Assembly (NCBI GenBank): GCA_048013815.1
Contig: CM106585.1
Span: 12,400,001 to 12,464,000, forward strand
Origin: Setoptus koraiensis
Taxonomy: Eukaryota > Animalia > Arthropoda
Length of the DNA stretch: 64,000 bases
Reading direction: 5' to 3'
Program-made: the position numbers and the translations under genes
Part shown: one piece after another, positions 1 through 64,000 of the stretch
Layout: every line of letters begins with the position of its first letter
Position numbering within the stretch: position 1 is the stretch's first letter
The notes under the pieces: model-generated
What the model saw: the letters and a program-made list of their open reading frames with translations, nothing else
Databases searched by the model: none
What the model was told of the DNA's origin: nothing

Positions 1-1
1 C

Positions 2-475
2 TGGGATGACGTCTATGGTTTTAGTATGACGTGCATAAAAGACATTGCTCTTAGCGAACCATTAGTAGATAATGTTGAATCGAAACAAATAGCTACAAAC
101 AACTTTATCCTCAAAGAAGTCGATTTAAATAGTGTAACAGTAGAAGACTTATCATTTAAAGTCCCTTACAAGCTTATAGTACGTCGTGATGACTATATTC
201 ATGCTTTTGTTACCTTTTTTAATATAGATTTTACTGCATGTCATACCCCAACAGGATTTTCAACATCACCAGAGTCTAGCAAATACACGCATTGGAAACA
301 AACTGTATTCTACTTTCCTAACAATTTGACAGTCCAACGAGGAGAAGAAATCAATGGATTTTTCAAGATAACGCCAAGCACCGCAAATAGACGCGATTTA
401 GATTTTGAAATAGAGATAGACTTTTCTGGTGAAATCTCAAGATTGAAAGCTAAATATTATTATAAGATGCGTTAG
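2..475 (+). CDS. PRMT1: Protein arginine N-methyltransferase 1, C-terminal part (5' truncated by window edge)
   Basis: Frame open from base 2 (WDDVYGFSMTCIK...). Type I PRMT motifs DDYIHAFVTFF, THW loop (YTHWKQTVFY) and terminal YKMR. Confidence 0.93.
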   Translation, partial: WDDVYGFSMTCIKDIALSEPLVDNVESKQIATNNFILKEVDLNSVTVEDLSFKVPYKLIVRRDDYIHAFVTFFNIDFTACHTPTGFSTSPESSKYTHWKQTVFYFPNNLTVQRGEEINGFFKITPSTANRRDLDFEIEIDFSGEISRLKAKYYYKMR

Positions 476-554
476 GGCACTATTAGGAATAAGTGAGAGA
501 AATAATAAAAACATATCTTATAAATAATTCAATACATCAATATGAACTTCCTAA

Positions 555-1079
555 TTAACCCCTTATAAATAAAATGACTGTTCCAACCGCAGTAAGGGCA
601 ACTACAACATAACCACTGATGTAAAGGTGCTTCAATTTAAAACCGTAGCCAGTATCCCAAAAGAGATGCCGAACTCCATTCAGCGTGTGATAAATAAGAC
701 TAGCTCCAATGATTGTCTTTGAACCTAGTATAATCATACCAGGTACATTGTTTTGTATGAGGCTAACCACTTCAGGAAAGCTAATTGATGTACAGAATAG
801 AGCTCCTATTCCTGCTCCATATAAAACGGCACTAGTTCCTACGCCGGTGATTCTATGCATAATAGAGAGGGTAGATGTTAATTGGGGCTTATAAACTGAC
901 AGGTGAGGCGACATAGGTCTATTGAGATCCTTATTCTTCGTCCAGAACTCCTTGTCTCTGATTTCTTGAGTTTTGACTGGGTTCATGGTAAAGCTAGCTG
1001 TTGCCCTTGAGCTCATGACATGGGTTACGGTTTGTCTGCTATACATCTGAGCAAACCGGGTCAATATTAATGATGACAT
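555..1079 (-). CDS. SDHC: Succinate dehydrogenase cytochrome b560 subunit, single exon
   Basis: NRPMSPHLSVYKPQLTSTLSIMHRITG and YHTLNGVRHLFWDTG motifs, three hydrophobic helices, basic N-terminal presequence. Confidence 0.95.
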   Translation of the reverse strand: MSSLILTRFAQMYSRQTVTHVMSSRATASFTMNPVKTQEIRDKEFWTKNKDLNRPMSPHLSVYKPQLTSTLSIMHRITGVGTSAVLYGAGIGALFCTSISFPEVVSLIQNNVPGMIILGSKTIIGASLIYHTLNGVRHLFWDTGYGFKLKHLYISGYVVVALTAVGTVILFIRG

Positions 1080-1897
1080 GTTTGTTTAATGTTAACAATG
1101 AATATCTCAGTCTTTAGTTCGTATGATAAAAGATCGGTACAGGTAGATGTAATTAAGAGATTTTTGTGGTCGAATTAAATAACTATTTCAAGTGCATGTA
1201 GTCGTCCAAGATTTTAGAGTCAACACTAAATCCATCGGTAGAGACGCGCCAGATTCAAAGGTTTTAGCGCCTCTTAGGGAAATCTCCATCTAGACATGAC
1301 TATTATTTACAGCTATTTGTTCGCATAAGCAATCAACTAATCAAGTACTGATGATGAATTTGCACCGAGCTCAAGATTGGAGGTCGATTCTACTGTGTCT
1401 TAAGGGATGTTACATCTAGTTGACACATTCATAAGTCGCATCTTCTCTTTCTAGAATTCTGGTATCCCTTCTTCTTTCACTTTTGTCAATCGCTTGCTGG
1501 CGATCGCATGTAGGTAGTACATTTTGTTCTCTCTGATTGTTCTGATGAAACATAGATAACCCTGCTTTCACCTTAATTCATTCATCTTGATCAGATACCA
1601 TTACCGTTGCGGGTTATTGCAACAGTTTCCACGATTTTGAGTCGCCATTCCATGAGTACTAGAACACTGGTATACACAACAACAACGAAAATTTGGGAAC
1701 AAGTACTGCTAAAATATATCATTCGGAGATCAATCATATGAGCCGTCTAGACTGTCTAGAAGTACACCGAGCATGAGTGGCTTGGGTATTCCGATGTGAA
1801 TCCCTCTTCATAAATTGAAATTCACCCGTTTGATTTGAGATACTTTTGCTTGGAATCAAGTTGTGTCCTAGTTATACGAATATTAAGCTCTATTCAT

Positions 1898-1901
<4 letters not shown>

Positions 1902-1951
<50 letters not shown>
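1902..1951. repeat. (AT)n microsatellite
   Basis: Uninterrupted AT dinucleotide run of about 50 bp. Confidence 0.97.
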
Positions 1952-1954
<3 letters not shown>

Positions 1955-2789
1955 GCCATCCAACTGCTAGATCAACATGCTACAGTGGTGTGAGGCATTA
2001 CCAAGGCTAAATTGTTGATCTCAAACTTATGTATGGACAAGTAACATTGCGTAAGAGGCAGACCAATTTCTTGATTAAGACACATGGCTTAAGCTTGCAA
2101 CTGTTTGCATCATCAAGTTGTTACCTGGTGACCATCATTTCTCGGTAATCTTTTCCTACTGGCTATGTTCACGACATTACTAGAACTAACAATTCTGAGA
2201 ACACCATTCTATGATTCATTCATGTCATTATTGGATTTGTGGTTGAAAGTTGTCATCTTAGAAGAGAGCTACAGCCGACTAGGTCCGTCAGTTATACAAG
2301 TCACCTTAAATAACTGACTCTCTGTGACTTAAAGAAGCAAAACAGTTAGACTGCACGCTAATATAAGTAAAAAGTTGCAACAAGAATCTCCTGATGTGCT
2401 TGAGCCAGGCCAAGAGAGGCTATCATAGATAAAGGTTTATATATTCAGAAGCCACATAACAACAGTAAACTAACCTATTTAGATTGCTCTAAGAGGACAA
2501 TTAGCACGTATACAAAAAACTTAGCAAGTATTGTTTAGTCCTGTCCTCGCTAGCTTTACAAACAAACAGAAAAAAATTATTAGCGAACCTCCAAACAGGA
2601 AGACGAATATAACCATTAAAATCACCCTCATTGACACAGAAAAAAATCGTGAACATGGTTAGTTCATAGTGATTACGACGACGAACAACTCACAACAATA
2701 CCTATTTTAGACCAAAGCCCATGATATTCTTTTTTTTTCACACATAATAATATCCAGTCATTATAATTGGTGAATAATCGAATTAAACA

Positions 2790-4448
<1,659 letters not shown>

Positions 4449-5049
4449 TGATCTGATTATGATAGAATCAATCAATCAAACAGCCTCAGTTATTAGCAAG
4501 TAATCGCGCAGATACTTTATTGTTGACTGACTTCAATCGACCATCACATTATTTCGACCAATGGAAACTTGGAGGGTACAAAAGATAGTTTACAGTTGTT
4601 TTTAGTACCACCTATCTACAAGGAGCCTAGTTTACTAACTTAGTTGATTTTAGATATTAACGATTAAATTCTATTTATTTTGTCCAATAATATTAATTAT
4701 TACTGTTGTAATAGTATAGTAATTATTGTTGATAGTAGTAGAGCCAACTGGATTCGCTATACTTCGAAGTTATAAAAAGAAAAAAATTACCGAATCTTAG
4801 CGGATTGTAAGTAAATGTAGAGTAAGGTTATTATCATTAATCTACATTATGTGAGTTCATGCATTGACTTCATCCTTTTTCCGATTTATCAAATCTGAGG
4901 TGATATGGATGGGCAATAGCTTCACGAACAAATTCAATCAGTTTTAACAAGTTTACACAACTAAAAGTTGTTTATGATATGGTGCTTTCCTTGCATATCA
5001 TCGATACCATAGTTAATCATCATTCGAGTAATGGTGGTGACGAAAACAT

Positions 5050-6368
5050 CTAGGTAGTGTCTCGGCTGCTGCTTGCTTGAGGACTTCTACTGGTTAACTG
5101 GCTTTTGATATTGTAATCGTTGTGATTAGAATTTGTTTCGTTTGCTGAGGCCCTACAATCTCTTTTACTATAACATGATCCGCTACTGCTAGCACAACCA
5201 TAGTCTCCAGAGTTAAAATTAGTTTTATTATTTTGATAAGAGTTGGATGACGATGGTGGTGGTGTCTTGGATAAGCTACAACTTGCTGCTGTGGTCGGTG
5301 GTGGTGACGATGACTTTTTGATTCTTTTGTAAGAGCGATTCTCATTTTCTCTCAACCATTCAAGATATGATTCCCGAGCTACTTGTTCTTCTATTGCCTC
5401 ATTTGTCGCTTCCCAATCTGTAGCAAGTAACTTATCTTCTAACATCGCCTTCTCTATCGCATCCTCGTCGGACATTCTTATGGCTTTTTCTAGTAACGAT
5501 TTATCGGCAACTCCAGGGTTATAGGCTGGCAGTCCTAAACCGACACCAATAGTGGCTTTGAATGGATCTACTATCGAATTGTAATGAACACTTCTATGGT
5601 AGCTCAATCTAATGGGTTCACTATCATTCTTTAAACCTTGAAATATATTTATAGGTTCATTGGAGTAATGGTACACTTCGATGGGCCTGTTGAACATTTC
5701 ACTCATTGCCTGTATTTCTATGTGGTTACCATGGCTGTGATTGAGTGACTTGCGCTTCAGATACTCGCCAAAATCTTCTGTAACATATTGTCTGAAATAA
5801 TCTGAATTTTTTGCCTGTGTTGACAAAGGGGACAGGCAGAAGTGGACGAAGGAAAGGGAATGTCTTTACATATAGTGCCCACAAGGAAGATGATAGCAAG
5901 AATCAGATAAATCACGGATCACGATCTACTTACGATATAATCTATACAAAGCTTCCTCAGAACACTGTGCATATCTTGATCCCCGTATATCTGGTCAGCA
6001 ACCGCCCTGAAGAGACATGCCCCATCTTCATCCATTTTCTTAATTACCCAACCTCTTTTATTGATCCTCTTTTCAAACTGTTTCTCTTTTTCCTCATACT
6101 CCTCGTCAGTCCATTGCATATTAAAGGGTCGTCTGTCATGCGTGTGCTCGTCCCCACTGTTGTAGCCAGAATAATCTGCAGATGTCGCATTTGAGGTGGA
6201 ACATTGATTGCTATTTAGATGGTCTACCACTTGATTGTGACTGTGGTTATGTTTGAGGTGTGGCTCATCGTTGTGTTCATCCTTGACTGATTTGGTCTGC
6301 CTAGATTCTGAATCTTGTTGTCTGTCTTTATTTTTCTGGTTAGCCTTCTTTTTGGGCACGATAGTCAT
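5050..6368 (-). CDS. OTUD5: OTU deubiquitinase 5 (DUBA), 2 exons (6368-5934, 5814-5050)
   Basis: N-terminal MTIVPKKK, catalytic [32 protein letters not shown] and [18 protein letters not shown] donor at 5933 and CAG acceptor joining DYI/AKNS in frame. Confidence 0.93.
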
Positions 6369-6389
6369 TTTTGGCCAATCAATAGATCT

Positions 6390-6650
6390 CTCTATATATT
6401 ATAATTATGATATTTGATACTTGAATGTGTGTATATATATGTATATATATATATATATACTTATATATATAAATCTATATATATAAACATATATACATAT
6501 ATGTGTGTAGATATATATATTATATAAAATATTATATAAAATATATATTCACAGATGTATAAGTATCAGGATAGATATGGATGTATGTATATATTTATAT
6601 ATATATTTAGATATATATATATATATAAATATATATGTATTTATATATCT
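6390..6650. repeat. Degenerate AT-dinucleotide low-complexity tract
   Basis: Interrupted (TA)n/(TG)n runs upstream of the OTUD5 start. Confidence 0.85.
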
Positions 6651-7413
6651 GGATGTGGCGTATTTCAAAGGTCAAGTCCAACCTTATGTTGTTGTTGGTG
6701 TAATTAGGTAATATTAATATGGTCGTTTATCGTATTGTGATGATATCAATAATTAGTAATAATAGTATTAATAGCATGTAGATTATAGTTTAATAATGTA
6801 GGAGAATAAAGTAGATTTTCATTTTGTATTTACAGTTCACTATCGATACATTGGATGTACTATGTTGTGCGGTATCTGAGTGATGATCTCAGAAAAAGCG
6901 AGCAGGCTTAGCACTGTGTGCAATAATAAAAATAATACAGTAAACAGACACAACAAACACGGATACTGGAGAGAATTCAAACATACGCATGAGTTTGTCC
7001 TTTGCAAAGAAATGCATTGTATTAAATGTGCAGAGTGGAAGGAGCAAATCACTCGAAAAGAATTGTGGAAGCTACACTGGCCTCACAGTGCATTTTTCAA
7101 AATGAACACTGAAGCCTTAACAGGCACAGATTGTGCGTAAGCACACGCAATCGAAGATTCACTGAGTTAGTTGAGTGCATACGACGAAACCATAGCAAGC
7201 AGCACATAGCAGACTTGTTGAGTGTTCTGTGCTTGTGTGCAGCACATGGTGCTTTACAGGAGTGCAACTTGAACCATTCACTCTGTGTATAGTTCAAGGC
7301 AGTACCACCAGCACTATCCTTATCAACAGCACAAGAAACAACACTACCAGCATCACCAGAGCACCACCGTCAGCGACAACAACAACCACATCAGTAGGAT
7401 CCGCATCCTCCAC

Positions 7414-7878
7414 ATGGCACTCAAAAAATTCACCCTACCTGGCCTAATGGGTGTAGCGGGCACGGCTGGAATGATTATTGGTATCACTGGGCTGCTGTAT
7501 AGACGAATATATGAGAATAAATTGAACAATTCTAAATTTTTGCAAAACGCTGTTAGTGAGATGGCCAAACATGAGGAGGTTGTCAAGTTACTTGGAGGCG
7601 AGTATAAAGTTGGCCTCGTAAACCACAGAGATGATTGGTCCAAGATGGAGAAAACTTCCATGAGACTGAGACTTCCCATTGAGGGCACTGAAAGGAATGC
7701 AAATCTACTCATATACGCATACAGGAATGATACGAAGAGCAACTTTGTTGTTAATAGGATTGAGATGATCTTTGACAAGATTGATAACCGAAGATTACTC
7801 ATTATGGACATACCAAAAGAAATACCAGAAGAGCAAGCTATTGACTCTAAGGAACTTTTATACCTCAAGAAGAAGTGA
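7414..7878 (+). CDS. Probable mitochondrial COA1/Tim21-like inner-membrane protein
   Basis: N-terminal TM helix (GLMGVAGTAGMIIGITGLLY), then a helix (FLQNAVSEMAKHEEVVKLLG) and beta-rich RLRLPIEG...LLIYAYR, as recalled for the Coa1/Tim21 fold. The ORF may start at 7285. Confidence 0.55.
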   Translation: MALKKFTLPGLMGVAGTAGMIIGITGLLYRRIYENKLNNSKFLQNAVSEMAKHEEVVKLLGGEYKVGLVNHRDDWSKMEKTSMRLRLPIEGTERNANLLIYAYRNDTKSNFVVNRIEMIFDKIDNRRLLIMDIPKEIPEEQAIDSKELLYLKKK

Positions 7879-8974
7879 GATGGCCATAGAAACCAGATAA
7901 GAGGAAAAAAAATGATCGTGTGTCGATGTGCTTGCCCGTGAGGACTCGACCACGTTCGTTCTTGTGTTTCATCCTTGTCAAGGGAACGGCTGAGCTTCTC
8001 TCCTCCTATTCAACACAAACAGTGAGGCACTTCCCTGTCCTTATATATACGTACTTTTGTTGGTGACCACTCAAAAGCAGCCCCCTCGCTTGACCCAGAT
8101 GAGTTTTACGCTCGGATCAAGACCTCGATCTCAGTGAATGTGTCTTCTTGTGCACGGCCCCATCAAATGTGGACAAACTATTCATTCGAAATTAATCTGC
8201 AATCACTATATTATTGTGTTGCATATAAATCTTGTCAAATTCAGAGCTCAAAAATCTTCAGCTACTCAGTGGTCCCCATTGTAGTTCATAGAAGCCCAGA
8301 TATATGTATGTAGAGCACCTCAGAGTTTTAGGTGGGCCACTCCGTAAAGAAAAACAAAAAAGAACTGGTTCAAAAGTGGCGCCTTACGTCTTGCATCACT
8401 TGCGCACACTCTCACTTTGCGAATCGGCGGACCATTTTCGTGTTGTTGATCTTCATTCGGCTTCATTCGTGCTTGTGTGAGCGTGCTGTCAGCGCTGATC
8501 TTTTACAGCGAGCCGATAGAGAATTGCGCGAATTAATGCGCACTCATAATGGACTTTATCCGCTGATTATTGTTCTTTATTTATGTAAGTTGCCAATTTG
8601 AGCGGTCGTCGCACAATGAGCGGTCGATGCGTTCGCTCGTTAATGAGTATCTGTGTGTGAGTGTGAATATATTTTAGTGAATGTTTCCATCTCTTATTTC
8701 ACGGTTCTTTTGCCATCTTCTTCACCAGAGTGCGTGTTCTTTACAATCTGCACCACAACCATATTACTCTTATTATTACTATTTATTATTGCCACTACTT
8801 CAATTATATCATTGTAATCATTTTTATTTCCAATATTATTGATATTATATTAACAACAACAATATTTATGCCAAATACAATTGAGATAACTAATTTAGGC
8901 GCCATAGCAGGAGACAATAATTCGAAGTTAGCTTCGCAATTATAATTAATATCGATTGAAACGTCGCAGTCAGC

Positions 8975-11900
8975 ATGGCTAACATTGTTACCAGCGACTC
9001 TAAGGCGCCCGTACGCGACCCAAAACGCGTTCAATTTGGTATTTTAAATCCGGATGAAATTCGGCAAATGTCCGTCACTGAGGGAGGTATACAATATCCA
9101 GAAATCTATGAGAATGGTAGACCGAAATTGGGCGGCCTCATGGATCCGCGTCAAGGCGTTATTGATCGTGCTTCAAGATGCCAAACATGCGCTGGTAATT
9201 TATCCGAATGCAGTGGCCACTTTGGTCATCTAGATTTAGCCAAACCTGTCTATCACGTGGGCTTCATACCTAAAACAATCAAGGTCATGCGATGTGTGTG
9301 CTTTTATTGCTCAAAAATGCTAGTTTCACCATCGAATCCAAAAGTCAAAGAAGTTGTCAATGATACGAGGGGTAATCCCAGAAAACGTTTGACAATGATC
9401 TATGATCTATGCAAAAGTAAGACCATTTGTGAGGGCGGCGAAGATATAGATCAGTTAAAATCTCAGGTGGACCAATTCAACAGTGTAGATATCGGTAAAA
9501 CAGAGGAAGATGAGAAGAAGAAATTGGCTCATGGCGGTTGTGGCCGAGTTCAACCATCTATTAGACGAGCAGGTCTTGAATTGACCGCTCAATGGAAAAC
9601 AACAAATGAAGATACCCAGGAACGAAAGATTGATCTTACCGCTGAACGTGTCTGGGAGATCTTCAAGCATATTAGTGATGAAGAATGCGCTATTCTCGGT
9701 ATGGATCCCAGATACGCCCGTCCAGATTGGATGATATGCACTGTATTGCCCGTACCACCATTAGCGGTTCGACCAGCAGTTGTTATGTTTGGTTCGGCTA
9801 AGAATCAAGACGATTTAACACACAAGCTATCTGACATTGTTAAATGTAATAATGAGTTAAAGCGAAATGAGTTGTCAGGGGCAGCAGCGCACATCATTGC
9901 CGAAAACATTAAAATGTTACAATATCATGTTGCTACGTTGATAGATAACGAAATACCTGGAGTGCCGAAGGCCCAACAGAAGTCTGGTAGACCCCTGAAA
10001 TCTATTAAGCAGAGACTCAAGAGTAAAGAGGGTAGAATCCGTGGTAATCTCATGGGAAAGCGTGTGGATTTCTCTGCCCGTACAGTCATCACACCAGACC
10101 CAAATTTACGTATTGACGAAGTAGGAGTGCCCAAATCTATAGCACAAAATCTGACCTTTCCAGAAATTGTTACTCCATATAACTTGAACAAAATGCGTGA
10201 ATTGGTCATGAAAGGAAACAACCAGTACCCTGGCGCTAAGTATATCATCCGTGATAATGGTGAACGTATCGATTTACGTTTCCATCCTAAAAGTTCTGAT
10301 ATTCATGTACAAGTCGGATACAAAGTAGAACGACACATTTGCAGTGGAGATATCATAGTTTTTAATCGTCAACCAACTTTACACAAAATGTCCATGATGG
10401 GTCACAGAATACGCGTGCTCCCATGGTCCACATTTCGATTGAACCTCAGTTGTACATCACCTTACAATGCAGATTTTGATGGAGATGAAATGAATCTGCA
10501 TGTTCCGCAATCTTTGGAGACTCGGGCAGAAATAGAGCAGCTAGCTATGGTGCCCAGATTGATTGTCACCCCCCAAAACAACAAACCGGTCATGGGTATA
10601 GTGCAAGATACTCTATGTGCTGTCCGTAAGATGACCAAGCGCGATGTGTTCCTAACTTCTGAACAAATGATGAATTTACTTATGTTCCTGCCAATCTGGG
10701 ATGGGAAAATGCCGATGCCTGCCATTATCAAACCAAAACCTTTATGGACAGGAAAGCAGTTATTTTCCATGATAATTCCCGGCAACGTCAATCTCGTGCG
10801 TTACCACTCTACCCACGACGAAAAAGAAGATGATCTCTACAGGTGGTTAACAGTGGCAGACACTAAGGTTCTTATAGAGCACGGAGAACTGCTCAGTGGT
10901 ATAGTATGTTCCAAGACAGTTGGTGCCGCTAGTGGCTCATTGCTTCATGTTGTTTTTAACGAACTGGGTCATGAGATCGCTGGAGCATTTTATGGTCATA
11001 TTCAAACCGTTGTGAACAACTGGCTTCTTCTTGAGGGCCATACAATTGGTATAGGTGACACGATCGCAGATCCAGCTACTTATGAAGATATTCAGGACAC
11101 GATCAGAAAAGCGAAACAAAATGTCATAGAAGTCATTCAAAAAGCCCACAAGAAAGGTTTAGAGCCAACTCCTGGTAATACTTTGCGACAGACATTCGAA
11201 AATCAAGTGAACAGAATACTTAATGACGCGAGGGATAAGACTGGAGCATCGGCTCAGCGCTCGCTGTCTGAGTATAACAACTTCAAATCTATGGTCGTCG
11301 CTGGTTCTAAAGGTTCTAAGATCAATATATCTCAAGTTATTGCATGTGTGGGACAACAAAACGTTGAAGGTAAACGTATTCCCTTCGGTTTTAGAAAGCG
11401 CACATTACCTCATTTCATCAAAGATGATTATGGGCCGGAAAGTAGGGGTTTTGTGGAGAACTCTTATTTAGCTGGATTGAATCCATCTGAGTTTTTCTTC
11501 CACTCTATGGGAGGTCGCGAGGGATTGATTGATACCGCTGTCAAAACAGCCGAAACTGGATATATTCAGCGTCGTCTCATAAAGGCCATGGAGAGTGTAT
11601 CTGTAACTTATGATGGCACAGTTCGAAATTCTAATGGTCAAGTCATTCAACTGAGGTATGGAGAAGACGGTCTAGATGGTGCTAGCGTGGAATTTCAGAA
11701 TCTACCTACTTTGCGTCCGTCTAACGCAGCTTTCGAAGAATGTTACAAATTTGACACCAGCAATGATCGGCATCTAAAGAGAATCTTCCAGGACGAGGTA
11801 GTTCGAGAAATTCTTGGCCGAGGAACTATTGAGCTAGAAAGAGAGTGGGAAAGACTAAAGAAGGATAGAGAAACCATAAGATCCATATTTCCTACCGGTG

Positions 11901-14431
11901 ACCAGAATGTCGTTCTACCCTGTAATTTAAAGCGTCTTATAGAGAATTCTCAGAAGATTTTCCATGTCAACCCAAGAGCCCTAACTGATCTTAGCCCTCT
12001 GCGAGTCGTAGAGGGTGTTGAAGAATTAGTTAAAAAATTGATAATCGTGCCTGGTGAAGATAGGCTGAGTGTACAAGCCAACGAAAATGCAACTATTCTA
12101 TTCAAATCCCTTATTAGATCCACACTTTGTACAAAAAGAGTTGCCGAAGAGTTTAGGCTTACAACCGAAGCTTTCGAATGGTTACTCGGTGAAATCGAGG
12201 CTAGATTTCAACAAGCTCAAGTTCAGCCTGGAGAGATGGTTGGAGCTCTTGCAGCACAATCTCTGGGTGAGCCTGCTACTCAGATGACGCTCAATACTTT
12301 CCATTATGCTGGTGTGTCAGCCAAAAATGTCACACTTGGTGTGCCTCGTCTCAAAGAAATTATAAACATTTCCAAGAAGCCTAAGACTCCCTCTTTGACA
12401 GTATTCCTAACGGGCGCTGCGGCCAGAGATGCCGAAAAAGCCAAAGATGTACTATGCAGGCTAGAGCATACTACTCTAAGAAAGGTTACTGCCAATACAG
12501 CCATCTACTATGATCCAAATCCTCAGGAATCTGTAATTATGGAGGACCGAGAGTTCGTCAAGATTTACTACGAGATGCCTGACTTTGATACTTCGCGTAT
12601 CTCACCCTGGCTCCTTCGTATTGAACTCGACAGGAAACGTATGACTGATAAGAAACTTACCATGGAACAAATAGCTGATAAGATTAACCTCGGATTCGGC
12701 GAAGACTTGAATTGTATTTTTAATGACGACAATGCTGAAAAACTTGTCTTACGAATCAGAATAATGAACAGTGACGACAAAATGACAGAAGAAGAAGAAC
12801 AATCTGTAGATAGAATGGAAGATGACGTTTTCTTGCGCTGTATTGAGGCTAGCATGCTAAGTGACATCACGCTCCAAGGAATAGAATCAATCGCGAAAGT
12901 ATACATGCATCTACCAACTACAGAAAATAAGAAGCGCATAATAATAACAGACACCGGAGACTACAAAGCTCTTGCCGAATGGATTCTTGAAACAGACGGC
13001 ACTAGTCTTATGCGAGTTTTGTCGGAACAAGATGTGGACCCAATCAGAACATATTCCAATGATATTTGTGAGATTGTCAGTGTTCTCGGTATAGAAGCAG
13101 TGAGAAAGGCTGTCGAGAAGGAAATGAATCATGTCATTTCTTTCGACGGATCCTACGTAAATTACAGGCATCTTGCTTTACTCTGTGATGTTATGACAGC
13201 GAAAGGGCATCTTATGGCAATAACAAGGCACGGTATCAATAGACAGGATGTTGGTGCCCTAATGCGATGCTCTTTTGAGGAAACTGTTGATGTACTTATC
13301 GACGCGGCTGCTCATGCTGAATTAGACCCTCTTAAAGGAGTATCAGAGAATATTATTATGGGTCAGTTGTCGAGTATCGGCACAGGTTGTTTAGGAATGT
13401 TATTAGATCCTGAACAATGTAAGGAGGGTATAGAAATACCTCTCAACGATGACGGAACTGAAGACCTATTTGGTGATATTGCCTATGGTCCTTCCCCCGG
13501 AGGAATGACTCCATATTCTCAAGGTACACCTGCTTATAATCAAGGTGGTTGGTCACCAGACGGTGGCATGACTCCCAGTGCAGCAGGATTCTCGCCGTCG
13601 CCTTCAGAGCTGATGAGTCCTGCTTGGTCATCGCCTGGATCACCTGCTTCTCCAGGTGGACGTTCGCTCGCGGCAAGCCCTGCTTATGGAGGAGCCTCTC
13701 CAAACTACTCACCATCGTCTCCAGCCTACGGTGCAGATTATGGAACATCTCCTGGATATTCACCTACTTCACCAGCTCTATCGCCGGCTTCGCCAAGTTA
13801 TCAGCCAACTTCGCCTAACTACTCACCGACGTCACCATCATATTCTCCTACGTCACCTTCCTATAGCCCAACATCACCCAACTATTCGCCGACCTCGCCA
13901 CGATATTCACCCACATCTCCTAATTACTCTCCGACGTCCCCCAATTATTCCCCAACTTCACCCAACTATTCACCGACCTCGCCATCTTATTCACCGGCAT
14001 CACCCTCTTACAGTCCAACATCACCTAGTTATACACCAGCATCACCTTCTTATTCTCCTTCCTCACCATCATATGGACCGTCATCGCCGTCATATTCCCC
14101 TTCCTCACCATCCTACAGCCCAACATCACCGAATTACTCCCCTACTTCACCCCGGTACTCGCCCTCATCCCCCAACTACTCACCGACGTCACCTAACTAC
14201 TCTGCAACTTCACCAAATTATTCACCAACATCGCCGTCCTATTCTCCAGCTTCACCCTCCTACAGTCCTACATCACCTAGTTATTCACCGGCATCACCCT
14301 CTTATTCACCGTCGTCACCATCATACGGACCGTCATCGCCATCTTATTCTCCTTCATCGCCATCCTACAGTCCGACATCACCAAATTATTCGCCAACTTC
14401 GCCACGATACTCGCCCAATCAAAGAAAATAA
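8975..14431 (+). CDS. RPB1: RNA polymerase II largest subunit, intronless, 1818 aa
   Basis: [10 protein letters not shown] catalytic motif, Zn clamp CQTC...CSGHFGH, bridge helix [15 protein letters not shown], heptad CTD. Confidence 0.99.
13757..14428 (+). repeat. RPB1 CTD: 32 contiguous heptads (consensus YSPTSPS/N)
   Basis: 21-bp period in frame, from YSPTSPA (13757) to YSPNQRK. A few degenerate heptads lie upstream. Confidence 0.97.
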
Positions 14432-14999
14432 GTTGTAAATATAGCAAATTATATCTATTAAAAGGCATAAAGATCCCGGACCAACTTGAATCATTTTCAT
14501 GAAACTGTGGTTGCCCCTCTCTTTTCATCATTTATCTGCAGCGTCTGTTTCTGAGTTTAGAGCAGTTTTATTCATGTAAATATCTCTACTGACAACATTA
14601 TAGTAACGGCTTATGAAAGTGTATTTGTTTATGTCTAATGGAAAACTTTCAAGTTTTTTGATTGCCCGGGGTGACACTATGCAAACATACATCTTTTAAA
14701 CGATGATCATGCTTTGTAAAATGCCGCATCATCTAATCTCTTGCATCGTTTTTTTTTCGAGAATATGGTTTTTCTGCTTTTCGGACTGCACTCCTAGTAG
14801 ATGTACTTTTGAGTACTTCTCATGTCGTTTATTTTCATTTTGCCATTTCATCTCATTTCTACCGTTTCATTCACATAACTGTTAGTTGCATACAAGTTAT
14901 TAAGCTCTTTGAAATAAAATAATAATATAATGTGTATATCGGTGCGTAGGATTTGCTCGCTCACTCGTCGTTGGTGGTGCTGACAGATAGTTGATTGTG

Positions 15000-16113
15000 A
15001 CACTAATGTCGTCCATTCTGTGGCGCGTAATATATGATATTGCCTCTAAATTTATTCAATGGCTTATATTGTATTGCAAAGTAATGGTCAGTTGTTGTCG
15101 TTGTAGTTGTGCGACCAGCGTTTAGTATTGACGCGAAGCAAAGGACGTCCGTTGTGGTAAAACAATAATTTACCATTTTTGCTGAATGTGTGACAATGAT
15201 TAAAAGAACAAAAGCATCGCAAACATCTAGCGCAAGTACACATGTATTGAAGATACAGTAGTGGTGGTTGTAGTTGCCGTAGCAAAGTCAGTTGTGATAA
15301 TAGCGATGTTTAGTTAGTAGTCAAATGTAGGGGAAAGAAAAACATACAGCATTAGATGGGATGCAAATGATTGTAGTAATTGCTTAAGCTATCCGCAAGA
15401 CTACTCTTGTTGTTGATTGGATCAGGTCAAGTGCTCATGTGAACAAACGAAGATAAACGAAAACTAGTGAGTAAACTGGTCACATGTGTTGGGCGACGGT
15501 TTCTACAATTGTACAATTGAGAACACTAAGTTTATAGGATCAACTGTTTTGTTTTTCAACAATTGTGTGGTAAGTTGCTGATTGTTGGTCAGTGATACAT
15601 TATCAAGAGATAAGATAAACAAGTGGCTAGTTATTGTTGTTGAGCGACCTGATCGATATGCATACATGTTTGTGCCATATGTATATGTTGTGGTTTACTT
15701 AAGCGAGCCATGTGGGCACCAGTAACAACAACAGCGGCTATTACCAAGTTATCATAGAGATAAGAGAGCCTAATAGAGCAACAACAAGTAATTTTGATTA
15801 TTTTCTCGTTCTCGTTAATGTTGTATTCATCTAGATCTTAGCAATAGTATTAAGTTTGATGGAATTCTCAATGCAGGCTCACAAGTGGAAAGAAGAATGT
15901 GAGAGAATGCAAGAGTTAATGCAAACAGAATGCTGAGTGTGTGAATGCGAGTGATAAGACTATTGATTGTCTGTCTGAACTTAATAAAGGTTGAATATTG
16001 CATCATAAAGAAGCTAGGTAGAGGATAGGTTTAAAACAATGAAAAGACAAATGAGTTTAAGTTTCGAAATGGGGAAAAGGAAAGAAGGACGAGCCGCGAA
16101 CAGGAGATACAGG

Positions 16114-16150
<37 letters not shown>

Positions 16151-19100
16151 AAGAAGGTGAGCAAGCGACGAGCGAATTGCAAAGTATCATGGCCAAACTA
16201 TTATAGGGTTGTCGACTATTATTATTATTATTATAACTATTGTTATTATTATTATTATTGCTATTATTATTATGTTGTTGTTGCTGTAGCTCGTCGTCGT
16301 CGTCGTCGTTAATCTGGTCGAATGTTGTCCCTCGCTAAATATATCGTATATCGTGTGTATGGCATGATGGCACAAACATTGGATGTTGAATCTCATTCCT
16401 ATATGTAATATGGCGCACGTCTGTTGTGTGTAACAACAGTAACAACAAGGCAACAACAACCAACAGCAACAACGACCAACAGCAACAACAACGAAATCAA
16501 AACGGCTGTCGAATGAGAAAGAATGTAAAGAAACATAATCATCATGACGAGAACATTAGAGTGAATATGTTAGAAGAATAAAGAGCGAGAGAGAGAGAGA
16601 GAGCCAAGAGTTTCCCTATGTTGTTGTTTTTGTTTTTGTCTGTTTATTAGCAACAAAATATGGACGTGAACAACATATAGTTTGTGAGATGAAAGAGTTA
16701 AAATGATAATTATGCACCACAAGCACAGCACTACAATATAGATATATAGCCCCAACGAACATTATACGAGTCGACTCTCTTATTATTAGTATTATGGCAT
16801 GGCACTACAACTAGCGAGCCAACACAACAGCAACAACAGAAACAACAACTATACACTAGTTAGCTTGTTGGGCAACATTGAGGCTGACATTTGAGATAGT
16901 CAGTTTACAAATTTTACTGTGTGTGTAGATACACGGTTATAGACCATTAGAGTCAGACATTCTCATCATTTGCTAACATTGGTCGCCTATAGTTGTATAG
17001 TGTGGAAGAGGATACACACACACATACATATATAATAATAAAGAGAGAGAGAGAGAGAAAGAATATTATTATTCTTATATTATCCCCTTCTCATCTTTCA
17101 TCTCATTACTACGATCTGTGTCTCGCTAGTGCTTGTGGTGGCGGTGTTAGTGGTGGTGCCAGTGCCAGCGCTTAGAGATACACATTGATGTTTGCGAGAA
17201 AAATATTATTAGTAAACTTGTAATCATCCTGATGAGTGTGTGTGTATCTATCATCGTAATAATCACGACGGTGATGAAGATGAATATTACACATGTATTA
17301 ATGCTCCTTGTTCATATTGTAGCTAGATTATTTAATGTCTTGTCTCTCTCGACTATCCCGGGCTGTGTCTGTTTCATTCGCGCGATCATCACCGGTGTTG
17401 TTGCGATGATGATGACTGTAATTGCCCCATTACACGCCAAGTGGCGTCTTGGCCTGTGTAGTCAAGGTGAAGAAATTGATTGGAATTTTGATGGATGCTG
17501 CTCCTTAGCAGCCAACCAGCCAGCCAGCCAGCCAGTCAGTCGCAAGATACTTGGCTGCACAACATACAACCAGCCATCTAATCGCGAACCTGTGCTCACC
17601 TTGGATGTGTCAGTGTTCAACTCGTCGCCGGCCTCAGTAGCATTGTTGTTGTTGGCTGTTGGCACCAACGGCCTACATACCCAAACGGGTACCCACCCAA
17701 ACATTGGGCCTGCGAGCATATAGTGCCGCTTGTGCGCCACTCAGTGAAGGAGGCCACTCAACGAAACCGTGAATACAACAACTGCAATAAATGTGTTATA
17801 GGCGACACTTGGGTATTGTTATCATAACGCTCTAGCGCCCCTGCAAACTAGGCCTATAAATCCATGTCGACCGTGTTGTTGTTGGCCTGTGCAGTCGCGC
17901 AATTGTCTACGGGTGTCCAAGATGGCAAGATGATGCGGTACCCGATTATGGGTGTTGTTGCTGTGACAACTGACTGTGATCAATATTGGGCGATAATTGA
18001 TTGATGACACACTTGTCATGTTGTTGCTCAGGCCAGATAACTGGCCATTTGCATCAGAGAGTTTCGGCAATCGCCCACTCGCAACTGGCCACTCTCAAGC
18101 CAGAAAATGGCGCTCACAACAGTTAAGCAAACATTGGCAGTTGTCTCCTTCGAGACCAACGGTTCCTTTCCTTGAATCCGACACACTCGACGCACACACA
18201 CACAGTCTCAGTTTTCGATTTGGGCTCTAGTTTATCTATTTCGTCGCTATTTGGGTTTGGGTTCAACCGTGCAAACACAACAATAATAATTGTCACGGGG
18301 GCGCCGCTTGGACAGCACGACAGCTCGATTGTGGGCCGACGAATGTGCGAGGGCCAGTTGATCAAAAACAGTAAGATTAATACGGTGATGAGATTGAAAT
18401 AATTGAAAGCTAGCGTCACTCCGATCGATTGCATAAGCTGAGCAATGGCCAGCCGAAAAAAAAAATGAGTCACAATTGTTATTGACACAATTGCATTTAT
18501 GCGTGCGTTCCAATGAAACTGTGCCAGATCAAAGTTTGATCATCAGAGAGCGCCAGTGCCAATGCCAGTTTCAAATGAAACTTTAAGTGTGGCTGAAAGG
18601 GCAGTGTTAGTGTTGCGGTCGGGCATCGTATCAATTGTCATTAAACAAGTGAGATGGCATCGCCATTGAATGAGCAAGAGAACAATCAGATATTAGCGCT
18701 AGCATAAAAGCACCGTTAATGACGTTCTATTTGTTTTTCTCCATTTATTGTTGGCATGTGTTGGCGCTGGCATGCATTTTATTTGGCGATAATAACACAC
18801 ACACAACCGGCTTGCTAATTTGCTGGCTGGTAATATAGCAAGAAAGTCGTGCAATATGATCTGATCATTAGTTGATGTCGTTTAGTTGCGCCTTTTCAAT
18901 GAGCGATGCGCTCATTCAGCTCGATCCCTGGCGTCCGTGTGCGCAATCAGCGCAAGCAATTATCAATTGGACACCAGCGCTCACTTTGTTTGAATATAAA
19001 CGTAATTAATAAGATGATACAAGTTGTTAGAGCGACGGCAACAACGACGACGACAACAGCCACAACAGAGACGACAACAGCAGCCACAACAGCGACGACA

Positions 19101-19840
19101 ACGACAGCCACAACAGAGACGACAACAACAGCCACAACAGAGACGACAACAACAGCAACAACAGGCCGCACTAACGAGCCTGGCAGAGGGAGTGGTGGTG
19201 GCCCTAAGACTGGATAGATGGATGGGCATAGCACAATGAAAGTAGTTACATAGAAATAATAACAAGTATCTCTGGCTTGCACCACCACATCCTGCTGGCT
19301 GCCAAGTGTTTGCCAAACGCTTGTCCCCCTCCCCTCTCGCCAGCAACAACAACAGTAACAACGGCGACAACAACAACAGCAGCAGCAGCGGCGGCAGCAA
19401 CAACAGCGACGACGACAACAACAGCAACAACAGAGACGACGACAGCAGCAGCAGCCGCTTCGAACGAAGAAGCACCATTCGCAAAAACGACTCGCAATGC
19501 GCAATCTCGCACCGCACTTGAGCATGCAGTGAGCGAGACAGTTCGACAACTAGAGAGAGAGAGAGAGAGAGAGAAACAGACACACAGACAGAGATAGAGA
19601 GAATCCATGAGACAGAGCGCCCCATTCGAACATTTCGCAAACGAGCGAGCGATCCAACCGCAAGCACCAACTTAAACCCACGAGAGCCGACCAAACCACT
19701 TGAACTTTCGCGCCAGAAGCGGTTGCATCACAATTGGCGCGAACTCGTACACACACACACACACATACACACATAGAGTGAGAAAGCGAGAGAGAGAGAG
19801 GGAGAGAGAGAGCAAGAGAAAGAGAGCGAGAGAGAGAGAG
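15000..19840. repeat. Microsatellite-rich non-coding domain ((GA)n, (CAA)n, (ACA/ACG)n, (CA)n, (ATT)n)
   Basis: Many simple-repeat tracts (e.g. 16118-16147 GA, 19030-19160 ACA/ACG, 19790-19845 GA). The ORFs here are low-complexity translations only. Confidence 0.8.
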
Positions 19841-19844
19841 AGAG

Positions 19845-20131
19845 AAGCGTCAATTAACGCGCGCCAGTTAATGGTTAACAAAAACAACACACAATAACCC
19901 AATCACCGACAACAACACCAGAAATAATTGATTATTTGTCATTTTCAATCCAACTCACCAACTCACCAACTCACCTGACAGCACGTGCGCCGCCGGGACC
20001 GAAGCACGCACACACGCACACAAACACCGAGAGAGCGCAGCGCAGCACAGAAGAGCACAGCAACACTGACACGCACACCATAGGGCGTAATAATCAATTG
20101 TTTAATTGTTGCTGCTACCTGTGTGTGTGTA
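19845..20131 (+). promoter_or_regulatory. Conserved upstream non-coding region of DM gene copy 1
   Basis: A 50-bp block (19845-19894) matches 26557-26606 at 49/50. Further shared blocks run up to the ATG. Confidence 0.7.
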
Positions 20132-21679
20132 ATGTCATCGTCGCAGTCGCCCCATCGCAGCGCCAACGCAGCCACCACCAACAATAGTGGCCAGACCAAT
20201 AATAGCAGCATCAATAGCAGCAGCAACAACAACAACAACAGCAGCAGCAACAGCAGCAACAACAACAACAACAATGATGCAAATAATAGCAACAACAACA
20301 ACAAGCCCAAACGGAACCCGTTTTGTTCGCGGTGCCGCAATCATGGCAAAAGTGCCCAAGTGAAGGGCCACAAGCGACATTGTGAATATAGAGAATGCCA
20401 GTGCGAGGGCTGCAAACTTGTTGAATGTAGACAAATTGTATCGGCGGCGCAAATAAAGCGACGCCGCTACCAAAAACAAGACGAGGAATGTGGTAGACAG
20501 ATTGAGATAACACCGCCAAAATTCACACGTGAACCACCAGCAAATGATCCAGCAGCAATAATAGCATCAACATTGTATCACTCAAATCATCATCATCATC
20601 ACAATCACCACAACCATCATCAGCATCATCATCACCAGTCGGCACTCACCACGGCCACCACAATACAATTACCCACCCACGCTAGTGTTAATTTGGCCAC
20701 TTTGGTGCAGCAAGCGGCCAGCGCGAGCCAGCACCAATCGGCTGCAAGTGCAATGGCTTTGCAGCAGCATCAGCAGCAGCAGCTCACAACACCGCCGACC
20801 GCAACCACGCCAGCAAGCCTGAGAAATTGCTCTTTGCCCTCGGCGTCGTCGTCGCCCTCGTCGTCATCGTTGCACCTGTCCGCTGGCGCGGCAGTGGCGG
20901 CCGCCGCCGCAGCCGCAGCAGCACGTGCAGGTCACCATCATCACCAGCATCAGCACCACCAGCAGCAGCACCACCATCAGTCCATGGTGCACCATCAGTT
21001 GCACCTCCACCAACAACACCAGCAGCACCAACACCAGCAGCAGCAGCACCAACACCAACAGCAGCTTCAGCAGCAGCACCAACAACAGGCACAGTCTGAT
21101 CAGCTGACGGCGTCCTCGTCCGATCACAGTTCGCCGGCCGGCTCGCCCTGTGATCGCGTAGCCAGTGTCGATCGGGTCATCAATCCGGCTTTAGTGTTGC
21201 CGTTACACTTAAAAACAAGCGATTCCGCTGCCGGAAGTGGAGCGGCCTCGGCCGGCACGCCGACGCCCGTATCGGGCGGCGGTGGCGGCGGCGGCCAATC
21301 GGGTGTGCTGTTGCAGGCTCACAGCAACCAGCAGCAACAGCAATTGACATCATCTCAGTCTCTACTCAATCTCAATCTCACCACACAACAGCAGCAACAA
21401 CAGCAGCAGCACCAACATATTAATTTGAACCAATTGCAACAAATACAGCAATTGCAACTACAGCTACAACAGCACCACATTCAACGTCAGCACCATCACT
21501 CTCACCACCAGCATCACACAAGCGGCCAGCCGGCGAGCGCTGCGGCCGCCGTTGCCGCCGTTGCCTCGGCCAGCCAAATAACTGACCAGCTACCTGTGGA
21601 TTTGTCGGCGCTTGCTGCCCACTTGCAGGCGTCTGGCGCCAATTTGGCCGGCTGGCCGTTCAATCTGTACTCCATGTAG
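20132..21679 (+). CDS. dsx: Doublesex-like DM-domain transcription factor, copy 1 (single ORF, poly-Q/H/A C-terminal half)
   Basis: DM Zn motif CSRCRNHG...KGHKRHC...CQCEGC followed by RQ...AQ...RR..QKQDE, where QDE is typical of the dsx subfamily. ATG at 20132. Subfamily assignment is inferred. Confidence 0.8.
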   Translation: MSSSQSPHRSANAATTNNSGQTNNSSINSSSNNNNNSSSNSSNNNNNNDANNSNNNNKPKRNPFCSRCRNHGKSAQVKGHKRHCEYRECQCEGCKLVECRQIVSAAQIKRRRYQKQDEECGRQIEITPPKFTREPPANDPAAIIASTLYHSNHHHHHNHHNHHQHHHHQSALTTATTIQLPTHASVNLATLVQQAASASQHQSAASAMALQQHQQQQLTTPPTATTPASLRNCSLPSASSSPSSSSLHLSAGAAVAAAAAAAAARAGHHHHQHQHHQQQHHHQSMVHHQLHLHQQHQQHQHQQQQHQHQQQLQQQHQQQAQSDQLTASSSDHSSPAGSPCDRVASVDRVINPALVLPLHLKTSDSAAGSGAASAGTPTPVSGGGGGGGQSGVLLQAHSNQQQQQLTSSQSLLNLNLTTQQQQQQQQHQHINLNQLQQIQQLQLQLQQHHIQRQHHHSHHQHHTSGQPASAAAAVAAVASASQITDQLPVDLSALAAHLQASGANLAGWPFNLYSM

Positions 21680-22202
21680 CGTGTGCTAATAATAATAATA
21701 ATTGAGTTGGTGGCTGGCGGTTGCGCAACGAGCCTGGCAGCCGGAGCAGCAACGGCAGCGCCACAGCCACAGCAGACGGACGGCCGGCCGGCCGGACTAG
21801 CGGCCATTTTGGACATTTCGGCGGCTGGCATTCGGACGGGCGGGGAGTGGTCAGTGTGAGAGGCCACAAACAGGCCATAGCAGCGCAACGGCACAACAAC
21901 CAAACAACAACGGCAACGCAACAACCAAGCAACAACGGCAACACAACAACAACAACAGCAACACAACAACCAAACAGCAACAACGCGAGAGCAACACACT
22001 AACACAAGAGCAACAAAGAGTTAAATGGGAGTTGCGACAACAAGAACAATTTATGGCCAGTTTGCTTTCGTATTTTATCATCATCATCATCTCATTTTCT
22101 CGACTCACACACACACACACACACTCACACTGACAATGACTGAGTTTGTTGCGACTCGGCTATTAGCATCACACAGTTGCAATTTTAGTAGTATGGTTTT
22201 AG

Positions 22203-22238
<36 letters not shown>

Positions 22239-23844
22239 CGACGATGACGACGGCCTCTCACGTCTGTGCGCCAGTGCCGGCCGAGCTGGCCAACTGGTCA
22301 AATTGCTCAGACATCGCACACGCACTGACACGGACGAACCGACTGCTCGTCGGCCGGCTGACAGACGTAAAATAAATATTATGTTATTATATAACTCACT
22401 GTACCAACCGAGTGTGTACACACAGGCGAGGGGGACACAGCAACGGCAACAACATGTTGTTAGCGAGCCGAGTTCATGTAAGAAGCTGTTCATGTTCATG
22501 TAAGAATAACCATGATGAATAATAAACATTGACTCTCTCTTTTTTCTAAATTATTATTACCATTTTCATTATGACTCGCTGGCACACAACACGACCGCGC
22601 TGCCGGACCGCGGCCGGACCGCGGCCGCCACTCGCGGCTGCAGCTCGGGCGCTGCCGGACCGCGCCCGAGCCGCAGCAACCGGCCAAGCCGCGAACGGGC
22701 CGACGGGCGGAACTGTTGGCGCGCGCGGCGCGCCTATAATGCGCCGCAGCGACCACTGAGTCAGTGAGTGGCACTGACTGACAGATATGCAAAATGTGGT
22801 TCGCTCGCATGTGCGCTCGCTGTGTGTTTGTTCGACTGTGTGAGCGTTTGTTCGACGGTGTGTGCGCTTGTTCGACGCTCATATAGGTGGCCATGCACAA
22901 GTGCGCACACAATGAGCGAACAATGGCCAGCGCACACAGTGTTGCGTGTATGATTTATGTGCAGGCGCCTGTAGTGGCGAGGACGAGCCAGCGCGCACTG
23001 ACACGGCATATTTTTCGCCGCCGCTCACAATATAGGCCAGCTATGTGCGCGCCTATATCGATCAGCTGGCCACGGCGCGCTGGGCAGCCGGACCGGCGTG
23101 CGTGCCGCACGCCCGCGTGTGCACGTGTGCAACCAGTGCCCGTGAGAACGGCCTGCACAAACCCCCCGTCCAATTGACTCCAAACTTGCCGGCCCGGCAA
23201 GTTTGTTGTCGGGCGGCTGCGGCGGCTCGCAAGCGTCCGACCGTCGGCAGAGTTGCCCGCAGTTGCCCGCCGACGCAGACGGTCTGCGGCAGACCGGGCG
23301 CGCCGCGCAGCGGCCGGGCGAGCGTTCGCATCGGGCGCGCGCAACGACCCAAACGACCGGCCGGCCGGCCGGCCAGATGAGCCGCTAGTTAGTTACATTT
23401 AGTTAATAAGTACACACAATGATGTCTACTGTTATTGCGAATCGCTTATTACATATTACCAGCGCCGCCGATAATACACATTACATGGTTTCTCCCTCTA
23501 ACAAGCGAGGGGGATAATGGCGGCCATTAAAGTTGACGGCAGATTTGCCTCTTGGCCGGCTCTCGCTCCCCCTCGCTCCATGCATCGCTCACTGGCTGTC
23601 GCTCTCCGCGCTCCCCTCGATTCCAAAAAGATTCCGCGCGGGCCAAAGAGAGCGCGCGCCGCCGATGGAAGCGTCGCGAAATGTGAGCGCACAAAAAAAC
23701 TTGAGTATCTCGAATTAGCATTCAATTTCAGCGCACAGGGCATAACTTTTTGAAATCTCGCTCTGTCGTTATCAATCGTGAATGAATGACAACTCGTTTC
23801 ATTTAGTCTGTGTGCCGCTGCAGCCAATTGTGCTAAATGGGGTT

Positions 23845-23922
23845 GGCGGCCGACGGGGCGGCCGACGGGCGGCCAGTGGGGCGGCCAGTGGGGCGGCCGG
23901 TGGGGCGGCCGGTGGGGCGGCC
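23845..23922. repeat. ~12-bp GC-rich tandem repeat (7x GGCGGCC, six forming GGGCGG GC boxes)
   Basis: GGCGGCC at 23845, 23857, 23868, 23880, 23892, 23904 and 23916. Confidence 0.85.
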
Positions 23923-24063
23923 AACGGTGGCGAGCAATGGTGGCGACAGTTGTCGCCACTTTCGCACAGACGCACACGCAGTTTTTGCGCAACTTGCCGC
24001 GCGACATTGCACAGTTTGGTGACGTAACAAGGTTGTGTGTGTTGCGCCGCATTTCATTGCCAA

Positions 24064-24120
24064 TATCACCATCGCTGTTGTGTGATAGTATCACCATCGC
24101 TGTTGTGTGATAGTATCACA
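24064..24120. repeat. 25-bp direct repeat x2 plus partial (TATCACCATCGCTGTTGTGTGATAG)
   Basis: Exact copies at 24064-24088 and 24089-24113. Each has internally inverted TATCAC/GTGATA. Confidence 0.9.
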
Positions 24121-25409
24121 CTGTCACTGAGAACCGCTGTCGCTGTGCTAACGAGACGAGATGAGATTATTACTGGCAATGGTACACATAATGTATGTTG
24201 TGTAACATGGGCATAGTCAAGCAGTCAAGTATTTAGTGTACATGTCAGCTCGGCCAGTGAATTGAATTGCACGAATGCACCATCACCCAGTGACAGCATC
24301 GCGCTGTCAATGGGGGCAATATCACTTGCATGGCTTCGCTCGGTTTGCCGCTGTTGCTGTCGTTGTTTCCATTTTGTAGTAGCAAGATTTTTATTTATTA
24401 ATTTGCCACCATCTTGGCTGGAATTATCGTGTGTGTGTGTCGTACTATGCGACTCATAGTCGCTATGACATGGTGTGTCATAGTGTGAGAGCGAGAGCTT
24501 TATTTGTTGTCGCACAATAACAAACAAAGCATAATGGCACGTAACGCTGAAACGCGAGCGCCCGCTCGCCAAGCGACAGGGCTGGCTCCCCTTTCTGGCT
24601 GGCTGTCGCTAATTTGCATATCACAAGTTTGAGCGCTGTGAGCGTCGCAGTGCGTGCCTGCACCAACACCGTGCACGTGTCTGAGCGGCCAGTTTGTGGG
24701 GCCTGCCGATTGGATTGCGCACTCTGCACTCTGCAAGATGACTGCTGGCGCTGGCCGGCCGGCCGGCCGCAGTGTGGACTGCACAGTGCGGACTGGTCGG
24801 TGCGGACCCCTCGGCGCGGACTGGTCGGCGCAAAGCTGCGCACCAAGGCGCACCAAGGCGCACGAAAGCGCAAGTAAGCCGCGGACGGGAGCTGCGGCGA
24901 CGGATTGAAAAAGAAGTGCTGCCCGTCGGAGACATCGGCAAAAAGGCAGACGTTGTTGTATGTGTGTGCATCGTTAGTGGATATTGCTAATTTAGTTGAT
25001 TACATGTATATTTGAGCACATGTTTAACAGCGCAGCGGGTGTGCCAGCGCAGTCAGCAAGTACTTTTGTGACTCTGTTTCGATCGGTTATTTTCGAGTGC
25101 TCGCAGCCAAGCAATGGCATGCACAAGGTATGCGTCTGGCTGGTCGTTGTGTCGTTGTTGCGTCGCTGTTGTGCGTCGCTGTTGTGTCGCTGTTGTGTCG
25201 TTGTTGTGTGTGTCGTTGTTGTGTGTGTCGCTGTTGTGTGTGTCGTTGTTGCAGTTGCAACATTGGCGTAGCTCGACGGAGCGCATGTATTTGTATATTT
25301 ATACAAATACTACAAATAAATATAAATAAAATCAAACACGCACACCATATAATGGTATCTAGTGTGGCATCGCAGCGCATTACGCTCGCACTGGATAGTT
25401 GTTCAGTGG

Positions 25410-25474
25410 CAGACTCTGCTGAACAGACTGCTGCTGAACAGACTCTGCCGAACAGACTCTGCTGAATAGACTCT
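25410..25474. repeat. 14-15 bp tandem repeat (CAGACTCTGCTGAA) x4.5
   Basis: Units start at 25410, 25424, 25439, 25453 and 25467. Confidence 0.85.
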
Positions 25475-26120
25475 ATTCAGGGACGCTCGTCGGCAAGCTT
25501 GCGACGAATTTCGCAACAGCGTCGCAGGTTCAAGCTGCAGCCCGACAGCCAATACGGCGACAGCCAATACAGCGGCAGCGACAGCAATACAGCAACGATA
25601 TCCAATAAGCGGCAGACAGTAAAAAACGCACACACACACGCACACGCACACATGCACCTAGGCACACAAAACAAGGAAGTGTGCCTAGCTAGCCGCAGCG
25701 AGCGAGCCCAAGTGAGTGATCAGCACATGGTGCCTTATAGCCATGCTATGACGGCTACGAGGCTGCAAGGCTGTGTGCTATGCGCTACGAGTGGTAGCTA
25801 TGAGCCGAGGTAGCTATGAGCTGTTGCAGCAGTGGCGGCAGTGGCTGCTGATCTTGCCTGTGTCCTAAAGGGTGTCTCAATCAAGCGACGAAGTTTGCAC
25901 GGCGAACGCTGGCGCGCTCGCTGCAGCTTGTGAGCGGCGCATTTCGGCGCTCAGCTGATTCGCTATGGTAATGTGTGTGCAGAGTGCGGTGCTTGTGGAC
26001 CTTCGTGTCGCTCGCTGATTGAGACACCCTTTATAAAATGTGTCTGCGAGGAAAAGGCGACAAATCGGCACTAACCGTATGTATCTTGTTTTGTCGTCGA
26101 ACTCACCAGAGCCAGCGCTA

Positions 26121-26159
<39 letters not shown>

Positions 26160-26556
26160 CCATCTATTTATATACATCATACATCACATAGTATTAATAA
26201 TTGTATACAACAACATCGTCGGCATCATCGTCATTATTACGGCCGCTACCACACACCATTTCTGCCTAATAAAATAAAACAGTTAGATATTGCCCATATC
26301 TGATTGTTTTATTTTGTTAGGTGGAAACAACAGCAGCAACTACTAATTTGCTAATTAACACGACAATATTACGACCACAAAAATTAAATTAGATTATTAA
26401 ATTAATTAACTAGCTAGCTTATATAATATAAGATATTTAGTGAGAGAGACAGTGAGACAGAGACAAAGAGCGAGACACACACACACAGATTGAGATTCAG
26501 ATTGAGAGTTAGATAATTGCAGACACACAACAGTGAGACAGAGAAACAGCGACCAC

Positions 26557-26822
26557 AAGCGTCAATTAACGCGAGCCAGTTAATGGTTAACAAAAACAAC
26601 ACACAACCCAAATACCAACAACAACAACCAACCAACCAGAAATAACTGATTGTTTTGTTGTTGTTTCATTTTAAATTCAACTCACACCTGACTGTACGTG
26701 CGCCGCCGGGACATAAGCACGCGCGCACACACACACACACACACGCAGCACAGCAACACTGACACGCACACCATAGGGCGTAATAATCAATTTTTTAATT
26801 GTTGCTGCCACTTGTGTGTGTA
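26557..26822 (+). promoter_or_regulatory. Conserved upstream non-coding region of DM gene copy 2
   Basis: Paralogous to 19845-20131, with conserved blocks separated by divergent microsatellite spacers. Confidence 0.7.
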
Positions 26823-26914
26823 ATGTCATCATCGCAGTCGCCCCATCGCAGCGCTAACGCAGCCACCAACATCAGTAGTGGCCAGACCGATAATAGCAGC
26901 AGCAACAACAGCAG

Positions 26915-26946
<32 letters not shown>

Positions 26947-27950
26947 ATGCAAACAATGCCAACAACAACAACAAGCCCAAACGGAATCCGTTTTGTTCGC
27001 GCTGCCGCAATCATGGCAAAAGTGCCCAAGTTAAAGGCCATAAACGACATTGCGAATATAGGGAATGCCAATGTGAGGGCTGTAAACTTGTTGAATGTAG
27101 ACAAATTGTTTCGGCGGCGCAAATAAAACGCAGACGCTATCAAAAACAAGACGAAGAATGTGGCAGGCAGATTGAGATATCGCCACCAAAGTTCACTAGG
27201 GATCACAATGATTCAGCAACATTGTTTGCCAACAGACTTATGAGCACCGCTAAACAACATCTACAAATGGCCTCTTCGGTTATGGGGGGTCCCATGTCTG
27301 CTGCTGCCGCTGCTGCTTTTTCCGCAAACCAAACAATCCCGCCGACAATGTCATCGTTAGCACCATCAATGTTAAATCATCAAAGCGCTTTGCAACATCA
27401 GCATCACCATCATAGGCAACATCTCCATCAACAGCAACACCCGCAACAACAAATACATCACCATCAGCAACAACAGCAACACAGTAGTAATATTGGCAAT
27501 CACGCCGATACTATTAATAGTAGTAGTAATCATCATCATCACCAACAACATCAACAACACCAGTTACTTATTGCGAGCACTCTAAGTGCCAGAACTACTT
27601 CTCAGCAACAACAACAGCCACCCCCGCCGCCGCCGCCACCACCAACACAACAACAGCATCAGCCACTTAGGTCACCATCTATTGCCGAACAGATCGAGCT
27701 AGTGGAAGATCTACAGCCGTTCGGTTCGTTGGCCATCTTTGCCTGGCTTAAAAGTGAAAATTTCGATCTTATTAAGTTGCGCAAAATGATTGATTCCTCT
27801 AGGTCATCATTCAACGATTTATTGAAATATAAACAAATGTCCCTAGCGACAATAAACGCTCTGCCTGTAACACAGACCCTAATTTGGCCTGATATAAATG
27901 CTGCTCATCATCATTTGAGGCAGACAACTCATCACCATAACATATTATGA
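26823..27950 (+). CDS. dsx: Doublesex-like DM-domain transcription factor, copy 2, with putative dsx dimerisation (OD2)-like C-terminal domain
   Basis: DM domain identical in protein to copy 1. C-terminal amphipathic segment SIAEQIELVEDLQPFGSLAIFAWLKSENFDLIKLRKMIDSS resembles the dsx OD2 pattern (by-eye similarity). ATG at 26823. Confidence 0.8.
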
Positions 27951-27959
27951 ATATGACCT

Positions 27960-30900
27960 CTATGAATTAACAACATAATTTTGTACATGTTTATCAGCTT
28001 GCGCGTAAGACGTTGCAAAGTTGAATTTTGGACGTATAGTTGTGATCGTGTCTTTAAACAAATATTCAATTGACACAGGAAATTGATTGTCACTCATGGC
28101 CATACAATATGGATGTAATGTATAAATGTAACGCTTACACCAGAAGTAGCGTTGAAAAAATAATAAATAATAATCCAATTTCCTTTTATCTTGTCCCGAA
28201 CTCAAGTACTGTCCACAACTCTCCAAAAGATCACAAATTAACTTGATTCTGAAAAGATTATCCGGTGGATCAATTTCAGACAACTGTATGTGCACTAAAG
28301 TGCTTCCGGGTTGAGGATAGTAAATTCCATACGTGATTAGTGAATAGAGAATCTTGAATATCAATGATGACTCTGACAACTTGTAATTGTATAACTCTCC
28401 TAAAAATCGTATCATGGGTATGCGACGTTGATTGAAGTTAGCTTGATTGATTTCCATCATGAGCAATATGTCCTCAACAACACCGTCTATAACCAGAGTT
28501 GAGACCCAATTATTATATCTATTGAATGCGGCCAATAAAGCAGCAACATACCTGATATTGTAAAATTTTACATTGTACACTTCTATCAAGCACTTGATGG
28601 TGAACTTGGCTATCTCAGGGTCTTGCCAATCCAACTTTCTTAGTTGTGTCAAGACTTTGTCTATGGTAGACCTGCTAAGACAATCATACAAGAGATACTT
28701 GATATAGGCTTGCGTTGGAGGAATTTCGACAGTTTGAGCTACCACTTCTGGAGGTTTTGAAAAGTAATAGGCATTCTCAATCATGGTAATATACTTCGAA
28801 TCAACTGAAAGTAATAACTTCTTTCTCATCATCTGTTCAAGCAACAATTTTATCTTGTAGTGAGATTCTTGCGATCTATATAGTAACCTTCCACACGTCT
28901 CTAGTAGATTGCAACACATCTCTATGTGGTGGTGAGTGAAGTCGGACAATAGTATTTTGAGACAAGTTAATGCCTCTTGTTTGGAGAATAAACCGAACTT
29001 GACAAGCTCACCTATGAATCTAACATTTTTTACTTTGCTCTCAATGTTAATTTGATCCTTTTTTCGAAAAAGCATCCTAAAGTCTTGTTTGAGCATAACG
29101 ACTAACTCCGGAGCCATACTAGGAACAACAGGATGAATGGTGGCAATCAGCCTAGCGTAGAATGGTAGCAGATCAAGACGGGTTCTCTGCACTGAGAATA
29201 AGGTCTTAACAAGTTTCTTCCTCCCAAATTTAGTATTGAAGTATCTCACGAAATCCACCGCTGCTTTATCAATCATGTCTCTATTAACGCAGTTAGCTAG
29301 TTTAGAAAAGTATGAATCTGATGTCATCCGGCCTTTCTGATCAGAGGAGGAAATGAGATATTGGGCTAGAGCCGCGTTAGCTGTTTCATCGCCCTCTGTT
29401 GAGTTTTCCATGGTGTCACCGGATGTAGTAATGTGCGACTTCATGTGTATGTCATTTGTTTCATCGTCAGCATAATCCATGAGAGACTGATCCTCCTCTC
29501 CAAAGCGATCTAAAGTCTCCAAATCGATTGGAGAACGGTCGCCTTGCTCTGATTTGGTCTCTTCATCCTCGTTTGTGTCACTTGCAATTTCTTCGTTTGT
29601 ATCATTGGAACTCTTGCTAAATATCTTTTGAATATCGTTTGGACTCAACGATTGTTTTTGCTCTTCAGTAGTATCCATGTTGACTTCCATTTGACCATTA
29701 ATTTCAGGCGAATTCGAATCAGTGGCCATCTGCACGTTCTGAGATTCCTTTTGACTTTTTTCATCCTTGGAACTTAGTGTTTCTTTCAGATTTGAACTAG
29801 AAATCTTATTCACCAAGTGCGGAAAGATCGATTTCAGATCTAGTAAGTTTTCGTAGAAATTTCTAGCATCATCATCCTCCCATATGGATAAAAGATTTGG
29901 ATCTGAACCAGAGTGAAACAACTCAGTCGATGTAGAATCTTCTTCGTTGGCGTTCTCCTTAGAAGAATCTAGCACAGGTAAATTAGGCAAGCTCTCATCC
30001 AATATATCGCTCAATTGTTGAACTATGTTGTACGATTTTTGACATTCTATTTGCTTTGCTTCAAACCTTTCCTTTCTTTCCCGGGACAGCTCACCTTTTG
30101 TATTGATGACTCTCTTGTTCTGTAGGTCCAATTGATTTAATTCCTCATGCAGATTAATTGTGTGATTGCAGAATATATTATAATAATCCTTCAGGCATGA
30201 TCTCAGAGCACGTTGTTTCTCTACTGGAAGAAAATCACTTTGTGGAATGTTGCAACCATGTTTTTCAGCCAATAAACGCATCTTACTAGAAACCAATCCA
30301 GCGTAATCATCACCACAGGATCGACAGAAAGACAATATTGCACTGGCGTTTTGATAACTGTTTTTGTCATGAATAGTTAAGTAGGTAAGCAAATTACTTA
30401 AAACATTCAAGCTATCCTTAGGACTAAAAATACCACTCGATATCAATTCAGCAAATAGCCTAAGATCAACACGCATCTTCGAAGGGTTGAATATTGTATC
30501 GCTTGGCTGGTTGCACAATATTCCTGTAGAGGCCAACGATGCTTGGTTAGTGGAGCTATGGTTTGTAGAGGAGCTGTTGTTGGTAGGGGATGTTGAAGTA
30601 GACATATACAACATGCAACCTGATGTAGATTGCAATGGAATGTTTGACGTATTGTTAGAATCGTACGTAGTTTGCTTCTTGATTGAAGGGAAATATTTGA
30701 TCCATTGACTAAGCAGTTGCTTACTGAATTGAGGATAACGTTGATGCAATCGCGAACAAATATCAATGACGGTATGTACATCGCTGAGTTTCAATTTGGC
30801 TTCCACAATCGAAGAAGCAATCTCGGATATAAACTTAGTAAGGTTCAAGCTATTGATATCCTTGATGAGCTGATCCCTTTGATTCTCCGTCATGTTTTTA

Positions 30901-31076
30901 ATTTTCCTGACGAAAGTTGAATTCTTCTTGATTGAAGAGTCGAGTGTAGCGAAGAAACTCTCGTCTGGATAGGTGATATTTTCTTTCGCATTTTGTTCGC
31001 GTTGCTTCAACTTCAGAGAAAGCCTTTCTTCAGTTTCTCTTATAAATAGATGGATGGTCTCTACTTCTTGTTCCAT
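27960..31076 (-). CDS. UPF2: Regulator of nonsense transcripts 2, intronless ORF with three MIF4G domains, ending immediately after MIF4G-3
   Basis: LDSSIKKNSTFVRKIK, LNLTKFISE, KMRVDLRLFAEL, IWEDDDARNFYENL, RTRLDLLPFYARL, HHHIEMCCNLLETCGR, FLGELYNY, FRIKLICDLLESCG. Confidence 0.93.
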   Translation of the reverse strand: MEQEVETIHLFIRETEERLSLKLKQREQNAKENITYPDESFFATLDSSIKKNSTFVRKIKNMTENQRDQLIKDINSLNLTKFISEIASSIVEAKLKLSDVHTVIDICSRLHQRYPQFSKQLLSQWIKYFPSIKKQTTYDSNNTSNIPLQSTSGCMLYMSTSTSPTNNSSSTNHSSTNQASLASTGILCNQPSDTIFNPSKMRVDLRLFAELISSGIFSPKDSLNVLSNLLTYLTIHDKNSYQNASAILSFCRSCGDDYAGLVSSKMRLLAEKHGCNIPQSDFLPVEKQRALRSCLKDYYNIFCNHTINLHEELNQLDLQNKRVINTKGELSRERKERFEAKQIECQKSYNIVQQLSDILDESLPNLPVLDSSKENANEEDSTSTELFHSGSDPNLLSIWEDDDARNFYENLLDLKSIFPHLVNKISSSNLKETLSSKDEKSQKESQNVQMATDSNSPEINGQMEVNMDTTEEQKQSLSPNDIQKIFSKSSNDTNEEIASDTNEDEETKSEQGDRSPIDLETLDRFGEEDQSLMDYADDETNDIHMKSHITTSGDTMENSTEGDETANAALAQYLISSSDQKGRMTSDSYFSKLANCVNRDMIDKAAVDFVRYFNTKFGRKKLVKTLFSVQRTRLDLLPFYARLIATIHPVVPSMAPELVVMLKQDFRMLFRKKDQINIESKVKNVRFIGELVKFGLFSKQEALTCLKILLSDFTHHHIEMCCNLLETCGRLLYRSQESHYKIKLLLEQMMRKKLLLSVDSKYITMIENAYYFSKPPEVVAQTVEIPPTQAYIKYLLYDCLSRSTIDKVLTQLRKLDWQDPEIAKFTIKCLIEVYNVKFYNIRYVAALLAAFNRYNNWVSTLVIDGVVEDILLMMEINQANFNQRRIPMIRFLGELYNYKLSESSLIFKILYSLITYGIYYPQPGSTLVHIQLSEIDPPDNLFRIKLICDLLESCGQYLSSGQDKRKLDYYLLFFQRYFWCKRYIYTLHPYCMAMSDNQFPVSIEYLFKDTITTIRPKFNFATSYAQADKHVQNYVVNS

Positions 31077-31406
31077 GCTGGGAATTTCGAATCAGTAAAT
31101 CATTTTGTTTGTAAAGAGCAAGAGATATGAGTTCAATTTCAAAGTGATCGGAGGATTAAGAAATATCAAAATCACAAATAGATTAAAAACACATGACCCA
31201 GAGCTAGCTTCTGTGGCGCGAGATTTTGAAAGAAACGGTATTTTAAATACCGTGTTTGTAGCATCTGAATTACAACTCTCAAGCCTTTATTATGCTGGAA
31301 TAATAGATGAAGGAATATTTTTTTAGTAATTACCCTATCGACTACAAATGGAGATGAACAGACAACAAAAAAAGATGGATGAAAATTTTACCTATAAAAT
31401 CTAGAT

Positions 31407-32336
<930 letters not shown>

Positions 32337-32449
32337 TCAATGATTCGACAATATTTGTTTCAATATATAACGTCAAGTAAATCCTCACGTGATGTGAAAA
32401 AGATATCCAACCAACTCATACGCATATTGATTTGTTTGCTCATGTTTAG

Positions 32450-33430
32450 ATGACTATAGCAAACTCACTCAAACTATTATTTCTTGGGTCCGATGATTTC
32501 TCATTGCCCACACTGAAGACATTGATCAGGACATCTCAACACAAAATTGATGTGGTTACAAAGCCTGGCACTCTCATAGATTTCTGGGCCAAGCAACAAA
32601 ATCTCAACGTTAAACACTGGCCAGTAGAAAGAAAACAATATGATTTAGGATTAGTTATATCTTTTGGACATTTGATAGACGAAGACACGATAAAGCTATG
32701 CAAAGAAGGAATATTCAATGTTCATCCCAGTCTGCTGCCGCGCTGGAGAGGTTCTACACCTATCGAAAGAGCCATACAGTATGGCGATGAGCAAACTGGA
32801 GTCACATTGATGAAGATAAAACCTCACAAATTCGATGTCGGTGAAATATTGATGCAGAAAGCGATCGATATAAAGAGGAGAGAAACAAGAAAAGAACTAT
32901 TAGTCCGTTTAGCTGCACTTGCTTCGGAGATGACAGGGAATTTCTTAAAAGACCCTTACCATTATATTGATCAGGCGGTACCTCAACCGGAGAGAGGCAA
33001 AACTTTTGCCAAGAAACTAACGGCACAGTGTGGGAGGCTCGATTTTCACTTATGTGATTCATATGAAATTGATCGTAAAGTTCGCGCACTATCTTTTACT
33101 ATAGACACTTATACTAATTGGATTGATGGGAGACGATTGTGTCTCATGAATAGTTTAGATCCTGAAATCGTAAATAGTCTACAACTTGATACATTGATAA
33201 GAAAGACAGACCTTAGATTTTCCAATTATAGTGATGAAGATCTTCCGCCTGGATTTGTATATTTCCACAAGATCCGTGAGATACTTTGTGTAAGATGTGC
33301 AAATCAAACTTGGTCTGCCTTCAAGCATGTCTCTTTGAAGTCCAAGAGAACCATGACTGCTACAGAATTCTATAACGGCTATCTTCATAGAGGTTACAGA
33401 GAAGGAATGCCTATACTCAAGACTTTGTAG
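32450..33430 (+). CDS. MTFMT: Mitochondrial methionyl-tRNA formyltransferase
   Basis: LFLGSDDFS, VISFGHLI, NVHPSLLPRWRGSTPIERAI, TGVTLMKI, FDVGEIL. A short upstream exon from ATG 32340 (MIRQYLFQYITSSKSSRD; donor 32394, acceptor 32449) could supply a presequence. Confidence 0.92.
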   Translation: MTIANSLKLLFLGSDDFSLPTLKTLIRTSQHKIDVVTKPGTLIDFWAKQQNLNVKHWPVERKQYDLGLVISFGHLIDEDTIKLCKEGIFNVHPSLLPRWRGSTPIERAIQYGDEQTGVTLMKIKPHKFDVGEILMQKAIDIKRRETRKELLVRLAALASEMTGNFLKDPYHYIDQAVPQPERGKTFAKKLTAQCGRLDFHLCDSYEIDRKVRALSFTIDTYTNWIDGRRLCLMNSLDPEIVNSLQLDTLIRKTDLRFSNYSDEDLPPGFVYFHKIREILCVRCANQTWSAFKHVSLKSKRTMTATEFYNGYLHRGYREGMPILKTL

Positions 33431-33671
33431 GCAGTATCGATTGACTATTTCAAGGAACACCGGAATATCGACAAATTTTCAAAGAAACAAAAAGCAGTCG
33501 TTTTCTCTCTCTCATAGTCTCTCTGGCTTAACCAACGTGTACCTATATTTTTTTATTTAACCAAACCAATTATTTTACCATATTCCCCCCCCCCCTTGAT
33601 CATGCCTGTAATTAATTCTTGTCGCCCGACATAGACAAGACTCACAAGTATCTTTGAAGTCTGACCTCTGA

Positions 33672-35279
33672 TCAAGACCATAGATGACAATTCAATTCGG
33701 GATTCATAGCTGAATTTACATTACAATTGAAAACCTTGTTGAATCCCGGTAAGCCTGCGAAGGCACCATTCACTCTGTACCTAGGAATGGAATATTTATC
33801 GGTTTTGATTTTTTGTTTGAGATTACTTGTTGGGACTAACGCGCATTCGGTTTGCGCTGCTGCTATCCAAAAGAGTTCTTCAGGCTTCAATTCTTCCAAG
33901 CCAATCAGTTTCATTCTGTCAATTTCATCTTTATCACTCGATCTGTAGGCTCGAAATGCTGCCTGAACACCACCTATGTCGCACATATTCTCATCCAGCG
34001 TCCTACTTCCGTTGAGATTGAGCTGAGTCTGAGTATCTCTATACTTACTAAACTGTTCCGAAACGCATCCAGTTCTCATTTTATATTGTTCGAGAGTTTT
34101 TTGATCCCAATCTTCAGATATGTTCCTATGTTGACTAGTGTCGAACATATGAAAAAGTTCATGCCCGTAGAAGCTCCCGCTTGCGCCATAGTTCAGATAA
34201 CTCGGCACAGATTCATTGAAGTAAATACCTCGCATAAATCCTTCGCTCACAAACACTGCATGCTGCACGTCATTGTATTCCATTTCCGTCAATATTCTTT
34301 TGTTATATAAAACAACTTCTTCGTCTAAATCTGCGTCTCTGATCTGCGTTTTTCTGGTCATTTCATTCAAGTTACTAATGTAGTCATCAGCGCTCTCCTC
34401 GAGGTCCATGCTTCCATAAATTCGTTGCAGCTTACGAATATCCAGGAATTTGTCCGGAATCATCCCGAACTGTCTCACTGATTGTAGACGATCTTTCGCT
34501 AGAACCTTTGCTTCAGCACTCATCCATACTAACTCGTCTATCATTTGAACTGCAGCACGTTTGACTGACTTAAACATTATATCGACCCCGTCGTAATAAG
34601 TATCCTTTGTATCGTTACTGGCATATACTTCGAAGTATCGGCTCAACAACGGACCGAAGTTGTAGTGGTTCGTTTCTTTTTCTAGTTTCATCTTCATTCT
34701 CTCTTTACAAACTTCTTCGGCGTCTTCTTCTTTTTTTTCTTTTTTTTTGATCTCTGAACAACATTGAATCAGTATTAGATGAAATTAGACGGAATTCTGC
34801 CTTATCCAATCAATCGAAGCCACATATTCATTTTATACTCACCATAATTTTTACAACTTTTGAAAAAAGCTCCAAACTTCTGTCTGAGAGAATCAATATC
34901 GTCAAGTTCTTCCGTTGCTTTCCTGAGGGTTTTTAGCAGAATCTCCTCGACTTCATCCTGGTTTTCATGGTATTGATCGAAGTGTGTGGTTCCGTCCCAT
35001 TTTTTTATTCCTCCCTTGTAGCGCCCGCAAGAGTACTATGTTCGAGCAGAAGAAAGAAATCTATTTGTTAGACGCATGATCAGTCAACGAGTCGCGATGA
35101 TCATCTTATAAATTAGGGCTTATTACCTCATAAAAGTCCGTGCAAGGGTCAATTGCTGGGTTCATATTCTCTTTTATCCTTTCAGCCGCTAGGAAGCAGG
35201 CTTCGGTCGTGCAAATTTGAGTCGCACTTTGTACATAGCTTAAAAAGTGTGCAAGAAAGAATACTGCTATAAATCTCAT
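33672..35279 (-). CDS. Secreted M13 (neprilysin-like) metallopeptidase, ~475 aa, 3 exons (35279-35127, 35035-34843, 34753-33672)
   Basis: Signal peptide MRFIAVFFLAHFLSYVQS, CTTEAC...DPCTDFYE/YSCG joined in frame across GT-AG introns, NYGASGSFYGHELFH (HExxH), ENMCDIGG, RYRVNG. Confidence 0.88.
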
Positions 35280-36443
35280 TGTGATGTTTGAAGATCGGGG
35301 CCTCATTTCAGCCCAACCAATCAATATTTCTGCGTAGGTAGACTCTATCAAGTTCTTATTGTTTTCTCTGGTTAGAAGTATGACTGATCAATGAATAATC
35401 GAATCCATTAATTTATAGTTCACTTACGCAAGACGAGGCTCGATTCAGAGGCTCTGCGAGAAATCCACTTATGAGTTGTTACTATCTTATTAGTTGAGCA
35501 ACAATGTTATTATTCAGCACCCTCCACCTCATCCTGAAACTAACGAGTTTTTTCTCCTCCAAGGACATTGCGAAAACTGTGAAAAAAATATTACGAGTAT
35601 CGATAGCAGCACAATTATGATTGTTATTATTATGTAAGACTAGGATAGATTCCTCAGCTCCGCGACAGACTCGTTTGAGAACTGAGACTTATCATTACAC
35701 GAGGGACGAGATCTGCGTTAAACCGGAACCTTCTATCGTTATGTACGCTATAAATTCACTCGGAGCGCTTTATATCGAGAATAAGGAGGTATTGTATCGG
35801 TGAGCATTAAGTATTCTACCAAAACAAGTTGAGTGACGAATCCCATCGCAAGGTAAGAAGCAGTTTGAAAAAAAAAAGTCTTCAAGGTAGGTAAGCAAGA
35901 CCGACAAACCTAAACCTGTCTTTTCACGTGATATGGCCCTCAATCCATGTAGAGTTCGTGTCCAACTGCAAGAACAGAGAAGACGCAATCGGCATATGAC
36001 ATTCAAATGCAAATGACGCACCGGATTTAATGTAGACGGAGGGATGGAAGTTTTCTCTTGGGTAGCTTGATAAATGTGCACTCATTAGTATGTCAGAACG
36101 AAGGTTACAAACACTTGCAACAGGACAAAATGAGACGCTTCAAGTGAATCCAATTATCACTTGCGTGCAACAATAAAAACATGACAAGCAACATCAGCTT
36201 TTCTAACGTCTCACTGAGCTTCTCTAGAATCAATTGTGATGGAAGATATAGAAATGATTGGATGAAAACACTTGGAACCGAGAACCGGATTGGATGGTGT
36301 AAAAATCACTTAACTTGAACATTCTTTCAAACGTTCGAGTAATGATTTAGAAATGTGGACTGGCATCGAATTGATCTGTTGCTGTAATACTCATGCCTAG
36401 GATAGATTTGTGTATATATAGAGTTTCAAAGGCTTCAGCCAAG

Positions 36444-37553
36444 ATGCCAGGCAGCAAGAGCAAATTGGCCAGTCTCAACACCTTAGGATTGGTGATGCAC
36501 AACAATGATAAATTAGCTCAAGCTGTAGAGCAAAGAGGTGGCGAAAAGAGGCACACAGTTCAACTGGTAGATAACCAGATATATCAATTTGGCCGAGATT
36601 CCAATAGAGCCTCGTCCTCTAAAAACGTTGATGTAGAGGACACTTTGAGCCCCTTGATTCTGGACATGACTTTCCATACTCCATATTTCAACTACGCCAT
36701 AATTGACGCTTGCATTATGCCCTCTTCCAATATTGTCAAATATAGATCGATTAGCGTATGCTTAACCCTGTTGAGATCTCGAATTCCTGCACCCAATGCC
36801 ACAACAATTGCCAAAATGCAACAAAGTAAACAGGATACTCTGGAAATTTGGGATAGAATTAATGGAGTGTATGACAAAAAGATAATTTACCCATGTCTCA
36901 AATTGGATAAATTTGGCTCTCTAGAACATCTGAATATCTATGCATTGATTGGTATGGATCAAGGTTTGAAAAAATCATTGCTCCTGGAGACATTTCACTC
37001 GTCCCTGGATGAACTAAACCTATTGATTGACTCATTCCGTCAGATAATGTCACCGGAACTGTCTAGACAGGCTGGCCTAATAATGATGTTAGTGAGATAT
37101 ACCGGCGTTGAAACGTGTCTCAAGCCAAAGCCACAATTTGTGGAGGCAATCTTTATGACATTCATCTATTACGGTTTTGTGAACAAAGATGAAAAACTAA
37201 AACAGACACTAGATGAGGGCTCCTCGAAAAAAATTTGCGATCAAATCGGTCCATTAGCTGTAAGATTTAAAACTTCGCAGAGTCCAATGGAACAGATATA
37301 TCGCAGAATAATGCACTTCATAAGCCAATTACAATCATCAATAGTATCTTACGAATGCTTGAACACTTTACTTGACAGTCCACTCAGCATGCTCAAGTTG
37401 GAACAGTATATGAACTGTGTACTTGTTTTTAACTTGACCAAATGTTTACGTTTGGAAAAGCTGAAGATAGAAACAATCCTGGGCGAGCCCAATTACACTT
37501 GTTTACTGGATTGCTGTAATTTGATTAAGACCTTAGTTGATGTTGAACAATAA
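36444..37553 (+). CDS. Asteroid (ASTE1)-like C-terminal half fused to a ~65-aa N-terminal module, no PIN nuclease domain visible
   Basis: HFISQLQSSI...LNTLLDSPL...VLVFNL resembles the recalled asteroid C-terminal motif (H..CQWQSCL...LNQLLSTPL). The N-terminal module is duplicated at 42920. Confidence 0.6.
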   Translation: MPGSKSKLASLNTLGLVMHNNDKLAQAVEQRGGEKRHTVQLVDNQIYQFGRDSNRASSSKNVDVEDTLSPLILDMTFHTPYFNYAIIDACIMPSSNIVKYRSISVCLTLLRSRIPAPNATTIAKMQQSKQDTLEIWDRINGVYDKKIIYPCLKLDKFGSLEHLNIYALIGMDQGLKKSLLLETFHSSLDELNLLIDSFRQIMSPELSRQAGLIMMLVRYTGVETCLKPKPQFVEAIFMTFIYYGFVNKDEKLKQTLDEGSSKKICDQIGPLAVRFKTSQSPMEQIYRRIMHFISQLQSSIVSYECLNTLLDSPLSMLKLEQYMNCVLVFNLTKCLRLEKLKIETILGEPNYTCLLDCCNLIKTLVDVEQ

Positions 37554-38256
37554 AGTCATTATTCAACGCCTGTCTAGATTGTTCAAAACTGCTTGAAAAT
37601 CAAAAACCGACGCTTCACAAACCATCAAGATGAGCGCTCGGCCAAAGCACTTCAATGTTAGTATTATTATACGACAATGATTCATAAACAAAAGATTAAC
37701 AATAATCTATAAACAATATCGTAAAAATGTCAAAATTTAATCTGTCTACTAATGTTTGTGGCCGTCGTTCCAATATCTGCTTCTCTGTTCTAGCTGGGCA
37801 ACTTGATGCGAAACGCATCTGGCAACTCGACGGGCTTACGATTATACACTGTGAAAATCAGTATCAATCTATCGCAATCTTGTTAGAGACAAACTTGTTG
37901 CTTGAGCGCAGTCCATTCATCCTAACCGAAACTTCTATTGCCGGCACTCAACAGAAGTTAGTTCAACAGAATTTTACTTGTTTACCAATACTCACATAGA
38001 TATGAGGATATCTGAGATTTCGCCTCTTCTACATTCAGCTGATATAACAAGTATGTGTTCAAGAGTGTACAGGTTGCCCTCTGGTTTCAATACAAGATCG
38101 TAGTGTGATCCATCCTGTCGAGTCAGATTCACAGTTCAACTCTGTTGACTTGTATTTCGAATAATTTATTTCCACCCGAAGGGTCGTGATTCGGAGCTCA
38201 TATTGGAACTCTGCAGTCTCTTCTGTTCTGAATAAATCTAACTCAAATTCAACAAG

Positions 38257-38563
38257 ATGGATAAATCAGATGACAAATGGAGGGAGACGTTAACACCAGA
38301 GGAGAAATACAAGTTATTGTTAGATGCATCTAAAAAATAGCCAGCCACATCGGCCAATATCGATATCAATGTGAAACCTCCTTGGTTTGATCAGGAGCGC
38401 TACGAGAGGGCTCAAGTTCTGGTGAGTGAAGTCTACTACCCAAGTATGTCACTATCCTCGTTCACAGGATTACTTATTACAATGCAAACACCTGAAATAT
38501 TGGAGGCACTGTTGAGGACAGGCAAATCTCGGACTGTTCCCGATCTATTACATCGTTATGCGG
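38257..38563 (+). pseudogene. N-terminal fragment of an MpaB/rubber-oxygenase-like (DUF2236-type) arthropod protein, with an in-frame TAG and cut by the gap
   Basis: ATG 38257 in frame with KPPWFDQERYERAQ...GLL...LLRTGKSRT...HRY. TAG at 38338-38340. Sequence runs into Ns at 38564. Confidence 0.5.
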
Positions 38564-39063
38564 NNNNNNNNNNNNNNNNNNNNNNNNNNNNNNNNNNNNN
38601 NNNNNNNNNNNNNNNNNNNNNNNNNNNNNNNNNNNNNNNNNNNNNNNNNNNNNNNNNNNNNNNNNNNNNNNNNNNNNNNNNNNNNNNNNNNNNNNNNNNN
38701 NNNNNNNNNNNNNNNNNNNNNNNNNNNNNNNNNNNNNNNNNNNNNNNNNNNNNNNNNNNNNNNNNNNNNNNNNNNNNNNNNNNNNNNNNNNNNNNNNNNN
38801 NNNNNNNNNNNNNNNNNNNNNNNNNNNNNNNNNNNNNNNNNNNNNNNNNNNNNNNNNNNNNNNNNNNNNNNNNNNNNNNNNNNNNNNNNNNNNNNNNNNN
38901 NNNNNNNNNNNNNNNNNNNNNNNNNNNNNNNNNNNNNNNNNNNNNNNNNNNNNNNNNNNNNNNNNNNNNNNNNNNNNNNNNNNNNNNNNNNNNNNNNNNN
39001 NNNNNNNNNNNNNNNNNNNNNNNNNNNNNNNNNNNNNNNNNNNNNNNNNNNNNNNNNNNNNNN
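38564..39063. other. Assembly gap (500 N)
   Basis: Round 500-N run, so the true size and adjacency of the flanks are unknown. Confidence 0.99.
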
Positions 39064-39189
39064 TCTATTATTCCAAACCTAACAAACTCTTACTCTTGTG
39101 AGAGTCTCAACTTGAGATCTCTTAAATTTATGTAGCCACTGTGTCATGGACGCAAATCGGCGCTATTCCACACTAAACCGACTCACTCG

Positions 39190-40078
39190 TACAATCGCAT
39201 GGGTAGTGCATCTTCCCCTGCGCAGAACATAGCGCGAATTTGAAACAAAACGAAAGATTATGGGGCTTTCCGACTTTTTGGGGTGGAAAAATCGAGATTT
39301 TGCTATTTTGAGTCTCTTACACGGTGGGTCATGCCAGACATGATGGTGAAATTTGTTTCCGGAACTGACCACCAGGTAGCGTTACACCTGTGGAAGAACG
39401 CGTACAGTTAGTACGCGAATATACTGTGGCAGCGCGCACTTTTGCGCACTTTTCTCCAAACTTGAAATCACTCACTATTTGCAGTATTTCTCTCAAACTA
39501 TTGAACCCAAAAGCATGAATTTTTCACACGATATACTCTAGGGCGGCCTCTATCGTCTGAACTAAAATCAATTGCAAATTCGCACCCAATCGCTCACACT
39601 GTGCATACAAAAACGCTGACTCATAGAGTGCATATAGGAACGAATAGTTATATGCACAGTGTGAGCGATTGGGTGCGAATTTGCAATTGATTTTAGTTCA
39701 GACGATAGAGGCCGCCCCAGAGTATATCGTGTGAAAAATTCATGCTTTTGGGTTCAATAGTTTGAGAGAAATACTGCAAATAGTGAGTGATTTCAAGTTT
39801 GGAGAAAAGTGCGCAAAAGTGCGCGCTGCTGCAGTATATCCGTGTACTAACTGGACGCATTCTTTTTCCGATATAACACTACCTGGTGGTCAGTTCCGGA
39901 AATAAATTCCGCCATCATGTCTGGCATGACCTACCGTGTAAGAGACTTAAAATTGGGAAATCTCGATTTTTCTGCCCCGAAAAGTCGGATACCCCCTTAA
40001 CTTACAGTGCGCTCGGCTGTGCGCAGGGGAAGATGTACTACGCATGCCCCTGTACCAAACTTTAGTGACGCGATTGTA
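39190..40078. mobile_element. Long inverted repeat (arms ~410 bp, 43-nt loop), probably non-autonomous DNA-transposon ends
   Basis: 39429-39607 is the reverse complement of ~39651-39829 with one mismatch. Similarity continues with more mismatches out to ~39190/40078. CACTGTG at 39597-39603 and CACAGTG at 39655-39661. Confidence 0.75.
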
Positions 40079-40174
40079 TTAGGTCCTGGAGACACCACAT
40101 GTAAGGTGTTTTATTGATATTGTTATAAATTATTTACAATTATTTGTTAGTTACAACTAGCAGTCGTACGATAG

Positions 40175-42510
<2,336 letters not shown>

Positions 42511-42919
42511 CGATCCTGATATACAACCGTATCAACTGTGTACCCTGGTGCTCACTCAACTCAAAATGAGCATATCCGGTGGCTCACCACCTCGGATCTA
42601 ACGTCATGAAGCACATCGATGAAGGGCAACAGGTTTTCATCGAACCGGCTGCTCACTTCGCGTATCAACGGTTTTGGCTGGTTACGAAATCAAAAAAAGA
42701 CAAACCCAATAATACTTCATACCTCGGATCTTAAATTAGGGAATGCAATGAACCCGATTATATTCGGCTTTTTCAGCGAACCATTCAGAAAGATTCTATT
42801 TAGATCATATATCATATAAAAAACAGAATACAAAATCATTACGACGACATACTCACAACTGTCAGGGTAACATTAATGTTGGAAAATGTGTAGATAGAAT
42901 TTCAAACGCTTCAGCCAAG

Positions 42920-43420
42920 ATGCCAGTCAGCAAGAGCAAATTGGCCAGTCTCAACACCTTAGGATTGGTGATGCACAACAATGATAAATTAGCTCAAGCT
43001 GCAGAGCAAAGAGGAGGCGAAAAGAGGCACACGGTTCAACTGGTAGATAACCAGATATATCAATTTGGCCGAGATTCCAAAAGAGCCTCGTCCACTAAAA
43101 ACGTTGATGTAGATGACAAAAGACAATTGGCTAGTAACAAAGTCAGTCAGAAATTCATGATAACGAACAATTCAATTGATCTACCTCGTGTGGACAGTTC
43201 CTCATGTGATGATAACAAAATGATTCATGGTAGAGATAACAACTCAATTATACTTGAACATCTGAATAGTAGCTTTAAAATTGATGATGAAGAACAATTT
43301 GGGATTGTACAGTTACCAACTGACTGCCTGAATTACATTTCTCATGGCCACGATAATTCATACAATTTATTTATTCGCAATCCATCCCATTCTCATCGTA
43401 CCCAAAAATTTTCCAAATAA
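42920..43420 (+). CDS. Hypothetical 166-aa ORF sharing its first ~65 aa with the 36444 gene, overlapping the 3' end of the opposite-strand CUB-like ORF
   Basis: MPVSKSKLASLNTLGLVMHNNDK...KNVDV is nearly identical to 36444. The remainder is unrelated. Confidence 0.4.
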   Translation: MPVSKSKLASLNTLGLVMHNNDKLAQAAEQRGGEKRHTVQLVDNQIYQFGRDSKRASSTKNVDVDDKRQLASNKVSQKFMITNNSIDLPRVDSSSCDDNKMIHGRDNNSIILEHLNSSFKIDDEEQFGIVQLPTDCLNYISHGHDNSYNLFIRNPSHSHRTQKFSK

Positions 43421-46232
43421 ATGGATCTCGCTTTTTGCGCAATTCTGTATTCCTATGATTTTTTGGATCCCACTGTGGGCATTTGAAGGGAGGTACAATG
43501 TAGTCCGGCATAACAGGATAGTAAGCCCCATAAAATTGCAACGACGGTGTTTTAATATCTCGAACCACTTCGACGTAGTATTTGAAATTCTTTTCCAACA
43601 AGAGTATCATGGGGAATCTGTAGAGGCGTTTGCCGCAGAAACCAGCCATCTTAGTTCGCTTCGAACCGAGCTTGTACACTCTAATGCAATCGTTATCGTT
43701 CTCAAAGTTAAAGTAGTCCAAGGACAGAACCGTGGATCTATTCTGTTGCCCTTTGGTCGCTATGAGCCAGACGGATTGTTCTTCTTTCATGTCTAACATG
43801 GCAAAGAAGTCGTTATTTCCATAGGATAAGTAGCTGCACGAACTATTTTGTATTTGGTATTCGTAGGCAGGCAAATTTTTCAAGGCACTACCATCGCTCG
43901 AGTCGTTAAATCTTATCTCCATTGTCTGGCCCTTCGCAATAGAGATGAGTGGTGGTAGGGCCTCGTTCTCCTCGAAAGTAATGAGAGGAACATAGGGATC
44001 GATTGAGGTATCGAATACATGCATTGACACCTTTGGTGGCAGCGGATCCCTCAGTATAATTGACGCGTAAGGCTGACCTTTAAAGATATATTTGACGAAT
44101 TTTTCTTTCACCAAATCCTTCGGTCTTTTGATGATTCCTGTCTGAGCAACTGATCTGACATTAATTATGAGTCCGTTATCGATAAGATTATTTTCCGGTC
44201 TTATGATGGTTGGAGATTCGTAGAGAATAACGAGACTGTTACCCACGAAGCTTTTTATTGTGTTCTTATATAGAGGGCTCAGTTGTCTACCGACTGTTAA
44301 AGTAGTGTTGTCGCTGGGTATAAACGAAAGTGTGTCTTCTTGGTCAGTTAAATTCTTGAATTGTTTGAAATCCACCTCAATATATCCTTCTGGTGTAGAT
44401 GAAGCGAACATTTGTACACAGTTGTATGGATAACGACGTTTCTTTGTGGGCAGAATGAATGTAGTGTTATTTGGATCAAGAGTGTATGAAGAGCATTTTT
44501 CGTGAACACGCCAGGCTTGAATTGTAAGATCTGCTTCTTTTTCGTAAAGAAATTTTTCAAAAAATTTAATGCCACCGTCTATGTTTTTTTCAAGTGTCAC
44601 CTTGATTGGAGTTTCGGCATTTGATAGAGTATATCCATTTACCGAAGCTCTTGCCGGTGTTGTAACTTTTGCCTTGTCCGATTCCAATCGCAGCAATGTT
44701 CCTCCTGAATGTGCAAAGATATTGATATCAAAAGTGACACCGAAATAATTGTTGATCTCCAATTTTCTCACTTGATCGACGGATAAATCTATTTGTTTTG
44801 CACCCACAAAATAGTCAATATCAAGTTGGCGAATTCGTCGTTCGAAACTAGTTCTAAGTTTTATTATCCAGGTTCCTCTGTTTAGAGCTATCAATCCTCC
44901 AGGTTTACGCAGATTAACAATCATCCTTTTTTCTAAATCATATGTTCCATCAATAATCTCCAATTTGTCGGCGTCGTCTAGTTGAACTGACCGTATATGT
45001 AAGATGAGGCTTGACTCGTTAGAGGACCAAGACCAGATGCAAAGAGAATTCGATTTTAAATTCGGAGAGATGGAAAGAGTTCCTCGGTTATCAACAAGAG
45101 GTGATTTTTCGACTATGCGACAGTAAGTAGGAGATTTTGCTTTTTCCTGCTTTTTAGGTATAAATATTATGGAATTATTTCTCTTCTTATTATTGCCAAA
45201 TGTATATACAGAACTTATTTCGATCCAGTTATCCAGTCTTGTGGCCTCTGATTCTATGACATTCGGCGATTCATACAGAACAACAAGACCCAACGTTTGG
45301 AAAATTAATATTTTGTTCACGTAGTCAGCGGCTACTGACCTGTTGACCATCAATGTATTACCGTCGTCGGTCATAAAGGACAGTTTCTCCTCCTGATTTG
45401 TTAGACCCTTGAAATGATCAAAATACACCTTCTTATATTCTTCGAAATTTGAGCCAATTAATTTTGCACAAATGTACGGATTCGTAATGTTGGTTGATAG
45501 GAACAATGGAAAATGGCTTGGCTCCCATTCGAATGACGAGCAGTCAGATCGAACTGCTATGGCTTGAATCGTGAAACCCTCTGACTTTGAGAACTCCTGC
45601 TCGTCAATTTCGATTCTGATTGGAGTTGAAGTGTTGGACAATGTGTAGCTGTTAATTTTCCCCAAAATACCGAATTTACTTGGTGAATCAACTCTGCGCA
45701 ACGAAGTGACCGGCGAATCGTCATTCATTATCAGCAATGTTCTTTCTGGGTGTTCCCTAATTTCGATGTAGAATCTAACGCCATATTGGCTATTAATTGA
45801 CAAATTTCTTGTCTCTTCGATGGACAAATATATCGTCTTGTGACCTTCAAAGAAGGCAATCTCCATGTGGCGGTCTTGAATGGTCGAATCCGTGCCAACA
45901 AGTATGGTCCAGTTCCCTTTGGGTATCGCTACCAATCCCGATATGCCCGAATTGAACTTCATGGACCTACCAGGAAACTCATTGTCAATGACTGAAAAAT
46001 AGTCTTTCGAGGCCAATTTTGTGGACCGTAGATACAAAATGAGGCTTGCGTTTCCGGATGACCAAGACCATGAGCAGTTTGCATTTGGTTGAATTTGGTC
46101 CATGGTAATGGTCCCCTGACCATCAGAAATGGTGAGTTTTGATGAGTCCTTGCCACACGGAAGAGTTTGGACTGCCTTGATGACTAGAAGGGCCATAAGG
46201 GCCGACAAGACCAATGAGATGCGACTAGCCAT
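43371..46232 (-). CDS. Secreted 953-aa protein with divergent CUB-like internal repeats, single exon
   Basis: Signal peptide MASRISLVLSALMALLVIKAVQT. Twice-repeated C-x-W-S-W...LIL.....L...D...I.D CUB-like pattern. No C-terminal TM segment. Confidence 0.75.
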   Translation of the reverse strand: MASRISLVLSALMALLVIKAVQTLPCGKDSSKLTISDGQGTITMDQIQPNANCSWSWSSGNASLILYLRSTKLASKDYFSVIDNEFPGRSMKFNSGISGLVAIPKGNWTILVGTDSTIQDRHMEIAFFEGHKTIYLSIEETRNLSINSQYGVRFYIEIREHPERTLLIMNDDSPVTSLRRVDSPSKFGILGKINSYTLSNTSTPIRIEIDEQEFSKSEGFTIQAIAVRSDCSSFEWEPSHFPLFLSTNITNPYICAKLIGSNFEEYKKVYFDHFKGLTNQEEKLSFMTDDGNTLMVNRSVAADYVNKILIFQTLGLVVLYESPNVIESEATRLDNWIEISSVYTFGNNKKRNNSIIFIPKKQEKAKSPTYCRIVEKSPLVDNRGTLSISPNLKSNSLCIWSWSSNESSLILHIRSVQLDDADKLEIIDGTYDLEKRMIVNLRKPGGLIALNRGTWIIKLRTSFERRIRQLDIDYFVGAKQIDLSVDQVRKLEINNYFGVTFDINIFAHSGGTLLRLESDKAKVTTPARASVNGYTLSNAETPIKVTLEKNIDGGIKFFEKFLYEKEADLTIQAWRVHEKCSSYTLDPNNTTFILPTKKRRYPYNCVQMFASSTPEGYIEVDFKQFKNLTDQEDTLSFIPSDNTTLTVGRQLSPLYKNTIKSFVGNSLVILYESPTIIRPENNLIDNGLIINVRSVAQTGIIKRPKDLVKEKFVKYIFKGQPYASIILRDPLPPKVSMHVFDTSIDPYVPLITFEENEALPPLISIAKGQTMEIRFNDSSDGSALKNLPAYEYQIQNSSCSYLSYGNNDFFAMLDMKEEQSVWLIATKGQQNRSTVLSLDYFNFENDNDCIRVYKLGSKRTKMAGFCGKRLYRFPMILLLEKNFKYYVEVVRDIKTPSLQFYGAYYPVMPDYIVPPFKCPQWDPKNHRNTELRKKRDPFIWKIFGYDENGMDCE

Positions 46233-46550
46233 TGATCAATAGTGAAATAGTTTCAATTAAATAATTCCAAGTATTTTTCCAAAAAATGCAGATACAAATT
46301 TGTTGAAGTTTACCGATGATTCATGTTGTGATGACGAGGAAAAATCAAGCTTAATAAATTCAATTGTTTCAATATATATATAGCGTTTCAAGCAGAGCGA
46401 TACAAATTCACTGTCAAGCGTACGGCAGCCTTCACACTTTGCCGACAAAGCAAATATTATTAAGGAGTGTCTCAACCAAGCGCTGTAGGTCAAAAAGCAC
46501 AGCCATAGAAAATCAGCTGAGAAAAATGCACTGCGTAGCATAAACTGTAG

Positions 46551-46949
<399 letters not shown>

Positions 46950-47218
46950 TAGCAATTACAATATCCTGTGGTAACCAACTATTACATATATATAAAATAA
47001 TAACTATTATGCCAACCTCCAATATTGGCTTTATAACTTTTTCTCGCAGCTCCCCCCCCCCCTTAGATATCTTAGCCTCTCGTACGACTATGAAGTAATA
47101 AATATATAGTATATATTATATCGAGAGGCGGTAAAACACCACTCTTAATAAATTATATAGTTTTAACAATAGATATATCATAGCGTTCTTAGTACAATTA
47201 CATGTTATCTTGTTATCT

Positions 47219-48516
47219 CTAATTCTTTTCAGTGAATTGTCGCCATTTCCTCTTGTATAGATGTGCAACGCATTTGCTGAGATTGTAAATAATTGAATGA
47301 GTTGATATGCCAGTCCACTGTTCTATCCAATCATCCTCCTCAGCGAGACTCAACCTTTCTATCATGATTTCATCAAGTGTTCTGCCGTGAGAAGTCTTAT
47401 CACTAAGGTTTTCATCTGGTTTAATTTCATTGAAGCAAGCACTATTGATCTTATTTACACAGTCCAAATCAATTGGAACTGGCTGGCTGAAGGAATTAAT
47501 AAATGTACCAAGAATGGGATCGTCTAAAATCATACTATATGTGAAGAACCACTTGGAAAGTTGGCTATTTTCATCGGACTCTAATCCAATATTGCTTTTA
47601 TCATGTTTTAGGCCTTGGAAATCTTGAGAAATACAGTTGGTTAAAGTTGGTTGAATATCTAAAATAACTTGATTCTGAGGAATTCTGTTTTTGTCTTCTT
47701 TTACACTCTTAATCCTTTCTAACGATATCGTTATAGCTTGCTCTAAGTCGTGGTCACTTTTTCTGGCAATTGTTTGTTATCGTTATCTACTATATAAGTA
47801 GATAAGAAACTTTCGATAGTCGCTCGTCCGAAAACTTCTTGGAAGGCCTCGCGTGCTGATGAGACAAGTGACTCTTTTCTGCTAATCACCAATATTTTAA
47901 TACTGCCACCAGTGACTTTAAGTCAGTAAGAGATACGAAAAACACATTAGAGCTAGTGATAGAATTTTCATAAAAAAGGGTCGCTAAAACCCAATAGAAG
48001 TATACTCACAAAGAATGGGTTTCATTCCAGGATCTAAAGCAGCTACGACGGAACACAGTGAGCTCTTGGTTTTTTCGGCGATCTGATTGATGATGCCAGA
48101 AGATTTAAACCAATCCAATATATTTAGTTCATCATAAATCTCAACTTTAGTCAAGCACCCGACTGCTGGCTAGATTGTTGGTCAAGTGGTTTCTGCTGTG
48201 TTGGTTGTTGCTGTTGTGATTGTGTTGGTTGTTGTTCTTGTTTTGTCGGTTGTTGCTGTTGCAATTGTGTTGGTTGTTGTTCTTGTTGGTCCTGTTGTGG
48301 TGATTGTTGTGGTGGTAGTTGTATTGGTTGCTGTTGTGATTGCTGGTGGAAATGCGGCCGGGATTGCTGCTGCGTATCTAATTGATTTTGTTGCTGATTG
48401 CCAGATTGCTGCAGATTGGGATCAGCCATTTGTGGCTGGGTATTTTCCTCCGGAGGACATTCCATTGCGGGCTTGTTATCCATTTCATTGATGGCACGTT
48501 TCGCTGCGTAATTCAT
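47219..48516 (-). pseudogene. PRRC1: Frameshifted PRRC1 copy
   Basis: Single-G losses relative to copy 1 at ~47750 (AAGTCG-TGG vs AAGTCGGTGG) and ~48155 (TCAAG-CACC vs TCAAGGCACC) break both exons. Confidence 0.8.
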
Positions 48517-48695
48517 CAGTTTTTCTTCCAACAATTGATTGACCGATTGTAGTTTATGATGACCTTCCAAAAGCCTGTTGTTGTCGGTATAGAGGGTAGA
48601 GCGAGTCTGAGTGTCTACAGTCTAATTTAAATTAAATCTCTCAACTGGACAATGAGTTGAATGTGTGTTTTAAATAAATTTACCTGGTGTATTTA

Positions 48696-49082
48696 TTAGA
48701 TCGTAGGGAGGTTACGAACGTAGATCTTTAAACTTTTAAGGAGGAATGTCACACTATCGATCGGTCACAACACTGAAGGCTAGAGATCGGTCACACTATC
48801 GATCGGTCACAACACTGAAGGCTAAAGATCGGTCACACTATCGATCGGTCACAACACTGAAGGCTAGAGATCGGTCACACTATCGATCGGTCACAACACT
48901 AAACGCTGTAGATCGGTCACAATATTTGTCACACTTTTTTTCTCGTCAGCTGAAGTATTTCTTTTTCTTTAGTTTTCCTGAAGATTTGGGAGATTGAGGG
49001 AGAACTGGGGAGTGGTAAATCAACAGCACCTTCCCGACCTACGATCTTCCCGCCTCAGTCCATCGACTGAGGGGACAACAAG
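48696..49082 (+). mobile_element. Non-autonomous Helitron/Helentron (HINE, DINE-1-like) element, 387 bp
   Basis: Absent from copy 1 (empty site TATTTA|TCTTGCC, no TSD). 10-bp subterminal inverted repeats at 48698-48707 and 49038-49047, central tandem repeat, 8-bp-stem hairpin at 49053-49072 ten bases before the 3' end. Confidence 0.72.
48748..48915. repeat. 42-bp tandem repeat x4 inside the insertion
   Basis: GTCACACTATCGATCGGTCACAACACTGAAGGCTAGAGATCG units, head to tail with no spacers. Confidence 0.95.
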
Positions 49083-52000
49083 TCTTGCCAGTATTTTAAA
49101 TTTTTGTCCATCTCCTCCATATGCTCGACAGTGGTGATGTTTTTTGAAGCCACAACATTTGACGTGGCATTCACATCCGCATGATATTGTACCACTATCA
49201 ATTGCGTGCCCTATATTTTTATCAGCAGTTCGCAAGGGCTGCGATAGATTGGATTGGCCGGAATCTAGACGATATTTCTCTTTACCACTACAGTAAATGC
49301 TGTCAGCGGAATGTTGGAATTAATTTCGAAGAGAAAAATTTCACTTCTCTCACCGTCTCCCTTGATCTCCCAGTTAGCACGCCCCTTTTATCTCCCACAA
49401 ATCCACATGAATGACACAAACTCCCTTAAAATAACTTCCGCAACACGATAACATTTTTCCGAAGGGGAATACTCTGTAGTTATTTAACATGCAATAAAAT
49501 GGGGGACGCACTCTTTTCCTTATGAAAACACAGCCACAGGAATCAGCTGTTCTGCGATAGGGCAGATCAGATGACTGCAGTGAACCGGAGTCAAGACTTC
49601 GAGAACCCGATCATATTTCTTCTGACTCATCTTGTATCTGATGTCGTATCAATTATTCAGCCCAAGGCTGGTTATGTTCCACTTCCATCTGAGATAAAAC
49701 AATTTAGACTTGCGAGCGATAGGTATTGATCGCATTCACAATTGTCAGGAATCACTGAGATGAGACTAGTGCTCGAAAAGAGCCCTTTGTTTCCTTCTCG
49801 CTCTAGAATCGTCTGCCAGACACAGAGTTACTACACACGCTTCTCACAAGATTTCTACACGAACAGCATTACAGTTTTGGTTACTGACACTTGTGAAAGA
49901 AGGTTCATTCTCCGTCCGAAAAAAAAATCTTTCTTGACCAAAATCATTACTACAACTGATGAGTTGAGGCTAAATGTATGGTAGTTCATTCATTTGATTT
50001 CTTCGATGGCATTACTATGAGGCTTGGGTGTCACGACAACCAACTCCGGTTATTGTACAAACTCCATCATAAGCGCCCCAACGAATTATTTTAGTTGTCG
50101 AGGGAAGATCCTTCGAATAATCTACCTGAATTCTTATATTCTTATATTCTCTTGAGCCTTCAACTCTTCATCTGGACAGTTGGAGATGAGGCAGATGTTG
50201 TTGGCACCAACTCTTCGGCTTGGCTACACCATACTAACTAAAAATTGATTGAGGCCAACATGTGTGACATTGGAAGTGTGTATCAACTTTAGTCACGATA
50301 GATAATAGCGACATGATTTATACAAACCGTACGCCGGAAACTGACTGGCAGCCACTCTTGATGCCGTCAAGTACCTCGCTTTGTTAAATTCTCTTTCTCT
50401 CCCTCTCTCTCTCCTCTATCTGTTGTGGCTTGTAGTGAAGTGTAGGAACGAATATTTCACTTTGTCAGTAGAAAACATTTGTATGATTAAACCAACCTGA
50501 GTTATGAGTTTGACATTAGATAGCATATTTTCTGTCTCGCTGAATGGCTCTTAGCCGAAATGGATTTGAGCTCATCGGGTGTACGCTTCCTTGGTCATTT
50601 AAACAAGACAACGGTAAATAATGGTATTTCTTCCCTTCTTGTCTAGTATGTATCATTGGCATGACTAGTGCCGGTTGGTGTCAGTCATTGTGCAATCGTC
50701 TAGTACTAAACTAACAGACAATTGAGCTCTATGAGCTGCTGCAACTACATCGATCAATGGCCATACATACTCATACATGTATGCATGTATGTATGTATGT
50801 AAACTTTCGACAAGACTTACCAACATGCTGAGCTTAGGTAATTGTTACTCATCTCATTGTGTACCTAACAAGAAGTGATACTTCTACTAGAGCCATTGAA
50901 AGAAAGTGAGAGATCTTTCTTTTAGCTTTAACTCTGTCTAGCTGTTGTGTAAGAGTGTGAAAGAAAACGAACTAAAGGTGCCATATGTATGCAAAGGATA
51001 ATGTTTGTTGTTGTGAAGAAGCGATAACATGCTGATTACATGAGTGCAATGTTCTTTCACTACTATTACCTAACTATCTTACTTCTGCTATGCTTATGTG
51101 TTTTAGTGAACATCTACTTGAAGTGAGACAAGTTGACCAGCAGCATGAATAAATGTATTTCCACTTGTTTCCCTGAACAACAGAAGACTTGTCTCTGATA
51201 GAGCGATAACCTCATCAATTCTCACCTTCTCTATTTGAGTGATCATTTGCCGATCACCAGCTACACTACCAAATTGTTGCCATAACAATGAAGATCACCA
51301 CCACTACTGTCAATGACATACAGTGAGACTCTCTTTCTCTGACTCTATTGACTCTAGTAAGTGTCCATAAACAACCTGTTAGCATGTTGCCCTTCTTTGA
51401 GCTTGCCGAGCGAAAGTAGAGAGAAAGGGAAAACTAAACAAGAGGAAAACTTTCAATGATAGAGAGTAACTGTCGAGCCGACTCAACCGGAGGATGGCGT
51501 TTACATTCCACAAGCAAAGTACTTCTATACAAAAGATGCCATTGCCTACCTAAATCATCTCAGTTTCATCTATGATCGCCGTCTCAGTCTACCATCAGAA
51601 TACGATTACCTGAATTTCTTTCCCTTCTTTCTTCCACATGATCTTGTTAGTGTCATAGTGAGCAATTACATTAGTTACGCGTTGTGCTTCTTAGTCGAGC
51701 TAACAAAAAGAACAAATGGACAGTCGACGCTATCCAAAGGAGCCATTTCATAAGAGAAAAAACATTTTGATGTTGATCGAATGTACACAATAAATTATTC
51801 GCCAAATGCCAACTAAATACCAGTCAACTAAAACTAATACTTCCATAGACCGCAATCTCCGATCTGTTTTGCCGATTATTGACCATGTCGACCAATGGTC
51901 ATCTCATAGAAGGACTCCACCGAAAATAATGATACACCGTCTATGATGCAGTTGCAGATTTGCAGTGATACGGTCGACTACTACAAACAAAACCTTAAAT

Positions 52001-52259
52001 ATTCACGTGTTAACATGTCATTTCGAAGAAACAAGTGATTTTTATCAACTGAGAGCACACACTCAATATTATTATGTAGCAACAGTCTTCTACTTATCAA
52101 AAGCAACAGTTTAATCATAAATATTGAAGAAAGAAAGAAGAGAAAAACAGCTTTGAATAACCACAATGAGTCTCAGAATGTTGGTAAGTCAATCAACGAG
52201 ACTCGAAATTGTCTTTCGTCGTGATGCGTTTGCCGCTAACTCTATAAAACATTTTTAAT

Positions 52260-53681
52260 GTGCCACAAAAAAAACAGGAATTACTATTGATCGCGTCGCT
52301 CGGGTTGCTCTTGCTAGAGCAAAGTTATGTACTTTGTGATTATGGCAAAAATCAATATCCATCGATGAACAATGACGCTTATGGTCAAGGCGGAGGCGGT
52401 GGTGGCGGTTATGATGATTCTTATGGAGGGGACAGTTATGGAGGAGAGGATAGACCGAAGATCAAATTAAACTTTGGAGTACATGTGCCAGCTATGAGAA
52501 TTCAATTGCCAAGAATCAGCTTGCCAAAGATAACTATACGCGCAAAGGTGAAACAACCCAACAAGCCATCGACGATACATGTTCCTGAGATTAATCTTGA
52601 GACACAGAGCAAAGTGTCACCTCCGGGAAGTAAAAGTGCCTCGGGAGACGATAGTTATGGCGACACGTATGGAGGCACCTACGGCGGTCACAGTGCCAGC
52701 AATTATGGCGGTCAAATGATGAGCGGTTACAGTAGCTCCAACGCCGAATACTCGCATCCTGCCCAATCGCATTATCAATCACCAAAGAAGCAACAGGTTC
52801 CAAGCTACGGAAGAGGCAACAATTATGAGAAGAGTCAGGGTGTGTAACTTATCATTAGATATTAGATATTATGATAATTAGAAGAAACTGCCCTGTTTTA
52901 ATCCAATTTAATTGCTCATTCTTTTCTTTCTCTGAATGTTCTCCATTTACCATCAGAATCTACTTATCTAGCTGCCTCAAACGATTACCGTGATGGAACC
53001 ACTTCTCTCAGTTTATCGAGGGACCCTGAAAACGGTGCCTACGCAAGCAGCAATAAAGAGTATTCTGTTATTAGCGATCACAATAAATCAAATAATGATG
53101 ATAAATACGCTCGGGGCGCCATCAATCAAATGGGACAATATACGAACGCAAATCAGGCCAACAGTGACGAGCAAATATTTGATAACTACAATAGTGCCTC
53201 TAATAATCGTAATGCCACTGAATCTAGACAAAATACAATTGCCAGAGACAATCTGAATGTAGGAGATAATAAATACAGAGTGGCATCAAATTCTATCATG
53301 CTGAATTTCCCTGAACGATTCAGATCCAATCAACAGACTTATTTGTTAGACAAATCAAGATCGTCTTCTATGATTGAACCACAACCAAACAATGATGTGG
53401 TATCTAAACCTGTTCATTTAGTCTATAGTGCTATGGTGCAGCCAGAAATCAACAACGAAGAACAACGAATCAACCATCATTATCAGTCGCACCAGCCGAA
53501 CACTATGGGTCACAATAGCAATGTTAACAATAATGTTAATAACAATGTTAATATGCATACACAACAAGGCCACATTAATAACAATAATCATTCGGCCCAG
53601 GAATCGCGAACTTTCTTACAGAAGATATCGTCGCCCTTCCAACACGTCAGAAATTGGCTTAGACCTCACAACAGAGAATGA
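52260..53681 (+). CDS. Secreted Gly/Tyr-rich hypothetical protein, 2 exons (52260-52839, 52957-53681)
   Basis: Signal-like LLLIASLGLLLLEQSYVLC, GGY/SYGG repeats. A phase-1 GT-AG intron (52840-52956) joins the 52260 ORF to the frame of the 53130 ORF. Confidence 0.7.
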
Positions 53682-54417
53682 TTAACTATGTAATAAAAAC
53701 AAACAAACAATCATTAGTAGCTAAACGTGTTTGCTAGATGTAAAACTAATAAAAACATAGAGTGTATCCATATTTTGACTTCGAAAAGCCGATTCGAAAG
53801 TAAAACTTCGCTTTTGAGCTGTCGATGCCTCTCGCGATTTATTTCATTCTGGAACAAACTTGACTTTTATTGTTCCAATAAATGAGACCCCTTTTTGCTA
53901 GAACACTACAGCCGCGCGCATTGTGCATATTTCCAATCAAGCGTAATTATGATGCAAGTATAATTCTGATGATTGTGACAAATGTTCAAAATGTGATGAA
54001 AGTTATGATACAAGACACATCATGGCCGATCGCAATGGCATCAGATATCACATGTTACGCTAGAATTTGCTGAAAATGGTCCAAAGCAACACAATAGTCA
54101 CGACGCGAGGCAACATGGTAGATGTTCAGGACTTTTCGATGGAAGCTCGAATCTGGCACACTGGCATACACGAGCACATCTTGTGTCTAGACAATGATCT
54201 GAATGAGAAGATATCAAACCCAAAAATAGAATTTGAGTTATCTGCAAAAAAAAAATTGTGACCACAACGCATGCAGTTTCGTCCGATGAATGTTTAGTAC
54301 GAAGTAGTCATAGAAACAGTGAAATACAGTAGGAATACTTCGAAAATTTGCATAGGAGATCCCGCCATTGAGTATAGCCAAAGTAGCTATAAATTTTGAT
54401 ACCGTCTCAATCTGAAC

Positions 54418-55704
54418 ATGGTGGTAAACTCATTATTGGCAGCGCTAGCGCTGCTAGTTTGTTCCAACCTGGCCAGTTCAAACCCATCGTTATCCGGAAT
54501 CGGCCATATAGCACGATTACCTGGAGGCCAAGGTTACAAATTGTTCAAGCAATACTCCATAACATTCCTGGTTGATGATGCGGTAGGAATGGGAAGCAAG
54601 AAGATTACTGATAATGACGAATGGCGCAACTTTTCACCGACAAACACTCAGTGCTTTAGATATTTGACAAACTTCATCAACAATGGCTATAAACTGAAAG
54701 AATTTTTCGATTTAATTCTGCTGGATAGTTGCCTGGGATATTTGTATGATGATCATCAATACAAATGGACTGATCAGACAAGCGCCCAAGAAAAGAAAAC
54801 GTTGCAATCTTTGATTGCCGATGAAAATCTGGAGAGAATCTACAAAGGCACCAAATTGGAAACTTTGAGTGCTGATGGTGTCCAATCTTTCAGAGAGCTA
54901 TTCGACTTTGGTCTATCATTGACTTATGGAAGGATGATGGGTTGTGGTGGATGGATCAGAGTTGCAACTAAGTATGTCCAAAGTCGAGATTTGATAGGTG
55001 TTCCAGAAGAGGACACTTACATTCAGCTTATGTCTGACGTTGCTCGACGCCAGGGGAGACGTTGCTTCAAAGTGGAAGCGGAGAGCTTCACCGAGGAGAG
55101 CCAATTTGTGACCTATGACACTGGTCTTATTCTCAGTCCCAAGAAACTTCTGCCATCACCATCCCGCAAGCAGTCGCTTAAAAATAATTGGCCGCAGAAA
55201 ATGTTGAGAGTTCTACAAAAGTCCCTTGGCGTATCTAGCTCCACTGCTATTGACTTTGATCAATTGCAATTGTTTGCTTATAACTTGAAACAAAACGAAC
55301 CGGACGCTCGAACGAAATTTTTGTCAAATTTAGAGAGCTTCGCCAAATCCAAGCTCAAAAAATCTTCTTCTTTATCGCAAGAAGAGGCAAACGCCGCCTA
55401 TCGCGAGCTGATAGATGATCTTTGCCTGCTCTACATAAACGATTCCAAGGAAACATGGATCAAAATCTTGCATCATCCTGAGTTCTTCGGTAACCTGGAG
55501 TGGGTTTTGTTCGACAATGACGATCCAATGTATGCCAAAAGAATAAGAGCGATGTACTTGACTACCTTCATGTGCCGATATATTGACCAAACTTTCGCTA
55601 CGACATCAAACGCTCGTTATGTCGTAGATTTCAAGGATGGTGCCGAGCAAAAACTTAAAATTTGGCCAATGAGGCCTCCTAAACGAGCTGACATGAAGTC
55701 TTAG
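54418..55704 (+). CDS. Orphan secreted protein, paralog A (428 aa, single exon)
   Basis: Signal peptide MVVNSLLAALALLVCSNLASS, long ORF, end-to-end similarity to 56417-57709. Confidence 0.85.
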   Translation: MVVNSLLAALALLVCSNLASSNPSLSGIGHIARLPGGQGYKLFKQYSITFLVDDAVGMGSKKITDNDEWRNFSPTNTQCFRYLTNFINNGYKLKEFFDLILLDSCLGYLYDDHQYKWTDQTSAQEKKTLQSLIADENLERIYKGTKLETLSADGVQSFRELFDFGLSLTYGRMMGCGGWIRVATKYVQSRDLIGVPEEDTYIQLMSDVARRQGRRCFKVEAESFTEESQFVTYDTGLILSPKKLLPSPSRKQSLKNNWPQKMLRVLQKSLGVSSSTAIDFDQLQLFAYNLKQNEPDARTKFLSNLESFAKSKLKKSSSLSQEEANAAYRELIDDLCLLYINDSKETWIKILHHPEFFGNLEWVLFDNDDPMYAKRIRAMYLTTFMCRYIDQTFATTSNARYVVDFKDGAEQKLKIWPMRPPKRADMKS

Positions 55705-56416
55705 TCTTCACTTGTATCTTGAGACGATGTCGAAGCATTAAAGTATATCATTGTCCCACTGGCAACTGTTATATATCTGAACCGATTGATGCTGTTATCT
55801 TGTCATATTTTTACATCACTTAGCTTGTATCATTAAGATCGAAACAAAGTTGGGACCCTACCACATACGTCCGAATCTTACCCGGGGCGTTGATTTAGTA
55901 TCTCTGCAATCCATTTGAAGGTTTAGGTAAAGACTAATTAAGATTGTGCTAATTATTTTTAGCAGTATGATGGTTCAACAAGATGCTCATAGTCAATGAA
56001 GAAAATGCAATGATTTGAGCCTCATCTTTGAATCGTGAGGTGGTCCGATTTTCAAGAATGTCACCACTCGTTGATATCGATGAAGCACAGTTACGGCGAG
56101 CGATGATTCGCTGATCTTGTTCTAGTCAATTGGCTCTACAGTTTGTATGAAGGTTCTCTGTGTCTAGCCAACGATCAGAATGAGAAGATATCAAACCCAA
56201 AAATAGAAAGGTTCCATCATCTGATAACTGCAGAAACACGACTATTTTCTGTCTCTGTGGAATCGAGTTTTTAGCATATAGTTTCGTCTGACGAATGTGT
56301 CATGGAATTATTCATAGAAATAGTGAAAAAATAGTGGGATAACTATAAAAATTAGCATAGGAGATCCTCCCATCGGATATAGCCAAAGAAGCTATAGATC
56401 CTGACACAGTCTCACT

Positions 56417-57709
56417 ATGAAAATGGTGTTAAGCTCATTATTATCAGCGCTAGCGCTGCTAATTTTTTGCAGTACAGTAAGCACTGATGAAATTTCTAAT
56501 CCAACAAGGCCTGCAATGGGCCACATACCAAGACTTCTCGGTGAAAAAAACGAGTTGTTCAAGGGATACTTCAGAGCATTCATGATGGGTGAAATAGCAG
56601 GGAAAGAGGGCCGGAAAGAATTATATAACGATGATTGGCGCAACTTCTCACCAACTAGCGCTCAGTGCGTCAAATATCTGAAAGAATTTATCAATAATCA
56701 ATATAAACTGAAGGAGTTCCTTGATTTAATCTTCCTGGACAGTTGTCTGGGATATCTGTACGATGACCATCCGTACAAATGGACCGATCAGACAAGCTCT
56801 CACGGTAAGAAAACGTTGGAATCTTTGATTGCTGATGTGAATTTGAGAAGAATCTACTCCGGAACAAAATTAGAAACTTTGAAGTCTAGAGGCGCTAAAT
56901 TTTTCAGAGAGCTATTTCAATTCGGTTTGGCATTGCTCTTCGGAAACTTTATGAGTTGCATCGGATGGATCCGAGTGGTGACAAGTTATGCCCAAGGCCG
57001 GAATCTGTTGAGCACTTCAGGAGACACTTATGTGAATCTCATGTCAGACGTTGCTAAACGTCAAGGAAATTATTGCTTCAGATACAAGGCGGAGGATCTT
57101 TCGGGCAAATTGGAGTTTAAGAGATATGACACGCATTTTCTTCCCAACCCCAAAAATTTATTCCCGACACCAGCTCGCAAACAGTTGGTCGAACGCGATT
57201 GGCCCAAGAAATTGCTGAAAATTCTACAAACAGTCATGGGCGTATCATCGTCCTCTGCCATTGATATCGACCAATTGCAATTGTTCGCCTATCAACTGAA
57301 ACAAAACGATCCTATTGCTCAGCAGCAGCTGATGTCTAATCTGGGAAAATATGCCAGCAAAAAGCTCCAAAGTCCCTCATCTATGTCGCAAGAAGAAGCT
57401 CAAATCGACTACAAAGGTCTGAAGGATGACCTGTGCCGAAATTATATCAGCAGCGCAACCGAGGATTGGATCAAGTTGCTGGGTTATCGTGACTTCTTCG
57501 GCGATAGCGAGTGGCTTTTGTACCAGTTCCCTGAACAGCACCTCACTAAGAGTGTCAGAGAGATGTACTTGACCACCTTCATGTGCCGATACGTTGACAT
57601 GACTTATGCTACTGTATCATCTTCCGGTTACGTAATAGAGTTGCCAGAGAATTCTGCAACGATCATGAAAATCTGGCCCATGTCACCTCCACCGGAAAAG
57701 ATCAACTGA
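56417..57709 (+). CDS. Orphan secreted protein, paralog B (430 aa, single exon)
   Basis: Signal peptide MKMVLSSLLSALALLIFCSTVST. Shares blocks such as LDSCLGYLYDDH.YKWTDQTS and MYLTTFMCRY with paralog A. Confidence 0.85.
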   Translation: MKMVLSSLLSALALLIFCSTVSTDEISNPTRPAMGHIPRLLGEKNELFKGYFRAFMMGEIAGKEGRKELYNDDWRNFSPTSAQCVKYLKEFINNQYKLKEFLDLIFLDSCLGYLYDDHPYKWTDQTSSHGKKTLESLIADVNLRRIYSGTKLETLKSRGAKFFRELFQFGLALLFGNFMSCIGWIRVVTSYAQGRNLLSTSGDTYVNLMSDVAKRQGNYCFRYKAEDLSGKLEFKRYDTHFLPNPKNLFPTPARKQLVERDWPKKLLKILQTVMGVSSSSAIDIDQLQLFAYQLKQNDPIAQQQLMSNLGKYASKKLQSPSSMSQEEAQIDYKGLKDDLCRNYISSATEDWIKLLGYRDFFGDSEWLLYQFPEQHLTKSVREMYLTTFMCRYVDMTYATVSSSGYVIELPENSATIMKIWPMSPPPEKIN

Positions 57710-58573
57710 GATTGGAACCGTCTGAATCTAGTGTCTGTTATCTGATGTTTTTTTTTTTCACAACTTGTCGTGATTACTCGTTTCGGACAAACAAATATAG
57801 AAACAGATTGAATAAAAGTATGCCATTGATTGAAATATTTCAGTATGCGGCTATCAATTCCTCGTAAATCAAGACAATCGTACAGCTCATATGCGCATAC
57901 TGAAATACTTGAAGGATTATGCATTATATCTGAGAAGAAAAGAGCCGTTTGAAGATTTTGGAAGATGCTCAATCCGGCGGAAAGAATATCCTGGACCTTG
58001 TGATGGCTGCCTGAGTGATATCAAATTAGAAGATGAGGAAAGTTGCAATTTGCAACCTGACACGCAATCGAAATAGTAAACAGATCATGCATAAGGGTTA
58101 TATAGCCATTATTGCACACCACATATTTTAATTAATAATAATATTAAATAATTCGGTGTACGGAAACATTCGTCGATGACTACACGATGTATGACAAATT
58201 GGATCACATGATACAGCCTAGTTCGAGAAATAAATCAGACTTTATATGGCACTGTATCCTTGAACAGAATTAATTAACCAATTTTGTTGACTTTTATTTC
58301 TATCGTTCTTTCTGCACTGAATTGGTGCATGGTGTTTTGTTGGTTTGTATTATTGTAGTCAGATTATGTCAACTAATCTCGATACTTACCGTGTTCAATG
58401 CAACAGGGCTAGTCATCAGATTAGTTGAGTTTGCAAAATTGTTATATTAGGTTGAGTGTATTCAGAGAGTTTGATACAAATGATATTGATTGACCTATTA
58501 AATCGTAAATGTGTCGTGTCGTCTAACACATTTGCGATTATGTCATTACTGCAAAAATATTATATTAAATTGA

Positions 58574-60028
58574 TTGACCATCGGCAGACCATCGACGAGC
58601 AAAAGCAACAAACTCATCATGCACACAAGCAACAACGAAGATGATGAAGCCAATTCAACCAAGTCTACAATGGCTTCAGTAATTGCCAGGCCAACATTGC
58701 CGGACTTGGAGTCGCCAACGTCGTCGCCGGAAAGGCAATCGTTCAAAGATACAAGAGATGGTCCCTACGCTTGGTTTATTTTATTTATCATGTTCTCAAT
58801 TAAATCAGTCATAGTGGGCACATTTATCACTTATGGAGTGTTGTTTGCAGAGATACTGAAACAGGGCCAGTTAACTCGAGAAGAAGTGTCTTGGCAGTTT
58901 GCTACCATTACAACAACGGAAAATTTCACCTCATTGTTTGTGTCGTTTCTCTCGGTGTATATATCTTGGCGTCAGTCGGAATTTATCGCTGGTGTTCTGG
59001 GAACAATAGGCAATATTGGTGCCTTCTTTAGTGAATCAAGGGCTCTAGATATCATATTGATTGGGGTTATCGGTGGCTTGTGTCAAGCGTTCACCGTAGT
59101 GCCCATGATGGCCATAAACAATGCTTATTTCAAAAAATATCGCTCCACAGCCTACGGCGTAATGACTACAGGGCCCTATTGTGGCAGTCTGATATTGCAA
59201 TATCTTGTCGGAAACGCAATCAAAAGTTATGGCTTTAAGTATGGATATCTTGTTTTGGGAACCGCCAATTCTCTCAATCTAATACTGTCGCTGTTTGTCA
59301 GGCGGCCGGCACATTTGGACAGAATAGAAGAACAAGACGGCGAAGACAACTCAAATCATCACAGCCTACCAAAGGATCTGAAAGTAATAGAAGCCATGAA
59401 GCTGTATGTAATTCTATTAAAGAAGCCATATTTTCATTTAGTTTGGATTACTCAATTGGTATTCTATTGGCATTACGCATCGATGAGCCTATTGATTATC
59501 GATTATGGCCACGATAGAGGCCTTGACGATCAACAAGCCAACAATCTGTTGGCCGTCTACTCAGTTGCCTCTCTACTGGGCCGATTGGTGCCCGCATTTT
59601 TGCTAGATCTCCGAATTATCCAAGTGCGCTACATGGCCTCAATAGCCTGCTGGACAACCGGTCTATCGTTGCTACTAATGACACTGGCACCTGTCGGACT
59701 TTATTGGTCCTATGTGGTGTTGACAGCTTCAGTTGGATTCATTATTGGCTTTTTGTATATTGTGCTCAATTTGTTGTATGTTGAATACGCTGGTGATGGC
59801 CTAATATCTATCTCATTTGGCCTGGCCGCCTTCATAGACGGCTGGTTCATGATGGCCCGGCCATTGGTGATAGGCTATTTTCGCGACTATTTAAAAGATT
59901 ACAATATCCTCTTTCAATTGATGTACACTGTTTGCATTGGTGTTGGTCTCTGTTGGCTGCTAGCCCCAGCAATAGGTAAACTGTTTCTGTTTTGCTTCCG
60001 TCGTTCGAAAGCCGTTATCAGTAAGTGA
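58574..60028 (+). CDS. Monocarboxylate transporter (SLC16/MFS) family protein, single exon
   Basis: RDGPYAWFIL (MCT TM1 motif), YFKKYRSTAYG loop motif, about 12 hydrophobic segments. Start could be a later Met. Confidence 0.9.
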   Translation: MTIGRPSTSKSNKLIMHTSNNEDDEANSTKSTMASVIARPTLPDLESPTSSPERQSFKDTRDGPYAWFILFIMFSIKSVIVGTFITYGVLFAEILKQGQLTREEVSWQFATITTTENFTSLFVSFLSVYISWRQSEFIAGVLGTIGNIGAFFSESRALDIILIGVIGGLCQAFTVVPMMAINNAYFKKYRSTAYGVMTTGPYCGSLILQYLVGNAIKSYGFKYGYLVLGTANSLNLILSLFVRRPAHLDRIEEQDGEDNSNHHSLPKDLKVIEAMKLYVILLKKPYFHLVWITQLVFYWHYASMSLLIIDYGHDRGLDDQQANNLLAVYSVASLLGRLVPAFLLDLRIIQVRYMASIACWTTGLSLLLMTLAPVGLYWSYVVLTASVGFIIGFLYIVLNLLYVEYAGDGLISISFGLAAFIDGWFMMARPLVIGYFRDYLKDYNILFQLMYTVCIGVGLCWLLAPAIGKLFLFCFRRSKAVISK

Positions 60029-60506
60029 CAAAGCAAACAACTAAAGCTTTAGTACACGTTCACTTGTTGTGCTGTCAAACAAAAAGTTGCAGGATTATGC
60101 CACTGTTAAAAAAAATGCGAGCAATCTAAAATATGCCTAGATAATTCAATAAATTACGGCTATTAAACGATTAATCTCTATTTATTTCCCTTGGCCTGCG
60201 TGTATCATTGCATAATAATAATATATGCGGGCGATGCTCTTACGTCATGATAATGACGACAGCGCTAATTTATTATAAGGGATTCTCATTTTGGGCAACA
60301 CATTCTCCGAACATGCACAACACTAGACAACAACCAAAATTGAGGATAAAATAATCAGAGAAATACTTGTCTGAGGGCTAATATGAAGTGTTTTGTCGGT
60401 GTACCTTTCGATACAACGGTATCATTGTTGTTTTATATTTTAATTATCGGTGTGCCGATTCTTATAACAAATTAACATTGTCCACGCAGGAAACGCGCGA
60501 AAAAAA

Positions 60507-63500
60507 TCACCGTTGCGAATTCTCTGAGCTTGAAATGTAATGTAAAATGTTTTTCAGATTATTCAGTTGGGCTGCTCTGTTTAGAGATGCCGAGATGGAC
60601 GATCCTCGCCCCCCTGTCGTCCGGAATTCTCTCCCGTTCGATGATAAATTATCTCCCGACGAGCCTTTTCTGACGGCAAAGGCAAAAGCCTCTCGTTTGC
60701 CGGCATCACTAACTCTGTTTATACTATAATTTAAATTTAACAAATCTCTATTGATCTATCGAACTCTCGCTTTCTGGCCTCCTCGATGGCCTCTCTTCTC
60801 TTGAGTGCCTTCTCTCTTCTCAATTGGGTCTTGTAGAACTCGGCAAAATTATTTACAATAATGGGTATAGGCAACGCCACTACTAGGACGCCACAAATGC
60901 AGCAACCGGCGCCAACCACTTTGCCGAATAGGGTCGTGGGAGCTATGTCACCATACTGCAGTTTGAATATTAATAAACAGTGGGGAGTAGAGAGAATGCA
61001 AGAAAGCAACATTATCATTACGTGTATGGCGGAGCGTTGAAGTGTCATTAATATATTGCGTGTTGACAAAAAGGGCGCTCACGGGGGCCCAACTTCATGA
61101 ATAATTGAGAAGTTGAGTTATGACAAATGTAAATAGTAGTGACTTTGATAGTATCAAATTTAATGCAATACTTACGCCCACAGTCGTCATGGTGATACAG
61201 GCCCACCAGAAGGTCTCCGGTATTGAAATAAATTTTGTGTTTGGTTCGTCTTTTTCGGCAAAATAGGCCAAACTTGAGAATATCATCACACCAATGGCTA
61301 GGAATAACATTAATAAACACAACTCGTTCCAACTGTTTCGTAGTGTAAAACCCAACGATTGCAGTCCAGTGGAGTGACGGGCCAATTTTAAAATGCGCAA
61401 TATACGCATGATACGCAATATTTGCATAATTCGTCTGACATCCTGAAATTGTTCATTGCTTTTGTTTGTCTCACTTAAAAGCAACGATATAAAATAGGGC
61501 ATTATGGCCAATAGATCTATGACATTGAGCGCGCCCCTGAGAAATTTCTTTTTGCTCGGCGACGAGGCAAACCGAAGCAGAAATTCCGTGGTGAACCAGG
61601 TAATGCATACGGCCTCAATGGTGGCCAGTTTCTGATTGTCGCCTACGTGACCCGTTTTTTCGTCGATTTCCTGATAGGAGGGCATCGTGTTGAGCGTGAG
61701 CGAAATGGTCGACAGTATGATGAAGGCGATCGATGCAAAGGCCACACACTGGGCGCACATTTAGAGTTGCGATATCGGGCGAAAAAATTGATTGCAAAAT
61801 GCAATTAGATTGAGCGAATATTTTGGATATGGAAGCGATACGTCTGTCTGGCCGCCAGTGATCGAGCCGATCGCTCTAGACTGGCGGCGAGCCGGCCCGA
61901 GACACTCACCCGAGCCGCAAGTGACGTTTGGGGCTTCTCCAACAGTTCCCAAACTTGCTTTTGATATACCCGATACGGGTGTGGTCCGAACAGTTCCTCG
62001 TCGTGCTCCTTGAGCGATTCCATTTCTTTGCGCAATTCCTCAAAGAAATTCTCCTTGCGTTGGTGGTACTTTTGTTGACAACAATTGTCCAAATGAATAT
62101 CGTCTATCTGCCAATAATCCAGATCATTTTGGAAGGCCATAACGCACATTTCGTCGGGCAAATGTAGCTTGCCCGTTCGGTAATAATCGAGAATACAATT
62201 GAATGATTTCGGCTGCCGATCAAAATAAAACTCGTTCGTTTCTAGATTGAAATCGTCGCAATAATTTAGCAGCGATCTCAATTGTCTCATTGTCAACAGA
62301 GCAACAGCAACAAAACTGTTACTGTTATCGCCCGGCTCACTGATGGCTCGCGCCGAATTTCTCGAGTTCAGCCTGGCCGCGCACTCCACGCTGACGGGCT
62401 CCACCTTATCATTTCCGGTTGGGTCATCTTTATCTTTATCGGTTGCAGCGGCTCGATTAGTTGGCGCTTGGCCGTGAATATAATTGTGACTGTAATTGCA
62501 TTGGTGCTCCTGTTGCAACAAATTGTGGTCGTCGTGAAATGGCTGGCGTGGTTGCTGTTGTTGTTGTTGTTGTTGTTGTTGTTGCGATGAAAGTTTTGTT
62601 TGTGGGGCAGTTGGCGATGCTTTTGTATTGGTGCTGTTGCCGGTGGTGGCCGGCATTGGAGGTGTGGCGGCGGCTAGCGGTGGAGTTGGCGATGGCGAGG
62701 CCGATGTCGACGGCATCGCTCTCGGGAGTTGCGTTTGGTGGTTGGCCGACGACGAGGCCGACGGAATCTGATGACAGGCAACGAATGCCAGGCGAGCCAG
62801 TCGCGTATTGGGCACCCTCAGCAACGTTGACCACAGCACCTCGTGCTTGACGCCGCCAACATTCAAGATGCACCGTGTGGCCCCATTAAACGAGCAGCGT
62901 CTCGTTGAGGTGCCCGACGAAATGTTGTTAGACTGGCTGAATCTGTCGGTGAAGTTGTTGTTCATGCTAACGGCCGAGGTTGTTTTCATGCTCTTGCCCA
63001 TCAACGAGGCGCTTCCTTGGCTGCCGATGCTGTTCACGCGGCTCCGGCTGCCCGAGCTCGGCCCGGTGGCCGCCCTGTCCCGCATCTCCGCATTTGGATG
63101 CTGTTGCTGGTATGGCGATTGGTTGGACAACGGATTGGACAGGGCAATTATTTTGGCTAGCGATTTTTTGCTGCGCAACCAAAATTTCTTGCCCCGACTC
63201 AAATTGTTGTTGTCGCTGTTGTTGTTGTTGCCGTTGGACTGTGTTGTTGTCGGCTGTCGCATTGCATTTTTTAGCCCCGCTGTTATGTCACCCAATTCCA
63301 TGTCGCACAAATTCGTTTCACTGCTCATAAGTTGATGACGTTGCTGCCTTGGCAGCAGGCGACGCTTTTTTCCTGGTCCCGTTTGTCCGGCGCCAAATCC
63401 GTTTGAGCGAACCATATTCTTCTTGTTATCCGGTATGGGTGTTGCGTCGTCGTAGGACAATGGACGCTGCCGATTGGAACGGGAGCTCAATTTACAATTG

Positions 63501-64000
63501 TTCGTTGCGTTGTGTAAATTCATCAGCGACAAAGTGCTGCAATGTTCAGGCCGGATGTAATTAGCGAAATCGGGCGATTGGGATCGTTTCATGGATAACA
63601 TCTTGTGAATTGGACTGGCGCTATTGCTGCAATAATGTTGCGGCGATCGCAACTTTTCCGCAATGGATCTGGTGCCCATGAGTCGCTCTTCGTCGTCATC
63701 ATCATATTGCGCATAATTGGGTATGGTGGACCTATCGAAGGCAGCTTGTTGATTGGTCATGTTGTTCAAACTGCAAACACTGGCCGAACTGAGGGGCAAT
63801 TTTTTTGGGTGGCGCGAATGGGTGGCATCGTGTTGCTTGTGCTTGCAATTACTATCGTTACAAAACTTTCCAATTGAGGCCGACGAGCCGCGCCGGGCCA
63901 ATGACTCGAGCTGATGCTGATGTCGGCCGTTTCTGATGAGCGCCGGCTGCCGATGGCGGCCAATTTTTCCAAAATTGAACGAGGTGTCAAATTTAAAAGG
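60507..64000 (-). CDS. Shab: Shab/Kv2 voltage-gated potassium channel, 5' end beyond window; exons ...-61910, 61748-61176, 60955-~60760 and a probable short last exon
   Basis: T1 (LNVGG...CDD...EFYFDRQP...YRTGKLH), [15 protein letters not shown]4 [22 protein letters not shown], pore TMTTVG/YGD joined across an intron, S6 [16 protein letters not shown]. The frame stays open to base 64000. The 3' end is uncertain. Confidence 0.93.

What the first reader, a model, noticed from the sequence alone, without database searches (positions are those of the whole stretch)
19845..27950. Tandem pair of intronless doublesex-like genes: identical DM domain, unrelated C-termini
Two DM-domain ORFs 6.7 kb apart encode the same protein from KPKRNP to RQIEI, yet differ at many third codon positions across that stretch. 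This points to purifying selection on both copies and argues against an assembly duplicate. After PPKFTR the proteins are unrelated: copy 1 has a long poly-Q/H/A tail and copy 2 an OD2-like domain. Insect dsx makes sex-specific C-termini on a common DM domain by alternative splicing. Here two separate genes may supply the two isoform types. The sex-determination role is inference.
Basis: partly seen in the sequence, partly recalled or inferred. Interest (0 to 1): 0.75.

Follow-up and report, generated by a model that had tools for sequence, protein, structure and literature searches.

The report
Ancient tandem DM-gene pair in mite
Two neighbouring intronless genes for sex-regulator-type (DM/Dmrt) DNA-binding proteins are real, but they are an old gene pair shared by gall/rust-type (eriophyoid) mites rather than a new duplicate. 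In this genome their front halves have been copied onto each other and one copy has lost its conserved tail domain.

Summary
Two intact ORFs (CDS 20132-21679 and 26823-27950, + strand) each carry a Pfam DM domain. They differ at 1 of 76 residues from KPKRNP to PPKFTR but at 24 third codon positions. The shared stretch also takes in the N-terminus and about 310 nt upstream.

The genome looks like an eriophyoid mite's, so intronless genes are normal there. The pair is not a recent duplicate. The same order, Rpb1 > type A > type B < UPF2, or parts of it, recurs on metagenome contigs of at least four other lineages. Type A ends in SPLDLTSPIVD; type B has a long tail.

In those lineages A and B differ at 12-13 DM residues. 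Here both copies share derived characters, so the 5' ~700 bp were homogenised by gene conversion and then kept under strong purifying selection.

Copy 2 keeps the family's C-terminal helical domain. Copy 1 has lost it and ends in 382 open codons of Q/H/A/S-rich sequence.

Homology of that domain to the Dsx dimerisation domain is only weakly suggested, and dsx orthology stays unresolved.

A 16-nt sense-strand element precedes every family gene examined and is unique to these two genes in this genome.

The sex-determination role remains inference. The scan had not noted this pair on other DNA.

The parts
8975..14431 (+). RNA polymerase II largest subunit (Rpb1), intronless 1818-aa ORF; conserved upstream neighbour of the type A gene
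   Evidence: ORF. tblastx to the Rpb1 genes of L008, L019 and L020 at 72-91% identity. Pfam Rpb1 domains are recorded on the L008 gene.
19821..20526 (+). Copy 1 side of the homogenised tract (upstream leader, N-terminus and DM domain)
   Evidence: blastn gives 19821-20526 against 26532-27196. Identity by segment: upstream 85.5% with about 98% blocks at 19846-19896 and 20054-20117, N-terminus 91%, DM 88%.
19863..19878 (+). Conserved 16-nt leader element GCCAGTTAATGGTTAA, copy 1
   Evidence: There are only two exact hits to GCCRGTYAATGGTTWA in the 48.7-Mb genome. The element is present upstream of every family gene in the other loci.
20132..21679 (+). Copy 1 CDS (515 aa): positional orthologue of type A. 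It has a DM domain, the linker motif and a 382-codon Q/H/A/S-rich tail, with the C-terminal family domain lost.
   Evidence: No hit of the C-domain HMM in copy 1 or in any frame of 14000-27000, even at E<=100. The tail stays open with P about 8e-6. Only the linker motif aligns to the type A tail profile.
20312..20452 (+). DM DNA-binding domain of copy 1
   Evidence: Pfam PF00751, residues 64-110 of the listed ORF; own-genome scan.
26532..27196 (+). Copy 2 side of the homogenised tract
26575..26590 (+). Conserved 16-nt leader element, copy 2
26823..27950 (+). Copy 2 CDS (375 aa): orthologue of type B. It has the DM domain, a degenerate linker motif, a Q/H/P-rich spacer, the C-terminal helical domain and a short WP-containing tail.
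   Evidence: Synteny with convergent UPF2, as in L010/L022 and L036.
26982..27122 (+). DM DNA-binding domain of copy 2
27669..27845 (+).
   Evidence: Family HMM hits residues 283-341, E 1e-24. AlphaFold2 model has pLDDT 89.9 with two long helices. No Pfam hit. hhalign to Dsx dimer domains gives P 0.04-0.29.
27960..31076 (-). UPF2-like MIF4G protein, convergent with copy 2; conserved downstream neighbour of type B
   Evidence: Pfam MIF4G, E 6e-80. The same arrangement is seen in L010 and L036.

Best explanation
These are the two members of an eriophyoid-mite-specific family of intronless DM-domain transcription factors. The family has sat as a tandem pair (Rpb1 > type A > type B < UPF2) since before the sampled lineages split.

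Family members normally have five parts: a conserved 16-nt leader element, a DM domain with an unusual recognition helix (…VSAAQIKRRR…), a linker motif (DPAALIAKTL), a low-complexity spacer, and a ~50-residue C-terminal helical domain. After that domain, type A ends at once (…SPLDLTSPIVD) and type B continues into a long tail.

Two things happened in this genome. First, about 700 bp (leader, N-terminus, DM domain) were homogenised between the copies by gene conversion, probably with type A as donor. Both DM domains were then held almost unchanged while synonymous sites diverged. Second, copy 1 (type A) lost the C-terminal domain and now ends in a long Q/H/A/S-rich tail that is still kept open.

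Inferred consequence: both proteins should recognise the same DNA sites, and may compete or pair there, but carry different effector or partner-binding tails. This gives an isoform-like pair encoded by two genes. A role in sexual differentiation is inferred only from what DM/Dmrt genes do elsewhere.
For: Taxon. The best named relative is from Aceria tosichella. The genome is 48.7 Mb in 2 contigs with long intronless genes. Eriophyoids have tiny genomes, about 84% intronless genes, and are haplodiploid (PMC7738191).

Old tandem pair. A and B lie on the same strand in L017/L019 (about 7.6 kb apart), L036 (4.1 kb) and L009. Rpb1 lies upstream of A in L019 and L020. UPF2 is convergent with B in L010/L022 and L036.

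Conversion. The two G000 copies differ at 1 of 76 residues, against 12-13 between A and B in sp2 and sp6. They share the derived PPKFTR where all others have PPV/ILxx. They also share their N-terminus and a leader of about 255 nt between the element and the ATG. In sp2, A and B are alike at nucleotide level only in the DM and C-domain. The G000 copies pair in the tree with 94/94 support, while sp2_B and sp6_B pair with each other. Forcing all A copies together costs 12.9 lnL, AU p 0.068. Both G000 DM domains are nearer to type A (6-8 differences) than to type B (11-13).

Selection. dN/dS is about 0.02 over 76 codons at pS 0.52.

Domain loss. The C-domain HMM hits copy 2 at E 1e-24 and nothing in copy 1 or in any frame of 14-27 kb. 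The tail ORF stays open with P about 8e-6.

Leader element..
Against: There are no expression data of any kind, so activity of either gene, sex bias and the position of the transcription start are all unknown.

The AU test against A-monophyly is only borderline (p 0.068). DM and C-domain trees do not cleanly separate A from B across the family.

The upstream blocks are better conserved (about 98%) than synonymous sites (68% of third positions identical). That fits either constraint or a second, younger conversion tract, and the two cannot be told apart here.

The donor direction rests on distances that are confounded by faster evolution of type B.

In one lineage (L008) type A is convergent with Rpb1, so the cluster is not invariant. 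Species identities of the metagenome contigs are unknown.
Confidence: 0.72

Rival explanations
1. A recent, lineage-specific tandem duplication of one DM gene, after which the 3' halves diverged beyond recognition.
For: The front halves, including non-coding leader, are alike. The two copies pair in the DM tree.
Against: The same two-gene layout, with distinct A and B tails and the same flanking genes, occurs in at least four other lineages whose A and B DM domains differ at 12-13 residues. No third family member or relic of a lost type A gene is found in the genome or between Rpb1 and copy 2. The tails already differ at the first residues after a sharp tract boundary. A loss of A followed by re-duplication of B's front half into A's place cannot be distinguished from conversion.
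Confidence: 0.1
2. Copy 1 is a decaying gene. Its DM domain looks intact only because conversion from copy 2 keeps refreshing it, and its tail is drifting low-complexity sequence.
For: The family's C-terminal domain is lost. The tail is 60% Q/H/A/S with tandem-repeat arrays. The region is GC-rich (55-57%), unlike its surroundings.
Against: Twenty-four synonymous differences have built up since the last homogenisation, with at most one amino-acid change. So both copies were under purifying selection for a long time without further conversion. A 382-codon open frame is unexpected by composition, P about 8e-6, while the other five frames are closed. The linker motif in copy 1 is closer to the family consensus than that in copy 2.
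Confidence: 0.1
3. There was no gene conversion. The two DM domains are identical simply because the domain is extremely constrained.
For: The DM domain is highly conserved across the family, with 40 invariant alignment columns.
Against: A and B differ at 12-13 of 76 residues in other lineages. The similarity here extends through the unconstrained N-terminus and about 310 nt of leader, which are unrelated between A and B in sp2. Both copies share the derived PPKF.
Confidence: 0.04
4. An assembly artefact, i.e. a collapsed or duplicated haplotype.
For: None beyond the repeat itself.
Against: Identity is 88% in the DM, with many indels upstream and entirely different 3' halves and flanks. The same layout appears in independent assemblies of other species.
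Confidence: 0.01

Closest known systems
Insect doublesex (DsxF/DsxM isoforms)
   Same: Both have an N-terminal DM domain and a C-terminal helical domain, and the proteins differ only after that domain: short end versus long tail in eriophyoid type A versus B, as in DsxF versus DsxM. The chelicerate-type Dsx dimer motif (…LYAILK..KFN…) lines up with the family's …IYAWLR.E.F[ND]… in the same register.
   Different: The two forms come from two intronless genes, not from alternative splicing. Pfam DSX_dimer does not hit and hhalign gives P 0.04-0.29. The DM tree does not place the family with Dsx. prospero is not linked. The recognition helix is unusual (SAAQIKRRR where others have MA.QVALRR). Sex-specific use is untested.
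Non-insect arthropod dsx paralogues (Daphnia magna dsx; Metaseiulus occidentalis XP_003740429/30; three copies in Neoseiulus cucumeris)
   Same: These are duplicated dsx-type DM genes in arthropods that do not use sex-specific splicing. There they are regulated by male-biased transcription (PMC6721801; PMC6902594).
   Different: Those genes carry a recognisable Dsx dimer domain or fall in the dsx clade. Orthology of the eriophyoid pair to them was not established. The A/B tail dichotomy, the leader element and the partial conversion are not reported for them in the papers read.
Dsx forms without OD2 (termite single-exon dsx; Pediculus PhDsx1)
   Same: Like copy 1, these are DM-domain proteins of the dsx type that lack the dimerisation domain (PMC8346542 abstract; PMC6721801).
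   Different: Those are the species' only dsx gene or a splice isoform. Here the domain-less form is a separate gene beside a domain-bearing paralogue with the same DNA-binding domain.
Concerted evolution in duplicated sex-determination genes (fem/csd in bees and ants; Privman et al. 2013, seen only as a reference in PMC6902594)
   Same: A tandem paralogue pair in a sex-determination-type gene family, with part of the genes homogenised by conversion.
   Different: A different gene family (tra-like SR proteins). I did not read that paper. The parallel is from general knowledge.

Membership tests
DM-domain (Dmrt) transcription factors, Pfam PF00751 | Zinc-binding DM domain with the C-x2-C-x2-H-x8-H-x3/4-C-x4-C-x-C-x2-C pattern | tested here: met
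   Both copies match 1-47/47 of the model, E 7e-16 and 2e-16. The family profile hits DMRT1 (4yj0) and Dsx (1lpv) DM chains in the PDB.
doublesex subfamily | C-terminal Dsx dimerisation domain (OD2, Pfam PF08828) | tested here: inconclusive
   No Pfam hit in the window copies or in any of 22 family members at E<=1. No PDB sequence hit to the Dsx C-terminal domain. Foldseek found nothing and VIA gave at best Z 4.2 to unrelated helices. hhalign gives P 0.29 against insect Dsx dimer domains and P 0.039 against the horseshoe-crab, springtail and unnamed set, always in the same register. Copy 1 lacks the domain altogether.
doublesex subfamily | DM domain groups with Dsx rather than with Dmrt11E/93B/99B/DMRT1 in a phylogeny | tested here: inconclusive
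   The eriophyoid family is monophyletic on a long stem. Its nearest rows are divergent multi-DM (MAB-3-like) domains, most likely by long-branch attraction, and Dsx rows are neither sister nor excluded. The best non-family profile hits are fish DMRT1, tick and horseshoe-crab proteins, all near 100 bits. Chelicerate dsx references were too few.
doublesex subfamily | Linkage to prospero (reported for insects, PMC6721801) | tested here: not met
   The Homeo-prospero domain is at C2:4.53 Mb and the pair is at C1:12.42 Mb. The criterion is known only for insects, so it carries little weight.
doublesex subfamily | Sex-specific isoforms or sex-biased transcription | not testable with these tools
   No transcript data are available.
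Dmrt93B/99B (DMRT-A) subfamily | DMA domain (Pfam PF03474) | tested here: not met
   No DMA hit in any family member.
Eriophyoid type A / type B DM family (defined here) | DM domain with the SAAQIKRRR-type helix, the DPAALIAKTL linker, and the 16-nt leader element | tested here: met
   Both copies.
Eriophyoid type A / type B DM family (defined here) | C-terminal helical domain (…LVEEIHQ.FGPLAIYAWL…), then either the A end (SPLDLTSPIVD) or the B tail (…LLWP.LK…) | tested here: met
   Copy 2: domain present at E 1e-24 plus a short B-type tail with …LIWPDIN…. Copy 1: NOT met, with no domain in any frame. It is assigned to type A by position only.

The most novel reading that the evidence does not exclude
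Eriophyoid mites are intron-poor and haplodiploid. They may have hard-wired the two Dsx-type outputs into two neighbouring genes: type A with a short, DsxF-like end and type B with a long, DsxM-like tail. Both would be switched through one ultra-conserved 16-nt leader element, so that sex or ploidy is read out by choice of gene rather than by splicing. In this species the pair has been pushed further, to one shared DNA-binding front end with two unrelated tails.
Probability: 0.12. Interest if true: 0.85.

Novelty: new variant of a known kind. Interest (0 to 1): 0.55.

Why it matters
How sex is read out in haplodiploid mites is unknown, and DM/Dmrt genes are the one class of regulator used for sexual differentiation across animals.

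This locus offers several concrete handles in a lineage of crop pests that has almost no introns:
- a conserved two-gene module with isoform-like C-termini;
- a 16-nt element unique to these genes in the genome;
- a natural experiment, in this genome, of identical DNA-binding domains joined to different tails.

Sex- and stage-resolved RNA-seq plus mapping of the transcription start would quickly show whether gene choice replaces splicing here.

It is also a clean example of segmental gene conversion with a sharp boundary at a domain border, followed by long-term purifying selection on both copies.

Tried and rejected
- Pfam on the tails and on all 22 family members found only DM.
- The ESM Atlas search on the C-terminal part gave no usable hit.
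- Foldseek against the PDB found nothing. VIA-align wide gave only generic helical hairpins, Z <= 4.2.
- A region-restricted word search with the DM domain returned only the eriophyoid family, so it gave no named outgroups.
- The big HMMER search found no protein outside the family with both DM and the C-domain. The '2-stretch' hits are double-DM proteins of spiders, ticks and other mites.
- DM-domain and C-domain trees are too short to resolve subfamily placement or the A/B split.
- My eye-alignments of copy 1 motifs (…ALVLPLHL… to the family ALHLFHFP motif; …QLPVDLS… to SPLDLTS) got no statistical support; only the linker motif aligns.
- The upstream blocks of this genome are not found in other species by blastn, apart from GA repeats and the 16-nt element.
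- No Dsx-type 13-mer site lies in the shared leaders.
- Rfam found nothing in 14-32 kb.
- The 163-aa ORF between Rpb1 and copy 1 has no Pfam family.


Full report
**1. What is in the sequence**

The window holds two + strand ORFs at 20123-21679 and 26799-27950. The ORF tool uses bacterial starts. The first ATGs give CDS 20132-21679 (515 aa, copy 1) and 26823-27950 (375 aa, copy 2). Each has one full-length Pfam DM domain.

From KPKRNP to PPKFTR (76 codons) the proteins differ at one residue (T/S). The DNA differs at 27 positions, 24 of them third positions. This gives pS 0.52, dS about 0.88 and dN about 0.017.

blastn aligns 19821-20526 with 26532-27196. That covers about 310 nt upstream of the ATG (85.5% identity, with two blocks near 98%), the N-terminus (91%) and the DM region (88%), with a sharp right-hand boundary just after PPKFTR.

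Past that boundary both proteins still show the family linker motif and then have nothing detectable in common.

Copy 1's last 382 codons are 60% Q/H/A/S yet stay open. Composition alone gives P about 8e-6 for that, 0 of 20000 shuffles stayed open, and the other five frames carry 7-29 stops.

**2. Whose genome**

The genome has 48.7 Mb in two contigs. Neighbouring genes such as Rpb1 (1818 aa) and a UPF2-like protein (1038 aa) are single ORFs. The closest named relative of the DM proteins is from the wheat curl mite Aceria tosichella.

Eriophyoid mites have genomes of about 32 Mb with about 84% intronless genes, and they are haplodiploid (PMC7738191). Other agents' notes on this genome also call it a plant mite. 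So 'intronless' is the local norm and not a peculiarity of these genes. That paper does not mention doublesex or DM genes.

**3. The family and its two types**

The word search and the all-against-all HMMER search found about 29 clusters of close relatives (E < 1e-30). Nearly all come from metagenomes or public read sets. Aligned, they share four features:
- a DM domain with an unusual recognition helix (…VSAAQIKRRRYQKQDEE…);
- the linker …PPVL.R.P..DPAALIAKTL…;
- a low-complexity spacer with an …ALHLFHFP… motif;
- a ~50-residue domain, …EQ..LVEEIHQ.FGPLAIYAWLRAE.FD..K.R.LIE.SR….

After that domain the proteins fall into two kinds. Type A stops after …NGHSPLDLTSPIVD. Type B runs on into a long tail with …SSPLYT…, …LLWPGLKL… and …HPHHLLPHFMQHH….

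Copy 2 is type B with a shortened tail (…TLIWPDIN…HHHL…). The own genome has no further member. Its other DM loci are:
- a 345-aa gene at C1:10.99 Mb;
- fragments at L005 and L006. L006 belongs to the double-DM gene described by another agent.

**4. The pair is old**

In the window the order is Rpb1(+) 8975-14431, copy 1(+), copy 2(+), UPF2(-) 27960-31076. The same layout, or parts of it, appears elsewhere:
- Two long metagenome contigs of one other species (L017 at 95.7 kb, L019 at 130 kb) carry Rpb1(+), a type A gene (L019 9524-11026) and a type B gene (18630-20192) on one strand. The same B gene is followed by convergent UPF2 on L010/L022.
- L036 has type A (1329-2750, missed by the gene caller), type B (6854-8875) and convergent UPF2.
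- L009 has the 3' end of a type A gene (351-566) and a type B gene (9658-11439) on one strand.
- L020 has Rpb1 followed by type A.
- In L008, type A is instead convergent with Rpb1.

So copy 1 sits where type A sits and copy 2 where type B sits. The duplication predates the split of these lineages, whose synonymous sites are saturated against each other (pS 0.7-1.0).

**5. Concerted evolution of the front halves in this genome**

In the other lineages A and B differ at 12-13 of the 76 DM-region residues. At nucleotide level they are alike only in the DM and the C-domain in sp2. In sp6 they also share a 64-nt stretch around the start codon and two short low-complexity matches.

Here the two copies differ at one residue. 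Both have PPKFTR where every other family member has PPV/IL.. (one has PPKL). They share their N-terminus, and they share a leader of about 255 nt between the conserved element and the ATG that other species lack.

In a 10-sequence tree the two copies pair with 94/94 support and sp2_B pairs with sp6_B (84/84). Forcing all type A genes together costs 12.9 log-likelihood units, AU p 0.068.

Both G000 domains are closer to type A (6-8 differences; nearest is sp7_A) than to type B (11-13). This suggests A was the donor, although type B evolves faster in general.

Since homogenisation about half of the synonymous sites have changed and at most one residue has, so both DM domains have been under strong purifying selection. 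Copy 1 now has higher GC3 (0.60 against 0.42 over the CDS) and lies in a 52-57% GC stretch.

The upstream blocks are better kept than synonymous sites. That means either constraint on shared regulatory sequence or a younger, shorter conversion tract. I cannot tell which.

**6. Loss of the C-terminal domain in copy 1**

An HMM of the family domain (22 sequences) hits copy 2 at residues 283-341 with E 1e-24. It hits nothing in copy 1 or in any of the six frames of 14000-27000, with all filters off and E up to 100.

Against a profile of type A tails, copy 1 scores above all 200 shuffles, but only through the linker motif. Copy 1 is therefore a DM domain plus linker plus a long low-complexity tail.

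**7. Is it doublesex, and is the C-domain OD2?**

- Pfam DSX_dimer and DMA hit none of the 22 members, and the PDB sequence search finds only DM chains.
- The AlphaFold2 model of copy 2's domain is confident (pLDDT 89.9) and shows two long helices. Foldseek finds nothing and VIA-align gives only generic helical matches, Z <= 4.2.
- With real Dsx dimer domains fetched by search and cut out locally, hhalign gives P 0.29 against insects. Against the divergent non-insect set (horseshoe crab P0060, springtail P0148, unnamed P0061) it gives P 0.039. All comparisons use the same register: …IYAWLR.E.F[ND]… over …LYAILK..KFN…. This is suggestive but is not proof.
- In a 206-row DM tree the family is one long-stemmed clade. 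Its nearest rows are divergent MAB-3-like double-DM domains, a likely long-branch artefact, and Dsx rows are neither sister nor excluded.
- prospero, which is linked to dsx in insects (PMC6721801), lies on the other contig.

Dsx orthology therefore stays open. By elimination the pair is the most plausible dsx-type representative, since the genome's other DM loci look like other Dmrt types. That is inference, not a test result.

**8. A conserved leader element**

Aligning the regions before the start codons revealed a sharply bounded element, G(T/C)GCC(A/G)GT(T/C)AATGGTT(A/T)A. It lies on the sense strand before every family gene examined: nine genes of types A and B from six or seven lineages, with flanks not conserved.

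In the whole 48.7-Mb genome the pattern occurs exactly twice, at window 19863-19878 and 26575-26590. One-mismatch hits (16) match the reversed-pattern control (12).

In most species it lies 11-85 nt before the ATG; in sp2_A, as in both copies here, it lies about 250 nt before the coding ORF. It contains an ATG. That ATG starts a short upstream ORF here (MVNKNNTQ*), and is in frame with the main ORF in two relatives (P0001, P0007).

Its first half resembles the arthropod initiator TCAGTY (from memory, not tested). It may be a core promoter, a factor-binding site or a translational control element. It shows that A and B have kept a common control sequence since their origin.

**9. How it most likely works**

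Shown: there are two intact genes, they form an old tandem pair, their front halves were homogenised in this genome, both DM domains are under strong constraint, the C-domain is lost in copy 1, and both carry the shared leader element.

Inferred: both proteins bind the same DNA sites through identical DM domains and may compete or pair there. The C-domain of copy 2 mediates dimerisation or cofactor binding, as OD2 does in Dsx. Copy 1 acts through its Q/H-rich tail or as a competitor. The pair takes part in sexual differentiation as Dmrt genes do elsewhere.

In mites and crustaceans studied so far, dsx is controlled by male-biased transcription and not by splicing (PMC6721801). Domain-less Dsx forms exist in termites and lice (PMC8346542; PMC6721801). 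These make two-gene, transcription-level control plausible here.

**10. Verdict**

This is a new variant of a known kind, of moderate interest.

Noticed in passing
window 19863-19878 and 26575-26590; also L019 9254-9268 and 18673-18687, L036 1306-1320 and 6831-6845, L008 1690-1704, L009 9617-9631, L037 3393-3407: A 16-nt sense-strand element, GCC(A/G)GT(T/C)AATGGTT(A/T)A, lies upstream of every type A and type B gene. It occurs exactly twice in the 48.7-Mb genome and its flanks are not conserved. It contains an ATG. Its function is unknown; it may be a promoter, a factor-binding site or a 5'UTR element.
   Followed up: partly
window 20105-20112 and 26798-26805: The 8-mer ATTGTTGC lies 27 nt (copy 1) and 25 nt (copy 2) before the ATG, inside a 64-nt block that is about 98% identical between the copies. 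There are 7 occurrences in the 64-kb window. From memory it resembles the core of vertebrate DMRT1 / MAB-3 binding sites, so it could be an autoregulatory site.
   Followed up: no
window 21680-26530: The spacer between the two genes is 52-57% GC, against about 38-42% elsewhere in the window. It is full of short tandem arrays (periods 11-45) and long stop-free stretches on both strands. It has no Rfam hit and no similarity to the spacers of other species.
   Followed up: partly
window 27950 / 27960: The stop of copy 2 and the stop of the convergent UPF2-like gene are 9 bp apart. The B-UPF2 convergence is conserved in L010 and L036, with larger gaps there.
   Followed up: partly
L005 (G000:C2:22.79 Mb) and L006 (G000:C1:14.88 Mb): Two copies of a short DM-like fragment (…GHARDCPFKKCMCLRCRLLDARR) sit in short open frames. 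L006 lies where another agent describes a five-exon double-DM gene. L005 was not examined further.
   Followed up: no
L036 1329-2750 (+): The public gene call on this Logan contig misses the 473-aa type A gene. It calls a 277-aa ORF on the opposite strand instead.
   Followed up: yes
P0036-P0039, P0043: Spiders, a tick and the acariform mites Brevipalpus and Halotydeus have proteins with two or three DM domains. These rank just below the eriophyoid family in the profile search only because the domains add up.
   Followed up: partly
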